DNA of 64,000 nucleotides from a virus. Its lineage: Duplodnaviria; Heunggongvirae; Uroviricota; Caudoviricetes. The stretch lies in the IMG/VR virus record IMGVR_UViG_3300027836_000006. One strand, written 5' to 3'. The notes beneath the pieces are model-generated. The model was not told the DNA's origin. It ran no database searches and worked only from the letters and a program-made list of their open reading frames with translations. Below, piece after piece: positions 1 to 64,000 of the stretch. The position numbers were made by a program, and so were the translations under genes. Positions within the stretch are counted from its first letter, which is position 1. Every line of letters begins with the position of its first letter.

Positions 1-25
1 GAGTGCGCTTAAAGAGAAGGCTCGT

Positions 26-721
26 GTGTCAGGTAGCTTGAAAAACGTTACTGTACTGAGTTTACAAGAACGCAATAGCGGCGGTTACTATCGTTCACGC
101 GAAATGGTGTGGCGTGATGCCGGCAAAGCCGATAGTTTTGATACTAACACAACATTCTACTATTTGCCATTGAGTGGATTCAATCCAATCAGCAAAGTAA
201 GTAGTGGATTTGATGTCAAACGTTTCTTCAACGACTTGAAAGAGTGCGGTGTTGATACATTGCGTAGTAAGACTATCTACGGTGTTCGTAAAGGCGACAT
301 TGAGTTTATTCAAACTCAAAAGAACTGGATCAACATCGAGGATCATATTGCTAAAGAGTTGTCGGCGATTGACAATAAATTAGTTATGAGTTTGGTGTTG
401 CAGGCTGTTGACAGTTTTAACTTGCTCAGCTATAATAGTAATATTACCTATCATGTAGAAGCTACAGATAGTCCTTATGTCAAATTGGTAAAACAGTTTG
501 CGGGGTTTGAGAAGATCAAATATAGTGAACAAAGTTTGAAAAATCTGTGCCGTATGTATGCTAAGAATGTTACATTCAACCCGCAAGACACAGTAGACAC
601 GTTTGTAGCACAATGTAAGGTTGTCTATGATCGTTATCCGTTGTTGCAGTACCTGCGTAGTGCACCAAATGAGCAAGTAGCAGAGTATATTAACTTAATT
701 GACAAGAAAGAAGGCGTATGA
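26..721 (+). CDS. hypothetical protein; reading frame is open back to the window edge, so it may be 5'-truncated
   Basis: 231-aa ORF with a GTG start in the ORF track. There is no in-frame stop upstream within the window. Its stop overlaps the next start in an ATGA. Confidence 0.45.
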   Translation: MSGSLKNVTVLSLQERNSGGYYRSREMVWRDAGKADSFDTNTTFYYLPLSGFNPISKVSSGFDVKRFFNDLKECGVDTLRSKTIYGVRKGDIEFIQTQKNWINIEDHIAKELSAIDNKLVMSLVLQAVDSFNLLSYNSNITYHVEATDSPYVKLVKQFAGFEKIKYSEQSLKNLCRMYAKNVTFNPQDTVDTFVAQCKVVYDRYPLLQYLRSAPNEQVAEYINLIDKKEGV

Positions 722-1530
722 TGGCTTATCCATTTATTATTCAAGGCAAAAACATTGTAGTCGTTATTGGCAACAAGAGCCACACAATCAGTTCAACCCA
801 TATTACCTATACAAAGGTATTGGATGCTATTAAAGCACAAGATTGGGAAACTGTTAAAGACGTAATCGAACCTAAAAAGGTTGTGCTCAATTACGGCAAA
901 GGCAATGTAAGCGTACAAGGCGAAACATTGTTTTGGAAGGGCGCAGAAATGCATAACAGTTTGAGCAAGCGTATGATCCAAATGTTACAGGACGGTTTCC
1001 CAGTTGAACCGCTTGTTAACTTTATGGAGAATCTTTTGGAGAATCCAAGTTTCCGAGCAGTTAATGAACTGTATGGCTTTTTGGAAAAGAACAGCTTGCC
1101 AATTACTCCAGACGGTTGCTTCCTTGCTTACAAAAAAGTTCGCAATGACTACATGGATATCCATAGTGGCACTTTCAACAACTCAGTTGGAATGGTTTGT
1201 GAAATGGAACGTAATAAGGTAGACGACAACCAAAATAACACTTGTAGCTCAGGCTTGCACTTCTGCTCACAAGAGTATTTGGGTTCGTTTGGTAGCAGTG
1301 ATAGCCGCACAATGATCCTTAAGATCAGTCCGCGCGATGTTGTAAGCATTCCAACTGACTACAACAACAGCAAAGGTCGTGCTTGCCGCTATGAAGTTAT
1401 TGGTGAGTTGGGTGTAGATCCAGAGGAAGCGTTTACTGCTCCTGTACAAGAAATGGCTAACCAGCCTGTGCCTGCCGGAACACAGCCAATGTATGGCGAC
1501 ATGGGTGCTTGGCCTAATTCGCCAGTCTAA
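718..1530 (+). CDS. hypothetical protein (270 aa)
   Basis: Long ORF, coupled to the upstream gene by an ATGA overlap. It is followed by a hairpin terminator. Confidence 0.55.
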   Translation: MMAYPFIIQGKNIVVVIGNKSHTISSTHITYTKVLDAIKAQDWETVKDVIEPKKVVLNYGKGNVSVQGETLFWKGAEMHNSLSKRMIQMLQDGFPVEPLVNFMENLLENPSFRAVNELYGFLEKNSLPITPDGCFLAYKKVRNDYMDIHSGTFNNSVGMVCEMERNKVDDNQNNTCSSGLHFCSQEYLGSFGSSDSRTMILKISPRDVVSIPTDYNNSKGRACRYEVIGELGVDPEEAFTAPVQEMANQPVPAGTQPMYGDMGAWPNSPV

Positions 1531-1552
1531 ATCGTTGTATTAATACAACATC

Positions 1553-1588
1553 AGTCCAGTTGATTTGTAGTTGACTGGACTTCTTTTT
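1553..1588 (+). terminator. rho-independent terminator-like hairpin
   Basis: agtccagt (1553-1560) pairs with actggact (1574-1581) around a 13-nt loop, followed by tctttttg. Confidence 0.45.
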
Positions 1589-1599
1589 GACTGTATAAT
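1571..1599 (+). promoter_or_regulatory. sigma70-like promoter: TTGACT-N17-TATAAT
   Basis: TTGACT at 1571-1576, an exact 17-nt spacer, and TATAAT at 1594-1599. It sits about 30 nt upstream of the 1630 gene. Confidence 0.6.
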
Positions 1600-1629
1600 A
1601 TACACATACTAGCAAAACAGGAGCATGAA

Positions 1630-1830
1630 ATGGGTTATAAAGTTATCGCAGACAAATCGCAAATGGACGAGATGCGTACCAAATACGGCCCACGTGCAGG
1701 ACTTGAAGGTCCATTCAACTTTGGTGGCCGTGTTGTTTACTACGATCCAAAAGAAGGTCAGTACTATGACCCAACTACAGATTTTTATGTTCCAAAAGAC
1801 GAAGTGTTTCGCTTGTATGGAATGATTTAA
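1630..1830 (+). CDS. hypothetical small protein (66 aa, Tyr/Gly-rich)
   Basis: AGGAG at 1619-1623 lies 6 nt before the ATG. The overlapping frame at 1625 looks less protein-like. Confidence 0.5.
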   Translation: MGYKVIADKSQMDEMRTKYGPRAGLEGPFNFGGRVVYYDPKEGQYYDPTTDFYVPKDEVFRLYGMI

Positions 1831-1839
1831 GGAGCTATT

Positions 1840-2307
1840 ATGCCGTGGATTGAAAATGTAGCCGCAAGTGATATTCCAATTGGATTCCATCACGATGCCG
1901 GCCCTAACAGTATGCTGATCAGCATCGTGGATCCAGCCAGCTGGCGCCCCGAAGCCAAGCATCAATTTAAAGAGCGTCATAACTTTGAGTTCTTGGACAT
2001 CGAAGAAAAAGACTTTGCTCTAGACGAAGAAATGCGTTGTAGTCATGAGCAGGCCGCAGAGCTTGTTCGCTTGCTACAACACGCATTGGAAAATCGTATG
2101 AATGTGGTTGTTCATTGCTATGCTGGCATTTGCCGTTCGGGTGCGGTTTGTGAAGTTGGAGTTATGATGGGCTTCAATGATACAGAGCGTTTCCGTAGTC
2201 CTAACTTGCTAGTCAAGCATCGCATGATGAAGGTGCTAGGTTGGACTTATGATGAAAACGAAAAGCCCAATATTGACGATTGGCGCACATTTAGATCGGT
2301 TGACTAA
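1840..2307 (+). CDS. Cys-based protein phosphatase (dual-specificity / tyrosine-phosphatase fold)
   Basis: CX5R active-site signature VVHCYAGICRSG. SD sequence aaggag before the ATG. Confidence 0.7.
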   Translation: MPWIENVAASDIPIGFHHDAGPNSMLISIVDPASWRPEAKHQFKERHNFEFLDIEEKDFALDEEMRCSHEQAAELVRLLQHALENRMNVVVHCYAGICRSGAVCEVGVMMGFNDTERFRSPNLLVKHRMMKVLGWTYDENEKPNIDDWRTFRSVD

Positions 2308-2328
2308 CACCTGAGTTGATGTTATAAT
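2300..2328 (+). promoter_or_regulatory. sigma70-like promoter: TTGACT-N17-TATAAT
   Basis: TTGACT at 2300-2305 overlaps the TAA stop of the phosphatase. TATAAT at 2323-2328. Confidence 0.6.
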
Positions 2329-2355
2329 TATACATTAAACAGTGAAAGGTACAAA

Positions 2356-2526
2356 ATGGCTGGTAAAGCGAAATCGATTTATCTCACAGTAACTACGTTG
2401 GATCACAAATCAGTTTTCCATCGTATGTTTTTTAATGCTAAAGAATTTAATGAGTTTGTTAAAACTGATGAATTCAAAGCAAAGTACCCGACAACAGAAT
2501 TTAAAATTGTAAAAGAAACTTATTAA
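2356..2526 (+). CDS. small hypothetical protein (56 aa); below the ORF-track size cutoff
   Basis: ATG with an aaagg SD upstream; translated by hand as MAGKAKSIYLTVTTLDHKS...KETY. It lies directly downstream of the 2300 promoter. Confidence 0.4.
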   Translation: MAGKAKSIYLTVTTLDHKSVFHRMFFNAKEFNEFVKTDEFKAKYPTTEFKIVKETY

Positions 2527-2541
2527 AGAAAGGAGCATAAT

Positions 2542-3147
2542 ATGCCAAGTGTATTCTTAGTAAGCGACACACACTTTGGACACACAGGTGTATGCCGCTT
2601 CACACGTAACGATGGTGTTACAAAACTTCGCCCATGGGACTCCGCAGAGGAAATGGACGAAGCTATGGTTAAGGCGTGGAACGAACGGGTAAAGCCCACT
2701 GACAAGGTCTACCACTTAGGCGATGTTGTCATTAACCGTAAAGCGTTAAAAATCATGTCGAGATTAAACGGCGACAAAGTTTTAATTCGTGGTAACCACG
2801 ATATCTTTAGGGACGACGAGTATCGTATGTACTTTAGAGAGCTTAGAGCTTATCACGTTATGAACGGTATGATCCTTAGCCATATTCCATTACACTCAGA
2901 TTCAATGGGTCGTTTTGGTGTTAACATCCACGGACATACTCACGCAAACCGTGTGCGTAAAGCTCGTGGAGTTGATGCTAGGACTGGGGAAGTCTTGTAT
3001 AGTGATGAAATTGATCCGCGCTACCATTGCGTTTGTGTGGAACAAACTCCAGACTTTGCTCCTATCTTATTTGAAGATGTCATTGCCCGCATCGAAGCTG
3101 AAGGTGGCAGTGTAGGTTTTAAAAATGGCAATGGCCCAACGATGTAA
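2542..3147 (+). CDS. Ser/Thr protein phosphatase, calcineurin/lambda-PPase-like metallophosphoesterase
   Basis: Metallophosphatase motifs in order: SDTHFGH (DxH), LGDVV (GD), GNHD and GHTH. Confidence 0.7.
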   Translation: MPSVFLVSDTHFGHTGVCRFTRNDGVTKLRPWDSAEEMDEAMVKAWNERVKPTDKVYHLGDVVINRKALKIMSRLNGDKVLIRGNHDIFRDDEYRMYFRELRAYHVMNGMILSHIPLHSDSMGRFGVNIHGHTHANRVRKARGVDARTGEVLYSDEIDPRYHCVCVEQTPDFAPILFEDVIARIEAEGGSVGFKNGNGPTM

Positions 3148-3155
3148 GGAGTAGT

Positions 3156-3617
3156 ATGCCAAAGTGTTATCAATTGATTGGTGTTCCTGCCGCAGGAAAA
3201 AGTACTTGGATTAACAGCCAAAACTGGATCGGCGGCATGGAATACGTTAGCACAGATCATCATGTTCATGCGTATGCTAAGGAACAAGGTAAGACTTACG
3301 AAGAAGTTTTTAAGGATTACATGCCCACAGCAGTAGACTTGATGGCCGCAGAAGTTGTTGCCGCTAGAGAAGCTGGACGTGATGTACTTTGGGATCAAAC
3401 TAGCACTACCGTTAAAAGTCGTGCTCGTAAGTTCAATATGCTTCCTAACTACGAGCATATTGCTGTGGTTTTTACAACTCCAGCAATAGCAGTATTAAAG
3501 GAACGTTTAGCCAATCGTGTAGGACAACCGATTCCTTGGGAAGTTGTACAAGGTATGATTGATAACTTTGAATATCCTACTAACGAAGAGGGTTTCAAAG
3601 AGATATGGCGGGTATAA
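3156..3617 (+). CDS. P-loop NTPase / kinase-like protein
   Basis: Walker A motif GVPAAGKST near the N-terminus. It is about the size of a small AAA_33-type kinase (153 aa). Confidence 0.55.
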   Translation: MPKCYQLIGVPAAGKSTWINSQNWIGGMEYVSTDHHVHAYAKEQGKTYEEVFKDYMPTAVDLMAAEVVAAREAGRDVLWDQTSTTVKSRARKFNMLPNYEHIAVVFTTPAIAVLKERLANRVGQPIPWEVVQGMIDNFEYPTNEEGFKEIWRV

Positions 3618-3630
3618 AATACGCAGTTTA

Positions 3631-3656
3631 ATAGGGCCTTTGGGCCCTATTTTTTT
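3631..3656 (+). terminator. rho-independent terminator
   Basis: Perfect 8-bp stem atagggcc/ggccctat with a tttg loop, followed by a T6 run. Confidence 0.75.
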
Positions 3657-3753
3657 GACTTAAAATACGCACATTTTGCGAGTGCGGTTTTCTCCGATTG
3701 AATAAATACACTATAACAATCTAGCATTAGATTAAAGTATATGGAGATAGCAC

Positions 3754-4827
3754 ATGTCGCTACGAATTAGACGCGGAACAGAAGCCCAACGAACAGGCGT
3801 AACCTTTGAACCTGGTGAATTAGTATACACTACTGACACAAAACAACTGTGGGTTGGAGACGGAGTCACATCAGGCGGAAGCCCTGCTGTTGGCAGTAAT
3901 ATTACTGGCTACGGACTAACATTTAACGCCAGTTCTAAAAGAATTGAAGTAGCTGGCCTAACTGCTGATGATATATCCAACGGGATTAACAATAAGTTTT
4001 TCAGTACAGATTTAGCCCAGGATGCGACAGCTGCATTGTTTGCGGCAGGTTCACATACTAATATTACTTTTCAATATGATGACGCATTAAATAAAATTAA
4101 TGCTACTGTAACTTTAGACGGCATTGGTCTTACTGATATTGTAAACGATACATCTCCAAGTCTTGGCGGCAATTTAGATATTAATTCATTCGATGTTACA
4201 GGAACAGGTAACATCAGTATTACAGGCGGAGTTACCGCTACGGCTGGATTCAAAGGCGACCTACTTGCTAATGACAACACTATAATTTTTGAGGCTAGTA
4301 ATGGACGTATTAGCGCAAACATCCAAGACGCAAACGGAAATATTCTATTTGATAAAGATGAGCAACGTATTACATTGTATAACGTAACATCTGCGTTTGG
4401 ACGTTTCTATGGTAATCAAGCTGGCGACCACACATCATGGTTAGAATTTTATTCATCTAACGGCACGTTTGCTTCTCCTTCAGCTGTTAATCCAGGCGAC
4501 AAACTAAGTGGTATGATTTTAAATTCCTGGAATGGCACAACGTACGACAAGTCTGTTGTTATTGGTGGACTAGTAGACGGCGCTGTCATTAACAACCAAA
4601 TACCTGGCCTATTTGCTGTTCAAAATACCAACTCAACTGGCAACGGCTTTGTAACATTAACATTTAATAGTAAAGGTGTACTAAGTGTTCCTGCTCTTCA
4701 AACAGGTGTATATGTAACTACACCAGCAGACACCCGCCCAACACCTGCCAAAGGCATGATTATTTTCAACGACACTTCTGGTGTTTTTGAAGGCTATAAC
4801 GGCACTGCCTGGGTCACATTAGGCTAA
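3754..4827 (+). CDS. tail-fibre-like structural protein
   Basis: N-terminal motif RIRRGTxAQR...GELVYTTDTKQLWVGDGVTSGG, which I recall from phage fibre proteins but cannot verify here. Beyond it the sequence is Gly/Thr/Asn-rich and beta-rich. Confidence 0.5.
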   Translation: MSLRIRRGTEAQRTGVTFEPGELVYTTDTKQLWVGDGVTSGGSPAVGSNITGYGLTFNASSKRIEVAGLTADDISNGINNKFFSTDLAQDATAALFAAGSHTNITFQYDDALNKINATVTLDGIGLTDIVNDTSPSLGGNLDINSFDVTGTGNISITGGVTATAGFKGDLLANDNTIIFEASNGRISANIQDANGNILFDKDEQRITLYNVTSAFGRFYGNQAGDHTSWLEFYSSNGTFASPSAVNPGDKLSGMILNSWNGTTYDKSVVIGGLVDGAVINNQIPGLFAVQNTNSTGNGFVTLTFNSKGVLSVPALQTGVYVTTPADTRPTPAKGMIIFNDTSGVFEGYNGTAWVTLG

Positions 4828-4885
4828 TACTATCCTTACAAAAAGATAACTACTAAGTCTATAAAGGCTTAAAGGTTATCTTTTT

Positions 4886-5641
4886 ATGAGAATTTGTATT
4901 ATTGGGCACCCCCGTTCGCGAAGTACTTACCTACTTAATGTAATTGCGGACTATTTCAAAATACCTGAAATCCCACACCACCAAATTAAAAATGTGTATA
5001 ACGTACTCCCAGTGGAGTGTTATCACTCATCGCAATGGGAACCAATTTGGGATCCTAACTTCCCTACATCTATTAAAGAAGAATTTTTAATCAAGTTCAA
5101 CGAGTTCCAGTCTAAGATAAAAAATAAAGCTAGTTTTATTATCAAAGTTCACCCATCGCAGTTAGCTTACTTTCCAGCAAGCGGTCAGCTAATAGATTTT
5201 GACTTGTTTGGTTTTCAACAATACAATCAAATTTACTTTACTGTACGTAAGAATCACATTGATGCAATTTGTAGTTACTTCATTGCTAACAAAACAGACA
5301 AGTGGCACTACGGCCGTGGCGACAAACCTATGGCTATTGAAGCGCAACCTATGTCTAATAATATTGCTGTTATGATTTATATTTGGCACGACTTGATAAG
5401 TCAAGAGCTAAAGAAGTACCTAGACAATAAAAATATAGCATGGAGTGAAATCTATTACGAAGACATGACTGATTACGTAAAAGACCATTATCCAACAGGA
5501 TTAGCTAACACTATAGAAACTGGGTACGACTATAAACAACTTATAACCAACTACGACGAGTTGACTGACACATATAATATACTTAAAGATAAAGTTACAG
5601 CATTGTTTTACGAACATAATCCGGATTTGAAGAATGTTTAA
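4886..5641 (+). CDS. sulfotransferase (PAPS-dependent, Sulfotransfer_3-like)
   Basis: N-terminal 5'-PSB loop IIGHPRSRSTYLLNVI, compared with the consensus IVGmPRSGTTLL. Confidence 0.6.
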   Translation: MRICIIGHPRSRSTYLLNVIADYFKIPEIPHHQIKNVYNVLPVECYHSSQWEPIWDPNFPTSIKEEFLIKFNEFQSKIKNKASFIIKVHPSQLAYFPASGQLIDFDLFGFQQYNQIYFTVRKNHIDAICSYFIANKTDKWHYGRGDKPMAIEAQPMSNNIAVMIYIWHDLISQELKKYLDNKNIAWSEIYYEDMTDYVKDHYPTGLANTIETGYDYKQLITNYDELTDTYNILKDKVTALFYEHNPDLKNV

Positions 5642-6731
5642 ATTTAGCGAGCTAAAACAATTACACTTAGAAATAACAAACAACTGCCAAGCCAGTTGTC
5701 CTATGTGTGCGAGGAATGTTCGCGGGGGTGTTGATAATCCGCTGTTGACTATTAACAACTGGACCTTAGATACATTTAAAATAATCGTATCTCCAGAAGT
5801 ACTATCACAAATCGATGTGTTTTATTTTTGCGGTAACTTTGGAGATCCAATACTAAACAATGAATTGATAGACATGTGCGAGTATGCTGTTAGCGTTGAT
5901 CCAACAGTTACTATTAACATACACACAAATGGCGGAGCCCGTAATGTCGATTGGTGGATAAAGTTAGCAAAGACATTGCCAGTAAATCATCGTGTAGTGT
6001 TTGCCATTGACGGCTTAGAAGATACTCATTCTATCTATCGCATCGGTACATCATTTAATAAAGTAATAGAAAATGCTCGAGCATTTATCAATGCCGGTGG
6101 TAAAGCAGAGTGGGCATTTATAAGATTTAAGCACAACGAACATCAAGTAAATGATGTAAGACAGATGGCAACTGAGCTAGGGTTTGAAAATTTTACTATG
6201 AAAGATAGCTCACGCTTCTTTGATAGCGAGAAATATGCTGTATTAAACAAACAAGGATCTGTAATTTATAATTTAGAGCCTTCGACGTACAGCGAAATTA
6301 AATTTATTAGTACAGACATTATTAAACAACATAAGAAATTAGTAGCCGAAAGTGAAATACAATGTCAGGCATTGGATTTAAAAGAAGTATATATAGATGC
6401 GTTTGGTAGGATTTTTCCGTGTTGTTGGATTGCTAGTACACCATATACTTCCTTCGACGAGGACATTAGATTTGCTCCAGTGCGTTATCAAATGCTAGAC
6501 GAATACAATGAACTGATTAACGCATTAGGCGGGATAGATAAATTAGATGCTACTCAGCATACAATTAAAGATATTGTTGATTCGCCGGAGTATCAATCAG
6601 TGTGGTACAAGTTTTGGGCTGAGAAGAAATTAACTGTATGTGCTAGAGCTTGTGGTGTTCTTAAGACGCCAGTATTTTCAAAACCTTCAGAGCAATATAC
6701 TAGTAAAGAAATACTTCACCAGCGTCCGTAA
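5634..6731 (+). CDS. radical SAM enzyme, family A (paralog of 19678..20757)
   Basis: CxxxCxxC motif in ITNNCQASCPMC. FCGNFGDP is GGEP-like. Shared block NARAFI(N/A)AGG...HNEHQV. C-terminal CC...C cluster. Confidence 0.7.
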   Translation: MFKFSELKQLHLEITNNCQASCPMCARNVRGGVDNPLLTINNWTLDTFKIIVSPEVLSQIDVFYFCGNFGDPILNNELIDMCEYAVSVDPTVTINIHTNGGARNVDWWIKLAKTLPVNHRVVFAIDGLEDTHSIYRIGTSFNKVIENARAFINAGGKAEWAFIRFKHNEHQVNDVRQMATELGFENFTMKDSSRFFDSEKYAVLNKQGSVIYNLEPSTYSEIKFISTDIIKQHKKLVAESEIQCQALDLKEVYIDAFGRIFPCCWIASTPYTSFDEDIRFAPVRYQMLDEYNELINALGGIDKLDATQHTIKDIVDSPEYQSVWYKFWAEKKLTVCARACGVLKTPVFSKPSEQYTSKEILHQRP

Positions 6732-7270
6732 GTTTCAAGTTGATTCAAAAATACAACTGGGTTTAATTTCCAAAACGTTTGTTCGTGCCCTCTATATATC
6801 ATTGCACAATGTTTGGATAAAGCACCAGTCTCAACAAGCGCAGGACAATAAATCTTATGTACCAGGCGTTGACTAGCAACTGGGGATTCATTGGTTGAAA
6901 TGTACATGTTGCTATCAACACCACACCACTCAATACATGCTGGTATAAAAAATTGTGCTGTTGCGTTTTGGTGTTGTTGTATTGTTCTTCCTCTAGCACG
7001 TAATGTTGATATAGGAAGTCTATCAGTGAACACACACGTTCTCGCACATATACGATAAGCATTCTCACCCAACTCAGGTAGGCTATGCGCTGCAACACTA
7101 CCTACAGCTTCATCATTATAATATAAAATCCATACTTGGCTTTTAGTTTCTTTGCGGAAACTATCTACTAGAATCTTTTGATTAGCGTTGTTTTCAAAGC
7201 CACGGCTTGCCGCACTATCGTAAAAGGATGTTAAGTCTAGCTCTTGTGTCCACGGAACTAGTTTATACAT
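6716..7270 (-). CDS. hypothetical protein (184 aa)
   Basis: ORF convergent with 5634..6731, overlapping it by 16 nt. It is the first gene of a minus-strand run of four. Confidence 0.45.
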   Translation of the reverse strand: MYKLVPWTQELDLTSFYDSAASRGFENNANQKILVDSFRKETKSQVWILYYNDEAVGSVAAHSLPELGENAYRICARTCVFTDRLPISTLRARGRTIQQHQNATAQFFIPACIEWCGVDSNMYISTNESPVASQRLVHKIYCPALVETGALSKHCAMIYRGHEQTFWKLNPVVFLNQLETYGRW

Positions 7271-8037
7271 TATATTCCAATCTTTTTCTTAAACTCTTCA
7301 GTGAAGTGACCTTCTATATTAAAAGTTAATGTCGCATACGGCAACGTCTTAGTTAGATTACCGTGCCAGTCGTGATAGTTAAATGTAGCAATATGCCCTT
7401 CTACAGGAATACACTGTACTACGTTACCAGCGTCGTCAAAATCGTATAGATTCATTTCACGCTCTTTATCAAATCTAAACCATAGCACATCATGAGGTTT
7501 TTCAAGTTGTTCAAAAGTTAACACACCTTCCTCGAATGGATAGTAGTTAAAATCTCTATGGCAAGCCTGAGGCATGTAATGGTCTATATAAAAGAAGGAT
7601 ACTTGTTTTATTTCTTTAAACGGCCAAGTTTTAACCCATTGTTTAATATCTTCGTCAACCCAATCTTTAAACTGGCCAGTACCGTAGTTAAACAAGTGCA
7701 TTGTTCTGTAAGGACTGAATACTTTATGTTGTAATTGTAGATATCGCATGAGTCCATATCTATCGTTATTATCTTCAAAATACGCAATGCGTTCTTTTTC
7801 TTTATCTGTGCCGTTTTGTTTTAAATCGTGTAATACATAATATGCTAACTTAGCCATTTTAAATGCGGGCTTGTTTAGATCTTCAAAGTTAATACCGGCA
7901 GCAGTATTCGATTCGCTATGTTGCGGCCAGTTTTTAGCAAAGAAGAAATAAAAGTCATCCTTCTTATCCAGTAACTCATTAATGTTAAGATACTGTTCTA
8001 AATTCATAAACGGTTTGCCGTTAGCTAATTTTAGCAT
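7270..8037 (-). CDS. hypothetical protein with a cupin-like HxD...H signature (paralog of 18164..18943)
   Basis: CHRD...H and HDWH elements. The C-terminus GHFTEEFKKKIGI matches GKFTEEFRQRVGI of the 18164 gene. Confidence 0.4.
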   Translation of the reverse strand: MLKLANGKPFMNLEQYLNINELLDKKDDFYFFFAKNWPQHSESNTAAGINFEDLNKPAFKMAKLAYYVLHDLKQNGTDKEKERIAYFEDNNDRYGLMRYLQLQHKVFSPYRTMHLFNYGTGQFKDWVDEDIKQWVKTWPFKEIKQVSFFYIDHYMPQACHRDFNYYPFEEGVLTFEQLEKPHDVLWFRFDKEREMNLYDFDDAGNVVQCIPVEGHIATFNYHDWHGNLTKTLPYATLTFNIEGHFTEEFKKKIGI

Positions 8038-8938
8038 TGTTGCTCTCTAAATATCTTAGTAAAGGTGATAACCCAAGATTCTTAACACCAGATGTTGCCA
8101 TGTGAATAGCATCTGTTGGACTCAGATTAAAATCTTTACAAATTTTGTTGTAATGTTGTTCGTGTGTATTCCACAAATGATCAGCTGGCACATTATCTAA
8201 GAAATAATTACCTATTGCTACACACATGGTATTTATTTGGAGGTAGTCGTTGAGTATTGTAATAGGATCTTCGTACATTACATTAGACCACCGTACTCCA
8301 ATACGATTCCATCCAGCTAGTCCGTACCCTTTACTTAGACTTGAAGAAAAACTCCATATAGCTGGATGTGTTAAATCTAAATCAATATTGCGACACGCTG
8401 TGATCCATGCTCCGTCAATATGTACTGGTATTTTTAATTCTAAGCAACGATTTAAAATTTCATTCATTTGCGGATGTACTTTACCTATCCTAGCAAACGG
8501 AACAGAAATAATTAAATGCTTACGTGGCTCTAGCGTGTCAATTGTTTTAGGAATCAACTTAGGGTTAATCAGTGTATGATATCTGTATTCATCCTGTAGT
8601 ACTTGAACATTTTGTGTAGCATGTAGTGTATCCATATAGTGGGCAACACCCAGACAAATATCAGCACGTTTAAACTTGTTGAAACCTCTAATTGAATTTA
8701 ACTTAGATTGTTCTAACCGTTGTCTAAATGTATTCTTAAACTTTTCAAATATAGGACTAGTAACTTCGTTAGTTACATCAGCCGCAGTAAATGAACTATC
8801 TAAAAAATCTAATTTAACTTTATTAGTCCTAACGTTTTCCATCAACTGCTCGTGTAGCGAATCAATAAACGGGTGGCACTTAACTGTTTGTAGATAATTG
8901 TCTGAATAGTCAGGCGCTGGTAAAAATATGTTACTCAT
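8021..8938 (-). CDS. PLP-dependent aminotransferase-fold protein (class I/II-like, short)
   Basis: SSLSKGYGLAGWNRIG matches the SxSKxxGxxGxRxG PLP-lysine motif. It is preceded by HIDGAW (DEAY-like) and ISVPFA. Confidence 0.6.
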   Translation of the reverse strand: MSNIFLPAPDYSDNYLQTVKCHPFIDSLHEQLMENVRTNKVKLDFLDSSFTAADVTNEVTSPIFEKFKNTFRQRLEQSKLNSIRGFNKFKRADICLGVAHYMDTLHATQNVQVLQDEYRYHTLINPKLIPKTIDTLEPRKHLIISVPFARIGKVHPQMNEILNRCLELKIPVHIDGAWITACRNIDLDLTHPAIWSFSSSLSKGYGLAGWNRIGVRWSNVMYEDPITILNDYLQINTMCVAIGNYFLDNVPADHLWNTHEQHYNKICKDFNLSPTDAIHMATSGVKNLGLSPLLRYLESNNAKIS

Positions 8939-9620
8939 AGTTTACCTTAAAAAACAGGCCAGCTAAGTTTTTTATATGATCAAAATGCTGATTGTCAACT
9001 GTAAAATAAATTCCAGTATCATCAAATCTAAAATTTGCTATCTGCCCTTCTTTGCTTTTATAATTTAGCCACGGACTATATATCTGGTCAAAGTTATATC
9101 TAAAAATATCAGCAGGAATGTTGTTAGGTGTAATTCTAATATTAACAGGGTTATCAATGTTACCATGCAACAACAACTGTCTTATCACTAATTGATATCG
9201 AACATGCGATCCAAAATTTATTGCTGAATGTACTCGGCCAGCATCCATGTTCCACCAAGTGTAATCTTTTTCTGTAGAGTGAAGTTTGTGTGTATCCAAA
9301 TCAACTAAAAAACAGTTGTTACCCGATAAGTTTAAGTGCCACCTATCATCTATGTCAGCATGTAGTGTATAGCAAGTTTCCTGATCTAATTTCATTAACC
9401 GTGCTTCACCTTTTTCAAACGGCAATGTATCCAATACTCTTTGCCAAACTGTATTCTTATATTCGTCTTTGATTTGCCAAGCATCGTAAAAGAAATTACC
9501 AGTTGGCTGATTTAATATTATTCTGCGCTCACCGCCTGGAAACTGCGACAAGTTCATTATTTGGGCAAATGCTTCGTCAAATAGTTCTTTCGGCAATTGA
9601 AATTGTGTCTTAGTTAACAT
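8931..9620 (-). CDS. hypothetical protein; possible cupin/2OG-oxygenase-like (HADIDD...VHSAINFG)
   Basis: 229-aa ORF. Its start codon lies inside the left arm of the 14-bp inverted repeat at 9618-9631. Confidence 0.4.
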   Translation of the reverse strand: MLTKTQFQLPKELFDEAFAQIMNLSQFPGGERRIILNQPTGNFFYDAWQIKDEYKNTVWQRVLDTLPFEKGEARLMKLDQETCYTLHADIDDRWHLNLSGNNCFLVDLDTHKLHSTEKDYTWWNMDAGRVHSAINFGSHVRYQLVIRQLLLHGNIDNPVNIRITPNNIPADIFRYNFDQIYSPWLNYKSKEGQIANFRFDDTGIYFTVDNQHFDHIKNLAGLFFKVNYE

Positions 9621-9664
9621 AGAAATATTTATGTGCTACTATAACTATGGTAAATATTTCTATG
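9618..9664. promoter_or_regulatory. perfect 14-bp inverted repeat (19-nt spacer) spanning two divergent start codons; candidate operator
   Basis: catagaaatattta (9618-9631) is the exact reverse complement of taaatatttctatg (9651-9664). The left arm contains the CAT start of the minus gene and the right arm contains the ATG at 9662. Confidence 0.5.
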
Positions 9665-10519
9665 TTAAATACTCGCATTGCCACATCGTACACTACTGAA
9701 TGGTTACAAACAGATAGACCTAGTCCGTTGGACGACAATCAAATTGAGCAGTTAATACAAGATGTATTGTGTGGGAAGCTAGATAAGGATATTACTGATA
9801 ACGTTTATACTAGTTTTAAACAAGAGACAACGAATTGGATTTTTAACTCAAAATTAAATACCTTAACAGGGTTTGATAGTTTTAATCGTGTTGATATTAT
9901 AAACGGATGTACACAGTTTATAGATAATTTGTATATGCAAGGGCCTGTACAAGTATTGCGAGGCGATTACAGATACCATGAAAGATTAGAATTAGCGTAT
10001 GTAAAAGATGTGGGCTCGCTAATTCCAGACATTCCTTTAATTATAGCAATGCCGTTCCCTAGCATTGGTGCTCCACATCAGGATATGGAGGAGATTTTAC
10101 ATGAGTGTAAAATTAAAAACATTGCAGTACATATTGACGGTGCTTGGATTAGTTGTTGCCGTGACATTACTTTTGACTTTAGCCATGTGGCTATTAGATC
10201 CGTTGGCATCAGTCTTAGCAAAGGTCTTGGTCTCGGGTGGAACAGGATAGGATTACGTTGGACCAAAGATAGCAAGGCAGATTCGATTACAATAATGAAC
10301 GATTTCAAAATGAACAATCGTGCGCTGGCAATGATTGGATTGCATTTTATTCGTAACTTGCCAACGGACTACTTGTGGTTGACACACGGCGATAGATATT
10401 ATACAATATGTAAAGACTTCGGCTTGACTCCCACTAACAGTATATATTTGGCACTACAAAATGGACAGCCTGTTGGAGTCAGTCCACTGATAAGGTATTT
10501 GGAAAATGAATCAAGTTAG
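9647..10519 (+). CDS. PLP-dependent aminotransferase-fold protein (paralog of 8021..8938); the start may instead be the ATG at 9662
   Basis: SLSKGLGLGWNRIG and HIDGAW. The ATG at 9662 mirrors the divergent gene's start within the inverted repeat. Confidence 0.6.
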   Translation: MVNISMLNTRIATSYTTEWLQTDRPSPLDDNQIEQLIQDVLCGKLDKDITDNVYTSFKQETTNWIFNSKLNTLTGFDSFNRVDIINGCTQFIDNLYMQGPVQVLRGDYRYHERLELAYVKDVGSLIPDIPLIIAMPFPSIGAPHQDMEEILHECKIKNIAVHIDGAWISCCRDITFDFSHVAIRSVGISLSKGLGLGWNRIGLRWTKDSKADSITIMNDFKMNNRALAMIGLHFIRNLPTDYLWLTHGDRYYTICKDFGLTPTNSIYLALQNGQPVGVSPLIRYLENESS

Positions 10520-11225
10520 CATACCGTTTGATAAGACGTGGACAGATGTTGCTGTAAGTCTAAGCGGTGGCGCAGATAGTGCCTTACTAGCCTACATGGT
10601 GTGCGAGCTTGCTAAAGAACATAATGTCACAGTACACATTATTAATCATGTGCGTATGTGGAAAACACGCCCGTGGCAACAACATGATGCTGATCGAGTT
10701 TACAATTGGTTATTCCAGCGTTTCTATCATACAACATTTAGACGGCATACTAACTTCATTGCCCCAGACATAGAATACGGTAATATAGGACCCAATCTAA
10801 CTGATGAGTATGGCAAGAAGGTAAGTGGTGATAATATACAACAACGTGCCTATGCTGAATTTATTTGCCATAAACATAATGTAAGTGCTTATTTTAATGC
10901 AGTAACACGTAATCCTAGGCAAGCAATGTTTAACGGTATGCTTGAACGTGATTTAGAACCAACCGAAGAAAATAAACATTTAGAATACATGATTCATATG
11001 GGTCGTGTTGCCAGTCATCCTTTTCGATTCGTAGATAAATCGTGGGTACTAGCACAATATAAAAAATTAGAAATTATGGATTTGTTTGAGCTGACAAGAA
11101 GTTGTGAAGGCGAATTCAAAGAAATTAACTACGCAACATATACACCTGGTCAATACGTACCAGTATGCGGGGAATGTTTTTGGTGTAAAGAAAGAGATTG
11201 GGCTATAGCATGTCAAGACTCGTAA
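10506..11225 (+). CDS. PP-loop ATP pyrophosphatase, QueC-like
   Basis: SLSGGADSA matches the SGGxDS PP-loop. The C-terminal Cys cluster CGECFWC resembles the QueC zinc site. 239 aa. Confidence 0.6.
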   Translation: MNQVSIPFDKTWTDVAVSLSGGADSALLAYMVCELAKEHNVTVHIINHVRMWKTRPWQQHDADRVYNWLFQRFYHTTFRRHTNFIAPDIEYGNIGPNLTDEYGKKVSGDNIQQRAYAEFICHKHNVSAYFNAVTRNPRQAMFNGMLERDLEPTEENKHLEYMIHMGRVASHPFRFVDKSWVLAQYKKLEIMDLFELTRSCEGEFKEINYATYTPGQYVPVCGECFWCKERDWAIACQDS

Positions 11226-11839
11226 CGTTTGGATGTTCTTATACCTATGGCAAGGGATTAGAAGATTGCCAGGATTGGCCATTACTACATAAAAGTATGC
11301 ACAGTTCTAAGCCAAGTCAGTTAGGTTGGCCAAATCAACTAAGTGACAAGTTAGGTGTAGAGCTAGTGAACAAGTCTTACCCAGGATCAAGTAATTTAGA
11401 AATACTGTATGAGATACTACAATTTGATTTTAAACAAGATGATATAGTAGTTATAATGTGGTCTCACTACTTACGTGATATGCTGTTCACACGATTCTTC
11501 AAATGGATATTTTTAAGACGTAGGTTAGGTGCTTGGAAGAATACAGGTGTAGCAAAGAAATGGGTGGAGCAGATGAGTGAGCGAGATTACTCTATGCGTA
11601 CATGGATTTACCTACAACACGCTAGTCTATACTTAAACAGTAAAGGTATAAAATATATACACTACCCTGCGGCACCACACGAGTTACGTGAATACGAATT
11701 TCCAAGAATCCATGTAGACAATTTACACATGGATGGTATAGAATGGATTGACAATGCGTTAGATGGTAGTCATCCTGGACCGGCAACACATGCTAAATTA
11801 ACGGATAAGATTTTTAATATTTTAAATGAATCAAAGTAA
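11210..11839 (+). CDS. hypothetical protein, possibly an SGNH/GDSL-like hydrolase fold
   Basis: N-terminal TFGCSYTYG is GDS(L)-like but with Cys in place of Asp. Start moved to the ATG at 11210; the ORF track gives 11198. Confidence 0.35.
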   Translation: MSRLVTFGCSYTYGKGLEDCQDWPLLHKSMHSSKPSQLGWPNQLSDKLGVELVNKSYPGSSNLEILYEILQFDFKQDDIVVIMWSHYLRDMLFTRFFKWIFLRRRLGAWKNTGVAKKWVEQMSERDYSMRTWIYLQHASLYLNSKGIKYIHYPAAPHELREYEFPRIHVDNLHMDGIEWIDNALDGSHPGPATHAKLTDKIFNILNESK

Positions 11840-13073
11840 AACATTTTGTATGCATCCTTTTACAGGATTAGCAACTAGAGAAGACGGAGCAATTTGTGCT
11901 TGTTGTCGTAGCCACCCTGTTGGCAATATACAGTACCAGAGCTTAGAAGAGATTTGGAATAATAGTACAATGCGCCGCATACGGCGACAAGTGTTAAATG
12001 ACGAGCGTCCTAAAGAATGCGAACCTTGCTTTAGTTTAGAAGACCAGGGTGTTGAAAGTTTGCGTATGCGACATATAGCAGGCAAAATACCAGAAGCACG
12101 TATTAACTTGTATCCTAATACTCCATTACAAGAAGTAATGCCATTTGAGATTCCTACTATGGAACTTAAACTAAACAACTTGTGTAATCTAAAATGCCGG
12201 ATGTGCCATCCAATGGATAGTACTAGCTGGAATGACTGGAGTGAAGTTAAAGACTTTTACAAAGCAGAAGGCAACATCATGTATGCTATTGTGGAAGAAC
12301 ATAACTTAGAACAGAAGCCACACCTTGATAAGTTTCAAGACAATCCTGAATGGTGGGCTAGTTTAGAAAAACTACTTCCGTACTTTAGACGTGTAGAGTT
12401 TGCTGGCGGCGAACCTCTAATGGATCCACAGCACTATCGCATACTAGATATGCTTGCTCCTTACGGTGATCAAATTGAGATTAAGTACGCAACTAACTTA
12501 ACCACATTAGGTAAGAGTAATCGTACCATTTGGGAATATTGGCCTAAGTTTAAATCAGTAGCAGTCAATGTAAGCATTGACGGCATTTGGGCAAGTTATG
12601 ATTACATACGGGGTAACGGTAGCTTTATTGAAATCGTAAACAACATTAAACAGGTACAGACTATTACAAACATTAGTCGTATTGTTGGCGCGGTAACTGT
12701 ACAAGTTAGTAATGTGCTTATACTAGACAAGATGATAGAATATTTCTTAAATGATTTAGGAATTGTATTTCATACGCATCGTGTAGAATATCCTAAAGTA
12801 TTATCAGCACAAGTATTACCTGCTGAATTAAAACTATTGGCTATACAACGATTAGAAGCAGTAAAGTCCCGTATTCCAGAATTTAAGATGGTTAAAGAAC
12901 ATCCTGAGCTATATGGTTACACACTTGGGCAGATACAGGATAACATCAACTACTTGAGGGCAAGAGATCAAAGCGACAAGTGGACAGATTGTATAGAATT
13001 TAATCGACGTTTAGATAAAACTAGAGACCAAGACTTTGTACAAGTTACACCAGAATTTAAGGATTACGTATAA
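11826..13073 (+). CDS. radical SAM enzyme, family B, with an N-terminal Cys-rich extension
   Basis: CNLKCRMC (CxxxCxxC) and FAGGEPL. The N-terminus has FCMHPF...GAICACC...CEPC. Paralogs are at 15561 and 39183. Confidence 0.7.
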   Translation: MNQSKTFCMHPFTGLATREDGAICACCRSHPVGNIQYQSLEEIWNNSTMRRIRRQVLNDERPKECEPCFSLEDQGVESLRMRHIAGKIPEARINLYPNTPLQEVMPFEIPTMELKLNNLCNLKCRMCHPMDSTSWNDWSEVKDFYKAEGNIMYAIVEEHNLEQKPHLDKFQDNPEWWASLEKLLPYFRRVEFAGGEPLMDPQHYRILDMLAPYGDQIEIKYATNLTTLGKSNRTIWEYWPKFKSVAVNVSIDGIWASYDYIRGNGSFIEIVNNIKQVQTITNISRIVGAVTVQVSNVLILDKMIEYFLNDLGIVFHTHRVEYPKVLSAQVLPAELKLLAIQRLEAVKSRIPEFKMVKEHPELYGYTLGQIQDNINYLRARDQSDKWTDCIEFNRRLDKTRDQDFVQVTPEFKDYV

Positions 13074-13690
13074 TGGCAACAATGCATCTTACTACACCTC
13101 ATGCTGAGTTAACGTTTATTCACATAACTAAAACAGGCGGTACAAGTGTAACTCACTGGTTAGACGAACTGCCTAATATTACATCTTATAAAAAGTGGAA
13201 GCATCACGAAAGTTCTGAAATGCTAGTCCAGGACAATCACGTATCTCCTTTTATTTTTACAGTAGTACGAAATCCGTGGGATAGAGTTGTCAGCGGCTAT
13301 CATTACTTAACACAACGTAAAGGAATGTATTTTCCAAAGTCGCACGATTACTTTTGGGAAACTGTTGAGAAGTTAACAGGCAATACTGATTTATCATTTG
13401 ATGACTGGGTTAAGTATCTGCCTGAATTTAAAATGCATCCTAATGACTGGTCAAGTGCTGGCACACCACAGTCTGATTACATACGTCCTGGAATTGACCA
13501 CGTAGTTAAATTTGAAAGCATTGACAGCGACTTTGTAGTTGTACAAGAGCTATGTAATGACTTTCGCCCGTTGCCAAAAACTAACGAGTCGCAACGTGAT
13601 TTACATCACGGCTATTATTCCGATGCTAATAGAATGTTAGTTGCTAAGATGTTTGAAAAAGATATCGACTTGTGGAAGTACTCATTCTAA
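13073..13690 (+). CDS. sulfotransferase (Sulfotransfer_2-like)
   Basis: HITKTGGTS compared with IPKTGGTS. RNPWDRVVSGYHY compared with RdPveRlvSay. Confidence 0.55.
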   Translation: MATMHLTTPHAELTFIHITKTGGTSVTHWLDELPNITSYKKWKHHESSEMLVQDNHVSPFIFTVVRNPWDRVVSGYHYLTQRKGMYFPKSHDYFWETVEKLTGNTDLSFDDWVKYLPEFKMHPNDWSSAGTPQSDYIRPGIDHVVKFESIDSDFVVVQELCNDFRPLPKTNESQRDLHHGYYSDANRMLVAKMFEKDIDLWKYSF

Positions 13691-14580
13691 TGGAACACGT
13701 AACTAGCCGCTGGCCACATCAAGACAGTATTAAGATCGAATGGAATCTTGGTAAGCGTTGTAATTACGACTGTAGTTACTGCCCTAGTAGCATACATGAT
13801 AACTCTAGTCCACATACTGATATAGAAATTCTCAAAGCAACTGTGGACAAACTAATGACACTGGGCAAACCTATACGTTTAAGTTTTACAGGCGGAGAAC
13901 CTACAGTACATCCTAAGTTTCCAGAACTTATTAAGTATTGTAATCATGTTGGCATTAGTTGGATCAGTGTAACAACTAATGGAACATTACCTTACGAATT
14001 TTACGCTAGTCTAAATGTAGATCAATACGTCTTTAGTCTACATTTAGAATACAATTGGCAACGTGTTTACGATACTATGAGTAAAGTTGCCGACCGTACT
14101 AATTTTAGAATCGTAGCACAGATCATGTGCCATCATGATCATATGCCTGCGGCTTATACGTTATTTGCTAGATGCTTGACTGCTCATATTCCAGCTACAT
14201 TAAGACGAATACGTTGGACAGAAGGTGATCATGATTTGTTTGACGACATGCGGTATCACCCTGACGACTTAAACTGGATTAAGAAACAAGAAGCCACTGT
14301 TGAAGGAAATTGTGTTATAGATGGCAAGCAAATTATACATGCCAATGACGTCATTAAACTACATTTAAACAAGTTTAAAGATTGGTCTTGTAATGCCGGG
14401 ATTGAAAGTCTAATGATAAATTGGGATGGCGAAGTACATCGTGCTACTTGCCGTGTTGGCGGTAGCTTAGGTAACATATACTCAGGGGCACTTAGTATTA
14501 ACGTAGACCCTGTAATCTGTGATAGGAATTATTGTACGTGTGCCGCTGACATTCCTCTCACTAAGATTAAACTTGGTTAA
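13690..14580 (+). CDS. radical SAM enzyme, family C (SPASM/twitch-like C-terminus)
   Basis: CNYDCSYC, FTGGEP, and a C-terminal W.CNAG...C...C motif. Start placed at the ATG overlapping the upstream TAA (TAATG); the ORF track gives 13672. Confidence 0.7.
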   Translation: MEHVTSRWPHQDSIKIEWNLGKRCNYDCSYCPSSIHDNSSPHTDIEILKATVDKLMTLGKPIRLSFTGGEPTVHPKFPELIKYCNHVGISWISVTTNGTLPYEFYASLNVDQYVFSLHLEYNWQRVYDTMSKVADRTNFRIVAQIMCHHDHMPAAYTLFARCLTAHIPATLRRIRWTEGDHDLFDDMRYHPDDLNWIKKQEATVEGNCVIDGKQIIHANDVIKLHLNKFKDWSCNAGIESLMINWDGEVHRATCRVGGSLGNIYSGALSINVDPVICDRNYCTCAADIPLTKIKLG

Positions 14581-15564
14581 ATGTGTCTCAGGCATACACC
14601 AGCAAGCAGTATTAGGACATTTGGTTGACTTTAATGGCGGATTAAATTCTGTTGTAAAATTAGGACTTGTTATATTAAAGTAAGTGTCTAACCCAAATAG
14701 TTTAGCATTACAGGCTCCTGTAATGTTACCAGTCCAGTTCATATAAATTCTGTCTAAGCCAATAGCACAATCCCAGTCTTTAAAACTATTCCAACCACGA
14801 TTGAAGTACGCACCTGGAGATGCTCGCATAGTTGAGCCGTCTTCTAAAGTAGCAGTACTGTCAAAGAATCTAAGCTCGTCTTTAATCAAGTGTCTATTGC
14901 GCCAGAACCATAATAGGTTAGGCAAACGTTTTAAGTCACGTTTTAAATACTTTAACTGTTCTGGTGTGTAGCGAGGCACAGATGGATCGGCAGTATTATC
15001 AATAACTTCGGCAGTCATAATAAACCATCTGTTACGACTGTGCTTTTTCATTAGCTCGATGTCGCGTATTCCTTTGTCCCAATGATTAGGATCCATCAAT
15101 ACTTTAACAGTAGTCTTTGTGCCGCGTTCGTGTAATGCGTCGGCTACTGCTATAATGTGTGTTACATCACCTTGGGCAATATGATGTGTTAAATGTGCGT
15201 TGTCAATAAGATGAGCATTCTCTTCCCACCATCGTAAGGTTCTAGATCCATTCGATATCAAAGAAAAATATACGTTATTGTCTTGTTTTATTTTGGCAAT
15301 GAATTCTGCCAAGTGCCTCCATAAAGTCGGCTCTCCGCCAGCCATAGACAAATGTACTTTGTCCTTGCCTAACTTCTCTTTGTAAAAATTAATCAAATGT
15401 CGAAAATTTCCTACTACCAAATCTAAGTCATCGGAAAATTTATGTGTTCCTGCGTTGCTACCAGGAAAACAATATTCACATTTAAAATTACAATAGTTAC
15501 TAGGATCCCAACCTATCTCTAAAACGTTGGATGATTTGTTAGATACAATCTTAACTGGTTTCAT
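14482..15564 (-). CDS. radical SAM enzyme, family C
   Basis: CNFKCEYC, MAGGEP, and a C-terminal DWDCAIG...C...CWC motif. It overlaps the convergent paralog by 99 nt. Confidence 0.7.
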   Translation of the reverse strand: MKPVKIVSNKSSNVLEIGWDPSNYCNFKCEYCFPGSNAGTHKFSDDLDLVVGNFRHLINFYKEKLGKDKVHLSMAGGEPTLWRHLAEFIAKIKQDNNVYFSLISNGSRTLRWWEENAHLIDNAHLTHHIAQGDVTHIIAVADALHERGTKTTVKVLMDPNHWDKGIRDIELMKKHSRNRWFIMTAEVIDNTADPSVPRYTPEQLKYLKRDLKRLPNLLWFWRNRHLIKDELRFFDSTATLEDGSTMRASPGAYFNRGWNSFKDWDCAIGLDRIYMNWTGNITGACNAKLFGLDTYFNITSPNFTTEFNPPLKSTKCPNTACWCMPETHLTKFNLSERNVSGTRTIIPITDYRVYVNTKCP

Positions 15565-16982
15565 AGTAAATGGGCTAGCTCAGGAAATGTTTCTTTAAAG
15601 TCGGTGCCACGTTGTTTGTCCATAGTACTAATATATTCGCCAAAATCTGGCAACAAGTTAGTATGGTCTTCAGCGTCCATCCAATCTAATATACCCTCCC
15701 AACGCTTCCAACCGTATGGGTTAGTTACCCAGAACTCCCTGTCCTGCGTATAGTTAATCCACAACCAAGATTTAAGTTCTTCAAACAATTCACGTACATG
15801 TTGCTTGTCTTCTAGGGGGAGCACACGCAAACTTAACCAGGTAGGTATCCATAACAAGTGTACACCAATTAGGCCGCCACCCATTACTTGCCCACTGGCA
15901 TTTTTGTCAAAGTTAATCTTCTTAAAGCCTTGTTCAACCTTCCATTTAATAAATTCAGGAACGTGCTTAATGTTTAATATTTGTACAGCAAACGCAATAT
16001 TTGTTTGTATGTTGTCTGGAGCAGTATCTAGTATTTGTAAATTTTTAACAATAGTTTGCCATTCGCTTGGATAGCGTATGTAATGATTACGTTTACCCAT
16101 TCCATCTAAGCTAAACCCTACTTTGACTTTTTTGAATTGCTTCCATATATCTATAATAGCATCGTTAATTAACAAACCGTTTGTGTTATATCTTAATGTG
16201 ATATTGTTTGCGTAACCACGTTTAATAATTTCTTCTAAGAACATCTTATGCTCTTTAATTAATAAAGGCTCGCCACCGGCAAAGTATAATTGCTTAATGT
16301 TAGGAATCTGGTCAAATATTTCTTCCCAGAATTTTGGATTTTCATGCCAGTAATTATTAAAGTCGCTAGCAGTCCAATCCATTTGTTTTTTAATTAAAGG
16401 ACTTTGTATCAGTGGATAAATCTTTTTATGTTCAGGCACCCACATGCTAGAATCATGCGGGCTACACATGATACATTTTAAATTACATGTATGGCCTAAT
16501 CTTAGATCAAGGTACTGTAATTTGTAAGGTACAGATCCATCTTCTTCTGTTTCGCGAATAAGCTGTTCTATATCTATCTTTTCTTCTAAATGCCAAGTGC
16601 CGGTTTCCCAAATGCGCTTACTAGCAATACCTTCTTGCTCTTCTTTAAAACATTTAGTACATGACGCAGGAACTTCACCAGCTAACATAGTCTTACGTAC
16701 ACTGCGCATATAGTCATTATTAAATGCTTCTGTAGGCAGATCGTGGGCAAAATTAGCGGGTTTGCCATCTTCCATCTTAACAAGTCCAACAGTGTAGTCT
16801 CCACTATCAGCGCCGCTGGCATTAGCTACACAGCATATACGCATATCGCCGTTGGGCCGAGTTGCTAAGTGTATCCAAGGAAGTACACAAAAACTTTTGC
16901 TACCTGAGATACTTTCAATTTGTTTTTGCCAAGTACCTATTTGTGTTTCTTCTGGTTGTAACCAAAATACCTTTTGTGTCAT
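15561..16982 (-). CDS. radical SAM enzyme, family B
   Basis: CNLKCIMC and FAGGEPLL. N-terminal FCVLPWIHL...RICC...CTKC extension. Confidence 0.7.
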   Translation of the reverse strand: MTQKVFWLQPEETQIGTWQKQIESISGSKSFCVLPWIHLATRPNGDMRICCVANASGADSGDYTVGLVKMEDGKPANFAHDLPTEAFNNDYMRSVRKTMLAGEVPASCTKCFKEEQEGIASKRIWETGTWHLEEKIDIEQLIRETEEDGSVPYKLQYLDLRLGHTCNLKCIMCSPHDSSMWVPEHKKIYPLIQSPLIKKQMDWTASDFNNYWHENPKFWEEIFDQIPNIKQLYFAGGEPLLIKEHKMFLEEIIKRGYANNITLRYNTNGLLINDAIIDIWKQFKKVKVGFSLDGMGKRNHYIRYPSEWQTIVKNLQILDTAPDNIQTNIAFAVQILNIKHVPEFIKWKVEQGFKKINFDKNASGQVMGGGLIGVHLLWIPTWLSLRVLPLEDKQHVRELFEELKSWLWINYTQDREFWVTNPYGWKRWEGILDWMDAEDHTNLLPDFGEYISTMDKQRGTDFKETFPELAHLL

Positions 16983-17623
16983 AGTTGTTTCTTAATGTTG
17001 TCTATTAGTTGTTGGTCATCTGTAGGGATCCACGATAACACTTCGTCAATATTTTCTACCGCTTGCCAGCTAGTAGTTGGACCTAGCTCCATCAACGCTT
17101 CTGTGTTAGTCCAATCCCAGTTGTTGATTAATTTTCCGGCTCCTGACCAATCGCTGATCAAATCATCAAAATCTATTCTTATAACTCTTCCAAAATCAAA
17201 AGTATCTGCTTGCTCGTATACTGCTTTTTCCCAGCACTTATAATTCCAATAAGCTAACATAAACTGTTCTTTGTTAAATGCTAGATTTTTAATTACATAG
17301 TCTTTACCAGGATGTGATTTATTAGTGGTATTGTAGGAACCATTGCTCAATAGCCAAGCGGCAAAGTCCTTTCGGGATACTAGCAACAAACACCACTCGC
17401 TATGATCCTTGAGTTCTTCTTGTAGTTTCTTGACCTTAGTAGCATTAAAGAATGTAAACACACTATGGCTAGCATCATTAAACTGTTGCCATTCGTGTCT
17501 TTCGTAGATTCCTCTATCAATGCCTAAGGCAGTTGGAGAGTCCGCTTTAAGACTATTAAAAATACAATTGAACGTACTAGTACTAGCCGTTCTTCCAAGG
17601 GTAAACAAAATAAACTTATTCAT
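16979..17623 (-). CDS. sulfotransferase-like protein
   Basis: N-terminal FTLGRTASTSTF is PSB-loop-like. About 214 aa. It heads the minus-strand run sulfotransferase, family-B radical SAM, family-C radical SAM. Confidence 0.45.
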   Translation of the reverse strand: MNKFILFTLGRTASTSTFNCIFNSLKADSPTALGIDRGIYERHEWQQFNDASHSVFTFFNATKVKKLQEELKDHSEWCLLLVSRKDFAAWLLSNGSYNTTNKSHPGKDYVIKNLAFNKEQFMLAYWNYKCWEKAVYEQADTFDFGRVIRIDFDDLISDWSGAGKLINNWDWTNTEALMELGPTTSWQAVENIDEVLSWIPTDDQQLIDNIKKQL

Positions 17624-17662
17624 ATAATTAATTAGCCTTTAAACTGCACACTAAATATTTTT

Positions 17663-18178
17663 ATGACTATAAAATACTTGGGCAACTATCCAAATTGGGT
17701 GAATCCACATCATCTCAAAATCATTTTGGAAAGTGAAGGCGATAAACGTACTGCATATAAAACTGAGAAAGAGATAGAGAAACAAGAACAAGTATCTATA
17801 TGGTCGTCACTAGGGCATGAGCTTAAAGGCGCAGAATGGTTTATGTATTACTACGGGCACTTAGGTATGTCTGCTGTGACTGACTTACAAATACCAATAG
17901 ATATAGACGGGCCGTTTAACTGGTGGTACTCTAAAATAAATCCTGGATCAGTATTCCCATTACACGTAGATACGTTTGATGTAACTAGCAACAAGACACG
18001 CAGACTTTGGATCCCTATGCAAGATTATCAGCCTGGCCACATCTTTATATATGAAGGTAAAATGTTGGATGATTATCGTGCTGGAGATGTTTACGAGTTT
18101 GAAAATCCTAAGGCATGGCACGGTGCTGCCAACATTGGATTTGAACCAAAGATTAGTTTACAATTAGTAATTCGCTAA
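17663..18178 (+). CDS. hypothetical protein, cupin-like (LHVDT...WHGAAN)
   Basis: HxD...H spacing typical of a 2-His-1-carboxylate oxygenase. Confidence 0.35.
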   Translation: MTIKYLGNYPNWVNPHHLKIILESEGDKRTAYKTEKEIEKQEQVSIWSSLGHELKGAEWFMYYYGHLGMSAVTDLQIPIDIDGPFNWWYSKINPGSVFPLHVDTFDVTSNKTRRLWIPMQDYQPGHIFIYEGKMLDDYRAGDVYEFENPKAWHGAANIGFEPKISLQLVIR

Positions 18179-18943
18179 GTGAGCAATGCCAACACGTTGC
18201 CTAAACTCTTCGGTAAACTTTCCATCTATTCTAATACTAAAAGTTTGTACGTTTGAACATCCACCGTTGTGCCAGTCCTGGTCGTTGAAAAAGATAGCAT
18301 AAGATGTTGTTGTGACTTTAGTATCTGTTTCAGAATCCCATATATAGAAGTCCCTGTCTAATCGTGTGCGTAAGTGTATGAACTCGTGTCTGTGATCAAA
18401 ATAATCAGTTTCATTTGGATAAATTAAATCTCTATGTAAAGCAGTCTGCCCATCGTGTTCTGCTTTAAAGATAATTATTCTTCCTATATGATCAAATACT
18501 GTGCCTTGTAATTTTTCAATCCACTGTTTAAATTCAGGAAAATATTCAGCGTCAGGTGTCCATGCTTTTTCTTCGAAACGTGATTCCCAACCGCCTTCTT
18601 CAGTTTTAAGAAAAATAAACTGATACGGATCATAAGCGCCTAGTGTTAATTTTAAGAACAATACAAATTCATCACGATTATCCCATTCGCCAATTTCTTT
18701 TCCTAATCTTCTAATCTCGTGATCTTCTGGCAGGGCAAAGTATTCATCTACTGCTTGGAATGTTGGTTTAAAGTTAAGCTCGTAAGCATCGTTAAAGCCA
18801 CCTGGTCTAACAATGTTGCCTTCTTTCTTGTGTTTGGATCGTACAATACCCTTACAAATTTTGTAATGGAGATCTAGCAAGCCTTGTATATCAAGGTAAG
18901 GATCTAAATCAATGTAGGGTTGAGAATTTATTCCGCGGATCAT
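18164..18943 (-). CDS. hypothetical protein, cupin/hydroxylase-like (paralog of 7270..8037)
   Basis: ALHRD...DHRHEFIH. Shares its C-terminal block with the 7270 gene. Confidence 0.4.
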   Translation of the reverse strand: MIRGINSQPYIDLDPYLDIQGLLDLHYKICKGIVRSKHKKEGNIVRPGGFNDAYELNFKPTFQAVDEYFALPEDHEIRRLGKEIGEWDNRDEFVLFLKLTLGAYDPYQFIFLKTEEGGWESRFEEKAWTPDAEYFPEFKQWIEKLQGTVFDHIGRIIIFKAEHDGQTALHRDLIYPNETDYFDHRHEFIHLRTRLDRDFYIWDSETDTKVTTTSYAIFFNDQDWHNGGCSNVQTFSIRIDGKFTEEFRQRVGIAHLANY

Positions 18944-18986
18944 AATAAAGGCTAATTAAGTAATACTAGTAGTTATCAGAAATCAT

Positions 18987-19694
18987 ATGACAAATTTAAA
19001 AAATTGGAACCATTATTACAACTTAGAAGGCACTGAGCAAGTTCGTGCCAATTTGGTATATACTCCGTATGTTAGTCCAGACAAGAAAACATTTTGTATG
19101 AGCTTTAACCGTGAAGAAGGATACCACATTTATGTACATGAGAATTTTAAATGGACAGACGAACTGCTATCAGACCGTTTTAACAGAGAACTGCTATTCT
19201 ATGCTCGAGCATCCAAAGTTGTGCCAACATTAGATCTAGTTGACGTAGATACAGCAAACAGACGAATATTTTTAAAATGGCACGGTGATGATTTTTATAT
19301 GCAAGGCTTAACAGCCAATGGCTACGATAACGTACTACCTAATTGGCAAGAGCAATGGACTAATCTTATTACTACTATGTGGGACACTAACATTTTGAAA
19401 TGTAGTTTACATCCAAATAGTTGGGTTGCAGTTGACGGTGTTCTAACGCCATTCAACTGGTTCTTTTGCTTTGACAAAGCTGAGACTGGAATTACCATAC
19501 GAAGTTTGTTATTACAAATAAGCGACAGCCGACAGGATAAACTAATAGAAGTGCTGAACAGCGCAGGCTTAGATATCGATAAACCATACGCAAGTGTTGA
19601 TTTACAAAAAGTTGCGTTAGAGAGTTTTAAAAGCAATTACCCAGAAGAATTAATCAACAACCTTATAAAGAAATATAATGACCTTCTATCATAA
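18987..19694 (+). CDS. hypothetical protein (235 aa)
   Basis: ORF overlaps the next gene by 17 nt (19678-19694); no motif recognised. Confidence 0.45.
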   Translation: MTNLKNWNHYYNLEGTEQVRANLVYTPYVSPDKKTFCMSFNREEGYHIYVHENFKWTDELLSDRFNRELLFYARASKVVPTLDLVDVDTANRRIFLKWHGDDFYMQGLTANGYDNVLPNWQEQWTNLITTMWDTNILKCSLHPNSWVAVDGVLTPFNWFFCFDKAETGITIRSLLLQISDSRQDKLIEVLNSAGLDIDKPYASVDLQKVALESFKSNYPEELINNLIKKYNDLLS

Positions 19695-20757
19695 AATTAG
19701 AGAAATCGAAGTAGAGAATAGCGGTATATGTAATGCCGCTTGCCCGCAGTGTATTCGTGAAATTAAACCAGGAGATCATTCTTGGTTTGAGGAAGGCTAC
19801 TTACAAGCAGATGTGTTTGATAGAATACCATCTACTGTTTACGAGAATTTAGAAATATTACGATTTGCTGGATCTATAGGCGATCCGTGTGCCGCTCCAA
19901 ACTTTATTGAGGTAGTCAAAAAAGTCCGTGCCAAAGGTAAATTTAAAATTAACGTAAGCACAAACGGCGGTATGAAAAGTCCTGATTGGTGGACTAGGCT
20001 TGCCCACGCACTAGGGCCTGATGACGAAGTACAATTTGCGTTAGACGGATTAGAAGATACTAACAACATATATCGTGTAAATGTAAGTTGGAAGAAGGCG
20101 ATGGAAAATGCTCGAGCATTTATTGCCGCAGGCGGTACTGCGTTATGGCAATTTATTGTGTTTCAACATAACGAACATCAAGTTGAAGATGGACGTACAC
20201 TTGCTGAGCAAATGGGATTTAAGAAATTCATAGTTAAACCTAGTCATAGATTTTTAATGGATGACATCATGGGTGTACAGCGTTACGGCACTGGCGGGGT
20301 ACTTATACAACCCCCAGGACAGAAAGAGATGATACACAAAGTAATGTTCCAACCTAAAGTTGTTAAAGTCGATGATTTATTAAAGAATTCGAACAATAGT
20401 TGTATTAAGTGTTATGCTAAAGAGCATCAAGATGTTTATATAGATTTTACAGGTCATGTGTTTCCTTGTTGTTTTATGGCTTCAAACTTTTGGGCACAGA
20501 AACACGTATCAGTTCCAGATGGTTGGAAACAGTTATGGAACGATGCCGGCGGTGATTTAATAGACTTACACAAACAAGACTGGGATACTATTGTACAAGG
20601 CGAATTTTTTAACCAAGTTGAGAAACGATGGGACAAGGATTACAACAATGGTCGCTTGTTAATATGTTCTGGAGTGTGTTCTTCCTTTGAAGGAAGATTT
20701 AATGACCCTGCCGAATTTGGCAAGTTAGCTACTACGGAATTTAAACAGTCCCAATAA
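19678..20757 (+). CDS. radical SAM enzyme, family A
   Basis: GICNAACPQC and FAGSIGDP. Shared NARAFIAAGG...HNEHQV block. C-terminal CCF...C...C. Confidence 0.7.
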   Translation: MTFYHKIREIEVENSGICNAACPQCIREIKPGDHSWFEEGYLQADVFDRIPSTVYENLEILRFAGSIGDPCAAPNFIEVVKKVRAKGKFKINVSTNGGMKSPDWWTRLAHALGPDDEVQFALDGLEDTNNIYRVNVSWKKAMENARAFIAAGGTALWQFIVFQHNEHQVEDGRTLAEQMGFKKFIVKPSHRFLMDDIMGVQRYGTGGVLIQPPGQKEMIHKVMFQPKVVKVDDLLKNSNNSCIKCYAKEHQDVYIDFTGHVFPCCFMASNFWAQKHVSVPDGWKQLWNDAGGDLIDLHKQDWDTIVQGEFFNQVEKRWDKDYNNGRLLICSGVCSSFEGRFNDPAEFGKLATTEFKQSQ

Positions 20758-21334
20758 TCATATAGCGGGTGTAAAGTGGCAATTCCAATTCACCAGCCCA
20801 CTTTACAGTACCGAGATTACATTGTTGTTTAAACTCATCTAAACTGTTGGCAATTCTTATATGTTCAGGTATGTTATAGTTGTTACTTTGTAATACAAAT
20901 AATGTGTTATGCGGCATGCCACTTAACCACAAGTCGTATTGGTCCTGTGTAATATGTTCACAGCTAGTGTTTATAACTACATCAGCATCACTACGGATAG
21001 CACACATATCAGCAGTAACAGCACGAAACTTGCCGTATATCTCCTCTGCTTTATTCATCATATTAGCAATAGGCTCACATGCCGGATCAATGTCTACACT
21101 GCGAATACTAGTAACTGGCACATCGCTTTGGAACAGCATACTAGCAAGTACACCATTCCAGCCGCCGTGTATGTCCACCGTAACAAACTTATTGACATGT
21201 TTGCGTAATTGTTTACACAACCAATCTTTGCTTTTCATCTGCCCTGCCCAGAAACAATCTAATGTTCGCATTGGGTCAGGACTTTGCCTTACGGCTTGCA
21301 TCCAATAGTGAAAGTGATCTAAATTAATATTCAA
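20741..21334 (-). CDS. SAM-dependent methyltransferase-like protein
   Basis: Class-I methyltransferase motif order: VDIHGGWNG (motif I), SVDIDP (acidic post-I), ADVVINT (motif II). Confidence 0.45.
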   Translation of the reverse strand: MNINLDHFHYWMQAVRQSPDPMRTLDCFWAGQMKSKDWLCKQLRKHVNKFVTVDIHGGWNGVLASMLFQSDVPVTSIRSVDIDPACEPIANMMNKAEEIYGKFRAVTADMCAIRSDADVVINTSCEHITQDQYDLWLSGMPHNTLFVLQSNNYNIPEHIRIANSLDEFKQQCNLGTVKWAGELELPLYTRYMIIGTV

Positions 21335-21531
21335 TTACGTCCCCATTTAATTCGATCCCATACTCGTTCATGAATAAAGTATAGTACGGTATTTGTAATT
21401 AATTGTATACTTGCTATACTACCAGCAACAACAAAATTTCCAGATATTAAATAACTAATTCCAAACGTAGCACCACTACCTGTTATACGCCAGGTAATGG
21501 TTTTTACTAAGCTACGGCTGGGCTTATCCAT
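21331..21531 (-). CDS. small membrane protein (66 aa), DUF2061-like
   Basis: Two predicted transmembrane helices. From memory (not verified), the LYFIHERVWDRIKW motif resembles DUF2061, a family I recall seeing next to sulfate-activation genes. Confidence 0.4.
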   Translation of the reverse strand: MDKPSRSLVKTITWRITGSGATFGISYLISGNFVVAGSIASIQLITNTVLYFIHERVWDRIKWGRN

Positions 21532-22391
21532 TATTTCAAACCTAGTTCCTTGCGGATTTTTGTAGCAGAGATAGAGTGTGTAGCGTCATCAAATGTTTCT
21601 TGTTCGATTTTATAACCTACATCTCGACCATAGGTAATGTTTACAATGTTGGGTACAACTTGTATTTCATACTGTCCTTGGAATAGCGGATCTAAGTCAC
21701 GTTTAATATAACTCTTAACTTGATCTATAGCAAACGGGTTGCTTCCTTGCCAGCCTTGGCAATCACGTATTTGAATAACTACTTGACCTGTTTTGGCAAT
21801 AGAACGTTCAAATAATTTACGATGGCCTTCATGCCAAGGTTGCCACCTACCTAACATTTGTACCGTCTCTTTTTGCCAATCAAATGTAGGACGACGTTTA
21901 TTTTCTAAAATGTGCTGGCCCACAAACTCGACCCACTTTTCAGCATTTTGTTCGATTATCCTAAAATCATATTGCTCGGGTGGAACGAATGCTTTGTTAG
22001 TATCGTCAAAGCGGCCAGCGTCGATTGTGTCGATCCAGATAGTCCAGTCGGCTTTAAAGTTGTTACGCATTTCAACTAGCGGTGCTACAAAATCACAGAT
22101 AACAAAATCACCTGTACAGTTGATAGCAAAATCAAACATTCTGATACTTTGACGAATGCGCCCTTCACGGCTAAAATCCCAGTCGTTGAATCTTTTACGA
22201 ACATCATCGGCATTGAACCAATCCACTCCTACTTTCAACATGTCAGGGCCCGGGATGCCTTCATAATTTAACAACCTATTTGGATTTACTTTATATAAAT
22301 CCCCATTTTCTTCTATGTATTTTTTAAGTCGTTCAGCAAAATAGGTTTTGCCCGAACCAGGTAATCCCATAATTAAGATTCTTTTAGCCAT
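21531..22391 (-). CDS. PAPS-synthase-like fusion: N-terminal APS kinase-like P-loop domain plus C-terminal minimal HxxH sulfurylase/nucleotidyltransferase domain
   Basis: GLPGSGKTYFA Walker A. ADDVRKRF...DWDFSREGRIRQSIR compares with the CysC block LDGDNVRHGL...DLGFSDADRKENIRRV. C-terminal QPWHEGHRKL compares with the ATP-sulfurylase QTRNPMHRAHREL. The protein ends ...SATKIRKEL. Confidence 0.55.
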   Translation of the reverse strand: MAKRILIMGLPGSGKTYFAERLKKYIEENGDLYKVNPNRLLNYEGIPGPDMLKVGVDWFNADDVRKRFNDWDFSREGRIRQSIRMFDFAINCTGDFVICDFVAPLVEMRNNFKADWTIWIDTIDAGRFDDTNKAFVPPEQYDFRIIEQNAEKWVEFVGQHILENKRRPTFDWQKETVQMLGRWQPWHEGHRKLFERSIAKTGQVVIQIRDCQGWQGSNPFAIDQVKSYIKRDLDPLFQGQYEIQVVPNIVNITYGRDVGYKIEQETFDDATHSISATKIRKELGLK

Positions 22392-23362
22392 TTTATTTCC
22401 TTTGGTATCTTACTGTCAGCACTACTGACACATGTATTAGTTATACATTCTTGCGGGCTGTCAAATAATTTAAAGTTCGAAAGTGTACCTAATGGTTGGT
22501 CGTGACAACTATAACTACGTTTTACTTCCGTTCCTCTAATTATAACACTTTGGTATCCAGCGTTACAATTCCACCCACTAAACTTATTGAATCCAAATGC
22601 GTTAAATCGCTCGGCTTGATCAAATAAGTGTTCTGTTCCATCTGCTTCGTATAATGCTATTTGATAAAGTTCCTCACCATTAGCACGTTGCGGAAATCCT
22701 TCACGCATCTTGTGTATCATATCATCAGTATAACCCTCAACAACCGCACTCGCTGTCGGATCACTTTGAGGCTTTAAAGTAACGTTGATTCCACGGTTGT
22801 GAAAACGTTCCATGCGTTCATAGAGTTCGTAGAACTTTTCTGGCACCATAACTTGATTGATTGTAACGTGTACTAGCTCGTATTGTAATTGTAAACACTT
22901 GTCGCCGAACTCTTGTTCCTTGGCAAACTCATCGTGGAAGCTGGCCGTAATACTACGGCGTTGTAATAGTTCAGTATTCTTACACCAAGTGTTCCACCAT
23001 TTGCTTCCCGGTGACAAATTGGTAGTCATGTGTATACTTTGGTAGGTACTTTCCTTTTCGTCCAAATGTTTAACTAAGTCTGGCAATTGTTTATAAGCAG
23101 TAGGCTCACCTCCGCTGAACGACCAATGGAACTGGTTAAACCCATTAGCTCGTGCTTGACGCTTAATCTCGTCTACAGTAGATTTATACACTTCAAGCGG
23201 CTGGTGATCCAATTTGTCGCTACGGGCATATGGCCAACAATAGCTACAACTATAATTACAGAATCTACCCAAAATCCAACTGGTAGAAAATAATGGTTTG
23301 GCTAGCATTGTGCGTTGCCCAAACCGTACAATATTTTGGAAAGGAATGGTTGAAAAGCTCAT
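22373..23362 (-). CDS. radical SAM enzyme, family C
   Basis: CNYSCSYC, FSGGEP, and a C-terminal GWNCNAG...C...C motif. Confidence 0.7.
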   Translation of the reverse strand: MSFSTIPFQNIVRFGQRTMLAKPLFSTSWILGRFCNYSCSYCWPYARSDKLDHQPLEVYKSTVDEIKRQARANGFNQFHWSFSGGEPTAYKQLPDLVKHLDEKESTYQSIHMTTNLSPGSKWWNTWCKNTELLQRRSITASFHDEFAKEQEFGDKCLQLQYELVHVTINQVMVPEKFYELYERMERFHNRGINVTLKPQSDPTASAVVEGYTDDMIHKMREGFPQRANGEELYQIALYEADGTEHLFDQAERFNAFGFNKFSGWNCNAGYQSVIIRGTEVKRSYSCHDQPLGTLSNFKLFDSPQECITNTCVSSADSKIPKEIKWLKES

Positions 23363-23390
23363 TGACAGTATTTACAAATAAGTATATAAT
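23362..23390 (+). promoter_or_regulatory. consensus sigma70 promoter: TTGACA-N17-TATAAT
   Basis: TTGACA at 23362-23367, a 17-nt spacer, and TATAAT at 23385-23390. The predicted start site (~23397) coincides with the 5' end of the tRNA-like acceptor stem. Confidence 0.65.
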
Positions 23391-23396
23391 ACAATG

Positions 23397-23507
23397 GTAG
23401 ACGTGAGTGGAACATGGTATACCTCCTCCTAGTAGCTTCGGCGAACGGAGGGACAGGGCCTAGCCCATTGGGCGGCTTTGTAGGTTCGAATCCTACCGTC
23501 TACACCA
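23397..23507 (+). ncRNA. tRNA-like structured RNA (111 nt with encoded CCA); non-canonical, possibly a tRNA with an insertion or a viral tRNA-like element
   Basis: Perfect 7-bp acceptor stem GTAGACG/CGTCTAC. Discriminator A followed by CCA. T-arm GTAGG-TTCGAAT-CCTAC. Internal hairpins at 29-33/51-55 (UUCG-capped) and 60-82. I could not fold a canonical D-arm or anticodon arm. Confidence 0.45.
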
Positions 23508-23536
23508 TTTTTAACACAGGCACAGAAAGGCAGTTT

Positions 23537-23857
23537 ATGAAAAAGGCACTTTTGGTACTACTACTTATTACTAATACAGCTATGGCACAAACTTGGGATT
23601 GGAAAAATCCAGAATCCAAATTTGACGCTACAAAAAATGAAGTGATGGATGTCAAATTGCGGTGGGTTGTAGTCAAAGACATCGATGCCGCTTGTAACGC
23701 AGAAAGTAAAAAACGGGGCGGAGGAGTTTTCCGTTTTAACGTACAGGCTTGTTCGTTTTGGGAAGGTAAGGAATGTATTATTATGACGCCTAAAATGGCT
23801 AGTATTCATAATTTAGGACACGAAGTTTTACATTGTTTTAGGGGCGCATACCATTGA
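23537..23857 (+). CDS. secreted hypothetical protein (signal peptide MKKALLVLLLITNTAMA)
   Basis: Start moved to the internal ATG, which has an aaagg SD 6 nt upstream. The upstream part of the ORF-track frame covers the RNA gene. Confidence 0.5.
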   Translation: MKKALLVLLLITNTAMAQTWDWKNPESKFDATKNEVMDVKLRWVVVKDIDAACNAESKKRGGGVFRFNVQACSFWEGKECIIMTPKMASIHNLGHEVLHCFRGAYH

Positions 23858-24255
23858 AATACGATTTAGTTGAGGACATACGCAACTGTCCTGAAATGAT
23901 GGCAAAGATTCGTGCGGATGACGGACGCTATGCTCAAAACTTATATGCCGCATGGTGTAATATGCAATGGTGTCCAAAAGAACTTTGGCCTACGTTGCGA
24001 CAGGACCCAGATAAAGATTTGTGGTCAGCTAGTTGGCGTGGCGCTGGCGGCATTGTAGCAAACCTTAGAAATAAGGGTGAAGACTACATGAACTATTACT
24101 GTAGTGGTATGGGCGGAGTAGCAATGAGCTATGAAGAAGACCCTGAATGGAAAAAACTTGGGCATGTTGGCGAAGGACATGTTACAGATGAGATTGCCAC
24201 AGATCTTGACAGACTAGGCTGGTTTCCTGTACCATGGGAAGATGACGGAATTTAA
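23854..24255 (+). CDS. hypothetical protein (133 aa)
   Basis: ORF coupled to the upstream gene by an ATGA overlap; no motif recognised. Confidence 0.45.
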   Translation: MKYDLVEDIRNCPEMMAKIRADDGRYAQNLYAAWCNMQWCPKELWPTLRQDPDKDLWSASWRGAGGIVANLRNKGEDYMNYYCSGMGGVAMSYEEDPEWKKLGHVGEGHVTDEIATDLDRLGWFPVPWEDDGI

Positions 24256-24267
24256 AGTAAATACATT

Positions 24268-24444
24268 ATGACAAAAACAACATATACAGTCGAAGAACTA
24301 TTTGAAGACATTCCTGATGATCCAGATAATGTCATTATGAAACTACCTCCAGAAATTTGCGAAGCTCAGGGTTGGGTAGAAGGCGATACTATTAACATTA
24401 AAGTAGAAGATGGTGCTATGGTACTATCTAAGGTAAATGGCTAA
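24268..24444 (+). CDS. small AbrB/MazE (SpoVT-AbrB)-like DNA-binding protein (58 aa); not in the ORF track
   Basis: Translated by hand as ...LPPEICEAQGWVEGDTINIKVEDGAMVLSKVNG, resembling a swapped-hairpin AbrB motif. Its stop overlaps the infA start. Confidence 0.4.
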   Translation: MTKTTYTVEELFEDIPDDPDNVIMKLPPEICEAQGWVEGDTINIKVEDGAMVLSKVNG

Positions 24445-24655
24445 AGACGACATTATTGAACTAGTAGGAACTGTTGAAGAAGTATTACCTGGAAATATGT
24501 TTAGGGTTAAGATAGATCAAGCACCAAATCCAATTTTGTGCTACATGGGTGGTAAACTAAAACAACACAAGATTAGGATAATTTTGGGTGATAAGGTTAA
24601 GTTGGAAGTCAGTCCGTACGACCTTACAAAGGGCAGAGTAACTTATAGGTTGTAA
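24437..24655 (+). CDS. infA: translation initiation factor IF-1
   Basis: 72 aa. MAKDDIIELVGTVEEVLPGNMFRV...IRIILGDKVKLEVSPYDLTKGRV aligns along its length with E. coli IF-1 (S1-like OB fold). Confidence 0.8.
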   Translation: MAKDDIIELVGTVEEVLPGNMFRVKIDQAPNPILCYMGGKLKQHKIRIILGDKVKLEVSPYDLTKGRVTYRL

Positions 24656-24657
24656 CT

Positions 24658-25332
24658 ATGAACTCAATAATGGAAACTGTATGTTTGATTTGTACACAAG
24701 TTAGACACAAGACTAAACAAGATACTAGTTTTCCAAAGTTGTTAGTAGAATTACGCCGTGGGTTTCGTAGGGCCGGATTAGATTTAAAAATAAAGTCGCA
24801 AATAAAAAAGTTTCTTGCTACGGAAGAATTTTATGTAAACGCATATTATGATCCCGAAGACGATCAAAATAAAGAAACCCCAATTGAAGTAATAATATAT
24901 CATAATTTTGATAAAGACGTTATTTGGAGCCATGCTCAGATAACAGATTTACTTGTTCAAATATTTGATGCTACTATACACGAGTACAAACATCAGCGAC
25001 AAAGCCGAAAACGTAAACATAAAGAGTTTTGGGAACGAGCGGATGCTGAACAAGAATTTCACGAATACTTACAAGACCCGGACGAACTAGATGCTTACGC
25101 ATTGAGCATAGCCATTGAACTTTGCCGAACCGTTGGTAAATATCGAGCATTACGTTATATGCCCAAATTCACAACATTGGCTAGACTTAAGGTCAAAGAG
25201 GAATTTGTCAGCCCAAATCTTAATGCTTATGTTAGCCATTTTGAAAAACCCATAAGTCCGTTGTTAAGACGACTTGCCAAAAAGATTTATGTGCGCCTAA
25301 TGAAAGTTGACACTGACTTCATCTTCATGTAA
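24658..25332 (+). CDS. hypothetical protein (224 aa)
   Basis: ORF only; no motif recognised. Confidence 0.45.
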   Translation: MNSIMETVCLICTQVRHKTKQDTSFPKLLVELRRGFRRAGLDLKIKSQIKKFLATEEFYVNAYYDPEDDQNKETPIEVIIYHNFDKDVIWSHAQITDLLVQIFDATIHEYKHQRQSRKRKHKEFWERADAEQEFHEYLQDPDELDAYALSIAIELCRTVGKYRALRYMPKFTTLARLKVKEEFVSPNLNAYVSHFEKPISPLLRRLAKKIYVRLMKVDTDFIFM

Positions 25333-25366
25333 AATACAAAGTATATTAACCCACACAGAGCGTAAC

Positions 25367-26053
25367 ATGAAAGAGTACCCCACCCAACAAGTTCTAGAGC
25401 TAGCTTGTGCGGCGCAACGAATTAACGGTAACTACATTAAAGAAAGTGCAAGTGTATTTGCCGACGACAATACTTACATGTACACCAATCATACAAACAA
25501 AATGATGATGCTGTGTACAGTAAATCCTGGCAACTGGACAGCTGATCCAAAAGAAGCTCCTATGCCTCTTAAAGTCTTGCCAGAAGACATTCTCCTTTCA
25601 GAAGAAATTAAACGACATTTTCGAAAATTTATGTTTAGCGCCATTGAAGGTGAAAACGATTTTCAAACCAATATAAACACAATACTAAGCGGCGAAACCG
25701 TCAAAGCAAACCAATTTGGTTATGTGGCATGTTTGCCCAGCGTGTATGTTAGAGATATTGCCCAGACTAAAGTTAAGCGAGCGGCACAACAAGTTGAAGA
25801 AGGCGCATTGGCAGAAATTGGTTCTACTCTCAAAGATTTAGATGCTGAAATAATTTCCTCAGTTAAGTCAAAAAACTTTGAAGGTTACAATATAGATGCT
25901 ATAATTAACAATAGGATGGTATCCTGGATGAATAAAACGCATCTTAATTTGGGGCCTGCTGTTATAGTTAAAGCCAAAGTTAAAGATTGTAACAAACACT
26001 GGAAACATCAAAATGATGTGACTAGACTACATTATGTAAAGGCCGCACAATGA
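25367..26053 (+). CDS. hypothetical protein
   Basis: Start placed at the internal ATG (MKEYPTQQ), downstream of the previous stop. Confidence 0.4.
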   Translation: MKEYPTQQVLELACAAQRINGNYIKESASVFADDNTYMYTNHTNKMMMLCTVNPGNWTADPKEAPMPLKVLPEDILLSEEIKRHFRKFMFSAIEGENDFQTNINTILSGETVKANQFGYVACLPSVYVRDIAQTKVKRAAQQVEEGALAEIGSTLKDLDAEIISSVKSKNFEGYNIDAIINNRMVSWMNKTHLNLGPAVIVKAKVKDCNKHWKHQNDVTRLHYVKAAQ

Positions 26054-26268
26054 CTCATTCGTGGATTTTGATTATTGCTATGCATAGTCCAGCTGGAGAC
26101 TTTATGAATAAAGAAACTATCGGCTTTGAATCTAAACGAGCATGTGAAGCAGTAAAGGCACAATTGCCTAACTTAGATAATCCCATGCGTGTAAAACATA
26201 AAGGACTATGCGTAACTCGAGATCATTGGGAAGGTAAGAAACAAATGCCAGGAGTAGCGTATGACTAA
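26050..26268 (+). CDS. hypothetical small protein
   Basis: ATGA overlap with the upstream gene. Confidence 0.4.
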   Translation: MTHSWILIIAMHSPAGDFMNKETIGFESKRACEAVKAQLPNLDNPMRVKHKGLCVTRDHWEGKKQMPGVAYD

Positions 26269-26515
26269 AGAGAAACATAAGAAGTATCAATGGATTGACG
26301 GCGAAACTGCAGATCGTATTACTAGTCTTAATTTAAAAGACTATCGTGCGTATCTCAAGAAAGAAATCAAGCAGTGGAAGAAGAATCCAAAATCAGATGC
26401 TAACCCTACCGGCTATTGGCTACATCCAGAAGATGTAGGACTTAACATTCAAACTATTGCAGCACTGGATTTGATTATTAGTCATTTTCCAGAAACATCG
26501 GATGAGATAAAATGA
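26261..26515 (+). CDS. hypothetical small protein
   Basis: Overlapping, translationally coupled ORF. Confidence 0.4.
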   Translation: MTKEKHKKYQWIDGETADRITSLNLKDYRAYLKKEIKQWKKNPKSDANPTGYWLHPEDVGLNIQTIAALDLIISHFPETSDEIK

Positions 26516-27126
26516 AACTAGAACTAGATAAGTTGTTGTGTGAGAAGTATCCAAAGATGATGGTTAACCGCACTAAGAACATGCAGGAAACTGCTATGTG
26601 TTGGGGCTTCGATTGTGGCGATGGTTGGTATAATATCCTAGATCAGCTTATGGGTAATATTCAGCATCACATTGATTGGAAAGAGAAACAGCGTAACTGG
26701 GCTATTGATCATAATGCTATGGTCGCACAATGTCGAGAAGGCATTTTTGACCTGTTTGAAAAAAGCATGGAAACTGTTACTAATCAAGAATACAAAGAAA
26801 AACGTCTAGAAGAAATTCTTGCTAACGGTTTTAGAGAAGTGCCTGAACTTATTCCGCAAGTAACGTTGGACCAAGTTAAAGAAAAGTTTGGTACACTACG
26901 GTTTTACTACACTGGCGGAGACGATTATATCAGCGGTATGGTGTCATTAGCAGAAAGCATGACTGGAGTTACTTGCGAAAGCTGTGGTAACATTGGTGAA
27001 CGCCGGGGCGGCGGATGGGTACACACTTATTGTACACCTTGTGAAGAAGCACGTGAACTAGCACGTAAGCAAGCGGATGAAGAATGGGAAATGAAAAAAT
27101 TACTCAAGGAAGGAAACGAGCAATGA
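26512..27126 (+). CDS. hypothetical protein with a C-terminal zinc-ribbon (CESCGN...CTPC)
   Basis: ATGA coupling; Cys4 cluster. Confidence 0.45.
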   Translation: MKLELDKLLCEKYPKMMVNRTKNMQETAMCWGFDCGDGWYNILDQLMGNIQHHIDWKEKQRNWAIDHNAMVAQCREGIFDLFEKSMETVTNQEYKEKRLEEILANGFREVPELIPQVTLDQVKEKFGTLRFYYTGGDDYISGMVSLAESMTGVTCESCGNIGERRGGGWVHTYCTPCEEARELARKQADEEWEMKKLLKEGNEQ

Positions 27127-27740
27127 TTACAATGAAAGAATGGATGGAATTGGTTGACTATAAAATTACCGAAGGTGGTGATTATGGTTGGAGTTGTTAC
27201 GGCCCAAATGCCTACACACTGGATTCATGGAATGGTGTTCACGGCAAGGGTGGGTATAGTTTTAGTATTGTGTTCAGTACTAAAACTCAAAAGGTCTACG
27301 AAGTTAGCATGTGCGATTATACCAATGACCGTGCTTATCGAATGATTAATCCAAAGAATCAAAAGAAGCATGAAAAAGAAGCATTGGAACGTGGTGTTAA
27401 TTTGAATGAAGCGTGGGACGAAGTAGACTATGTTGATTTGGATGTAGTAGATGACTTTATCCAAAAAGCACTGGCTATTCGGGCAGGCGAAGAATATGAT
27501 ACCCGTGTACAAATACCGGTTGACTTTTCGGACGAAGACCTGTTACAATACATGAAACTAGCGCACGAGCGTGATATGACCTTTAACGAACTTGTTGAAG
27601 AAGCATTGCGCTTTGCTATTGAAGAATACGAAATGGGAAATCTTACTAAAGAAGATGCTCAAAAGTGGAAATTAGAAAGTCAGGGAAAACCTTGGCCATT
27701 TGAGAAAGAAGAAAGCAATGAAGATAAAGTTGGTCAGTGA
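27123..27740 (+). CDS. hypothetical acidic protein
   Basis: Start at the ATGA overlap with the upstream stop; the ORF track starts at 27084. Confidence 0.45.
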   Translation: MITMKEWMELVDYKITEGGDYGWSCYGPNAYTLDSWNGVHGKGGYSFSIVFSTKTQKVYEVSMCDYTNDRAYRMINPKNQKKHEKEALERGVNLNEAWDEVDYVDLDVVDDFIQKALAIRAGEEYDTRVQIPVDFSDEDLLQYMKLAHERDMTFNELVEEALRFAIEEYEMGNLTKEDAQKWKLESQGKPWPFEKEESNEDKVGQ

Positions 27741-28572
27741 TTTACATTTGGAATTTTCGGATTGTTTTATTAACAATAACGAAGGTGCCGATGTATTGAT
27801 TTTAGGTGGCGATATTATGATTGCCCAAGATCTCCACGACCATCATGCCGCTGACTTTAATCCTTACAGCAATGGCGCATTGGCAGACCTTAGCCGTAAA
27901 ATGCAACGGGTTGCTCGCTTTCGTGATTTCTTAAAGCGTTGCTCGTTTCAGTTCAAGGATGTTATCTACATTGCCGGCAACCATGAGTTTTACAATGGAA
28001 AGTTTTACGCTGGTATTGATTACCTGCGTGACGAGTGCTCTAAGTATCCTAACGTCCACTTCTTAGAGTGCGACACTAAAGTTATTGATGATGTAACATT
28101 CATCGGTGCTACATTGTGGACTGACATGAACAAGGGCGACCCTTTGACGATGCATGCCATTGAAGGTATGATGAACGACTTCCGTATCATTCGTAACGAC
28201 TATAGAAACTATGCGTGTATGAGTGCTCGAGATGTTGTTAGTCGTCACGCTAGAACTTTGCAATACTTTAGAACGGTGCTAGCAGAACAGCATGATAAGA
28301 AGTTTGTTGTAGTTGGACATCACAGTCCAAGTTTCCAAAGTGTAAATCCAATTTACGCACATGAAACTTTGATGAACGGTGGTTACCACAGTGACTTGAG
28401 TGAGTTCATTTTGGATCACCCACAGATTAAACTGTGGACACATGGTCACACCCATCATCCGTTTGATTACATGATTGGTGAGACTAGGATTGTATGTAAC
28501 CCACGTGGTTATGAAAACGACGGATACAGCGAAAACACAGGCTGGGATCCTACTAAAATTTTGGAGATTTAA
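27718..28572 (+). CDS. metallophosphoesterase (calcineurin-like)
   Basis: LVSDLHLEF, GGDI, GNHEFY, GHHS and GHTHH motifs. Start placed at the ATG giving MKIKLVSDLH. Confidence 0.65.
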   Translation: MKIKLVSDLHLEFSDCFINNNEGADVLILGGDIMIAQDLHDHHAADFNPYSNGALADLSRKMQRVARFRDFLKRCSFQFKDVIYIAGNHEFYNGKFYAGIDYLRDECSKYPNVHFLECDTKVIDDVTFIGATLWTDMNKGDPLTMHAIEGMMNDFRIIRNDYRNYACMSARDVVSRHARTLQYFRTVLAEQHDKKFVVVGHHSPSFQSVNPIYAHETLMNGGYHSDLSEFILDHPQIKLWTHGHTHHPFDYMIGETRIVCNPRGYENDGYSENTGWDPTKILEI

Positions 28573-28743
28573 ATGACAGAAGAAAAACGCCCCACAGTTG
28601 TTGAAATGCTGAGAACCACTGGCATGAATACTGCTGAATTTATGGATAAGGTTGCAGCTCATATTGAAACATTAGAGCAAGAAGTTATCCGCTTACGTCA
28701 ACGTGTTCAAGAAATGGAATTGAGTAATGACAACTCTAAGTGA
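28573..28743 (+). CDS. small hypothetical protein (56 aa, coiled-coil-like); not in the ORF track
   Basis: ATG directly after the upstream stop; translated by hand as MTEEKRPTVVEML... Confidence 0.3.
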   Translation: MTEEKRPTVVEMLRTTGMNTAEFMDKVAAHIETLEQEVIRLRQRVQEMELSNDNSK

Positions 28744-29044
28744 AAAAGACTTTAAGCTATTTAAAAAATGGCTTAAAAGCCATCTAGCATACGGGCCCGT
28801 AACTATTACCTTTACCAAAAAAGATGGTAGTGAACGAGTGATGGAGTGTACTACTAGTCCATCGCTTGTTCCATTTGTTGAAGAACCGATACACGTAACT
28901 AACACAGATAATCCAATAGATTTTCCAGTTCCAAAAAAGGAAAAGAAAGTCAACGAAGATATATGTCCAGTTTACGATTTAGAATCACAACACTGGAAGA
29001 GTTTTCGATGGGACAGTGTTAAACAAGTTACCCTTACTATTTGA
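28727..29044 (+). CDS. hypothetical protein
   Basis: 105-aa ORF only. Confidence 0.4.
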   Translation: MTTLSEKDFKLFKKWLKSHLAYGPVTITFTKKDGSERVMECTTSPSLVPFVEEPIHVTNTDNPIDFPVPKKEKKVNEDICPVYDLESQHWKSFRWDSVKQVTLTI

Positions 29045-29053
29045 AAGAATAAA

Positions 29054-29494
29054 ATGAAAATTGGACTAAGTTATAGCCGTTGCGTTCGAGACATTGTAGA
29101 CGGCGTAGTAGACATCGATGATGTTTTGGTACTTATCACTCGCACAGATTTTGATCCGCGAGATGCTGATCAATGGCAAGGAATTTGGATTGGCTACGGT
29201 GGTGGCACTGAAAATGCCTACTTGAATGGATTTTTTAGTCATAGCAATCCAGAGTGGGCTGGCTATGATGATGAGGATCAGTTCCGTAGTGTTAGTATCG
29301 AACTTTGGGAAACTGGTCGACTACACCAACCACGTAAGTTTGGCGCACATCCTAGTCGACGTCCTGAAATTTGGCTAGAAGCGGTGCTACCTAGCAGTGA
29401 GCTCGAAACTAATCCAGCCGCAAAAGCCGCTTGGGATAAGTTCCAAATGATTGCTGGATTGACTAACGTAAATCTAGACGACCAGTATCGTTGA
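29054..29494 (+). CDS. hypothetical protein
   Basis: 146-aa ORF. Its stop lies within the -35 of the next promoter. Confidence 0.45.
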   Translation: MKIGLSYSRCVRDIVDGVVDIDDVLVLITRTDFDPRDADQWQGIWIGYGGGTENAYLNGFFSHSNPEWAGYDDEDQFRSVSIELWETGRLHQPRKFGAHPSRRPEIWLEAVLPSSELETNPAAKAAWDKFQMIAGLTNVNLDDQYR

Positions 29495-29519
29495 CATTTT
29501 ATAGTTGTGGTGCTATACT
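29491..29519 (+). promoter_or_regulatory. sigma70-like promoter: TTGACA-N17-TATACT
   Basis: TTGACA at 29491-29496 overlaps a TGA stop. The -10 element TATACT is at 29514-29519. Confidence 0.55.
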
Positions 29520-29525
29520 ACGACT

Positions 29526-30053
29526 ATGAAGAAACTGTTACCTATACTGATACTTTTGGCACAACCTGCTTTGGCAGACGACTGCCGATTAGAATTGACT
29601 AGCCAAATGACTAGCCAGCGTACAGTTGGCGCAGTTGTCGATTTAGTTAAAAATAAATCTGAAAATTCTTGCCAAGTTAAATTTCGTATCAAAGTAAACG
29701 ACGAATGGCATAATGTAGATTGGACACAAACTGGATTTTATCAAACTGAGGTACTTTGCCAAATGGCAATACGGCAGGGTACTAGCGACTTGCTAGTCCA
29801 ATTGCCGGGCAAGTTTAAATCCGAATCCAAAATGGTTTGTAAATCAAAAGAGCCAAAGCCACTTGTATTAGGCTACGAAGGTAAAGAAACAGAATTTGGA
29901 TTGGATCAAAAAAATCCAATGTATTTCAAAATTGGCAAGGTATCCAAATGCCGTATGTTCAAAGGACATCATGCCGATGGTGTTGCCAATCCAATTTCAG
30001 GAGTTATTTGTTTGAACAATAATGAACTTTGGACATTCGTGGACAAGTTTTGA
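29526..30053 (+). CDS. secreted hypothetical protein (signal peptide MKKLLPILILLAQPALA)
   Basis: Start moved to the internal Met that begins the signal peptide. Confidence 0.5.
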   Translation: MKKLLPILILLAQPALADDCRLELTSQMTSQRTVGAVVDLVKNKSENSCQVKFRIKVNDEWHNVDWTQTGFYQTEVLCQMAIRQGTSDLLVQLPGKFKSESKMVCKSKEPKPLVLGYEGKETEFGLDQKNPMYFKIGKVSKCRMFKGHHADGVANPISGVICLNNNELWTFVDKF

Positions 30054-30054
30054 C

Positions 30055-30083
30055 TTGACTGAATAACAGTTTGATTGTATAAT
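30055..30083 (+). promoter_or_regulatory. sigma70-like promoter: TTGACT-N17-TATAAT
   Basis: TTGACT at 30055-30060 and TATAAT at 30078-30083. Confidence 0.6.
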
Positions 30084-30113
30084 TAACTTACATTAACACA
30101 CAGAGAGGCAGAT

Positions 30114-30242
30114 ATGAAAGGCTATTTAATTGCGTTTGTTTTGGGAATGGTTGTAGCAACTGTTGGAGTTTCCGGCATTGCTCGCATTTTTGATAAAGGT
30201 ATTGATACAGTTAAAACACACAGTCAGGAGTTGGCAAAATGA
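30114..30242 (+). CDS. small membrane protein (42 aa); not in the ORF track
   Basis: Translated by hand as MKGYLIAFVLGMVVATVGVSGIARIF..., one transmembrane helix. SD gagagg upstream. Confidence 0.35.
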   Translation: MKGYLIAFVLGMVVATVGVSGIARIFDKGIDTVKTHSQELAK

Positions 30243-30374
30243 GAATTTTCGTAGCACTTATTTTGGCTAGTAACATAGCCGCTTGTAGTACATCAGCTGG
30301 TTTAGTAAAAGGACTTGGTGAAGATATCAAGTCTGGAACTGACTGGACTGCTTCTAAAATCAAATCCAACTAAG
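30240..30374 (+). CDS. entericidin-like small lipoprotein (44 aa); not in the ORF track
   Basis: Lipobox IAAC. VKGLGEDIKSGTDW resembles the entericidin EcnA/B core, compare RGFGEDIKHLGNSI. Confidence 0.4.
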
Positions 30375-30382
30375 GACTTAAA

Positions 30383-30940
30383 ATGAAAAAGACTTTATTT
30401 CTACTACCAATCGTAGCCGCATTAGCCGCTTGTGGTACTACTGACCCGTACGGAAAACGTGCTGAACAAGAACGTGCTATTCAAACTAAAAGCGTTGAAC
30501 GTACAATTGACAAAGCACCGGACTGGATGGTTAAACTTCCTACTAGCTCGTCAGCTGTTTATTCCGCAGGTACTAGCTCAAGTGGTGACTACTCAATGGC
30601 TGTACACAAAGCCAAAGCAGAAGCATACGGTAAAATTTGTATGACTGCTGGTGGTACTGTTAGCCAACGTACTAAAATTTATAAAGCAGATACTGCCGAT
30701 GTTAGCTCAGAGTTGAGTGAGTTGGTTATTCGTACTGCTTGTAAAGAAGTCGACATTACAGGTGTCGAAGTAGCTGATAGAAAAATCATTGCTGATGGCG
30801 GACGTTATCGTGCGTATGTTCTTGTAGCACTTCCTACAGGTGATGCTAACATTTTGAAGAAGGCTAAAGATCAACAAAAGATTAATGAACTGGCCGCAAA
30901 ACGTGCTCCAGAAGCATTTAAAGAATTGGACGCACAATGA
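30383..30940 (+). CDS. lipoprotein (lipobox LAACGT), hypothetical
   Basis: Signal peptide plus Cys lipobox; 185 aa. Confidence 0.55.
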   Translation: MKKTLFLLPIVAALAACGTTDPYGKRAEQERAIQTKSVERTIDKAPDWMVKLPTSSSAVYSAGTSSSGDYSMAVHKAKAEAYGKICMTAGGTVSQRTKIYKADTADVSSELSELVIRTACKEVDITGVEVADRKIIADGGRYRAYVLVALPTGDANILKKAKDQQKINELAAKRAPEAFKELDAQ

Positions 30941-31383
30941 TTAGAGAGTACATTAACATCGTAGAATCGTTAGGCAAAGGCATTACTGACGAATGGTTTA
31001 AGGACGGTGGATTCAAAACCTACAAACGTCCTGCCAAAGAAAAATACGAAGTTGCGTCTGAGCCTGGAACTATTAATACCCTTGAAGGACCAGTTAATTA
31101 CCCAAAAGGGTTTTATATTATGACTGGGCCAAAAAGCGAGCAATATCCAATTAGTCCTGAAAAGTTTAATGAACTCAAAGACGATTTGGGTAACGGTATT
31201 TGTACACCTAAAAAAATCATAAAGATTGCTAAGTTAGCAGATCACTCAGGAACAGTCGATACCAGCTGGGGTGAGAAGTTACACTACAATCCTAATGAAG
31301 ATGTTATTGTACGACACGGTGAAAACGATTACGGTGTTGTAAAGAAAGACATCTTTGCTCAAACTTACGAGATGCCAAAATGA
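30937..31383 (+). CDS. hypothetical protein
   Basis: 148-aa ORF with an ATGA overlap to the upstream gene. Confidence 0.45.
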   Translation: MIREYINIVESLGKGITDEWFKDGGFKTYKRPAKEKYEVASEPGTINTLEGPVNYPKGFYIMTGPKSEQYPISPEKFNELKDDLGNGICTPKKIIKIAKLADHSGTVDTSWGEKLHYNPNEDVIVRHGENDYGVVKKDIFAQTYEMPK

Positions 31384-31556
31384 TTAAAATTATATTAGCA
31401 TTTTTAGTTGTATTTGGTGTTTGTTATTTTGGTATTAAAGGTTACAGAGATTTGTCTGGAAAGGACAAATGGGCATTGACAAAATTACTAGGTTATAGTA
31501 TACTTGTCGCAGTACTTACACTAGTGGTACTGACTGTATTCGTAATTGTTTTTTAA
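31380..31556 (+). CDS. small membrane protein (58 aa, two transmembrane helices); not in the ORF track
   Basis: ATGA overlap with the upstream gene; hydrophobic throughout. Confidence 0.3.
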   Translation: MIKIILAFLVVFGVCYFGIKGYRDLSGKDKWALTKLLGYSILVAVLTLVVLTVFVIVF

Positions 31557-31652
31557 GGATGTATATGGTTAATGATCGTTATCTTCGCCCACTGTATTTT
31601 GCTTTGGGTTTTGCTGTTTGCTTTTTTCTTTTTTCACAAGGTATTATTTAAA

Positions 31653-32447
31653 ATGAAACGTATTTTTACTCTCTCTATTCTCGCCGCCGCAATTCTTGCT
31701 ACAGGTTGTACCCGTATCGAAACTGGTGAAGTTGGTGTTCGCGTTGGCTTTGACAAGCAAGTTCAAAGTGGTGAATTATTGCCTGGCTCATTCAATCAGG
31801 TATTGATTGGCGATGTGTTGACATTTCCTATCAAGGATGTCAATGTTACATTAGAGAACATGACTCCAGTAGCTAAAGACAACTCTACCATGAAAGACTT
31901 TGATGCTGTAGTTGTTTACAACATCAACCCACAACAAGTGTCAGAACTGTACGCTACAAAAAACAAGGCTTTTCACGCTGACTTCAAGGGTGACACGTAT
32001 GTGATGTACAATTACATTGTGCAAAATGCTCGCAATGCTATCTACAAGGCTGCACGTAAGTACGATGCATTGGACATGGCAGACAGCCGCGGTGAAATGG
32101 AAAAGTTCATCCAAGACGAGATTGTACGTAACTTGGCAGAAGAAAAGTTGGACGGCACTATTATGATTAGCCAAGTGTTGATTCGTAATGTTGTGCCGGC
32201 TGACACTGTAGTTGAAAGTGCAAACGCATTGGTCCGTAGTAAAAACGAATTGAAACAAAAAGAAGTTGAAGTTAAGACTGCTGAAGCTGAAAGCCGTCGT
32301 ATGGCAGCATTGGCTAACAACAGTGGTAGTTCAATTGCGTTCATGCAAGCACAGGCTATGTTGAACATCTCCGAAGGTATTAAGAACGGCCGAGTGCAGA
32401 CCATTGTTGTTCCAAGTAACTTCAACGCATTGATGATGAACAAGTAA
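31653..32447 (+). CDS. SPFH/band-7-like lipoprotein
   Basis: Start moved to MKRIFTLSILAAAILATGCT (lipobox). TGEVGVRVGF is the SPFH N-terminal motif, followed by coiled-coil-like sequence. Confidence 0.5.
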   Translation: MKRIFTLSILAAAILATGCTRIETGEVGVRVGFDKQVQSGELLPGSFNQVLIGDVLTFPIKDVNVTLENMTPVAKDNSTMKDFDAVVVYNINPQQVSELYATKNKAFHADFKGDTYVMYNYIVQNARNAIYKAARKYDALDMADSRGEMEKFIQDEIVRNLAEEKLDGTIMISQVLIRNVVPADTVVESANALVRSKNELKQKEVEVKTAEAESRRMAALANNSGSSIAFMQAQAMLNISEGIKNGRVQTIVVPSNFNALMMNK

Positions 32448-32448
32448 T

Positions 32449-32634
32449 ATGCTCTGGACTCTAATACTATTTGCACACGCCGGGGCATTGAGTAATACGG
32501 ATTCTATGGCCCTGGCTCAGGTACCTGGTTTCCGAACTCAACAAGAGTGTCGTGCTGCTGGTGATGATGCTAAAAAGATGGCACAGTCTACTACCAAAGT
32601 CATGAAGTATACTTGTGTAGAAGTTACCAAATGA
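32449..32634 (+). CDS. small secreted protein
   Basis: 61-aa ORF with a signal-like N-terminus. Confidence 0.4.
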   Translation: MLWTLILFAHAGALSNTDSMALAQVPGFRTQQECRAAGDDAKKMAQSTTKVMKYTCVEVTK

Positions 32635-32789
32635 GTAATCTTTGGTTCAACATCAGATTTGGTGTGCGCCATTTTCAGTGGTCAAGAGACTGGGAAATCA
32701 CATTCCGTGTGAATCCTTACTTCCTTGAGAACCCTCCAACTAAATGGTTTGAGGTTTATTGTTTATTTGGAAAGCAAGTAGGACTATGA
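32631..32789 (+). CDS. small hypothetical protein (52 aa); not in the ORF track
   Basis: ATGA overlaps at both ends. Confidence 0.3.
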   Translation: MSNLWFNIRFGVRHFQWSRDWEITFRVNPYFLENPPTKWFEVYCLFGKQVGL

Positions 32790-33013
32790 AAAAGATACCA
32801 ATGTTAGAAAAGTTTGCCGCACAGAGTCTTGTGGAATCGGATGGGGAACTCGTCTTCAGTAAAGAAAAGTTCGCCCTGTTGATTGTTCGAGAATGTTTAG
32901 GATGTTGCGAGCAAGTTATCAGTGACCCTGTTCCCGAATCAGTTGATACTTGGTTGAATGGTGGCACACAATGTATGGCGGAGATTAAACAACATTTCGG
33001 AGTTGAAGAATGA
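32786..33013 (+). CDS. small hypothetical protein; tandem paralog of 33010..33234
   Basis: Start at the MKKIPML Met. Ends ...IKQHFGVEE inside a repeated 28-nt block. Confidence 0.4.
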   Translation: MKKIPMLEKFAAQSLVESDGELVFSKEKFALLIVRECLGCCEQVISDPVPESVDTWLNGGTQCMAEIKQHFGVEE

Positions 33014-33234
33014 ACGAACGAGCAAATGAACTTATCAAGTCTATCCCAGACTTAAAGTATGATGCCAACACTGGAATGTTTGAAACTGATCGTAGAGCAT
33101 TGTATGACTTGGTTGAGTTGACGATTAGGGAATGTGCTAACATGGCAGAATCTTTCCATCGTCATCAATACGATTTTACAGGCAATTTAGAATTACACGA
33201 ATTTATCAAACAACATTTCGGAGTTGAAGAATGA
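33010..33234 (+). CDS. small hypothetical protein (paralog)
   Basis: Same C-terminal IKQHFGVEE and the same ATGA junction. Confidence 0.4.
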   Translation: MNERANELIKSIPDLKYDANTGMFETDRRALYDLVELTIRECANMAESFHRHQYDFTGNLELHEFIKQHFGVEE

Positions 33235-33428
33235 AACAATATTTTGAACAACAGATTGAGGGTGGTGCCACAGACAACTGGTTCTATGGCACAGAGATTG
33301 ACGGCACAGTGAGGATTGAACGGCACCGTGGTGCTATTGACTCACTGAGATTGACAGGACTGGAGTTTGATAGAATGATGGGATCTACTCCGTTCTTTCG
33401 ACCCTGTGTTTACGATGAACAGGTATGA
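33231..33428 (+). CDS. small hypothetical protein
   Basis: ATGA-coupled ORF. Confidence 0.35.
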   Translation: MKQYFEQQIEGGATDNWFYGTEIDGTVRIERHRGAIDSLRLTGLEFDRMMGSTPFFRPCVYDEQV

Positions 33429-33554
33429 ATGAACAAATTAAAGAACTTTCAGACAGGATTACAGCTTACCTAGCAATGGGTGGATTGTTTAATCCTGAAC
33501 TCGCCAATCATCTTGCAGTAAGAGATTTGTTGATAGAATGTAGAGAGGCACTGA

Positions 33555-33812
33555 ATGATATTTGATTGGTTTAAAAAGCGTGACTATAGTAACGTGATTC
33601 CCTTTCCAGAAGTTAAGACTCCTTACGTTGAACCTCCAGCACCAAAGAAAGAATCCAAAACATATTACACGTTTGGTCTTACAGATGACAATCGTTTGGC
33701 ATTTACAATGGGGTATACCACACTCACTATGAACCGTCCAGGCGTACAGAATTTGATTAATCAACTTGAGTTTTTTAGAGATCAGCTAAATGAGGAACAA
33801 GATGAAGACTGA
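33555..33812 (+). CDS. small hypothetical protein
   Basis: 85-aa ORF only. Confidence 0.35.
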   Translation: MIFDWFKKRDYSNVIPFPEVKTPYVEPPAPKKESKTYYTFGLTDDNRLAFTMGYTTLTMNRPGVQNLINQLEFFRDQLNEEQDED

Positions 33813-33981
33813 ACTGTGGACAGTTGGTGTCAGTACTGATCAAAGAGTTTATCTAGAAACCGATGACTTTACTCACGATGTGAGGTTGTACGTTAATGGC
33901 GATTTTGAAAACAAAGAACAAGAAATTAAATATGCCAGTGTCTTAGCAAGAAAATTAAATGGGACAATAGGCAATGTATAA
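33790..33981 (+). CDS. small hypothetical protein
   Basis: 63-aa ORF only. Confidence 0.35.
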   Translation: MRNKMKTELWTVGVSTDQRVYLETDDFTHDVRLYVNGDFENKEQEIKYASVLARKLNGTIGNV

Positions 33982-34198
33982 CGAAATCGAACTTATGGAA
34001 ATGGCTCGTGATTACGAAGCCATGGAACTAGTAGCATTACAGGACGCAGAAGAATTGCGTCAATTACGTAGCGGTGAAAAATTAGTTAAATTTGTAAGCA
34101 TGGATCATGCTATACAGATGTTACATCACGCACAGCGTTATGTTAGCGCAGAGCGTCGAGAATTAATGGATAAAATTAAAGGAAAAGAATATGCCTAA
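33974..34198 (+). CDS. small hypothetical protein
   Basis: 74-aa ORF only. Confidence 0.35.
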
Positions 34199-34811
34199 TT
34201 TGGTACCAATGGTAATTGAAAGTGAGCCCAAGGGCGAAAGAGCATATGACATTTATAGTCGTCTGCTCAAAGACCGTGTAATTATGTTGGACACGGATGT
34301 TAACGAGCATACATCGAGCTTGCTAGTTGCTCAGTTGCTCTTTTTAGAGAGTCAGGGTAATGAAGACATTAACTTGTTTATTAATAGCCCTGGGGGCTCC
34401 GTTACTGCTGGCCTTGCTATTTACGATACCATGCAGTTTATTAGACCCGACGTCGCCACATACGTTATGGGACAAGCCTGTAGTATGGGTTCATTCCTTG
34501 CTCAAGCCGGCGCCGCTGGAAAGCGTTTTGTACTGCCCGAAGCCCGGACTATGATTCATCGTGTTAGTTCAGGAACTCCAGGAACCCGCGGCACAGTACA
34601 CGTACAGGAACTGGAATTTGAAGACGCAAGACGTAGTTTTGAAGAATCTAAGCGTATTAACGAACGCCTAACTGAGCTATATGTCAAGCATAATACCGCT
34701 GGAAAAACGTATGAACAGCTATATGAAGCTATGAAATTTGATACGTTTTTGAGTGCTAAAGAAGCGGTAGAATACGGACTGGCTGACAAAGTTATAGAAA
34801 AACGCCCGTAA
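34191..34811 (+). CDS. clpP: ATP-dependent Clp protease proteolytic subunit
   Basis: [16 protein letters not shown]...[21 protein letters not shown]...[10 protein letters not shown]...MIHR, with the Ser-His-Asp triad positions conserved. Confidence 0.85.
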
Positions 34812-34825
34812 AACACGGGTTTTTT
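34803..34825 (+). terminator. rho-independent terminator
   Basis: Stem cccgt/acggg with an aaaac loop, followed by a T6 run. It overlaps the clpP stop codon. Confidence 0.55.
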
Positions 34826-34842
34826 GAAAAGCCGTAGTACAC

Positions 34843-34850
34843 TATAAATA
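34843..34850 (+). promoter_or_regulatory. T4-late-like TATAAATA motif 20 nt upstream of the start codon
   Basis: Exact TATAAATA. The same motif and spacing recur at 41864 and 43375. Confidence 0.35.
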
Positions 34851-34869
34851 CTAATGATAGGAGTGTGCT

Positions 34870-35598
34870 ATGGCCCGTTCAGCCTTTAATTGGTCCGCAT
34901 TGGATCGCAGTACCTTGTACTCTATGCTTTATCAGCTAAAATCAGAAATAGTTGATAAACGGCTATCCATAGGCGAAATTACCAGTACAATAAGTAAGCA
35001 TATTAAAGCCCATCTTCCTGTTAAAGTAACCAGCAGTAGATACAAACCTGTTAAACCAGGCGAAGTTTGGATAGGGGGTGCTTATCACAGCTACCTCGAT
35101 AGCGCAGGAAATAAACGATTTATTGAAGTAGAGCTAGCATTTCCAACAAGTGCCAATACTATGAAAACTAGTTTGTATCGTTGGGAACGTATGTGTCATT
35201 TATTTGCCGATACTATATTACACGAAATTATTCACACTCGCCAATATCGTGCTAGAAACTTTAAAGATATTCCTGGATTTGAAAGCACAGCTTATTATGC
35301 CAAAGATCGGCGCGAGCAAGAGTACTACGGGCACCGTGATGAAATGGGCGCACACTCATTTAATCTAGCACAAGACATGATTGATAAATTTGGATTTGAT
35401 ACCAAAGCTATCAAAGACTATTTAGACAGCCCTTTGCCAAAACGTGTTCGTCCAAACGGTTGGGGACGCTTTATGAAGGCATTTGAGTACGATCACACAC
35501 ATCCAAAAGTTATCCAAATGAAGCGTAAAATAATGAGCCAACTAGAATATGCTTACGCAGGTAAACCATTTAAGACAACAAATCACTTGACATACTGA
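34870..35598 (+). CDS. putative zinc metallopeptidase (HExxH)
   Basis: TILHEIIHTRQY contains an HExxH motif. It lies directly downstream of clpP. Confidence 0.45.
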   Translation: MARSAFNWSALDRSTLYSMLYQLKSEIVDKRLSIGEITSTISKHIKAHLPVKVTSSRYKPVKPGEVWIGGAYHSYLDSAGNKRFIEVELAFPTSANTMKTSLYRWERMCHLFADTILHEIIHTRQYRARNFKDIPGFESTAYYAKDRREQEYYGHRDEMGAHSFNLAQDMIDKFGFDTKAIKDYLDSPLPKRVRPNGWGRFMKAFEYDHTHPKVIQMKRKIMSQLEYAYAGKPFKTTNHLTY

Positions 35599-35615
35599 TA
35601 TATAGACTGTATAAT
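35587..35615 (+). promoter_or_regulatory. consensus sigma70 promoter: TTGACA-N17-TATAAT
   Basis: TTGACA at 35587-35592 and TATAAT at 35610-35615. Confidence 0.6.
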
Positions 35616-35649
35616 TAACACTTAAACAGTTAATTAAAAAGGTCTAAAA

Positions 35650-36978
35650 ATGAGCGATCCTTGCCAGTATGTAATTTCAACTTTAGAAGATCACAATAGC
35701 CGTTTGGATAAAGAGGCTATTATTTTGGCGCAAGCTGAAGCAGGTAATAGTGAATTCTTTGAAGGATTAAATTTAGCTTACAACGCAATGATTACGTTTG
35801 GACTTAAACAAATCCCGGAGAAAAAAGATGAAGATGGTCCTGGGCTACCTTGGGATAGTTTTACTCTCGCTCTTACTGGCTTTACTACTCGCAACGTCAC
35901 CGGTAATACAGCGAGGGATATGATTGACGCTATGATGAAATCAGCCACTAAGAGTCAGTGGAATGGTTGGTATCGTCGAATCCTTATCAAAGACATGCGA
36001 GCTGGCTTTAGTGAAAACACAGTAAATAAAGTCGTAGAGAAGAAATTTCCCCAATACATAATTCCAGTTTTTAGTTGCCAACTGGCTCACGACAGTGCTA
36101 ATCACGAATCAAAAGTCGCAGGCAAAAAACTTATTGAAGTTAAACTTGACGGTGTGCGTGTTATCACTATTGCCTACGCCGATGGACGTGTGGACATGTT
36201 TAGTCGTAATGGTAAAGAGCTGGCTAACTTTCCGCACATCAAAGAACAGATTAGTAATGTTGTTAAACAAAAAGGTTCTAGCAAAAGTATGGACATTGTA
36301 TTGGACGGTGAAATCATGTCCAGCAGTTTCCAAGACTTGATGAAGCAAGTACACCGCAAAGACAATGTTGAAGCGGGTGATGCTGTTCTTAACTTGTTCG
36401 ATGTATTGCCTTTGGAAGACTTTGAAAAAGGTAGTTACGACAAAGATCAAACTACCCGTAGCAGTATGGTTAGCTTTTGGGTAGAACAAAATAAAGAACT
36501 GTTGCCTAACGTAACAGCATTGTCCAATGAGCTTGTTGATTTGGATACAGAAGAAGGTCAAAAACGTTTTAAAGAGATTAATGCCAAGGCAGTGGCTGGC
36601 GGGTACGAAGGTATTATGATTAAAGAACCCAGTGCCAAATATGAATGTAAACGTAGTGTAGCATGGTTGAAGTTAAAACCATTCATCGAAGTTAGTCTAG
36701 CAGTGGTAGCAGTAGAAGAAGGTACAGGTAAAAATGTAGGTAAACTTGGTGCGCTAGTGTGCGAAGGAGAAGATGATGGACGACAAATCAGAGTCAATGT
36801 TGGAAGTGGCTTTACCGATAGTAATCGTGATACTTACTGGAGCGGTCGTGATACTCTTATCGGAAATATTGTTGAGGTTCGTGCTGACGCCGTAACACAA
36901 AATCAAGACAGCACGTATAGTTTGCGCTTTCCACGTTTCAAAGGCTTTCGTGGCTTTGTGGCAGGAGAGAAAATTTAA
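35650..36978 (+). CDS. ATP-dependent DNA ligase
   Basis: Motif I KLDGVR, in the sequence EVKLDGVRV. 442 aa, with adenylation and OB-domain spacing. Confidence 0.8.
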   Translation: MSDPCQYVISTLEDHNSRLDKEAIILAQAEAGNSEFFEGLNLAYNAMITFGLKQIPEKKDEDGPGLPWDSFTLALTGFTTRNVTGNTARDMIDAMMKSATKSQWNGWYRRILIKDMRAGFSENTVNKVVEKKFPQYIIPVFSCQLAHDSANHESKVAGKKLIEVKLDGVRVITIAYADGRVDMFSRNGKELANFPHIKEQISNVVKQKGSSKSMDIVLDGEIMSSSFQDLMKQVHRKDNVEAGDAVLNLFDVLPLEDFEKGSYDKDQTTRSSMVSFWVEQNKELLPNVTALSNELVDLDTEEGQKRFKEINAKAVAGGYEGIMIKEPSAKYECKRSVAWLKLKPFIEVSLAVVAVEEGTGKNVGKLGALVCEGEDDGRQIRVNVGSGFTDSNRDTYWSGRDTLIGNIVEVRADAVTQNQDSTYSLRFPRFKGFRGFVAGEKI

Positions 36979-36993
36979 TTTGGAAACATTAAT

Positions 36994-37263
36994 GTGAGCC
37001 CGGTTATTCGTTACATTTTTATACTATGGGTAGTGGGTATTACCTTAATATTAACCCTGGTTAATAAACACACTCCACGCACGACACATACTAGAACATT
37101 CTGTGCTTACGGAAATGTTTTTGTTGAATTTGACGAAGACGGATACCGATGGGGTACCGTATTGCTCAATCGAAACGGCAAACCTATTCCGTGTAAAGAA
37201 GATGAAGATATAACAGAACCGGCTAACGATAGAACAACAGAATTTAAAGGAATTAATATATGA
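36994..37263 (+). CDS. hypothetical protein with an N-terminal transmembrane helix
   Basis: 89-aa ORF only. Confidence 0.4.
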   Translation: MSPVIRYIFILWVVGITLILTLVNKHTPRTTHTRTFCAYGNVFVEFDEDGYRWGTVLLNRNGKPIPCKEDEDITEPANDRTTEFKGINI

Positions 37264-37622
37264 CGAATCCGTTTCGCGATCAAGCAAAATTTATGAAAGC
37301 CTGCGACCAAACAGTCGGTGGTGAGTTTGATGAAGATCAATTTAATTTGTACGTTACATTGATTGAAGAAGAAGCAAATGAACTTGCTGATGCCATTAGA
37401 GCCCACGACCAAGTAGAAACACTCGATGCACTTATTGACATCCTAGTGGTTACTATTGGCGCTATTCATAGCATGGGCAGTGATGCCGAGGGTGCTTGGA
37501 AAGAAGTAATGAGTACAAACTTTGCTAAAATTGGTGAAGATGGTAAAGTGCGTAAACGTGAAGATGGTAAAGTGTTAAAACCCGTGGGCTGGGTATCGCC
37601 CGATCTCAAACCGTTTGTTTAA
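37260..37622 (+). CDS. MazG-like nucleoside triphosphate pyrophosphohydrolase
   Basis: All-alpha protein with EEANELADA...LDALIDILVVTIGAIHSMG, resembling the EExxE/D motifs of phage MazG. Confidence 0.55.
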   Translation: MTNPFRDQAKFMKACDQTVGGEFDEDQFNLYVTLIEEEANELADAIRAHDQVETLDALIDILVVTIGAIHSMGSDAEGAWKEVMSTNFAKIGEDGKVRKREDGKVLKPVGWVSPDLKPFV

Positions 37623-37635
37623 AAAGGAGAATGAT

Positions 37636-38331
37636 ATGTTTGGTTCAAATTATACAGGTGGCGGTGTACTGAGTTACCGCAGTGCTAGTGAAATTAATTC
37701 AGCAATGGGTCGTGTTTATGGACATATGAGCCTGGCTGTAGTTGTGTCAATGTTTGTCAGTTACTTTGTAGGTACTAGTCCAGAGTTGATACAATTCTTT
37801 TTTACAGGTGTACTAAAGTGGATTGTGATTTTTGCTCCGCTGGCGGCCATTTTTGGTGTCAGTTATGTGTTGGGTAATAACCCTAGTAAAGGTGTAGCAC
37901 AGTTATGCCTACATGGATTTGCGGCACTCATGGGCTTGAGTTTTTCTATGATATTTGCTGTGTTCAATATGGGCAGTATTGTTAGTGCGTTCATGGGAGC
38001 GGCAATCTTGTTTAGTGTAATGAGTGTGTATGGTTATTTTACCAAAAAAGATCTAAGCTCGATGGGTCAAATGATGTTTGTTGGTTTAATTGCCATCATC
38101 ATTGCCAGCATTGTTAATATCTTTATTGGCTCAACAGTATTACAGATGGTAATTAGTGCGTTAGCAATCATTATCTTCCTTGGCTTAACTGCGTATGACA
38201 CACAACAGATTCGTGAAGCTGTCAGTGTTGACACTAGCCCAGCTGTGGAAGTAACAGGTGCGTTGACGCTGTATATGGACTTTATCAACTTGTTCTTAAA
38301 CTTGTTACAGTTGTTTGGCGAACGAAAATAA
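37636..38331 (+). CDS. Bax-inhibitor-1 / YccA family membrane protein (FtsH modulator family)
   Basis: Seven predicted transmembrane helices. C-terminal GLTAYDTQQI signature. AAGGAG SD 6 nt before the ATG at 37636; the ORF track extends to a TTG at 37615. Confidence 0.65.
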   Translation: MFGSNYTGGGVLSYRSASEINSAMGRVYGHMSLAVVVSMFVSYFVGTSPELIQFFFTGVLKWIVIFAPLAAIFGVSYVLGNNPSKGVAQLCLHGFAALMGLSFSMIFAVFNMGSIVSAFMGAAILFSVMSVYGYFTKKDLSSMGQMMFVGLIAIIIASIVNIFIGSTVLQMVISALAIIIFLGLTAYDTQQIREAVSVDTSPAVEVTGALTLYMDFINLFLNLLQLFGERK

Positions 38332-38344
38332 TTAAGGAATAAAA

Positions 38345-39175
38345 ATGCGCAGTCATTATTGGACTATTGGAAAATTTGCCGACTGGCTTCGCGGTACGCC
38401 CAAACTCAAGTGCGGCACTAGCGAAGAATGGCACGAATGGGAAGACAAGGCTAAAGCCGCACATCCTGTTCGTTGGTGGATTGCTGAAGAAGGGCTGGAC
38501 CACCTTCAAAAATTTGTTTATTATGTTCCGGACAAACTAAATGACATACGCTATTATATTAACAATCGCTGGGTTAGTCACAGCCATGCTCTTACAGCCC
38601 ATCCTCGAGACATACAACCGGGTAACTGGAGTGACGTTGGCAATCGCTTTCTTCCTTGTATGTTCAATGAGCTTGTGGACTTTGTGGAAATAGAACAAGC
38701 GTGGCATCACTGTATTTGGAGCGATGACGCTAAGACTAAATTTGAAACTCCATGGTGGCGCAAGGGGTGGTTACGTTGGCGTACTTGGCGCTGTCCAGAA
38801 GCTGGACTAGAGTACTTACGGTGGGCTGAAACACTAACTAACGAAGAGTTTTTAGAAGACGGCGAAAAGCACAAAGCAGAATCAACTTACCAAGCTAAGA
38901 GTGCTAAAGAAATTATAGAGCTATATACTTGGTGGACTGTTACCTATCGTAATCGTCCTGACGCATATGAAGCAAGTGGCTGGACAGCGGCATGTGAAGC
39001 AAGTCGCATTGCTAATGGCGGACGTTTAAGTTTTAGCAGTGATAAAGATCCGGTAATTAAAAAGGCCAGCGATAAAGCTCACAAGTTACTTCAAAAAATC
39101 GAAGCGGCTTACGAGGCAGAAGATGAAGCTATGATGATTCGTCTTATTAAAATTAGACAGAGCTTGTGGACATAA
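38345..39175 (+). CDS. hypothetical Trp-rich protein
   Basis: 276-aa ORF only. Confidence 0.45.
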   Translation: MRSHYWTIGKFADWLRGTPKLKCGTSEEWHEWEDKAKAAHPVRWWIAEEGLDHLQKFVYYVPDKLNDIRYYINNRWVSHSHALTAHPRDIQPGNWSDVGNRFLPCMFNELVDFVEIEQAWHHCIWSDDAKTKFETPWWRKGWLRWRTWRCPEAGLEYLRWAETLTNEEFLEDGEKHKAESTYQAKSAKEIIELYTWWTVTYRNRPDAYEASGWTAACEASRIANGGRLSFSSDKDPVIKKASDKAHKLLQKIEAAYEAEDEAMMIRLIKIRQSLWT

Positions 39176-39182
39176 GTACACG

Positions 39183-40550
39183 ATGACTGATAAAACAATA
39201 TGGCTCAAAGAAGCTAAAACGATATTAGATCGAACAGGGCCTGGGATGTGTCTAGCAAAGTGGCTCCAAGTCACTTTGCATTTACAAAACGGCCATACGC
39301 ATAGTTGCCATCATCCTAATACTCATAAGATTCCTTTAGAAGAAATACAAGAAGATCCAAGTGCGCTTCATAATACTAAGTTTAAAAAAGAACAACGTAA
39401 GATGATGATGACCGGCAGTAGGCCGGAAGAATGCCATTTTTGTTGGAACGTTGAAGACAATGCTCCTGTAGACGCAGAAGTATATAGTGATAGAATTTAC
39501 AAAAGCACTGATGATTGGGCAGGTAGGGCTCAATACTTTAATGTAATGTATGCTGGCTGGGAACAAAACATCAAACCGACTTACTTAGAAGTTAGTTTTA
39601 GTCATGCGTGTAATTTTAAATGCTCGTATTGTAGCCCTCATATTTCAAGTAAATGGATGGAAGAAATTGAAAAGTTTGGCGGATACCCAACTACCCTTCA
39701 ATATAATAATTTAGAGCACACTAAGCATCAAGACAAAATGCCAATTCCGGTTAAGGAATACAACCCATATGTTGAAGCATTCTGGAAGTGGTGGCCTGAC
39801 ATTTATAATACGTTGCATACTTTCCGTATTACAGGTGGCGAACCGTTAATGAGTAAAGATACTTTTAAAGTATTAGACTACATTATTGAAAATCCAAACC
39901 CTAAATTAGAACTTGCTATCAACAGTAATTGTGTATTGCCCGATAAACTATTTGATAAATTTATCGAAAAAATTAAAATAATTCAAGATAATAACTGTGT
40001 CAAAAAGTTTACACTGTTCACCAGTGCCGAAGCATACGGTGCTAAAGCAGAGTATATCAGACACGGTATGGATTACGATATATGGCTTGATAATTGTCAT
40101 AAATTTTTAGAAGCAGTACCTACAGCAAATTTTAGTATCATGTCAACATATAATGCTTTGTCAATTACATCTTACATGGAATTTTTAAAAGATGTATTGA
40201 TTATGAAATTGAAACATCATAATGCGGATCGTTCAATTAGTTTAGATATTCCATATTTGGATAACCCAAAATGGATGAGTGTTAGAATATTGCCAATGTC
40301 ATATAAAGAACAATTGATTAAACAAGTTAAATTTATGAGAGACAACCATTGTAGTGGGATTGGATTCCAGGGATGGGAAGCTGACAAATTAGATAGGATT
40401 CAATATTTGCTCGAAGAAGATAGAGAAAAAACTTATATGAAAGATTTTGCTTTGTTTTTTGATGAGCACGATAAGCGTAGAAATACAAACTTTTTGGCTA
40501 CATTTCCCGAAATGATTGAATTATACACCGAATGCAAGAACTTGACATAA
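39183..40550 (+). CDS. radical SAM enzyme, family B (third paralog)
   Basis: CNFKCSYC and ITGGEPLM. N-terminal MCLAKWLQVTLHL...SCHHP...CHFC extension. Confidence 0.7.
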   Translation: MTDKTIWLKEAKTILDRTGPGMCLAKWLQVTLHLQNGHTHSCHHPNTHKIPLEEIQEDPSALHNTKFKKEQRKMMMTGSRPEECHFCWNVEDNAPVDAEVYSDRIYKSTDDWAGRAQYFNVMYAGWEQNIKPTYLEVSFSHACNFKCSYCSPHISSKWMEEIEKFGGYPTTLQYNNLEHTKHQDKMPIPVKEYNPYVEAFWKWWPDIYNTLHTFRITGGEPLMSKDTFKVLDYIIENPNPKLELAINSNCVLPDKLFDKFIEKIKIIQDNNCVKKFTLFTSAEAYGAKAEYIRHGMDYDIWLDNCHKFLEAVPTANFSIMSTYNALSITSYMEFLKDVLIMKLKHHNADRSISLDIPYLDNPKWMSVRILPMSYKEQLIKQVKFMRDNHCSGIGFQGWEADKLDRIQYLLEEDREKTYMKDFALFFDEHDKRRNTNFLATFPEMIELYTECKNLT

Positions 40551-40570
40551 GCACCGGCTGGTGCTATAAT
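40542..40570 (+). promoter_or_regulatory. consensus sigma70 promoter: TTGACA-N17-TATAAT
   Basis: TTGACA at 40542-40547 overlaps the TAA stop. TATAAT at 40565-40570. Confidence 0.6.
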
Positions 40571-40600
40571 ATGTATATTGTTTAATAAACAGGAGCAGAA

Positions 40601-41806
40601 ATGGCTACTAAAGCACCAGCAAAAAAATCTCGTATTACCAAAGCACAAGTAACTGCGCACCGTACTCGTGCGGTTAAGGATCATAGCCCAGTTTGGGAAG
40701 GTTGTGAAACTTGGGACGCAGACACATTCCATCGTTTCTTCAAACGTGCTATGGACTATTACCGTTTGGAAAGCGACATTAAAACTTACAAACCTGCGGT
40801 AGCAAAATGGATGGAAACTGTTGGCTGTACCAAAGCAGACATTACAGCGTTCAAAAAAGTTAGAGATGCTCGTGTTGGTACAACAATGGGCGCAGTTGCC
40901 TGCTGTTTGAATCGTGGTATGACTCCTCAACGTGCTGATTTTAATCAAGGACGTGACTCGGCCGTATGGTTGCGAGCTGAAATTGTTAAAGTTATTTCTG
41001 CTGGTAAGGATGACATTGACGAAGTTGAAGCTAAGGCATTGGAAGCTGCAAAGCCTGCGGTGTATACGCCTTCTATTCAAGAGCGTGTTAAAGAAGCCGC
41101 ACTACGAATGACTGAAGAAATTGAAGATGCTATTGAAGGCTTTCAAGTAGATCCTGAAAACTTTGATCCCAAAGCGTTTAAGATGCTTAACTTGCTCAAA
41201 GGTAAAGAAGTCAAAGCTGCACATGCTAGAATCATTAAAACCCTCTACAGCAGGGATTTAGCAGAGCTTGAAGAGTTGGCTAGCGGCAAGGCAGATGAAC
41301 AGCTTAAAGAGGGTTATAGCCACCGTAGCAAAAAGCAAATTAAGAACTTGATTGCGTTCTATCAAGAGATTATGAGTGCGTGTGACATGTTGGCACAAGA
41401 AGCCAAAGTTAATCGTGCGCCACGTGCTAAAAAAGCTGTTCCTGCGGAGAAGATTGTTGCTAAACTCAAGTATATGAAGACTAACGAGCCTTTGAAACTT
41501 GTAAGTATTAATCCTGCTGACATTATTGGCACTGGAGAACTGTGGATCTTTAACACTAAAACACGTAAACTTGGCAAGTATGTTGCTAAAGAGTTTAACA
41601 CTTTAGGCGTAAAAGGCACTACGATTACAAACTTTGACGAGTTTAAGAGCGTACAAAAGACTATTCGTAAGCCTGAAGAAAAGCTCAAAGAGTTTAAAGC
41701 GGCCGGTAAGGTACAGCTACGTAAGTTTCTAGACGATATCAACGCTACAGACACTATGATGAATGGACGAATTAACGAAGATATTATCTTACTTAAAGTA
41801 GTATAA
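40601..41806 (+). CDS. hypothetical Lys/Ala-rich protein (401 aa)
   Basis: ORF with the SD caggag upstream. Confidence 0.5.
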   Translation: MATKAPAKKSRITKAQVTAHRTRAVKDHSPVWEGCETWDADTFHRFFKRAMDYYRLESDIKTYKPAVAKWMETVGCTKADITAFKKVRDARVGTTMGAVACCLNRGMTPQRADFNQGRDSAVWLRAEIVKVISAGKDDIDEVEAKALEAAKPAVYTPSIQERVKEAALRMTEEIEDAIEGFQVDPENFDPKAFKMLNLLKGKEVKAAHARIIKTLYSRDLAELEELASGKADEQLKEGYSHRSKKQIKNLIAFYQEIMSACDMLAQEAKVNRAPRAKKAVPAEKIVAKLKYMKTNEPLKLVSINPADIIGTGELWIFNTKTRKLGKYVAKEFNTLGVKGTTITNFDEFKSVQKTIRKPEEKLKEFKAAGKVQLRKFLDDINATDTMMNGRINEDIILLKVV

Positions 41807-41812
41807 ATTAAA

Positions 41813-41839
41813 AAGCGGCTTAATAGGCCGCTTTTTTTT
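41813..41839 (+). terminator. rho-independent terminator
   Basis: 7-bp stem aagcggc/gccgctt with a 7-nt loop, followed by a T8 run. Confidence 0.7.
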
Positions 41840-41871
41840 GACTTGTAGTTAGGCTTAGTCTAAGATAAATA
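41838..41871 (+). promoter_or_regulatory. promoter region: TTGACT-N17-TAAGAT, overlapping a late-like GATAAATA motif at 41864-41871
   Basis: TTGACT at 41838-41843 and TAAGAT at 41861-66. ATAAATA ends 20 nt before the ATG at 41891. Confidence 0.4.
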
Positions 41872-41890
41872 CTGGATAAGAGACCCTATT

Positions 41891-43345
41891 ATGAGCCAAA
41901 TTTTTAACATTCAAGACGACAAAGTCGTTATCAAAAAACTAGCCCTAGAAACCCTAGAGGGTAATCTAACTGTAACCGGCACCCTAACTGTTGACAATCT
42001 AATTGTTAATAACGCACCCGTAGCGGCAGTTCAATCTGACGCAGACTTTGGTAATTGGGTAGTTAGTGATGAAGCTGACTTACTAGGTAAAGGACTTAAC
42101 TGGTCATGGGGTCATGGTAATGTTCAACTAGCATATCGTTCTGGTAACAGGCTGTGGGCTAACAGCGACATTGATTTAGAACCAAGCAAGTCATATAAAA
42201 TTGATAATGCCGAGGTGCTCAGTCGAGATACACTTGGGTCGCAAATTACAAAAAGTAGTTTAAAACAAGTTGGCACATTAAAAACTCTGTCAGTGTCTGG
42301 CGATACCGCACTCGCCGAATTCGCTTATTTTAATTCTGCTTTTGGTCGATTAGGCATTAATACTGAAAGCCCAAACGGAACTTTAAGTGTTTCTGAAAAC
42401 AATGTGGAAATTATTGCTGGCGCATCGCGTGACGGTGTTGGACAGTTCGGAACTTATACCAGTCACGACTTAGAAATTATTACGGATAACACAGCACGAA
42501 TTACACTAAAGAACAACGGACAAGTTATCTTTGGCAATGAATCTACACACAACGCTGACGTTAGAATTTACGGTACATTACATGTCGAGACAATTGTAGC
42601 TGATAATAGAATTGATAGATATCAACCATTAGAATTTAAAACATCTCGTGAGAGAGGTATTTATGGCCAAGGATTAGTTTGGACAGGTACTGGCAGTATG
42701 CGTCAGTTGATCATGCGAGCTGAACCAGATAGATTGTGGACTACCGAATCATTTGATTTGGCCGCTGACCGTAGCTATCACGTTGACGGTGTTCCTGTTT
42801 TATCACAGATAGCATTAGGTTCATCTGTTACTAAATCGAACTTATCTAAATTAGGCACACTGGAAGATTTAACAGTGGACGGTGAAGCAACATTCATGAC
42901 ACGTATTAATGCCAGTCGTGCTGTGATTAATGCTAAAACAATCCTGTTTAATGATGCTGAAGAATTTACTATTACAAACAGTCAATTATCTGCTCAAAGT
43001 AAATTGTCATTCAAGGTAGCAGGCGATGAAACTTATTACGCAGACAGTCAAGAAATTGCTATTGGTAATAAACAAAATACCCGCAGACCAGTCAAAGTAT
43101 TTGGACCATTAACTGTAGGTGTTAACACACCAGAAGAAGGTGTTGACTTATCTGTTAAAGGTAATATTAAATTTGCCAATAAGAAATTTGCCACAGGTAC
43201 AGACAAACCAACAGCTGGCGAGTTTAATAAAGGCGATATTGTTTGGAATTCAAATCCAACACAAGATAATTTTGTTGGATGGGTTTGTATTGAAGCAGGT
43301 GCTCCCGGCGCTTGGCTACCATTTGGTGCTATTGCTCGTCAATAA
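41891..43345 (+). CDS. tail-fibre-like structural protein
   Basis: 484 aa. N-terminal LTVTGTLTVDNLIVNN beta-helix-like repeats, Thr/Gly/Asn-rich. Confidence 0.5.
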   Translation: MSQIFNIQDDKVVIKKLALETLEGNLTVTGTLTVDNLIVNNAPVAAVQSDADFGNWVVSDEADLLGKGLNWSWGHGNVQLAYRSGNRLWANSDIDLEPSKSYKIDNAEVLSRDTLGSQITKSSLKQVGTLKTLSVSGDTALAEFAYFNSAFGRLGINTESPNGTLSVSENNVEIIAGASRDGVGQFGTYTSHDLEIITDNTARITLKNNGQVIFGNESTHNADVRIYGTLHVETIVADNRIDRYQPLEFKTSRERGIYGQGLVWTGTGSMRQLIMRAEPDRLWTTESFDLAADRSYHVDGVPVLSQIALGSSVTKSNLSKLGTLEDLTVDGEATFMTRINASRAVINAKTILFNDAEEFTITNSQLSAQSKLSFKVAGDETYYADSQEIAIGNKQNTRRPVKVFGPLTVGVNTPEEGVDLSVKGNIKFANKKFATGTDKPTAGEFNKGDIVWNSNPTQDNFVGWVCIEAGAPGAWLPFGAIARQ

Positions 43346-43374
43346 TATCAGTTGTTAATAACCTAATTGTGTCC

Positions 43375-43382
43375 TATAAATA
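43375..43382 (+). promoter_or_regulatory. T4-late-like TATAAATA motif 21 nt upstream of the start codon
   Basis: Exact TATAAATA. Confidence 0.35.
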
Positions 43383-43402
43383 TTAGCTCAAGGGCTAATA
43401 CT

Positions 43403-43741
43403 ATGGGACCAATTACATCAGAATTGTACAAACAAATTAAGGGCTGGAGAATTTATTCGGTGATCGCACCGGCAGTATTCTGCGCGACAGCGGCATTCAT
43501 GTACCTTCATTACGGTACAGAATGGAAAATTATTTTTTACACAGGGCTAATTATTTTATCAGCGACTTGTATCAGCTGGTGGCACTGGAGCCTTTCAACT
43601 ATGGTTACTATGTTGGCCATTATGAAAGATACCGACAATCACTTTGAAGACGTGGCTAAGAAACTGGAAGAACTTAGAATTCAAAATGGCGGACGGCCTG
43701 ATTTAAAAATAGTTACCAATACAGTTGACAAGGATAAGTAG
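43403..43741 (+). CDS. small membrane protein (about three transmembrane helices)
   Basis: Start moved to the ATG downstream of the late motif; the ORF track starts at 43367. Confidence 0.45.
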   Translation: MGPITSELYKQIKGWRIYSVIAPAVFCATAAFMYLHYGTEWKIIFYTGLIILSATCISWWHWSLSTMVTMLAIMKDTDNHFEDVAKKLEELRIQNGGRPDLKIVTNTVDKDK

Positions 43742-43827
43742 AAGAGTATATTATTACTATATGCGGACTTAGACGCTCATCCCGCAATATAAACTCTGCG
43801 TGTCATTGTTAACAAGGAAAAACAACA

Positions 43828-44352
43828 ATGGCAAAATACATTTCAACAAAAACATACGGTAACGACCGCGGACTTTCATGCTGTTTTAGACAGTGGCGTA
43901 GCACTCATTCACATTGCTCATTACTACACGGATACTCAATTGGAATCAAATTAATTTTTGAATCTGAAACACTAGATGATCGCAATTGGGTCATGGACTT
44001 TGGTGGACTCAAAGCATTTAAAGAGTGGAGCGAATACATGTTCGATCACACTTTGGTAATTGCTCACGACGATCCACATTTAGAAAAGTTCCAAGCTCTA
44101 GCATCACTAGGTCTTAATGATGTAGGCGGCGTATGCGACATTCGTGTTGTAGAAGCTGTAGGCTGTGAGAAGTTTAGTGAAGTAGCATACAACACAATGA
44201 AAGACATTTTGGAAACCTTCCAAGCAGGAAAAGCGTATACTTTACCAAATGGAAAATCTTTTGAATGTCGTTACCCAGTCGGACAAGGTGTTAAATTACG
44301 TTCGGTAGAAGTATTTGAACACAATGCTAACTCGGCAGTTTACGAAGGTTAA
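43828..44352 (+). CDS. 6-pyruvoyl-tetrahydropterin synthase family protein (PTPS/QueD-like)
   Basis: HSHCSLLHGYS compares with the C-x3-HGH zinc/catalytic motif, here HGY. Typical ~170-aa size. Confidence 0.6.
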   Translation: MAKYISTKTYGNDRGLSCCFRQWRSTHSHCSLLHGYSIGIKLIFESETLDDRNWVMDFGGLKAFKEWSEYMFDHTLVIAHDDPHLEKFQALASLGLNDVGGVCDIRVVEAVGCEKFSEVAYNTMKDILETFQAGKAYTLPNGKSFECRYPVGQGVKLRSVEVFEHNANSAVYEG

Positions 44353-44506
44353 ATCAATTGTGGCGTCTTTGGGCTAAGGCATTGGGCGAAAAATCAGGCA
44401 GTTCGGACGAGGAATCGGACCGAATTGCTTGCGTTAGAACGCTAATTGTGTTAATATACATTATCACAAACTTTTTTATAATCGCAGGCGTCATAAGGCA
44501 TTGGTA

Positions 44507-44920
44507 ATGAAAATTGGATTTACTTGTTCAACTTTTGATTTGTTTCATGCAGGGCATATTATGATGCTTAAAGAATCAAAAGAACAATGTGAATATCTAA
44601 TTGTAGGGCTTCAAACAGATCCTACACTAGACCGCGCTAACAAAAATAAACCCGTACAGGGTGTATTTGAACGTTATGTACAGTTAAAAGCGTGTGTGTA
44701 TGTCGATGAAGTTGTAGTGTACGCTACTGAAAAAGAACTTAGAGACATACTGCTTTCTTATAAAATTGATGTAAGAATTTTAGGCGAAGAATATCAAGGC
44801 AAAGATTTCACAGGATATGATATTCCTATGGAATTTTATTTTAATCAACGTAGGCATAGCTTTTCAACATCCGAACTAAGACAGCGGGTTATGGAAGCAG
44901 AAAGAGACAAAAATGGGTAA
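44507..44920 (+). CDS. cytidylyltransferase-like nucleotidyltransferase (HxGH)
   Basis: GFTCSTFDLFHAGH matches the G-x-F-D-x-x-H-x-G-H motif. The ATG at 44507 has an aagg SD upstream. Confidence 0.6.
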   Translation: MKIGFTCSTFDLFHAGHIMMLKESKEQCEYLIVGLQTDPTLDRANKNKPVQGVFERYVQLKACVYVDEVVVYATEKELRDILLSYKIDVRILGEEYQGKDFTGYDIPMEFYFNQRRHSFSTSELRQRVMEAERDKNG

Positions 44921-45941
44921 AATAGGCTTCGCATGTAAATGGATTGACAATCCTGGACAAGTTAACGGCATCCACAAAGACGACGATGCTAAACAATACA
45001 ACACCGGCACAACTACTATTAGTTGGTTAAATAGACAGACAAAAGACGTAGCTGAACAACGGCTATGGGACCTAATGGTCCAAAACTTAACCGCTACTAA
45101 AAAACTAGTAGACCGTGTAGGAGAACAAGATGAAAACTTACGAATGGTTCGCCTTAGCAGTGATATCCTTCCTGCTTATACTGAGCCAACATGGAGTTAT
45201 TTCTGGCAACGAGCCGATGTGGTTCAGTATCTCGAACGCAATTTTAGCCTTATTGGTGATAGTGCTCGCAAAAGCGGCACTCGTCTTTCTATGCATCCTG
45301 GCCAGTTTGTTGTTCTTGCTAGTATTAACGAAGGCATTGTTGGGCGAAGTATAGAGGAATTTGAATATCATGCAGACATGGCCCGGTACATGGGATACGG
45401 AAAAACATTCCAAGACTTTAAAATCAATGTACATATATCAGGAAAACAAGGACCCGAAGGAATTCGCAATGCGTATAAGAAACTGTCGAATGAAGCACGT
45501 AATTGCATCACTATCGAAAACGAAGAAAACTCTTGGGGACTAGATGACTGTCTTACTATTAGCGATATCGTTCCTATTGTGCTCGATATTCACCATCATT
45601 GGATTCGTGAAGGGGAGTATATCCTTCCGACAGACAATCGTGTTAAGCGTGTTGTGGATAGTTGGCGTGGTGTGCGCCCTACTATGCATTATTCAGTATC
45701 TCGTGAAGATTATCTCGTGGAGCATGACAAACTTGTCGCACCTGTCCACAACCAACTTCTTCTAGACGGTTATAAGAAACAAAAGCTGAGGGCACACAGC
45801 GACTTTTATTGGAATCAAAAAACAAACGAATGGGCAATAACTTTTCTAAACCAGTTCGACATAATGTGCGAAAGCAAGGGCAAAAACCTCGCCAGCATGG
45901 AACTGTACAATCAAGCCAAAAGCTATCTCGAGAACAACTAA
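44913..45941 (+). CDS. UV-damage endonuclease
   Basis: KIGFACKWID N-terminus and ITIENEENSW...LDIHHHW, a TIM-barrel endonuclease motif of the UvdE type. Confidence 0.7.
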   Translation: MGKIGFACKWIDNPGQVNGIHKDDDAKQYNTGTTTISWLNRQTKDVAEQRLWDLMVQNLTATKKLVDRVGEQDENLRMVRLSSDILPAYTEPTWSYFWQRADVVQYLERNFSLIGDSARKSGTRLSMHPGQFVVLASINEGIVGRSIEEFEYHADMARYMGYGKTFQDFKINVHISGKQGPEGIRNAYKKLSNEARNCITIENEENSWGLDDCLTISDIVPIVLDIHHHWIREGEYILPTDNRVKRVVDSWRGVRPTMHYSVSREDYLVEHDKLVAPVHNQLLLDGYKKQKLRAHSDFYWNQKTNEWAITFLNQFDIMCESKGKNLASMELYNQAKSYLENN

Positions 45942-46060
45942 TACATCGGTTGGAAACTCTTAGAGAAGAGCTAGAAGAAAATCCTAATTTAAATGAAGAC
46001 CGTAAGGTTCGAATTCAAGAGGATATGGCTCGTTACTCTGAGCAACTAAGCAAGTTTTAA
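45809..46060 (+). CDS. possible small coiled-coil protein; overlaps the uvdE 3' end in another frame
   Basis: ORF only; 133-nt overlap with UvdE. Confidence 0.25.
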   Translation: MESKNKRMGNNFSKPVRHNVRKQGQKPRQHGTVQSSQKLSREQLIHRLETLREELEENPNLNEDRKVRIQEDMARYSEQLSKF

Positions 46061-46090
46061 TATAAGGGCACAAGGCCCTTATATTATTTT
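46061..46090. terminator. hairpin terminator between convergent genes
   Basis: 9-bp stem tataagggc/gcccttata with an acaag loop, followed by ttatttt. Confidence 0.55.
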
Positions 46091-46338
46091 GCCGCTTTTG
46101 GAGTACGAGGCTTTTTGGCCGCGGGCTTTTTAGCTGCAACTTTTTTAGCTGGTGCTTTTTTAGCTGGAGCAATAGATTCAACAACTGCTTGCGTAGCTTG
46201 TTCAGCAACAGGTGTTGGACGTTGAGCAAGAGCAATATCTGATGTATCCTCCCATGATTTTGTCTCCACCTTATACGGTACTTCTGAAACTGTTTCTACT
46301 GGTTTGCTACCAAATAGGTTCTTAATAAAATTAATCAT
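46084..46338 (-). CDS. histone-H1-like basic protein with AKKP repeats
   Basis: C-terminal PAKKAPAKKVAAKKPAAKKPRTPKAAK low-complexity basic tail. Confidence 0.5.
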   Translation of the reverse strand: MINFIKNLFGSKPVETVSEVPYKVETKSWEDTSDIALAQRPTPVAEQATQAVVESIAPAKKAPAKKVAAKKPAAKKPRTPKAAK

Positions 46339-46390
46339 GAATGATCTCCTTGTAGATTATTTATAATTAAATATACTACTATATTACATT

Positions 46391-47311
46391 ATGACTGAAA
46401 AACTACCAATTATTACTGTAACTTGCTTGAGAGACCTTGCTTTGCTAGATTTACAAGCTCAAGGTGTAAGCCAATATCTTGATACAGAATGCCCTGTATA
46501 CCTAATAGTAAACGAAGAAAATCCAACGGAATGGAATAATTATTTCAACGAGTATTTGCGCCACTACTACGACAAACATCACTTAACCATATTATACAGA
46601 GCAGATTTTGAAGCAGAATGGAATCAGTGGATTCCTAGTCCAATTAATCCATGGGCAGTTGGATGGGAAACACAACAGATACTAAAACTAGCAATAGCCA
46701 AGATGATTAATAGTGTCGGTTATGTAATACTCGACAGTCAGAATTTTTTAATACGGGCGTGGAATCCAAACTCATACAATATTGAAAATAATCAACTTCC
46801 ATATCGCTCTGGACACTTTACAATGCCTTTAGACATCTGGAAGCAATATAGCGATAGTTTAAAAATTGATGTGCCGCTGCCGACATCAGAATCCATGTCA
46901 ATGTGTACTCCTATCTTTATGCATACTGGATTAGTACAAGGATTATTAGATACACAAAACGGAGTATTGGAATTCAGTAAGTGGTTCAAGTGTGCTAGCA
47001 AAACAAAAAGCGAATTTATTTTGTATGCGCTATGGGCTGAAAAAAACAGCGGCATTAGTAAGTGGCATTATAAAGTTGAAGACTACGCTAATCCTTATCT
47101 GCGTGATAGCAATAACTTTGAAGCAGACTTTGAGTACTTTATAGGATTTATCGGCGAGCATCGACCACACGTATGGGCTAGTGCTAATCATAGAAGCTGG
47201 GGCGATATGACTGACGAACAATATTTAAGATTAAAGACAAAACTATTAGAATATAACTTAGTTCCTCATTTTGACGAATATCGAGCAACATATACAGACA
47301 TTAAAATCTAA
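46391..47311 (+). CDS. hypothetical protein (306 aa)
   Basis: ORF only. Confidence 0.5.
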   Translation: MTEKLPIITVTCLRDLALLDLQAQGVSQYLDTECPVYLIVNEENPTEWNNYFNEYLRHYYDKHHLTILYRADFEAEWNQWIPSPINPWAVGWETQQILKLAIAKMINSVGYVILDSQNFLIRAWNPNSYNIENNQLPYRSGHFTMPLDIWKQYSDSLKIDVPLPTSESMSMCTPIFMHTGLVQGLLDTQNGVLEFSKWFKCASKTKSEFILYALWAEKNSGISKWHYKVEDYANPYLRDSNNFEADFEYFIGFIGEHRPHVWASANHRSWGDMTDEQYLRLKTKLLEYNLVPHFDEYRATYTDIKI

Positions 47312-47312
47312 G

Positions 47313-47415
47313 TGTCAGGCGCCAATTCGCCGGTGAGCTACATTAGCTGTGATGAGAAGAAATAGGGAAAATTCTCAACTTGCGGATCCTTGGATACCCT
47401 ATTGATCGCCTGACA
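47313..47415 (+). other. structured intergenic element closed by a 9-bp long-range inverted repeat
   Basis: tgtcaggcg (47313-21) pairs with cgcctgaca (47407-15). The enclosed ~85 nt include the hairpins agcta-cat-tagct and ataggg...ccctat. A T-run follows. Confidence 0.4.
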
Positions 47416-47440
47416 TTTTATTTACACTAAATATTAGACT

Positions 47441-47998
47441 ATGTATAATTTTATCAAATGGACCTTAAACGAAGGCAAAACAACTAAGACATTAGAACAG
47501 ACTCCGCTGCCTTATGGAAGAACCGAGCTTGGACGTAGTTTAAGTAAGCAATCTCTAGATTATCATTATGGTAAGTTATACAAGGCGTATGTAGATCGCT
47601 ATAATGCCAGTGAAGGAGATACTGACTTCAACGAGGCGGGTGCGTTTTTACATGATTTATTGTTTACGCAATACCAAGCACCTACAGGTTCTAACAAACC
47701 CTCTGGAACATCTGCTGAATTTATAACAAAACATTTTAAAGATTTTGACAAATTCAAAAAAGAATTTGAAAAAACAGCAATGGGTATACAAGGTAGTGGA
47801 TGGGTTTATCTAGCTCGAGATGGTAAAATTAAAACTATTGTAAACCACGAAATTAAAATGGATGTTGTATTAATAATCGACTGGTGGGAACACGCATGGG
47901 TCTTGGACTATCAAGCTGACAAGAAAAGTTACCTTAATAACCAGTGGAAGATTATCAACTGGAACGTTATTAGTTCTCGAATTGGTCTATCGTCTTAA
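47441..47998 (+). CDS. Fe/Mn superoxide dismutase family protein
   Basis: Hand alignment to MnSOD places PLPY near the N-terminus. LDYHYGKLYKAYV compares with EIHHTKHHQTYV. FLHD carries the second His. DWWEHAWVLDY compares with DVWEHAYYL. The four metal ligands appear conserved. Confidence 0.6.
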   Translation: MYNFIKWTLNEGKTTKTLEQTPLPYGRTELGRSLSKQSLDYHYGKLYKAYVDRYNASEGDTDFNEAGAFLHDLLFTQYQAPTGSNKPSGTSAEFITKHFKDFDKFKKEFEKTAMGIQGSGWVYLARDGKIKTIVNHEIKMDVVLIIDWWEHAWVLDYQADKKSYLNNQWKIINWNVISSRIGLSS

Positions 47999-48266
47999 GA
48001 CTGCTTACAGGCATATCCCAAACCTTACGTGATTCAACTCCCTTTTCCTGGGCAAATCTTTTAGCATCACAGTCGCCACATACATGGTAGTAATTATTGT
48101 TTAACCTCTTAGGATCCATGTTACCTTTTTCACGGTTAAACACTCCTTGGCAACAGTCGCAACGAAACACAACCACAGTTTTCTTTCGGTTATATACATG
48201 CATTGTACCGTATTTGCTTTTACGATAATGCTGGGTTTGTCTAAATTCTGTTCCTAAGTACATCAT
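47970..48266 (-). CDS. hypothetical zinc-ribbon protein
   Basis: Cys cluster CDCC...CGDC. Convergent with sod, overlapping it by 29 nt. Confidence 0.4.
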   Translation of the reverse strand: MMYLGTEFRQTQHYRKSKYGTMHVYNRKKTVVVFRCDCCQGVFNREKGNMDPKRLNNNYYHVCGDCDAKRFAQEKGVESRKVWDMPVSSLKTIDQFEN

Positions 48267-48330
48267 GTATTTACTAGTTTACATTAAGGTTATAAAATGT
48301 CTTTGATAAATATCATATCGAGGGCACAAC

Positions 48331-48654
48331 GTGATCACAATTTCAGAATCAGCAAAGACAAAAATCAAAGATTTACTCTATGAAGAGGGTAATCCTAACC
48401 TAGCATTACGTACATTTGTTCAAGGCGGCGGCTGTAGTGGATTTAGCTATGGTTTCACGTTTGACGAAATAATGAACGAAGACGATTTTGAAATACCCTT
48501 AGACGAATTTAAAGTGCTTGTAGATGCGATGAGTATGACATATCTACAAGGGGCAGAAATAGACTACAAGGAAGAGATCATGGGATCTTCTTTTACAATC
48601 AAAAACCCAAACGCAAGTACAACTTGCGGTTGCGGATCAAGTTTCGGAGTATAA
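48331..48654 (+). CDS. IscA/ErpA/HesB-family Fe-S cluster insertion protein
   Basis: GGGCSGFSY and a C-terminal TCGCGSSF motif. Typical 107-aa A-type carrier. Confidence 0.8.
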
Positions 48655-48659
48655 TATAA

Positions 48660-51600
48660 ATGGCAAAGCAAATAATCGATATCGGCGTACAAGGTAATGA
48701 CGGAACTGGTGACAGTATCCGCGAATCGTTCCGTAAAGTAAATGATAATTTTACAGAGATGTATGCTGTATTTGGCGTAGATGGAGCAATTAACTTTACT
48801 AATCTAAGTGATGCTCCAGCTAGTTACGGTGCTGATCAATTAATCATTGCTAACAATGCCGGTAACGGATTAACTGCAAGAACTATTATTGGTGAAGGAG
48901 CATTATCCGTTGACCTTACCGATGAAACAGAAATTCGACTAACTGTTGATACTGTTGGACTAGCGTCAGACAACGCACCAAGTTTAGCTAATAGTTTAAA
49001 TGCTAACGGATTGTCAATTTTCAATTTAGCTGAACCCACTATTGAACGTGCTGGGTTTATTAGAGAGGACAATCCAACTCTTGGAACTGCTGAAGATGTA
49101 TTTGGCAAAATGGTTATCAATAAAAATTATGCCGATAATCATTATTTACAAGTTGATCAAGGCCAAGTTAGCACAGTTTTACGTGTTCGCGACGAACCAA
49201 ACTTTCCAAATTTTGAAGATCCAGAGTACGATCCAACCCTAACTGGTAACTATAGTTCAACCGAAGCTGTACAACGTAAATTTATTGTAAGCCGCAAAGG
49301 CGATACAATGACTGGGCCGTTAACTCTTAGTGATCACCCAACTCCATTAAGCGGATACGGTACTCCAAACGGAGCCGATGATTTACAAGCCGCTACTAAA
49401 TTCTATGTTGATAATCAGATTTTCTCAAGTGCGGTAAACTTATTTGTTTCACAAGCAACAGGCGATGATCTGCAACAAAATACTCCTATTGGAAAAGAAG
49501 GACGTTTTTGGCAATATGCTTACAAGACTATCGGTGCTGCAGCACTAGCCGCTGAAAACTTAATTGCTCTTGCTAATCAAGAACCTGGACCTTATCGTCA
49601 GAAATTAAGTTACACCGTTGGACCCGATCAAACATTTAGTACAATTCTCAGTGCTCCAGTTTTACAAGATGGTAACACTAATGTCGAAGGATATCAAGAA
49701 GCGTTTGACTTACTACAGATAAACAAAGCATTTATTCAAGCTGAAACTATTGCTTATATCAACAACAAATATGTTAACTCATTTACATACGATCGAGTAA
49801 AGTATCAGACTAACATTGAAAATATTTTAAATGCTGTTGGGGACGATATTGTTTTAGATACAACTTTTAATAGTAATCGTGTAGCTGGTCTTTATTTTGA
49901 CGGAACTAACGAACTAATATTAGGAACACAATTAAGTCAAACTATTGAATCTATCAAATATGCTCGTGACTTAGTGCTTAATTTTTCATACGACGATACA
50001 GCATTAAGTTCTTACATGGGTAAAGTTATTGATGCGCTTAGTTACGACCTAGTTCTTCAATCTAACTATCAGTCTATTCAAGCTGGAATATACTTTAGCT
50101 CGGCTGGAACAAGTCTTAGTGTTCCACAAATAGTTGAGATATTAATTGATTTAAAAGATAAAATTGTTGGTAGAACAACTCCGCTACCTGCTGTAGCAGG
50201 CATAACATCAGTTAAAACAATTGGTGTTGCAAAAGCATCTATCGAATCTAACATTCTTAATATTATTAATATTATTAGCGGTAACGGATTACCTGAGGTT
50301 GTATTTTCTAGCCAACCTGATACAACCACTGGCAAAGCAAGCGCCAGAGATTTATTGCTAAACAATATTTTATTTTTACAAGCAGAAACTGTAGCATTTT
50401 TAGGATCTGAATATCCAAATCTAGCATACAATCGTACTGACTACAAACGAAATATTAAGTATATTGTATGGAGTTTAATTTATGACTTCATGTACAGCGG
50501 TAATAGTCAAAGCGTATACATTGGATCGACATATTGGAATAATGCTGTTCGACAAATACAAGAATATGAGGTAGTACCATTTACTTCAGTATTAACTTAC
50601 ATTGATACATTAATGGGAGATATTGTTCGAAGTGATAGTCCAGCAACTATCTATCAGCAGAGCGTAAAGCAATATCGTAATGAAACATTACTAAATGGTG
50701 GCGACGTAGAAGCCACTATAACTACTAATATTGGTTATATTAAAAATATCATTCAAAACCAATCAAGTGCCCCTACAGTTGTTCAACCATCATTTTCGTC
50801 AGCATCATCATTCTTAAAAACTGCTCGAAGCGATATTCAACTAGAAAAGTCAGGATTCCAGGACGACTCTATTACCTATGTTGAAGACAATTTTCCTGTT
50901 ATTAATGATACTGGAATATTAACATCAATTAGTAACAAATTTCAAGTTGTAATTGACTTACTAACGTTTGATATTAATAGTAGAACTAATACTATAATCA
51001 ACGAGCCGGCTGGCACTAGTGCGGCTTACATTGACACTAAAGATTTAGCACTGTTAAACGTTAATTATATTGCTGAAGAAACTGCCGCGTGGTTGGCTAC
51101 GGCCGAACCTACCTATACATTCGATGCTGAAATACTTAAACAACATGTAATCGATTGTGTTGAAGCATCATTATACGATTTGATTTACGGCGGTAATAGC
51201 GCATCTTTGCGAAAAGGAACACATTTATTTACAAATAGCGAACTTGGTTACAACACTGGAGATGCTGAATTTATCAGTGCTCTATTATTTGCTTCAGAAC
51301 TATTAACAAACGATGTTATTCAAAACTTAGCAGGTTCAGCATTTTCAAGCGAACCGCAATTTATTGACGGAGTTGCTTATCCGGCAGCAGGTACTAGCGG
51401 TGTTAGTACATTATTATCTAACTCGTTTACAAACATTACAGAAATTGCCGTTGGCAATGAAGGCCCAGCAGTATTAGTTCCAGTACTAACTGGATACAAT
51501 TCTAGTTTAAGAACTGCAAGAACAATTATTAATCTTAATGCGGCCGGCGGTGGTGGCATTAATATAGCCCAACTAACAACCGATTGGTTGGATGCCAATT

Positions 51601-54600
51601 ATCAAGGCGGCTTTAACTATGATGAAGCTCTTTGCTATCGTGATATTGGATTGATCATCGATGCCATGTCTATCGATATTCTTACCGGCGGTACATATCA
51701 AACTATTGGTGCCGGTAAGAGCTATTATAGAAATGCCAGTGCCAGAGCTGTTGCCATTGGAACACAATTAACAGAAACACTCGATGCTATTATATTTGCT
51801 AGAGACCTAGCAGTTCAATCATTAGAACAAACAACTGCTAGTCGTTATCAAACATTAGTACAACAAGATTTTAACGAAGGAATTACAGCTAGTCCGTTAG
51901 CTGTTCAAGATTTGTTAACCAACATGAACACTATTGTATCTATTATACAAGGCGGTGTTGGTGTTGCTCCTACTCCAACATTTGGTACAGGTATTTGGAA
52001 TATCTATATTGATAACGGCGGTAACGGGTTTGTTGACCAAGGAGCAACTGGTAACAACGATATTATTCCAGCCAAGGTATTAGTCGGTGTTAATTCTGCT
52101 GCCTACGGTACGATTGTAAAATATATACCAGGGGCAACTATTGGCTCTGATATTATTCAAGTTCGATTGACCAAACCTGGATTTTTTGCTATTGGCGAAC
52201 AAATTGAATTTGGAGAAACTGTTCGAGATGTAAACATTGTTATACAAGTTGAAGCTGGTATTTACTATGAAGATTATCCGATACGTGTGTCGGCAAACGT
52301 TTCCGTTCGCGGAGATGAATTCCGTAGAACTATAGTGCGTCCACGTGACAGGGTTAGTCAAAGTCCGTGGCGTAAAATATTCTTCTATCGTGATTCTGTT
52401 ATAGATGCGTTAGAATTAGGTCCTATTGGCTACAATTTAGATTTTGCATCTAATAGCACAATTAATTTAGGCGGAACTACTAATAAGATTGTAATAACAC
52501 TTAGCACAGGTCAAGTACCGGCAGCGTGGGTTGGCAAAATACTTATGGACGATTTTGGTTCTGTAGAAGCCACTACCACTACAGCATCTAATAATCGAAT
52601 AACAACAGATACTCTACACGGTTTTAGTGTTGGTAATCCTGTTATTTTCCGGGGAACAACATTTGGTAATATAAATCCTGGACAGGTTTATTATGTTCTA
52701 ACTACGCCAACTACATCTTCATTTACATTATCTACTAAGAAAAATTCTACTACTGTAGTTACATTAGCCGATGATTCTGGTAGTGTATTAGTCATGCGTT
52801 CTGATCGCAGAGGTAAAGCAGTTGTTGACAGTGTGTCCGGTAACTTTATGAATTGTAGTGTTATCTATCCTTTCAATGAAGCTGGAAATCTTGTTGCTGG
52901 TGAGTGGCATTTATATGACCCAACTAACTATGGTAGACATTACTTAACAAACCCATTAGATGTCACTGCAGAAGCAAAGAATAATAAAGAAATTGATGTT
53001 TTTATAACTAACGATGCTGTTCGTATTAGTAACCTAACTATGCAAGGACATGGCGGTTTTGCCATGGTACTTGACCCAGAAGGTCAAATTAAAACAAAAT
53101 CCCCTTACGGACAAGTTTGTACATCGTTCTCTCAATCAATTAACCGCAAACGTTTTGCCGGTGGACAATTTGTTGACGGATTTACTGGACGCTTACGCGG
53201 TACAATTACTGCTATCGAATATGACGGCATTGAAAACTTTGACTTAACTAATATCACTTTTGGAAGTGGTTATGCTCCAATAGCTAACAGCTATACATAC
53301 ACCAATGTTCCTGTCCAAGGATTAACTGCCACTGCTTCGGGTACAAATGCTACAGGTGATTGGATTCGTTTAAATACCACTACTAATTTTACAGTTGGCA
53401 GTGCTATTAGATTTACTGGAACTGCATTTGGTAATTTAGAATCAGGTACATTATTTTATATTGCTGAAATTGATACTCTTAATAACGATATTAAGATTAG
53501 TAGAACCCAAGGCGGCGATTTTCTAGAATTAACTACTGCCAGCGGATCAATGTCTGTAGTAACAGGCGGCCTCGGCGCAACTGCTGATATCACAGTTATT
53601 AACGGTATTGTAACAAACGTTATACGCAATACTACTGGCGAATATTATAAAACAGGCGAGTATATCACTGTTAACGCAAGCGACTTGACTATAGATTTTA
53701 CTGGAGATACTACAAGCGGTAATGCTGTTATTAGCAATGTTAGTAGTTTATCTGGATTAACTATCGGTGATCAAGTTAGCGGAACAGGAATTCCTGTTGG
53801 CTCAACAATTACGTTTATTAATGAAACTGCGTCTAGTATTACTATTAACAATACTGCAACAGCAACTGGTGCTGCAGTATCCTTAGTCTACGGCGGTACT
53901 GGAAGCGGTTTTAAAATACCAATTTTTGGTGTTAACGGTAAAGGTCAAATTGTTACTGTTGTTGGTGAAGTTAACAGCGGACTAGATGTTCGTCCGCCAG
54001 AACCACCATGCGCATTCTTTGTGGAAGGCGGACGTTATCAAATTAATGATATTGTAAGTTTTAATGCATCGACTGCTACAGTAGTTTTAAAATTAGATTC
54101 AGCAACACCATATAATGCCGCTGGCGCATATGATAACCAAATATGTTCTCGAGATGTTGGATATATTTTAGATGCGGTCAGTTACGACTTAGTCCTTGGT
54201 TCAAATTATCAAGCAACCAAAGCAGGTATTTCCTACACTAGAGGAACTGCTAGTGTAGTGCTTACCAGTCAAAAGGGCCAAACATTAGCTGGCTTAAACA
54301 AAGCAAGAGATTTAGCTCTTGGTGCGTTGACCGATGTTGGAGCTGAAGCTAGTCTTGCAAATAGCATGGCTACTATTAACATTATTGTTGAGCAAGGCGT
54401 AACTGCAGCTCCAACTTTAGTGTATCCTTCAAGTACATCAACTTCCACTGAAGCTGAAAATTTACGTGATAATTTAATTGCTAACAGATTATTCTTAACT
54501 AGCGAAATCGTTTCATTCATTGCTTCAACATATAATTTAAAAAATTATCCATCATACAACGCAGTTAAGGCGGCACGTGATACTGGTTATGTAGTCGACG

Positions 54601-57600
54601 CTATGATATACGATATTGTATACGGCGGCAACTCTATGACGTATGATGAAGCATTATCATATTATAGTTTTGGAATTAGTTATCTTACGCTTGGTATAGC
54701 TCCGGTGTATGTTGCTGCCATGGAACGATTAAAAGTCGTTGCTAGACAAGTTGCGTTAGGAACTACAGTAACTAAATCTGCTGGTAATAATATTGCTCAA
54801 GAAATTGACGCAGGATTAAACATTCTTAATACTGATCCTGAATATACACAGATCGGAACATTAATCGATATTGTTAAAGACTACATGCTCGACGGTGACT
54901 TTGATGTAGGCACGTCAAGAACTACTCCTACAATATCTGGAGAAAACGCAACACTATTAGCAGAACGACTAGTAATCCAAGGCGCTAAATCAACGATTCA
55001 AACTAGCGTTGTGAGTTATCTAAATGACGGCGGCGGTTTAAGAATTAATATTGAAATGGGCGGTAACAAGTCCATGCTAGCCAATGACTTTGCTATGATT
55101 AACGACTTAGGTTATGCTATTGTTTGTACCAACGGCGGCGTGTCAGAACAAGTTTCAACATTTACATACTACTGTCATACTCACTACTGGGCTAACAACG
55201 GTGGACAGATTCGTTCGGTAGCTGGTTCAAACGCTCACGGTACATACGGTCTACGTGCTACAGGATTTGACGTAACTGAAAAACCAGACGCAGTTAACCT
55301 TGCTTACGATATGGTGCAAGTTGCTCGTGTTTACAAGTCGGGCCAGTTTGCTAGTGATATGACTCCTACTATAAACAAACAAGCATTGAGCGTGTTTATT
55401 TACGGTTATAGTTACATTCCGACTAACACTACCGAATTAGAAATTGATCATGGTATTGCTGGTGGTGGTATTACAAGATACGAAGTTAGTAGCGTTGAAC
55501 ATACAGTAGTTACTATCGGCGGACAAAATATTCTTAAATTGAATTTAAGTTCAGCAGGTAATAATGGAACATCGTCAGTTGGTCTAGCAAATGCGTTGTA
55601 TGACGGCCAAATGGTAACTCTTCGCGCTTTACAAAACATCAAGTTCAATAATATTGCTAACGTTAACCCAACTCGTCCATCAACTGCGTTACAATATACT
55701 GACAACTTGGCAGACATTTATCGTGTCCTTGCTTACAACTTAAACGAAGCCACTGGCGAATTATTGCCAAATAATGTTTCAATACTAGGTAGTGATGCTT
55801 CGTTTAACTATTATAAATTTGTTACAGATTTAAATAACATTACTTCTCTTGATTACGACGAAGCATTAGATGTTACTGGTGTAAGTGGTAGTGGTTCAAC
55901 CGTTACTGTTACATTTGCTACGCAAGAATCTGCTCCGTATGCGGTTGGAGATTTTATTACCTTACAAAATGTAGTAAACACCGGGCCTGTTACTACTTTG
56001 TATAACGGTGCGTATCGAGTTACAAATTGTACAACCACTCAGGTACAGTTTGCTAGTACACAAACTGCAACTTATGAATCAGGCGGCTTAGTTGGAACTA
56101 AAACACAAGGTTCGAGAGTCGGCGATAATAAAATAGCTGTACTTGAAATTAGTCAAGCAACAACAATTAACCAAATTAATAAAGGCACCTATGTTACTGG
56201 ATGGCACGGACGTACTCATTTAGTAACTAGTTACACTGTTCCATTCAAAATTGCTCAAGGTAACGCATTTGCTTGGACTAGCGGAACTAAAACATTAACT
56301 CTTAATGCTGTGTCTGGAACTATTGAAGTAGGCGATATTATAACAGGAACCGGTTTCCCAACAGACGGAAGTGTTACTGTTGAAAGTGTTACTAGTGCTA
56401 GTATATTGTCTACAATTTATTACTATGTAGTAACAAATATTACTACAGGAATTACTGTACCGTCTGGTACTATTGTGTTTGGCACTGACAGAAATGGTTG
56501 GTTAAACATTGCTTCAAACAGTATTAGTAATATTGTCGGTGATGGAACTGAGATTCCTGCGTTGTCATACGTAAGCAAAGTTGTTCCAGAAGAAGGATAT
56601 ACATTAGTTACATACAATGTAGCATGGACTCCTGAAACTCTTCCAATTTCTGATAACTGGTACAAACTTGCCGGGCAATCAAATTTAAATTATAACTACT
56701 GGCGTCAAGTATCAAATGTTGTTAGCGAAACTTTAGTTTCAGTGTCGGATGTTACTGGATTAAATTCTGGTATGATTGTAACTGCTGTCGGAACACCAAC
56801 TGCTTACATTCCGGCAAATGCTATTATTCAAAATGTTGATGCTACAACAAATACATTTACAGTTAGTCCAGCATGTTGGGTTCCGGTAGGTACTGTTGTA
56901 AGTTCAACAGTTGTTGCTACCGTAGCAAGTATTACCATTACTAATGGCGGAACTAATTACACTACACCGCCAGTTATTACAATAGGTGGCACACCAGGCG
57001 CAACAGCGAATGATCCGTTCGTAGCACAAAACGGTGAGACTGCTCAAGCATTTGCAACTTGTACAATTGCAGGCGGAAGTATTGATACTGTTACATTAGT
57101 AAGTCCAGGATACGGATTCACTAGTGTTCCAACAATTTATCTAAGTGCAGGCGATGCTGTACTAACAGTTGTATTAACTGCTACTGCTACTGTTAATACT
57201 ACTGCCCAAGCTGGTATTTCGAGAAATCAAATTACAGTGGCATACGACAGCAACCCTGGTACATTTAACGTAGACGACGTAGCAGTAATAACTGGTGCTA
57301 TTGCCGATACTGTGGGAGGCACCCTTGCTGGTACTGTATTAAATGTACTAACAGTTACTTCTGGTACACTAAGAGTTGGTATGCGAATCATAGGAACCGG
57401 AATTACTGCGGGAACTTATATTTCAGCATTAGGTACAGGTACAGGTGGCACAGGTACATATACTATTAACAACAGTCAACTTATAACGTCTCGAACATTA
57501 ACTGCTAGAGTTGTGGCAACTGGGTTTACTAGTAAAGTCGGGCCAGCTGTATTTCAAGGTAGCATTGCTTCCACAACATTAACAGTATCAAGTGTTACAT

Positions 57601-60533
57601 CTGGAACTATTGCTATAGGACAAAAGATTACAGGCATCGGTGTTGCTTCTAACACGTATATTACTGCCGGCAGTGGATTATCTTGGACGGTTAATAATAC
57701 TCAAACAGTTGGCGCTGGAACTTCATTTGCGGCCCGATATGCAGTTGAACTAGCACTTACTGGTCAAACAACTGCGCCAACAGCAAATGAATGGTATAGT
57801 ATTTCAGGCAGCAATAATCCGTTATACAATGGACTACACTATGCGGCTAAAACTACAACTACTGGTATCACACTAGCATTTGATTATGATCCAGGAACAT
57901 GGAACCCGGCAATTACTATTAGTTTACAAACTGATAAAACAGAAACCGATGGTATATTCTATGTAACATATGAGATTCCAGAACAAAATACAGGACTACC
58001 AGAAGCTGGAACATACTGGACTGTAACAGGTAACGCTACTACTGCTTACAACGGAACATTTACTGTTAGTGAATCAACTAGTACAACTATTGTATTAGCA
58101 TACCCTACTGATCCAGGAGCATACGGAGTCGGTACTACATCATTAACTCCTGTAGTGTTTATACAGAAAGAATTGTTAAGCGGTACCACTAGTCAGCTTG
58201 GACTTAGCAAACCGTTTGCTAGCGATTCGGCAGCAACTTTACGTGTAGGTTACCCTGCTGGAAGTTCAGCACAAATTACAACACGTATTAGTACTTGTCG
58301 TGCTACAGGACATGACTTCTTAGACATCGGTACTGGTAGTTACTCAACTACTAACTATCCGTATCAAATTTATGGTAATCCAACACAGTCACGCCAACAA
58401 GCTAACGAAGTTTACGAAGAAGGCGTTGGACGCTGTTTCTATGTAACATCAGACCAAAATGGTATTTTCCGTGTAGGTCGATTCTTTACAGTTGACCAGG
58501 GTACTGGTACTGTTACATTCTCAGCGTCAATTGCGTTGAGTAACTTAGACGGTATTGGATTTAAGCGCGGTGTTGTTGTAAGTGAGTTCTCAACAGATAG
58601 CTCAATGACTAACAACGCACCTGAAATTGTTCCAGTACAATCAGCAACTCGTGGTTATATTGACAAACGTTTAGGCTTAGACCACGGTGGCGGCCCAGTT
58701 GCGTTAAGCAACTTAATTGGGCCAGGTTTTCTAGCATTGAATGGTGCGTTAACCATGAAAGGTAATCTTAACATGGGTACGTTTGCTATTACTAACGTAG
58801 CAACCCCATTGATTACTGATTCGGGTAATAATGCCGCAAACAAAACATACGTTGATACAGCAATTGCAACGTTCGACGAGTTTGAAGAATTGCGTGATGT
58901 TCAGTGGGTCAATCTTGCTGAAGGTGAAATACCAGTATATGACCAAAGCAAAATTTTAAATGTAATTGGTGGAATTGGTAACGGTACTTCAATAACATTG
59001 AATTTTACAGCAGAGGCAACTATACCTTATCCAGTAGGTTCGATTGTTGTTGTTGCAGGCATTAGCCCTGGTACATACAACGGAACTTACATTGTTAGTG
59101 ATGCTACTGTTAGTAGTATCACTTATCAAAGTACCATTACTACTCCGTACGCCACTGGAGGCACTGTCAAGGCTAACAAGTGGAGAAACATTCAGTTACC
59201 TAACGATAGTGTAACTAGCGATGTGTTGTTAACTTATAACGGAACTACTGGCAAAATTACCAGTGCTATTCAATCTGGTAAGATTGTCAACAGCATGGTT
59301 AGTGGTACAGCGGCCATTGCTCAAAGCAAGTTGGACATGTTTATTGCTACTACTCGTGTTAATGCCACTGGCATTACTCAAGCGGAAAGAGGACTTGCTA
59401 GCTTTAAGAGCATTGAATTCCAAGCAACTAACGGATGGATTGAACTTAAAACCTCAACCAGCAATTCAACAGGTGTGCTACACACCAAGTTACAATGGAT
59501 GAGTCAAGGCACTGTAATCGGACGAGCAGCCACAGCAGGTACCGGCGCCGCAGGCGAAGTTTCGTTTGGTGACGTTGTTGCTAGTGGAGACGGTATTAAA
59601 AATGCTGGCTTCTCAGCAAGTGGCGCAATGACTGTAAACTACGACGGTGCTAGTACAACAAATAATAGTTACGCTGTTACAGCAATTAGTACTACTGGAG
59701 CTGCCAATAGTTTAACTAAAACTGACGGAAGTAGTAATCTAAATATCGCAGGCGGATGGATTAACGCAACAGCGTTACGTGTTAGCACAAATAAAATAAT
59801 TGATGTTAATACCGGTACTAATACTGTTCAGTTATATACCCCAGGGTTGTGGAACTTCTTATCTAGTACAGGTACTGACGGTTCTAATACTACAACTACT
59901 ATAACCGGTACGTTAAATGTTACAAGTGGAACATTAAAATCAACAACACTAAACGCTGGGTCGGCTGCTACTGCTGGTACATTGACAGGTAACTGGACAA
60001 TGGCTGGAGCAAGTAACTTGACTTTAGGTTCAGGTACTGCTGACTTTACTGGTGGTAACTTTAAAACAGATACAATCAGTACTGGAGCAGATACAACAGC
60101 AGGTACTATCCAAGGGTACTGGAGTTTAACTGGTTCAAGTCGTTTACAAGCAACCTACGCTGACTTAGCAGAATACTACGAAGGTGACAGAGAATACAAG
60201 CCAGGAATGGTTTTAGTATTTGGAGGTGATAAAGAAGTTACTACAACTGGACAAATGAACGATACTAGAGTAGCAGGCGTTGTTACAACTAACCCAGCTT
60301 ACGTAATGAACGGGGAACAAACAGGTATTAAAGTTTGTATTGCGCTAGCAGGACGAGTACCGTGTTGGGTAGTTGGGCGGGTTAAGAAAGGTGACTTGTT
60401 AACTACAGCAACTACATCAGGATGTGCTATGAAAGCAATTAATCCTACACTAGGCTCAATTGTTGGTAAGGCACTTGAAGATAAAGATAGCGGCGAAGCT
60501 GGTATCATACAAATTGCTGTAGGGAGAGCATAA
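48660..60533 (+). CDS. giant fibre/structural protein (3957 aa) with internal module repeats
   Basis: Uninterrupted 11.9-kb frame. The N-terminal motif IxIGxxGNDGTGDSIRESFRKVNDNF is shared with the next two genes. An ...YD(L/I)V.GGN... module is repeated at least six times. The C-terminal region YADLAEYYEGD...RVAGVVTTNPAYVMNG...ALAGRVPCWVVG..KGDLL looks like a fibre/spike C-terminal chaperone-type domain. Confidence 0.7.
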   Translation: MAKQIIDIGVQGNDGTGDSIRESFRKVNDNFTEMYAVFGVDGAINFTNLSDAPASYGADQLIIANNAGNGLTARTIIGEGALSVDLTDETEIRLTVDTVGLASDNAPSLANSLNANGLSIFNLAEPTIERAGFIREDNPTLGTAEDVFGKMVINKNYADNHYLQVDQGQVSTVLRVRDEPNFPNFEDPEYDPTLTGNYSSTEAVQRKFIVSRKGDTMTGPLTLSDHPTPLSGYGTPNGADDLQAATKFYVDNQIFSSAVNLFVSQATGDDLQQNTPIGKEGRFWQYAYKTIGAAALAAENLIALANQEPGPYRQKLSYTVGPDQTFSTILSAPVLQDGNTNVEGYQEAFDLLQINKAFIQAETIAYINNKYVNSFTYDRVKYQTNIENILNAVGDDIVLDTTFNSNRVAGLYFDGTNELILGTQLSQTIESIKYARDLVLNFSYDDTALSSYMGKVIDALSYDLVLQSNYQSIQAGIYFSSAGTSLSVPQIVEILIDLKDKIVGRTTPLPAVAGITSVKTIGVAKASIESNILNIINIISGNGLPEVVFSSQPDTTTGKASARDLLLNNILFLQAETVAFLGSEYPNLAYNRTDYKRNIKYIVWSLIYDFMYSGNSQSVYIGSTYWNNAVRQIQEYEVVPFTSVLTYIDTLMGDIVRSDSPATIYQQSVKQYRNETLLNGGDVEATITTNIGYIKNIIQNQSSAPTVVQPSFSSASSFLKTARSDIQLEKSGFQDDSITYVEDNFPVINDTGILTSISNKFQVVIDLLTFDINSRTNTIINEPAGTSAAYIDTKDLALLNVNYIAEETAAWLATAEPTYTFDAEILKQHVIDCVEASLYDLIYGGNSASLRKGTHLFTNSELGYNTGDAEFISALLFASELLTNDVIQNLAGSAFSSEPQFIDGVAYPAAGTSGVSTLLSNSFTNITEIAVGNEGPAVLVPVLTGYNSSLRTARTIINLNAAGGGGINIAQLTTDWLDANYQGGFNYDEALCYRDIGLIIDAMSIDILTGGTYQTIGAGKSYYRNASARAVAIGTQLTETLDAIIFARDLAVQSLEQTTASRYQTLVQQDFNEGITASPLAVQDLLTNMNTIVSIIQGGVGVAPTPTFGTGIWNIYIDNGGNGFVDQGATGNNDIIPAKVLVGVNSAAYGTIVKYIPGATIGSDIIQVRLTKPGFFAIGEQIEFGETVRDVNIVIQVEAGIYYEDYPIRVSANVSVRGDEFRRTIVRPRDRVSQSPWRKIFFYRDSVIDALELGPIGYNLDFASNSTINLGGTTNKIVITLSTGQVPAAWVGKILMDDFGSVEATTTTASNNRITTDTLHGFSVGNPVIFRGTTFGNINPGQVYYVLTTPTTSSFTLSTKKNSTTVVTLADDSGSVLVMRSDRRGKAVVDSVSGNFMNCSVIYPFNEAGNLVAGEWHLYDPTNYGRHYLTNPLDVTAEAKNNKEIDVFITNDAVRISNLTMQGHGGFAMVLDPEGQIKTKSPYGQVCTSFSQSINRKRFAGGQFVDGFTGRLRGTITAIEYDGIENFDLTNITFGSGYAPIANSYTYTNVPVQGLTATASGTNATGDWIRLNTTTNFTVGSAIRFTGTAFGNLESGTLFYIAEIDTLNNDIKISRTQGGDFLELTTASGSMSVVTGGLGATADITVINGIVTNVIRNTTGEYYKTGEYITVNASDLTIDFTGDTTSGNAVISNVSSLSGLTIGDQVSGTGIPVGSTITFINETASSITINNTATATGAAVSLVYGGTGSGFKIPIFGVNGKGQIVTVVGEVNSGLDVRPPEPPCAFFVEGGRYQINDIVSFNASTATVVLKLDSATPYNAAGAYDNQICSRDVGYILDAVSYDLVLGSNYQATKAGISYTRGTASVVLTSQKGQTLAGLNKARDLALGALTDVGAEASLANSMATINIIVEQGVTAAPTLVYPSSTSTSTEAENLRDNLIANRLFLTSEIVSFIASTYNLKNYPSYNAVKAARDTGYVVDAMIYDIVYGGNSMTYDEALSYYSFGISYLTLGIAPVYVAAMERLKVVARQVALGTTVTKSAGNNIAQEIDAGLNILNTDPEYTQIGTLIDIVKDYMLDGDFDVGTSRTTPTISGENATLLAERLVIQGAKSTIQTSVVSYLNDGGGLRINIEMGGNKSMLANDFAMINDLGYAIVCTNGGVSEQVSTFTYYCHTHYWANNGGQIRSVAGSNAHGTYGLRATGFDVTEKPDAVNLAYDMVQVARVYKSGQFASDMTPTINKQALSVFIYGYSYIPTNTTELEIDHGIAGGGITRYEVSSVEHTVVTIGGQNILKLNLSSAGNNGTSSVGLANALYDGQMVTLRALQNIKFNNIANVNPTRPSTALQYTDNLADIYRVLAYNLNEATGELLPNNVSILGSDASFNYYKFVTDLNNITSLDYDEALDVTGVSGSGSTVTVTFATQESAPYAVGDFITLQNVVNTGPVTTLYNGAYRVTNCTTTQVQFASTQTATYESGGLVGTKTQGSRVGDNKIAVLEISQATTINQINKGTYVTGWHGRTHLVTSYTVPFKIAQGNAFAWTSGTKTLTLNAVSGTIEVGDIITGTGFPTDGSVTVESVTSASILSTIYYYVVTNITTGITVPSGTIVFGTDRNGWLNIASNSISNIVGDGTEIPALSYVSKVVPEEGYTLVTYNVAWTPETLPISDNWYKLAGQSNLNYNYWRQVSNVVSETLVSVSDVTGLNSGMIVTAVGTPTAYIPANAIIQNVDATTNTFTVSPACWVPVGTVVSSTVVATVASITITNGGTNYTTPPVITIGGTPGATANDPFVAQNGETAQAFATCTIAGGSIDTVTLVSPGYGFTSVPTIYLSAGDAVLTVVLTATATVNTTAQAGISRNQITVAYDSNPGTFNVDDVAVITGAIADTVGGTLAGTVLNVLTVTSGTLRVGMRIIGTGITAGTYISALGTGTGGTGTYTINNSQLITSRTLTARVVATGFTSKVGPAVFQGSIASTTLTVSSVTSGTIAIGQKITGIGVASNTYITAGSGLSWTVNNTQTVGAGTSFAARYAVELALTGQTTAPTANEWYSISGSNNPLYNGLHYAAKTTTTGITLAFDYDPGTWNPAITISLQTDKTETDGIFYVTYEIPEQNTGLPEAGTYWTVTGNATTAYNGTFTVSESTSTTIVLAYPTDPGAYGVGTTSLTPVVFIQKELLSGTTSQLGLSKPFASDSAATLRVGYPAGSSAQITTRISTCRATGHDFLDIGTGSYSTTNYPYQIYGNPTQSRQQANEVYEEGVGRCFYVTSDQNGIFRVGRFFTVDQGTGTVTFSASIALSNLDGIGFKRGVVVSEFSTDSSMTNNAPEIVPVQSATRGYIDKRLGLDHGGGPVALSNLIGPGFLALNGALTMKGNLNMGTFAITNVATPLITDSGNNAANKTYVDTAIATFDEFEELRDVQWVNLAEGEIPVYDQSKILNVIGGIGNGTSITLNFTAEATIPYPVGSIVVVAGISPGTYNGTYIVSDATVSSITYQSTITTPYATGGTVKANKWRNIQLPNDSVTSDVLLTYNGTTGKITSAIQSGKIVNSMVSGTAAIAQSKLDMFIATTRVNATGITQAERGLASFKSIEFQATNGWIELKTSTSNSTGVLHTKLQWMSQGTVIGRAATAGTGAAGEVSFGDVVASGDGIKNAGFSASGAMTVNYDGASTTNNSYAVTAISTTGAANSLTKTDGSSNLNIAGGWINATALRVSTNKIIDVNTGTNTVQLYTPGLWNFLSSTGTDGSNTTTTITGTLNVTSGTLKSTTLNAGSAATAGTLTGNWTMAGASNLTLGSGTADFTGGNFKTDTISTGADTTAGTIQGYWSLTGSSRLQATYADLAEYYEGDREYKPGMVLVFGGDKEVTTTGQMNDTRVAGVVTTNPAYVMNGEQTGIKVCIALAGRVPCWVVGRVKKGDLLTTATTSGCAMKAINPTLGSIVGKALEDKDSGEAGIIQIAVGRA

Positions 60534-61576
60534 TGGCTAGACTTAATATTAACATTGGAACTACGGCAAATGATCGCACAGGCGATCCGTTACGTGCGGC
60601 ATTTGAAAAAGTTAATTCTAACTTTATTGAGTTATATACTAGCTCTACTCAAGTACAAAGCGATTGGAATGCAGTTACCGGATTAGGAGTCATACTTAAC
60701 AAACCAACTATTCCAGCAGCGCAAGTACAAAGCGATTGGAATGCAGTTACTGGATTAGGTGTTATTCTTAATAAGCCAACCATATTAACTAGTCTCGATC
60801 GTCTTACTAATGGCAGTAATGTAGTTGTTTTAGGAAGCAGTGGCACATTAACATTACCACTAAGCGGAACTATAGATAACTATCTAGATATAACTACTAG
60901 TCAATCTATAGAATTAACACCTAACAATCTAAGCCAAACAACTGCAACTATTATCGTGGATAAGAACGGGCCGCCCAATGCTCAGTGGGCAACTGTACAG
61001 GTAGGATGGACCATCACTGTAGGACTTGTTACTAGAACTGTAGCTTCGATTACTGAAGAATTAACAACTGTAAGTTTTGTATTAAATGGCACTGTTGCAT
61101 TACCTATGACAGGGAGTGTTATATTTCAATCTCTAGGAACGCCATCACTAGCAATTACTCCAAACGGTACAACAGCTTGGACGTTTAGTTCAGATGGTGC
61201 ATTATCTTATCCCAACGGTGCTTTACAACAAGACACCGGTGCTATTAACTGTCAGGGCAATGCCAGCACTGTAGTTTTCACAGCGACAGGTGTAAGTGTA
61301 CACACTATACGATTGTTAATACAAGTTGAAGGTATTGAAGGTATAGGTAGTATTATGGACACACAAGCATGTGAAATGATCGTAGCTAAAAGTTTTAGAG
61401 CCGATGACATAGCCGCGAGTGTTTATGGGATTGTGTATACCAGCGTAGCACCTTTGGCAACATTTACAGCACTATGGAACGGACTGACCAGCAGAATAGA
61501 AGTACTGTGTACTACACCCGGTGCTAACGGCGTAAATGTTAAGATATTCGCTACAGAAATTACAACATCAGATTAA
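60533..61576 (+). CDS. tail-fibre-like protein sharing the N-terminal attachment motif
   Basis: MARLNINIGTTANDRTGDPLRAAFEKVNSNF. Contains an internal 72-nt tandem duplication. Confidence 0.55.
   Translation: MARLNINIGTTANDRTGDPLRAAFEKVNSNFIELYTSSTQVQSDWNAVTGLGVILNKPTIPAAQVQSDWNAVTGLGVILNKPTILTSLDRLTNGSNVVVLGSSGTLTLPLSGTIDNYLDITTSQSIELTPNNLSQTTATIIVDKNGPPNAQWATVQVGWTITVGLVTRTVASITEELTTVSFVLNGTVALPMTGSVIFQSLGTPSLAITPNGTTAWTFSSDGALSYPNGALQQDTGAINCQGNASTVVFTATGVSVHTIRLLIQVEGIEGIGSIMDTQACEMIVAKSFRADDIAASVYGIVYTSVAPLATFTALWNGLTSRIEVLCTTPGANGVNVKIFATEITTSD
60650..60793 (+). repeat. 2 x 72-nt tandem repeat inside the fibre gene
   Basis: caagtacaaagcgattggaatgcagtta... appears twice, each encoding 24 aa (QVQSDWNAVTGLGVILNKPTI...), with a few synonymous differences. 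Confidence 0.7.
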
Positions 61577-61603
61577 CGGTAAATATACTAAACGGAGCAG
61601 AAC

Positions 61604-62194
61604 ATGGCGATACAAACAATTAATGTAGGCGGATATGCTAATGATGGCACAGGCGATGATTTACGCACGGCTTTTGAGAAAGTTAATGCTAATTTTGCTA
61701 CATTAGGAACTTCAGGGCCAGTACAAGACGGCGTTAACCTCGGCGCAGGTGTTGCTGTATTTGCGCAAAGAAATACTATAGATCCCGAGTTAGAATTTAA
61801 AACACTGACTAGTACAGATAGTAGTGTTGAAATTACCAGCACAACAACTACAGTAAATTTAAAAAATAAATCAACATTAGTTAACGATCCTAATCCTACG
61901 TTAGGAGCAGATTTAAAATTAAACGGACACAAGATTACGCTAGGAACAATAGGAGGTGGTGATATAGAAACTCCAGTTTTTGGCATTGATGTCAGAAATT
62001 TAAATGCTCTTATCTCCTTAATGATTACTTCAAATTCTGTGTCGCTGGATTTTGGTTCTATTTTAATTAACATACCTGGAGTTCCAGATCCTGCAAATGT
62101 AACTGTTGATATGAACGGTGTTAATCCAGACTTTGGCGGTTTTAGTGTGGCAGATCCATCGGGGTCATCATTGGACTTCGGAACCATTGTTTAA
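61604..62194 (+). CDS. fibre-like protein sharing the N-terminal motif
   Basis: MAIQTINVGGYANDGTGDDLRTAFEKVNANF. Confidence 0.5.
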   Translation: MAIQTINVGGYANDGTGDDLRTAFEKVNANFATLGTSGPVQDGVNLGAGVAVFAQRNTIDPELEFKTLTSTDSSVEITSTTTTVNLKNKSTLVNDPNPTLGADLKLNGHKITLGTIGGGDIETPVFGIDVRNLNALISLMITSNSVSLDFGSILINIPGVPDPANVTVDMNGVNPDFGGFSVADPSGSSLDFGTIV

Positions 62195-62210
62195 ATAACT
62201 GAGAGCATAA

Positions 62211-64000
62211 ATGTCGCTACAAATATGGACTAAATTATCAGGCTACAATTTTGGGGCCGAACCAGGAAGAAATGAATCTGTTAATTCAGGTAACTTTGTT
62301 GTTGGGAACCAATACATCATTGTCAGTGTAGGTACTACAGATTTTAAAAAAATTGGCGCACCGTTTAACACCGTTGGTACATTATTTACAGCTACTAATA
62401 GTGGCGCTGGTGCCGGGCCGTCGATACAAAATCTAAATAATACTATTGTAGAAACAGCAGGGTCCGGAGTTGCGTCTAAAATAGCATTTCTAGAGCGCCG
62501 GCAACTTGAATTGGCACTACCAGTAAATAGTACTCCAGGAGTTACATATTCTGTAATTTCAGGAAAGCTACCGCCAGGTGTACGTTTAGACAACGGTTCT
62601 ATTATTGGTAGTCCGTTCGAAGTTCCTAGAATTACAGATTTTGCTTTTTGTATCAGGGCTAGTAAAGCTGGACAAATATCAGATAGAACTTTTACTATCA
62701 CTGTAGAAGGCGAAGATATCCCTGAGTTCATTACTCCTGAAGGATTATTATCATTAGGAGATCCTGGCGAGTTATTTGTTATTGATAGTACGTATGTAGA
62801 TTATCAAATAGAAGCATTAGACGCAGATACAGCAACGGGACAACGATTAAGTTATTTCATCGATCGTGACGGCGGCGCTTTACCTCCAGGGTTAGTGTTA
62901 ACAGATGACGGTCGGATTGTTGGATTTGTTCAGCCTACTTTAGCAATCACTCCTGCTGACGGCGATGGCACTTATGATAATAGTTTCTATGACGGTGTAG
63001 CATTTGACTTTGCGTTTGTACCAACTAACGGTTATGACAGTTATATATACGATACTGTATTTTTTGATTTTGCTTTACAAAGCAACAGACCAAAAAAATT
63101 AAACAGAACATATCAATTTACGGTCACTGTTACCGATGGCGATTCTTTTACCAAAAGAACATTTAAAATATTTGTTGTAGGTGATGATTTTTTCCGTGCT
63201 GACAATACTACTTGGTTAGATGGTAACAGTATGTTTACTGCTGACGTTACTTACTTGCGTCCGCCCATGTGGTTAACTAGTAGTTACTTAGGGCTATACA
63301 GAGCAAATAATTATATCACCTTAATACTAGATACGTACGATACAGAAAATATAATTTACAATCTAGAACAAGTTAACGCCGATTGTCGGGCAACAACACG
63401 TCGTAGATTAGAAGCTGATAATATTATTGGTAGTTACACTATTACTACCACGTTAACAACGATTGCTCCAACCGTTGGGCATTTTTTAATATTCAACGGT
63501 TCTACTATAATTAATAGAGTGGATAATGTTAGCTATCTAGGTAATGGTGAATATCGTTTAACAGTTTATTATCCACTGGATGTTAATCTAGAAAACGGTG
63601 TTGAATTCTTAATCGGAACATTAAGTGTTATACCGCCTGGTATGCAATTTGATGAAAATAATGCCGAAATACACGGACTAGTACCGTATCAACCTGCTGT
63701 AACTAAAAATTATAAGTTTACTGTAACAGCAACTCGAATCAGCGACAAGGGTGAAAGATCTAGTACTCCAAAAATATTTACTGTAGATTTACTCGGTGAA
63801 GTTGACAGCGTACTTACATGGAATACTCCTACAGATTTAGGAATCATTAATGCTAATTTTATTTCTACATTAAGTGTTAGCGCAACCAGTACCGTTACAG
63901 GTGCCACACTTCTTTACACAAAGACTAGTGGGCGCCTGCCGCCAGGACTAAGTTTAGATTTAGACGGAGAAATAGTTGGTAAAGTTAATCAGTACGGATT
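62211..64000 (+). CDS. structural protein with putative Ig-like (He_PIG-type) repeats; 3' end beyond the window and absent from the ORF track
   Basis: Frame open from the ATG at 62211 to the window end. Repeated G(K/R)LPPG(V/L)xLDxxGxI(V/I)G motifs. gagag SD upstream. Confidence 0.55.
   Translation, partial: MSLQIWTKLSGYNFGAEPGRNESVNSGNFVVGNQYIIVSVGTTDFKKIGAPFNTVGTLFTATNSGAGAGPSIQNLNNTIVETAGSGVASKIAFLERRQLELALPVNSTPGVTYSVISGKLPPGVRLDNGSIIGSPFEVPRITDFAFCIRASKAGQISDRTFTITVEGEDIPEFITPEGLLSLGDPGELFVIDSTYVDYQIEALDADTATGQRLSYFIDRDGGALPPGLVLTDDGRIVGFVQPTLAITPADGDGTYDNSFYDGVAFDFAFVPTNGYDSYIYDTVFFDFALQSNRPKKLNRTYQFTVTVTDGDSFTKRTFKIFVVGDDFFRADNTTWLDGNSMFTADVTYLRPPMWLTSSYLGLYRANNYITLILDTYDTENIIYNLEQVNADCRATTRRRLEADNIIGSYTITTTLTTIAPTVGHFLIFNGSTIINRVDNVSYLGNGEYRLTVYYPLDVNLENGVEFLIGTLSVIPPGMQFDENNAEIHGLVPYQPAVTKNYKFTVTATRISDKGERSSTPKIFTVDLLGEVDSVLTWNTPTDLGIINANFISTLSVSATSTVTGATLLYTKTSGRLPPGLSLDLDGEIVGKVNQYG

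What the first reader, a model, noticed from the sequence alone, without database searches (positions are those of the whole stretch)
21331..22391. Minimal PAPS-synthase-like fusion with a DUF2061-like partner: the phage may make its own sulfate donor
The N-terminal half has a Walker A motif plus the APS-kinase-specific D-x-V-R...D-x-x-F-S...R...I-R block. The C-terminal ~130 aa carry a P-W-H-E-G-H-R-K-L element matching the ATP-sulfurylase P-M-H-R-A-H-R-E-L HxxH motif, but in a domain much smaller than a canonical ~380-aa sulfurylase. The kinase-then-sulfurylase order matches metazoan PAPS synthase rather than the bacterial CysDNC system. From memory (not verified), the adjacent 66-aa two-helix protein has a DUF2061-like ...HERVWDRIKW motif, and I recall that family occurring beside sulfate-activation genes.
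Basis: partly seen in the sequence, partly recalled or inferred. Interest (0 to 1): 0.7.

Follow-up and report, generated by a model that had tools for sequence, protein, structure and literature searches.

The report
Compact phage PAPS-synthase candidate with DUF2061
A 286-residue phage protein joins a stripped-down APS kinase to a tiny NMN-adenylyltransferase-like domain that most likely activates sulfate, so the phage can probably make the sulfate donor PAPS for its own sulfotransferase; the same pair sits in SAR11-like and SAR86 bacteria, lineages the literature describes (SAR11/LD12) as lacking complete sulfate assimilation.

Summary
On the minus strand, 21531-22391 encodes a 286-aa two-domain protein, and 21331-21531 encodes a 66-aa DUF2061 protein (Pfam E 4e-22) that starts inside the upstream stop codon.

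The N-domain is a true APS-kinase relative. A family profile matches solved APS kinases at E 9e-16, and they are the top 19 fold hits. It keeps the catalytic Asp, both phosphosulfate arginines and both adenine-stacking aromatics, but has lost most of the mobile lid.

- The two domains are almost always fused or abutting, in either order, once with a canonical CysC.
- Sulfotransferases lie nearby in 33 of 80 related phage loci and in many bacterial loci.
- Canonical sat/cysDN motifs were found in none of the loci checked.
- In one SAR11-like operon the pair follows sulfite reductase, PAPS reductase and DUF2061, filling the ATP-sulfurylase slot.

Best reading (confidence about 0.6): a compact PAPS synthase with a new kind of sulfurylase domain. 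No biochemistry exists.

The parts
21531..22391 (-). 286-aa two-domain ORF (lid-less APS kinase + minimal nucleotidyltransferase), stop included
   Evidence: ORF. More than 8000 metagenomic clusters at up to 86% identity. AlphaFold2 model with pLDDT 90.9.
21897..22391 (-). N-domain, residues 1-165: APS-kinase-family P-loop kinase
   Evidence: Family profile against PDB: the top 17 hits are APS kinases, best E 9e-16. Foldseek top 19 hits are APS kinases.
22344..22367 (-). Walker A motif GLPGSGKT (residues 9-16)
   Evidence: Sequence and coordinates. K15 is invariant in alignment A1.
22227..22316 (-). About 30-aa insert (residues 26-55) specific to this phage clade, after the P-loop helix
   Evidence: Absent from nearly all other family members in A1. 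Short helices with pLDDT about 81-83.
22137..22214 (-). APS-binding block NADDVRKRFNDWDFSREGRIRQSIRM (residues 60-85): D62, R65, F73, R78, Q81
   Evidence: R65 and F73 are present in 46/46 sequences, R78 in 45/46, D62 in 43/46, Q81 in 44/46. The block aligns to DGDNxR...LGFS...R..N of canonical APS kinases.
21975..22013 (-). Remnant of the kinase lid, RFDDTNKAFVPPE (residues 127-139). The KGLYKKAR-type mobile lid is deleted.
   Evidence: Alignment with the canonical CysC domain of P0358 shows about 24 residues missing between the FISP motif and this segment. Position 128 is F or Y in 45/46 sequences.
21534..21890 (-). C-domain, residues 168-286: minimal HxGH/ISxT nucleotidyltransferase, proposed sulfate adenylyltransferase
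21822..21851 (-). GRWQPWHEGH (residues 181-190), the HxGH nucleotide-binding motif
   Evidence: G181, R182, Q184, P185, H187, G189 and H190 are at least 90% conserved. Aligns to NadM GRFQPFHKGH.
21762..21773 (-). QIRD with R209, a family-specific arginine at the end of strand 2
   Evidence: R in 45/46 sequences. No counterpart in the NMN adenylyltransferase alignments. Assigning it to sulfate binding is inference.
21612..21632 (-). YGRDVGY (residues 254-260) with invariant R256, a family-specific loop
   Evidence: G255, R256 and G259 are invariant. Resemblance to the GRD loop of Sat comes from memory and was not tested.
21552..21572 (-). ISATKIR (residues 274-280), the ISxT/R motif of the nucleotidyltransferase superfamily
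   Evidence: R280 is present in 46/46 sequences, S275 in 43/46.
21331..21531 (-). 66-aa DUF2061 small membrane protein, start overlapping the stop of the fusion
   Evidence: PF09834 E 4e-22. Directly downstream of the fusion in 14/80 related phage loci. Inside the cysI-cysH-DUF2061-kinase-NT operon of L180, 46% identical to the window protein.
13073..13690 (+). Phage sulfotransferase, the likely consumer of PAPS
   Evidence: Sulfotransfer_2 E 1.2e-9, above cut-off. PHROG galactose-3-O-sulfotransferase. Sequence shows HITKTGGTS and RNPWDRVVS, read as the PAPS 5'- and 3'-phosphate-binding motifs (the motif assignment is from my knowledge of the family).
22373..23362 (-). Radical SAM ORF immediately upstream; its stop overlaps the fusion start by 19 nt
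   Evidence: PF04055 E 5.8e-12. Same arrangement in L084-L086.
20741..21334 (-). 197-aa ORF of unknown family immediately downstream of DUF2061 (4-nt overlap)
   Evidence: No Pfam or NCBIfam hit. Homologues lie beside the fusion in L049, L056, L062, L069 and L076.

Best explanation
The 286-aa protein is a compact bifunctional sulfate-activating enzyme, that is, a PAPS synthase.

Proposed mechanism:
- The C-terminal domain of about 112 aa transfers the AMP of ATP onto sulfate, giving APS. This step is inferred.
- The N-terminal lid-less APS kinase immediately phosphorylates the ribose 3'-OH of APS, giving PAPS. The homology and the retention of substrate-binding residues are shown; the activity is inferred.
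- Tight fusion makes sense because APS formation is strongly unfavourable and must be pulled by the kinase (established knowledge of ATP sulfurylase).
- PAPS then feeds the phage's PAPS-type sulfotransferase at 13073-13690. Its acceptor is unknown.
- The translationally coupled 66-aa DUF2061 membrane protein is an accessory partner. It may tether the enzyme to the membrane or admit sulfate. This last point is weakly supported speculation.
For: (1) Kinase domain.
- The family profile hits solved APS kinases at E 9e-16, and the top 17 hits are all APS kinases.
- The Foldseek top 19 hits are APS kinases.
- D62, R65, F73, R78, Q81 and F/Y128 align with the catalytic Asp, the two phosphosulfate arginines, the Asn and the two adenine-stacking Phe of canonical enzymes. 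They are 93-100% conserved.

(2) Near-obligate pairing of the two domains.
- They are fused in both orders and also occur as split, overlapping genes.
- In a metagenome scan seeded on the NT domain alone, 74 of 80 loci have the kinase fused or nearby, most within a few bases; some of the six exceptions sit at contig ends.
- All 6 stand-alone NT contexts examined have an APS-kinase(-like) gene abutting.

(3) Rosetta-stone fusion.
- P0358 is the small NT domain plus a canonical CysC (Pfam 212 bits; apsK equivalog 233.6 bits against a cut-off of 138.7).
- It was seen on 4 contigs from 4 samples, and relatives 71-86% identical to its NT domain also carry APS_kinase.

(4) Operon slot.
- The L180-L182 contigs (GC 28%) carry CbiX, uroporphyrinogen methyltransferase, CysI (705 bits against 457), CysH (244 bits against 154), DUF2061, kinase and NT in one overlapping operon.
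- That operon contains no sat or cysDN.
- The kinase, NT and DUF2061 proteins there are 41%, 49% and 46% identical to the window's.

(5) Sulfotransferase linkage.
- 33 of 80 related phage loci carry a sulfotransferase, nearly always on the same strand, 0-7 kb away; three abut the fusion and a fourth lies within 300 bp.
- 10 of 10 tested ORFs pass the Pfam cut-offs.
- The same sulfotransferase type occurs in only 10 of 50,697 phage records.
- TPR-sulfotransferases or shorter ones are adjacent in SAR116, SAR86, SAR11, Bradyrhizobium, Sphingomicrobium and other loci.
- Sulfotransfer_5 lies in polysaccharide clusters that carry the pair.
- TauE and a sulfatase flank another pair.

(6) Canonical Sat, CysD and CysN signature motifs were found in none of the roughly 170 loci checked.

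(7) The window's sulfotransferase has a 3'-phosphate-binding motif, so it needs PAPS rather than APS (motif reading is mine).
Against: - There is no enzymatic or genetic test of any family member.
- By sequence and fold the C-domain is closest to NMN adenylyltransferases, not to ATP sulfurylase. It lacks the Sat QxRNP motif.
- The kinase has lost most of the lid that closes over APS.
- Whole genomes could not be inspected, so hosts or phages may carry sat/cysDN elsewhere. The kinase might simply use host APS.
- The assimilatory operon context comes from one lineage only. None of 80 further metagenome loci had cysH nearby.
- The distant homologues in Sano-type phages (31-38% identity) sit beside NADAR and MazG genes, and no sulfotransferase was found in the 50 kb of the Sano genome searched.
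- DUF2061 accompanies only 14 of 80 close phage relatives and 2 of 80 bacterial loci.
- The 80 phage loci are related to each other, so their counts are not independent events.
Confidence: 0.6

Rival explanations
1. Only the N-domain works in sulfate activation. It is an APS kinase using APS made by host Sat/CysDN. The C-domain adenylylates some other acceptor or is regulatory or structural.
For: The C-domain has no Sat-specific motif and is closest to NMNAT and PPAT. Bacteria such as Bradyrhizobium that carry the fusion normally also have cysDN (my knowledge, not tested). Fungal ATP sulfurylases carry a non-catalytic APS-kinase-like domain, so regulatory domain partners have a precedent (established knowledge).
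Against: All catalytic motifs of the transferase (HxGH, ISxT/R) plus two family-specific arginines are invariant or nearly so. The pairing persists through fusion, fission, permutation and exchange of the kinase for a canonical CysC. The L180 operon would lack a sulfurylase. No sat/cysDN motif was found in any locus.
Confidence: 0.2
2. The protein is an NAD-salvage or anti-defence enzyme: a NadR-like pair of nucleoside or nucleotide kinase and NMN adenylyltransferase that rebuilds NAD+ during infection.
For: The best sequence and fold matches of the C-domain are NadM/NadR NMN adenylyltransferases. Homologues in Sanovirus and Salvovirus phages lie next to a NADAR-domain gene and MazG.
Confidence: 0.06
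3. The pair makes a different 3'-phospho-adenylyl donor (for example from selenate, phosphonate or another oxyanion) or an NDP-sugar in the manner of HldE (kinase plus adenylyltransferase) for surface-glycan synthesis.
Against: Adenine-stacking and phosphosulfate-binding residues of APS kinase are conserved, which does not fit a sugar kinase. There is a fusion to a bona fide CysC. Those same clusters contain PAPS-type sulfotransferases.
Confidence: 0.08

Closest known systems
Bifunctional PAPS synthase (metazoan PAPSS1/2; bacterial Sat-CysC fusions such as Aquifex aeolicus 2gks)
   Same: One polypeptide joins an APS-kinase-family domain to a HxGH/ISxT-type adenylyltransferase domain. It is genomically coupled to sulfotransferases or PAPS reductase. 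In this phage protein the domain order, kinase then transferase, is that of metazoan PAPSS.
   Different: The protein is about 250-286 aa against about 550-630 aa. The transferase domain is about 112 aa, is NadM-like, and lacks the QxRNP motif and the PUA-like domain of Sat. The kinase lacks the mobile lid. Domain order is variable within the family, and split genes are common.
APS kinase CysC (PF01583, EC 2.7.1.25)
   Same: Same fold. Shares the Walker A motif, the catalytic Asp, both phosphosulfate arginines, both adenine-stacking aromatics and an FISP-like strand.
   Different: About 24 residues shorter between the FISP motif and the C-terminus, including the KGLYKKAR lid. The first Asp of DGD is usually Asn. 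This clade has a 30-aa insert after the P-loop helix. The window protein scores just under the Pfam cut-off.
NadM / archaeal NMN adenylyltransferase (MJ0541 1f9a; Francisella NadM-Nudix 2qjt)
   Same: Closest relatives of the C-domain in sequence and fold. Shares the GR(F/W)QP(F/W)HxGH, NPF and (I)S(A/G)TxIR motifs.
   Different: Only 101 of the 164 residues of MJ0541 align. Two extra family-invariant arginines, R209 and R256, are present. The domain is almost never found without an APS-kinase partner.
Sat-type ATP sulfurylase (PF01747) and CysDN
   Different: No Pfam or NCBIfam hit to Sat. No RNP motif. About one third the size of Sat. Unrelated to the PP-loop/GTPase CysDN system.
Viral 'cysC' auxiliary metabolic genes reported in viromes
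   Same: Public pipelines label close relatives of this gene 'adenylylsulfate kinase'. Surveys list viral CysC-family genes as sulfur-assimilation genes.
   Different: One review lists the aquatic viral cysC as 'not validated'. The passages read describe neither the second domain nor the sulfotransferase linkage.

Membership tests
APS kinase (CysC, PF01583) | Significant profile match | tested here: met
   The window protein alone scores 20.9 bits against a Pfam cut-off of 21.1, just under. The family profile against solved APS kinases gives E 9e-16. Relatives score 29-61 bits in Pfam.
APS kinase (CysC, PF01583) | P-loop kinase fold closest to APS kinases | tested here: met
   The Foldseek top 19 PDB hits are APS kinases, with probability 1.00.
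APS kinase (CysC, PF01583) | Substrate residues: catalytic Asp, two Arg binding the phosphosulfate, two aromatic residues stacking on adenine | tested here: met
   D62, R65, R78, F73 and F/Y128 are 93-100% conserved in A1. The mapping to PAPSS1 residues was done by hand alignment.
APS kinase (CysC, PF01583) | Mobile lid (KGLYKKAR segment) closing over APS | tested here: not met
   About 24 residues are missing relative to the canonical CysC domain of P0358.
APS kinase (CysC, PF01583) | Phosphorylates APS to PAPS | not testable with these tools
   Needs an enzyme assay.
Sat-type ATP sulfurylase (PF01747) | Profile match to the Sat family | tested here: not met
   No Sat hit in Pfam or NCBIfam. 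Only insignificant motif-level matches to 2gks, at 2.8 and -3.7 bits.
Sat-type ATP sulfurylase (PF01747) | QxRNPxHxxH active-site motif | tested here: not met
   The sequence is GRWQPWHEGH. Only P-x-H-x-x-H is shared, and that is common to the whole superfamily.
Sat-type ATP sulfurylase (PF01747) | N-terminal PUA-like domain and a catalytic domain of about 380 aa | tested here: not met
   The domain is about 112-119 aa with three strands and four helices assigned.
Sat-type ATP sulfurylase (PF01747) | Same fold superfamily | tested here: met
NadM / archaeal NMN adenylyltransferase | Curated family score | tested here: not met
   NF002243 scores 25.9 bits against a cut-off of 127; TIGR01527 scores 23.8 against 181.2.
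NadM / archaeal NMN adenylyltransferase | Full-length fold including the NMN-binding part | tested here: not met
   101 of 164 residues of 1f9a align. Which segment is missing was judged by hand from a remembered sequence.
NadM / archaeal NMN adenylyltransferase | GRFQPFHxGH and SxTxIR motifs | tested here: met
   GRWQPWHEGH and ISATKIR are present.
DUF2061 (PF09834) | Pfam gathering score over the full model | tested here: met
   78.8 bits against 23.1, covering model positions 1-52 of 52.
Bifunctional PAPS synthase (functional class) | Genomic coupling to PAPS consumers (sulfotransferases, PAPS reductase) without a separate sulfurylase nearby | tested here: met
Bifunctional PAPS synthase (functional class) | Forms PAPS from ATP and sulfate | not testable with these tools
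   Needs an assay or complementation.

The most novel reading that the evidence does not exclude
The NadM-like mini-domain is a third, unrecognised class of ATP sulfurylase. Together with a lid-less APS kinase it forms the smallest known PAPS synthase. This enzyme is abundant in aquatic T4-like phages and in streamlined bacterioplankton (SAR11/LD12-like, SAR86, SAR116), so annotation pipelines would score sulfate activation as missing where it is present. In that case some populations described as unable to use sulfate could activate it, or even assimilate it (L180-type operon). DUF2061 may be the membrane partner or sulfate entry component.
Probability: 0.5. Interest if true: 0.85.

Novelty: new variant of a known kind. 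Interest (0 to 1): 0.75.

Why it matters
- **Enzymology.** To my knowledge only two ways of making APS are described: Sat and CysDN. A third, very small enzyme class would be new enzymology and a compact tool for PAPS regeneration.
- **Ecology.** Close relatives are labelled as viral 'cysC', and surveys read CysC-family genes as assimilation helpers. The data here tie the gene mainly to sulfation: sulfotransferases in phages and sulfated-glycan clusters in bacteria.
[quoted passage not shown] Contigs with 28% GC carry cysI, cysH, DUF2061, kinase and NT, and their NT is 65-71% identical to those of Pelagibacteraceae single-cell genomes. This makes the dogma directly testable.
- **DUF2061.** The result gives this family its first coherent functional neighbourhood.

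Tried and rejected
- **DNA similarity.** The 5-kb region has no DNA match in the phage collection.
- **Exact protein.** It is not on record. A DNA ligase search showed only distant cultured relatives.
- **First sulfotransferase co-occurrence test.** I used only the window's Sulfotransfer_2-type protein, found none in 80 related loci, and wrongly noted 'no linkage'. An HMM of Sulfotransfer_3-type proteins reversed this, giving 30-33 of 80 loci, confirmed by Pfam.
- **NAD-salvage reading.** Prompted by NadM similarity and the NADAR neighbour in Sano-type phages, I looked for supporting context. None turned up in the aquatic phage or bacterial loci examined.
- **HldE-like sugar activation.** Considered because of the polysaccharide clusters. 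Rejected because the APS-binding residues are conserved.
- **Sano genome.** The 50 kb of it searched shows no sulfotransferase, so that distant clade remains unexplained.
- **Literature.** DUF2061 appears only in incidental mentions. I found no paper on an NMNAT-like sulfurylase.
- **Fold libraries.** afdb50 was unavailable. The viral fold library only returned 'APS kinase' annotations, such as phage phiRSL1.
- **Whole-genome test.** I could not test for presence or absence of sat/cysDN in carriers, for example SAR86 CP097973.1, because only 10-kb flanks are available.
Full report
**What is there.**
On the minus strand, 21531-22391 encodes a 286-aa protein and 21331-21531 a 66-aa protein. The stop of the first shares a base with the start of the second (TAATG). 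The 286-aa ORF overlaps the upstream radical SAM ORF (22373-23362) by 19 nt. The 66-aa ORF overlaps a downstream 197-aa ORF (20741-21334) by 4 nt. The four genes therefore look co-translated. The 66-aa protein is a full-length DUF2061 (PF09834, 78.8 bits, E 4e-22).

**Nature of the window.**
- It has no close cultured relative.
- It carries phage genes: a baseplate-wedge connector, tail-fibre pieces, DNA ligase and an endonuclease.
- Relatives of the 286-aa protein at 73-86% identity lie on viral contigs of up to 383 kb.
- In about 25 of those loci the gene sits just upstream of T4-type neck, gp15 and terminase genes.
- More than 8000 clusters of close homologues exist in freshwater and marine metagenomes. 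Some pipelines label them 'adenylylsulfate kinase'.

**N-terminal domain (residues 1-165).**
- The window protein alone just misses the Pfam APS_kinase cut-off (20.9 against 21.1 bits).
- A profile of 46 diverse family members (A1) matches solved APS kinases at E 9e-16 to 1e-10, and the 17 best hits are all APS kinases.
- An AlphaFold2 model (pLDDT 90.9) has APS kinases as its 19 best Foldseek hits.
- Several residues align with the catalytic Asp, the two phosphosulfate-binding Arg, the Asn and the two adenine-stacking Phe of canonical enzymes. They are conserved in A1 as follows: D62 43/46, R65 46/46, F73 46/46, R78 45/46, Q81 44/46, F/Y128 45/46 (mapping by hand alignment).
- What is missing is about 24 residues between the FISP-like strand and the C-terminal part, including the KGLYKKAR mobile lid.
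- This phage clade also has a 30-aa insert after the P-loop helix.
- I therefore treat it as a divergent, lid-less APS kinase.

**C-terminal domain (residues 168-286).**
- It is not a Sat-type sulfurylase by homology.
- Its best sequence matches are NadM/archaeal NMN adenylyltransferases (phmmer 2qjt E 0.003; profile 1f9a E 2.5e-11). NCBIfam scores are far below the cut-offs.
- It is thus the bare core of the HxGH/ISxT nucleotidyltransferase fold. Only 101 of the 164 residues of MJ0541 align.
- Besides the superfamily motifs, the family has two nearly invariant arginines of its own: R209 (45/46) and R256 in YGRDVGY (46/46). Their role in binding an anionic acceptor is inference.

**Why I still favour sulfate activation.**
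1. *The two domains are partners almost without exception.*
   - They occur fused kinase-NT and fused NT-kinase (P0320).
   - They occur preceded by a DUF4118 membrane domain (P0280).
   - They occur split into overlapping genes, as in SAR86.
   - A metagenome scan seeded only on NT motifs found the kinase fused or nearby in 74 of 80 loci, most within a few bases.
2. *In P0358 the small NT domain is fused to a canonical CysC.*
   - The scores are Pfam 212 bits and apsK 233.6 bits against a cut-off of 138.7.
   - It was found on four contigs from four samples.
   - Relatives 71-86% identical to its NT domain also carry APS_kinase.
3. *On contigs L180-L182 the pair closes one overlapping operon.*
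   - The contigs have 28% GC. Their NT is 65-71% identical to that of Pelagibacteraceae single-cell genomes.
   - The gene order is CbiX, uroporphyrinogen-III methyltransferase, CysI (705 bits against 457), CysH (244 bits against 154), DUF2061, kinase, NT.
   - Within that operon the step left without a gene is ATP sulfurylase, and the genes left without a function are NT and DUF2061.
   - These three proteins are 41%, 49% and 46% identical to the window's.
4. *Sulfotransferases recur next to the gene.*
   - In phages, 30-33 of 80 loci have one, nearly always on the same strand, 0-7 kb away. Three abut the fusion and a fourth lies within 300 bp.
   - 10 of 10 tested ORFs pass the Pfam cut-offs.
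   - That sulfotransferase type is found in only 10 of 50,697 phage records.
   - In bacteria, TPR-Sulfotransfer_3 proteins (E 1.6e-33) or shorter sulfotransferases are adjacent in SAR116, SAR86, SAR11, Bradyrhizobium, Sphingomicrobium and other loci.
   - Other copies lie in polysaccharide clusters with Sulfotransfer_5, or beside TauE and a sulfatase.
   - Three-gene modules of sulfotransferase, kinase and NT occur on contigs that also carry a phage Collar gene.
5. *No canonical sulfate-activation motif was found.* Sat, CysD and CysN signature motifs were absent from all of the roughly 170 loci held at that point.
6. *The window itself encodes a sulfotransferase at 13073-13690.* It matches Sulfotransfer_2 at E 1.2e-9. 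It has motifs I read as PAPS 5'- and 3'-phosphate-binding loops, so it needs the 3'-phosphorylated donor.

**Limits.**
- Nothing has been assayed.
- Whole genomes could not be examined, so sat/cysDN may exist elsewhere in carriers.
- The assimilatory operon comes from one lineage. None of 80 further loci had cysH nearby, though a SAR86-like locus has a PAPS_reduct-domain gene 3 kb away.
- The phage loci are related to each other, so counts overstate the number of independent events.
- Distant homologues in Sano-type phages (31-38% identity) sit beside NADAR and MazG. No sulfotransferase was found in the 50 kb of the Sano genome searched.

**DUF2061.**
- It follows the fusion directly in 14 of 80 close phage loci and in the window's own lineage.
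- It appears in 2 of 80 bacterial loci and in 5 of 80 metagenome loci.
- It sits inside the L180 operon.
- A preprint places a DUF2061 gene in a Mesorhizobium nod locus with nodH, nodP and nodQ. Other papers only list it as iron/Fur-responsive.
- It is an accessory rather than a core part. Whether it acts as a membrane tether or a sulfate-entry component is speculation.

**Comparison with what is known, and verdict.**
- The system works like a PAPS synthase.
- Its kinase half belongs to the APS-kinase family, but without the lid.
- Its transferase half is not a member of the Sat family and fails the curated NMNAT thresholds.
- I found no description of such an enzyme.
- One review lists the aquatic viral 'cysC' as 'not validated'. 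A lake virome study reads CysC-family genes as sulfur-assimilation helpers.
- I rate it a new variant of a known kind. My confidence is about 0.6 for the full two-step mechanism. From the evidence above I am more confident, without a formal estimate, that the locus serves sulfate activation or sulfation in some form.

Noticed in passing
window 5634-6731(+), 11826-13073(+), 13672-14580(+), 14482-15564(-), 15561-16982(-), 19678-20757(+), 22373-23362(-), 39183-40550(+): There are eight radical SAM ORFs in one 64-kb phage window, several with SPASM domains. They are interleaved with the sulfotransferase, a PP-loop-like ORF (10506-11225) and many ORFs of unknown family. This looks like a large modification pathway whose substrate is unknown. 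It may define what gets sulfated.
   Followed up: partly
window 24437-24655 (+): A phage-encoded homologue of translation initiation factor IF-1 (PF01176, 70.4 bits against a cut-off of 30.2). It is preceded by a 58-aa MazE/AbrB-like ORF at 24268-24444, which scores just under the cut-off.
   Followed up: partly
window 48660-60533 (+): A single 3957-aa ORF, followed by an ORF with a baseplate-wedge/tail-fibre connector N-terminus (60533-61576). It is probably a giant fibre or structural protein.
   Followed up: no
window 3754-4827 (+): This ORF has the N-terminal domain of the major tropism determinant (Mtd_N, E 5.5e-10). That raises the question of a diversity-generating retroelement target. 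No reverse transcriptase was looked for.
   Followed up: no
window 20741-21334 (-): This 197-aa ORF overlaps the end of DUF2061. It has no family hit, but homologues lie beside the fusion in five other phage loci (L049, L056, L062, L069, L076). By eye it has a Rossmann methyltransferase-like motif.
   Followed up: partly
L180-L182, about 1173-6348: Lake-metagenome contigs with 28% GC carry siroheme genes, cysI, cysH, DUF2061, kinase and NT in one operon. Their NT is 65-71% identical to those of Pelagibacteraceae genomes. This is at odds with the published view that LD12/SAR11 lack assimilatory sulfate reduction. The organism was not identified.
   Followed up: partly
L001-L003 and L173 (Sanovirus, Salvovirus and DLP6 phages): Distant homologues of the fusion (246 aa, 31-38% identity) lie next to a NADAR-domain gene, MazG and an annotated 'cysteine dioxygenase'. 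No sulfotransferase was found in the 50 kb of the Sano genome searched. Their role may differ from that of the aquatic family.
   Followed up: partly
window 22371-22391; L084-L088: Public gene calls for the same gene start at Met8 (279 aa). That removes the strand before the P-loop. The 286-aa start, which overlaps the upstream gene by 19 nt, is the one conserved in homologues.
   Followed up: yes
P0280 (395 aa, metagenome protein): In this protein a DUF4118 membrane domain is fused in front of the kinase-NT unit. This is a second hint, besides DUF2061, that the enzyme works at the membrane.
   Followed up: no
L097 8178-9011 and L098 4328-5131 (SAR11 single-cell genomes): ORFs with a CysQ/inositol-monophosphatase-type WxxDPxDGT motif lie within 10 kb of the fusion. 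They could recycle the by-product PAP. This rests on a motif match only.
   Followed up: no

Follow-up and report, generated by a model that had tools for sequence, protein, structure and literature searches.

This locus raises the question of what three adjacent phage genes build when they begin with the same peptide and the first of them encodes 3957 residues. We analyzed the window, the whole 64-kb stretch of DNA in which they lie. We regard it as probable that the genes serve an uncultivated T4-like jumbo phage as its host-recognition cassette, made of anchored trimeric fibres, the giant member of which would carry a self-cleaving auto-chaperone.

Three adjacent genes with a common N-terminal segment

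The three open reading frames, which an earlier note had taken for consecutive fibre genes, are all present and adjacent on the plus strand. The giant fibre gene (48660..60533) is a single intact open reading frame of 3957 aa, with relatives of 3290–3864 aa; fibre gene 2 (60533..61576) encodes 347 aa and gene 3 (61604..62194) encodes 196 aa, each with the common segment at aa 1–39. The giant gene's stop codon and the start codon of gene 2 overlap in the sequence TAATG at 60531–60535, so these two genes are probably translationally coupled. A fourth gene of the syntenic block, likewise on the plus strand (62211..64000, running off the window), encodes Ig-like repeats of the He_PIG type and lacks the segment. 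An antisense open reading frame at 61588–62187 mirrors gene 3 and was discounted. The presence of rIIB is a sign of a T4-like background. The T4 late promoter TATAAATA is not enriched, with 2 sites on the plus strand against ~5 expected and none upstream of the cassette, and megablast of the part of the window from 44 to 64 kb against 50,697 phage records gave no nucleotide-level match.

The common segment is an anchor peptide of ~39 residues, MAKQIIDIGVQGNDGTGDSIRESFRKVNDNFTEMY in the giant (aa 1–39; 48660..48776, plus strand), MARLNINIGTTANDRTGDPLRAAFEKVNSNFIELY in gene 2 and MAIQTINVGGYANDGTGDDLRTAFEKVNANFATLG in gene 3. The N-terminal motif described in the earlier note does stand at all three starts, except that the third copy ends in ATLG and not in (L/M)-Y. 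In pairwise BLAST, the proteins were 54% identical across 35 residues (E = 5e-10) in one comparison and 48% identical across 44 (E = 3e-9) in another, and showed no similarity past this stretch; a fuzzy search in all six frames of the 64-kb window found the motif at these three start codons only. Over the first 50 residues, the Pfam family PF07880 (T4_gp9_10_N) was matched with 32.7 bits by the giant and, below the gathering score of 25 bits, with 24.2 bits by gene 2 (20.4 bits for the whole protein) and 16.7 bits by gene 3. Searching the PDB with phmmer aligned the anchor with residues 2–43 of T4 gp10 (5hx2, E = 2.6e-4) and residues 7–48 of T4 gp9 (1pdp, E = 5.9e-3); it also matches PHROG 677 and 958, which are baseplate wedge proteins, and is ~60% identical to the gp9 and gp10 annotated in T4-like cyanophages. 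As it matches a Pfam family and recurs in related loci, the motif is not low-complexity sequence. It occupies the extreme N-terminus, as in T4 gp9 and gp10, and shares with them the segment (I/V)-(N/D)-(I/V)-G...(N/D)-D-G-T-G-D-x-(L/I)-R...K-(V/I)-N-x-N-F-x-E-(L/M)-Y; its carriers here also come from a T4-like phage.

The N-terminal domain of gp9 binds the wedge protein gp7, and the homology between the N-termini of gp9 and gp10 has been described (PMC3004832). The proposal that the shared motif is a docking adaptor is thus backed by homology, the docking itself being a prediction. Given the opening segment shared with gp9 and gp10 and the gp7-binding domain in gp9, the three proteins are most likely trimers that would be inserted at the edge of the baseplate by means of a single interchangeable anchor. 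Against this reading stands that the window has no baseplate wedge genes, a gp7 homologue included, with whose products they could dock.

Past profile position ~38 of 175, where the PF07880 match stops in all three proteins, nothing is held in common with T4 gp9 or gp10: the middle beta-sandwich of gp9/gp10 and the jelly-roll domains of gp10 were matched in none of the three, and the C-terminal socket of gp9 is missing as well. This counts against a different reading, in which the genes encode the phage's own wedge proteins, the giant being a gp10-like pin with its fibre fused on, and gene 3 the gp9-like socket of a separate long fibre. Such a reading draws on the fact that no proteins other than gp9 and gp10 are known to have the anchor, with no further anchor gene in the window, and on gene 3, of which residues 1–107 match PHROG 677 ('baseplate wedge tail fiber connector') and which is conserved at full length in 1315 homologues of ~185–200 aa, as strongly and at as fixed a length as a core structural part would be. 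However, while T4 has two anchor proteins (288 and 602 aa), the window has three adjacent genes of 196–3957 aa and relatives have up to four; with one to four anchor genes per locus, the first encoding 262–3957 aa, the cassette is unlike a set of fixed wedge parts. It also lies among metabolic genes, not beside homologues of gp6, gp7 or gp8. We consider it unlikely that these are the phage's own wedge proteins, and favour anchored fibres.

The two smaller proteins differ in how their bodies evolve. Divergent distal receptor-binding parts had been proposed for the cassette; divergence holds for gene 2, the variable member across related loci, and fails for gene 3, which is conserved throughout. 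Within gene 2, a tandem 72-nt duplication (60650..60783, plus strand; phrog_9729) encodes QVQSDWNAVTGLGVILNKPTI twice, with 89% nucleotide identity and an identical peptide. Gene 3, given its full-length conservation, may provide a fixed adaptor and not a receptor binder of the divergent kind. Its AF2 monomer model is poor (pLDDT 63), with a helix at residues 20–36 in this low-confidence model.

The C-terminal domain of the giant protein

The segment ADLAEYY...RVAGVVTTNPAYVMN...ALAGRVP...KGDLL, earlier likened to the C-terminal chaperone or autoproteolytic regions of fibres, was found at aa 3834–3957. The likeness to fibre chaperone domains was borne out, and the type proved to be Peptidase_G2, that of phi29 gp12; a Peptidase_S74 identity was rejected, as there was no Pfam match to that family and no S74 structure among the fold matches. 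The Peptidase_G2-like putative auto-chaperone spans aa 3835–3957 (60162..60530, plus strand), with a predicted cleavage between A3834 and D3835 (nt 60161|60162).

The Pfam profile PF11962 (Peptidase_G2) matched the window protein with 15.5 bits (E = 0.012), below the Pfam cut-off of 25, and was matched at E ≤ 0.01 by 22 of 47 homologues (53–86% identity; best 5.9e-7); several of the C-terminal homologues bear a precomputed PF11962 label. Sequence searches of the PDB with the C-terminus (phmmer, profile) returned only chance matches, such as cytochrome c and antibodies, and hhalign of the profile against the single sequence of phi29 gp12 aligned 23 columns at 19% probability. A fold comparison was required, and in it the domain fits the fold of the C-terminal fragment of phi29 gp12. 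The two scissile motifs agree residue for residue as D(F/L)AEY(F/Y)E, reading A3834|D3835-L-A-E-Y-Y-E here and S691|D692-F-A-E-Y-F-E in phi29, where residue 691 is the last of mature gp12*. All 47 sequences have the D, L, A, E and Y of this motif, and the family is conserved most strongly around the scissile bond. The domain nonetheless differs from phi29 gp12 (PF11962; PDB 3GQH, 3SUC) in having only ~18% identity to it and 123 residues after the motif as against 163; the carrier in phi29 is a podovirus tailspike of 854 aa, whereas here it is a putative myovirus baseplate fibre of 3957 aa in which cleavage is predicted only. The Peptidase_S74 domains of endosialidase and T5 pb1, although of another family and fold, are similar in kind: C-terminal domains that aid trimer folding and then remove themselves.

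Instead of being removed, the domain might stay in place as a distal trimeric knob that serves trimerisation or receptor binding, just as the beta-tulip proteins that decorate capsids, which resemble it in structure, remain trimers permanently. We hold a retained knob to be improbable. The conservation centred on the scissile bond and its match to phi29 argue for cleavage, and the domain sits at the extreme C-terminus in 25 of 26 cases in one set and in all related loci surveyed. Moreover, it is 55–85% identical between fibres that otherwise differ completely. Taken together, motif conservation, terminal position and conservation between unlike fibres suggest a folding aid more readily than a tip specific to the host.

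If the protein behaves like phi29 gp12, three C-terminal domains would fold and associate first, setting the register of the trimer, and would afterwards sever themselves from the chain between A3834 and D3835. After cleavage, the distal shaft (aa 3500–3834; 59157..60161, plus strand) would be left as the exposed tip of the mature fibre and its presumptive host-binding part. Beyond the position of the cut, this mechanism is general knowledge of the phi29 system.

Repeats and other segments of the giant protein

The giant may be pictured as an accordion: behind the anchor would follow a conserved proximal region, six phycobiliprotein-like helical modules separated by beta-rich inserts, two cyanophage-fibre domains split by a variable insert, the distal shaft and the 123-residue G2 auto-chaperone. 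The conserved proximal region (aa 40–330; 48777..49649, plus strand, as are all segments below) is found in 27–29 of 32 related giants and has no Pfam or PHROG match. Both cyanophage-fibre domains recur in S-CAM and in the tail-fibre-like protein of P-SSM2 (phrog_9851): the first (aa 2086–2400; 54915..55859) is common to cyanophage tail-fibre proteins and corresponds to the N-terminal part of phrog_9851, and the second (aa 3190–3460; 58227..59039) is 45% identical to the P-SSM2 protein in the C-terminal part. The insert between them (aa 2401–3189; 55860..58226), made of small repeated beta-rich units, occurs in only 2–7 of the 32 relatives. PHROG tail-fibre families match several segments of the giant, and Pfam searches with its sub-segments gave no match above threshold. 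Self-BLAST detected further internal duplications at aa 1304–1399/1559–1654, 2380–2478/3403–3503, 3040–3081/3114–3155 and 3759–3787/3801–3829.

At least six copies of a module marked YDLV.GGN had been noted before, with no identity given to it; self-BLAST and HMM envelopes resolved six full copies and a partial one. A Cys-x-Arg-Asp site, at which Cys is kept in 91%, Arg in 94% and Asp in 96% of 1017 copies of the wider family, is degenerate in module 1 (aa 338–458; 49671..50033; YQTN), module 2 (aa 551–681; 50310..50702; YKRN) and module 3 (aa 782–912; 51003..51395; LKQH). It is intact in module 4 (aa 944–1078; 51489..51893; LCYRD) and module 5 (aa 1785–1919; 54012..54416; ICSRD), the latter also weakly matching PF00502, while module 6 (aa 1924–2059; 54429..54836; AARD) retains Arg-Asp and has lost the Cys. 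The HMM envelope of the partial module covers aa 453–507 (50016..50180).

Comparison by hhalign aligned the module with phycobiliproteins at 93.4% probability (E = 2.4e-7; 98 columns in one register), and at 87.9% when the six copies of the window were used alone, whereas the controls (one reversed, eight shuffled) stayed at or below 2.2%. Among the 21 PDB matches of the module, 18 were phycobiliproteins, and in these alignments its Cys falls on the bilin-binding Cys. Judged by these profile alignments, the repeated module is remotely homologous to phycobiliproteins (PF00502; C-phycocyanin, allophycocyanin alpha/beta), aligned with their residues ~39–145 and sharing K-C-x-R-D-(I/V)-G-Y...(V/L)-x-G-G around the bilin Cys. 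Unlike phycobiliproteins, the modules form tandem arrays inside giant phage structural proteins (six copies here, up to 36 elsewhere), the N-terminal helices for alpha–beta pairing lie outside the alignment, and the Cys is lost in many copies.

Convergence or a common helical composition could also produce such a likeness, leaving the modules as plain helical spacers devoid of functional meaning. The individual PDB E-values are indeed weak (0.065–5), of 44 modules searched singly only 10 matched PF00502 at E ≤ 1 (the best at 1.7e-5), and Cys-x-Arg-Asp is retained in only 44 of 82 modules of the giant's own family and in 2 of 6 here. Neither the window nor 88 related loci contained a CpeT homologue, and no bilin-synthesis or lyase genes were found among the open reading frames tested, including ten further ones. 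Yet no other Pfam family was matched by more than one of the 44 copies, and the single-register hhalign match, its low controls and the alignment of Cys on bilin-binding Cys also speak against chance likeness; we therefore think convergence quite unlikely and keep to remote homology. As whole proteins, the window giant scored 15.8 bits against PF00502 (E = 0.014; gathering score 22.2) and the related giant P0247 29.7 bits.

A word-index search with modules 5–6, giving 2 matches, had suggested that the module is rare; this was overturned by an exhaustive HMM search, which found it in at least 1326 representative giant proteins. No report of a phycobiliprotein-like repeat in giant phage proteins was found in the searched literature, and the repeat appears unreported so far; both end domains are of known kinds.

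Whether the modules bind a ligand is a separate matter. Copies with Cys-x-Arg-Asp might hold a linear tetrapyrrole or related cofactor, which would give many aquatic phages chromophore-bearing fibres, a suggestion from sequence that we regard as very doubtful. Cyanophages carry bilin-synthesis and CpeT lyase genes, and in S-PM2 a giant gene with four of the modules (phrog_4527) lies 1.4 kb from cpeT. If the suggestion were true, these genes would have a virion-side purpose and would be read differently; if the module were only a scaffold, it would put the globin-like fold to a new use in virions.

Related loci and cultured phages

Among 82 related metagenomic loci, an open reading frame ending in the G2 domain is directly followed by an anchor open reading frame in 65, of which 48 show the stop/start overlap, and in most of the 82 the anchor heads one to four adjacent open reading frames. 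The anchor is present in 30 of 38 complete G2 open reading frames. Complete proteins bearing both ends measure 262–3485 residues in related loci, the 262-aa minimal version being syntenic, and a 330-kb contig (Ga0502761_0000016) has the same gene order with a counterpart of 3864 residues. Across a large clade of uncultivated jumbo T4-like phages, the same anchor and a putatively self-removing end domain would frame proteins of 262 to ~4000 residues, the middle being filled by module insertion and loss. Next to the giant, gene 2 would be a fast-evolving partner and gene 3 may serve as a conserved small partner and adaptor. The two ends offer an annotation route for thousands of 'hypothetical' giant open reading frames, and the predicted cleavage site is directly testable.

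None of the cultured phages in the collection combines the gp9/gp10 anchor with a G2 end. The G2 end domain itself occurs, at 35–40% identity, in PA5oct gp359, Atu_ph07 gp176 and Campylobacter phages, although the N-terminus is of another type in PA5oct and Atu_ph07; PA5oct gp359 is an annotated virion protein detected by ESI-MS/MS. The giant proteins of PA5oct and Atu_ph07 (3857 and 4449 aa) were rejected as orthologues, having neither the anchor nor the G2 end. Their genes follow a large gp6-like baseplate wedge gene, the position that gp7 holds in T4.

Three consecutive fibre genes and their end domains

The window carries three consecutive forward-strand fibre ORFs with a common N-terminus, as the earlier note had described: the giant (48660–60533; 3957 aa), gene 2 (60533–61576; 347 aa) and gene 3 (61604–62194; 196 aa). 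The stop codon of the giant overlaps the start codon of gene 2 (TAATG), and a fourth gene of the block, which begins at 62211 and runs beyond the window end at 64000, lacks the motif and encodes repeated PPG(L/V)xLD..G.I.G Ig-like units. Both features that the note quoted from the giant, its repeated module and its C-terminal segment, were located; overall, its observation was confirmed and its interpretation supported.

Pairwise comparison of the three proteins revealed 48–54% identity over the first ~35–44 residues (E = 5 × 10⁻¹⁰ and 3 × 10⁻⁹) and no similarity past this anchor. The proposed consensus is common to all three, except that in the third protein the motif closes with ..ATLG instead of (L/M)-Y. 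When all 64 kb were scanned in six frames with fuzzy matching, the motif was confined to the three start codons. The anchor, which covers only profile positions 1–38 of 175, corresponds to the start of Pfam PF07880 (T4_gp9_10_N; cut-off 25 bits); the giant scores 32.7 bits, gene 2 scores 24.2 and gene 3 scores 16.7. PHROGs labels the anchor as a baseplate wedge tail-fibre connector or wedge subunit; among solved structures, giant residues 1–60 matched T4 gp10 residues 2–43 (E = 2.6 × 10⁻⁴) and T4 gp9 residues 7–48 (E = 5.9 × 10⁻³). A tblastn search with gene 2 retrieved annotated gp9/gp10 N-termini of T4-like cyanophages at ~60% identity. T4 gp9 uses its N-terminal domain to bind a domain of the wedge protein gp7, and gp9 and gp10 are homologous in their N-terminal parts (PMC3004832); a later domain scheme places the anchor segment before the XD1 sandwich in both (PMC8825819). 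Taken together, these matches and the T4 literature identify the "common adaptor" of the note as a known anchor segment, whose anchoring role in the three proteins we infer by homology. The presence of rIIB (718–1530) shows that the phage background is T4-like. The T4 wedge has two anchor-bearing proteins; the cassette in the window has three, and related loci have up to four.

At the other end, the last 200 residues of the giant gave a sub-threshold Pfam match to Peptidase_G2 (15.5 bits, E = 0.012) and none to Peptidase_S74; PDB sequences yielded no match. Further lines of evidence are far stronger. The domain has 2331 homologues in a large protein collection, several of them already labelled PF11962. 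Across 47 aligned sequences, D-L-A-E-x-Y and ~25 further positions are invariant, and 22 of the 47 matched PF11962 (best E = 5.9 × 10⁻⁷). An AF2 model built on this alignment reached pLDDT 90; its Foldseek list includes the phi29 gp12 structures 3gqh and 3suc, and BFVD matches included "Preneck appendage protein", Atu_ph07, CP220 and a Campylobacter phage tail fibre. The homologues' PF11962 matches, the fold and the motif at the predicted scissile bond thus narrow the suspected chaperone-like C-terminus to the G2 type. Because phi29 WS|DFAEYFE aligns with YA|DLAEYYE of the giant, and mature gp12* in the phi29 virion finishes at residue 691 (PMC6542822), cleavage is predicted at A3834|D3835, releasing 123 residues.

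Numerous metagenomic proteins of ~180 aa (P0084, P0086, P0112 and similar) consist of a ~50-residue leader (MAAKYPLVL..) and a G2 domain with little else, some on contigs of 20–28 kb; minimal fibres and free chaperones are candidate roles. Within gene 2, a tandem 72-nt duplication (60650–60711 and 60722–60783) has copies that are 89% identical in DNA and differ only synonymously, both encoding the peptide QVQSDWNAVTGLGVILNKPTI; fibres of phiRSL1 and cyanophages share its SDWN...NKP unit. An antisense ORF (61588–62187, minus strand, 199 aa) that nearly exactly mirrors gene 3 is most likely a side effect of codon composition rather than a gene. A further fibre-like protein (41891–43345, 484 aa) lacks the anchor and matches short-tail-fibre and tail-fibre PHROGs over its C-terminal ~50 residues.

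Conserved gene order and elastic length across related loci

Scanning IMG/VR with a C-terminal profile yielded 80 loci, in which anchors and G2 domains were then sought with small HMMs. An anchor ORF directly follows a G2-ended ORF in 65 of 82 loci, with stop/start overlap in 48 of these 65; two downstream anchor ORFs, the window arrangement, were found in 43 loci and three in 3 loci. Cassette gene order with start/stop overlap is conserved. The anchor is present in 30 of 38 complete G2 ORFs, and complete anchor-plus-G2 proteins span 262–3485 aa; another 24 ORFs reach at least 3474 aa before the 10-kb flank truncates them. On a short contig syntenic with the window (phrog_11903 homologue, QueD, then fibres), the 262-aa protein comprises anchor, short linker and G2 domain and precedes a 722-aa anchor-bearing fibre. 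On a 330-kb contig, a 3864-aa giant is followed by ORFs of 408 and 196 aa and a 953-aa protein, the orthologue of the window's fourth gene, with a faint He_PIG match.

Compared with 32 relatives, the giant is conserved at aa 1–330, ~985–1300, ~1420–1530, ~1800–2400, ~3190–3460 and 3500–3957, while aa 1530–1800 and 2400–3190 occur in only a few. Blocks 2086–2400 and 3190–3460, ~800 residues apart in the giant, are contiguous in the ~1092-aa cyanophage tail-fibre family phrog_9851. These results indicate that the extreme length variation arises by module gain and loss. The gene 2 body has a single full-length relative among the related loci; that of gene 3 is conserved in 33 loci and recurs at nearly fixed length in 1315 proteins. 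In two loci (L048 and L074) the giant is divided between an anchor-bearing ORF and an adjacent G2-ended ORF (1109 + 1263 aa and 3073 + 378 aa); a frameshift, an error in sequencing or a true split could each account for this.

The C-terminal subtype of the giant occurs in only 31 phage records (35–40% identity), comprising Campylobacter T4-like phages, PA5oct-like phages, Atu_ph07 and Phosso. PA5oct gp359 and Atu_ph07 gp176 share the G2 end but differ at the N-terminus, and no protein combining anchor and G2 domain was found among the cultured phages examined. The 3857- and 4449-aa giants of PA5oct and Atu_ph07 follow a large gp6-like baseplate wedge gene, the place of gp7 in T4, and have neither anchor nor G2 end. 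The end domains are of known kinds; their combination is new and the scale unusual.

A repeated module resembling phycobiliproteins

HMM envelopes placed six full and one partial module copies in the giant. A word-index search returned two matches, suggesting rarity, which was ruled out when 1.84 billion representative proteins were searched exhaustively with a profile: 1326 module proteins were recovered at E ≤ 10⁻³, 489 of them at E ≤ 10⁻³⁰. Many are 2000–6400 aa long, with up to 36 copies. Their N-terminal adaptors vary; among the best 150, 27 have the gp9/10 anchor and 26 a G2 end. The consensus of 1017 near-full copies reads ..LL.ANK.FIQ.EVIAYI....F.YD..KC.RDVGYI.DAV..DLLYGGN..S..AG..YY., with conservation of Cys (91%), Arg (94%), Asp (96%), a second Asp (99%) and Tyr (96%).

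The sole Pfam match of the giant was a weak one to Phycobilisome, on module 5 (aa 1785–1919), and one related giant exceeded the PF00502 cut-off (29.7 bits). PF00502 matched 10 of 44 diverse modules (best E = 1.7 × 10⁻⁵); no second family matched more than one of the 44. Against PDB sequences, 18 of 21 matches of the module profile were phycobiliproteins, to which the stretch akCkRDvgyIldAvayDllyggn aligns. Using hhalign against 24 real phycocyanin sequences, alpha and beta, taken from cyanobacterial genomes, we obtained 93.4% probability (E = 2.4 × 10⁻⁷; 98 columns; module 12–110 against phycobiliprotein 39–145), compared with at most 2.2% for reversed and eight column-shuffled controls; restricted to the six copies of the window, the probability was 87.9%. 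The cysteine aligned with the module Cys is the bilin-attachment Cys84 of phycobiliproteins, in which the following Arg and Asp contact the chromophore. The related giant, PF00502, PDB and hhalign results thus agree, at the level of sequence, on a phycobiliprotein-like module, the result that raises this finding above routine annotation. Cys-x-Arg-Asp is kept only in modules 4 (aa 944–1078) and 5 of the giant and in 44 of 82 modules of its own family, and none of the ORFs tested was recognized as a bilin or lyase gene. A literature search found no report of phycobiliprotein-like domains in phage fibres, which is not proof of absence.

In Synechococcus phage S-PM2 (NC_006820.1, 159441–174226), four phycobiliprotein-like modules (KCKRD, KCKRD, KCERD) lie in an open frame that is at least 2779 aa long. 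This frame starts 1.4 kb downstream of cpeT, which is a homologue of T-type bilin lyases, a closeness that may be coincidence. The RefSeq record draws 16 tRNA features within this giant CDS, which looks like an annotation problem.

Proposed assembly and neighbouring genes

The domain homologies and repeats of the cassette proteins are direct observations. All three proteins would form trimers, with residues 1–39 docking on a gp7-like wedge protein. G2 domains would nucleate trimer folding before being cut at the predicted site, leaving the distal shaft (aa ~3500–3834) as the tip; gene 2 may be the variable, host-range partner, with gene 3 as a short fibre or an invariant adaptor.

A run of host-like genes (43828–48654) immediately precedes the giant: a QueD-like 6-pyruvoyl-tetrahydropterin synthase (43828–44352), a probable cytidylyltransferase judged by eye only (44501–44920), an endonuclease (44913–45941), DUF6492 (46391–47311), an Fe/Mn superoxide dismutase (47441–47998) and an IscA/HesB Fe-S assembly protein (48331–48654). 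The window also encodes a ClpP protease (34191–34811), an ATP-dependent DNA ligase (35650–36978) and a Bax-inhibitor-1 family membrane protein (37615–38331). At least seven radical-SAM ORFs lie within one 35-kb stretch, on the plus strand at 5634–6731, 11826–13073, 19678–20757 and 39183–40550 and on the minus strand at 14482–15564, 15561–16982 and 22373–23362; in Atu_ph07, three radical-SAM genes adjoin the G2-ended fibre gene.
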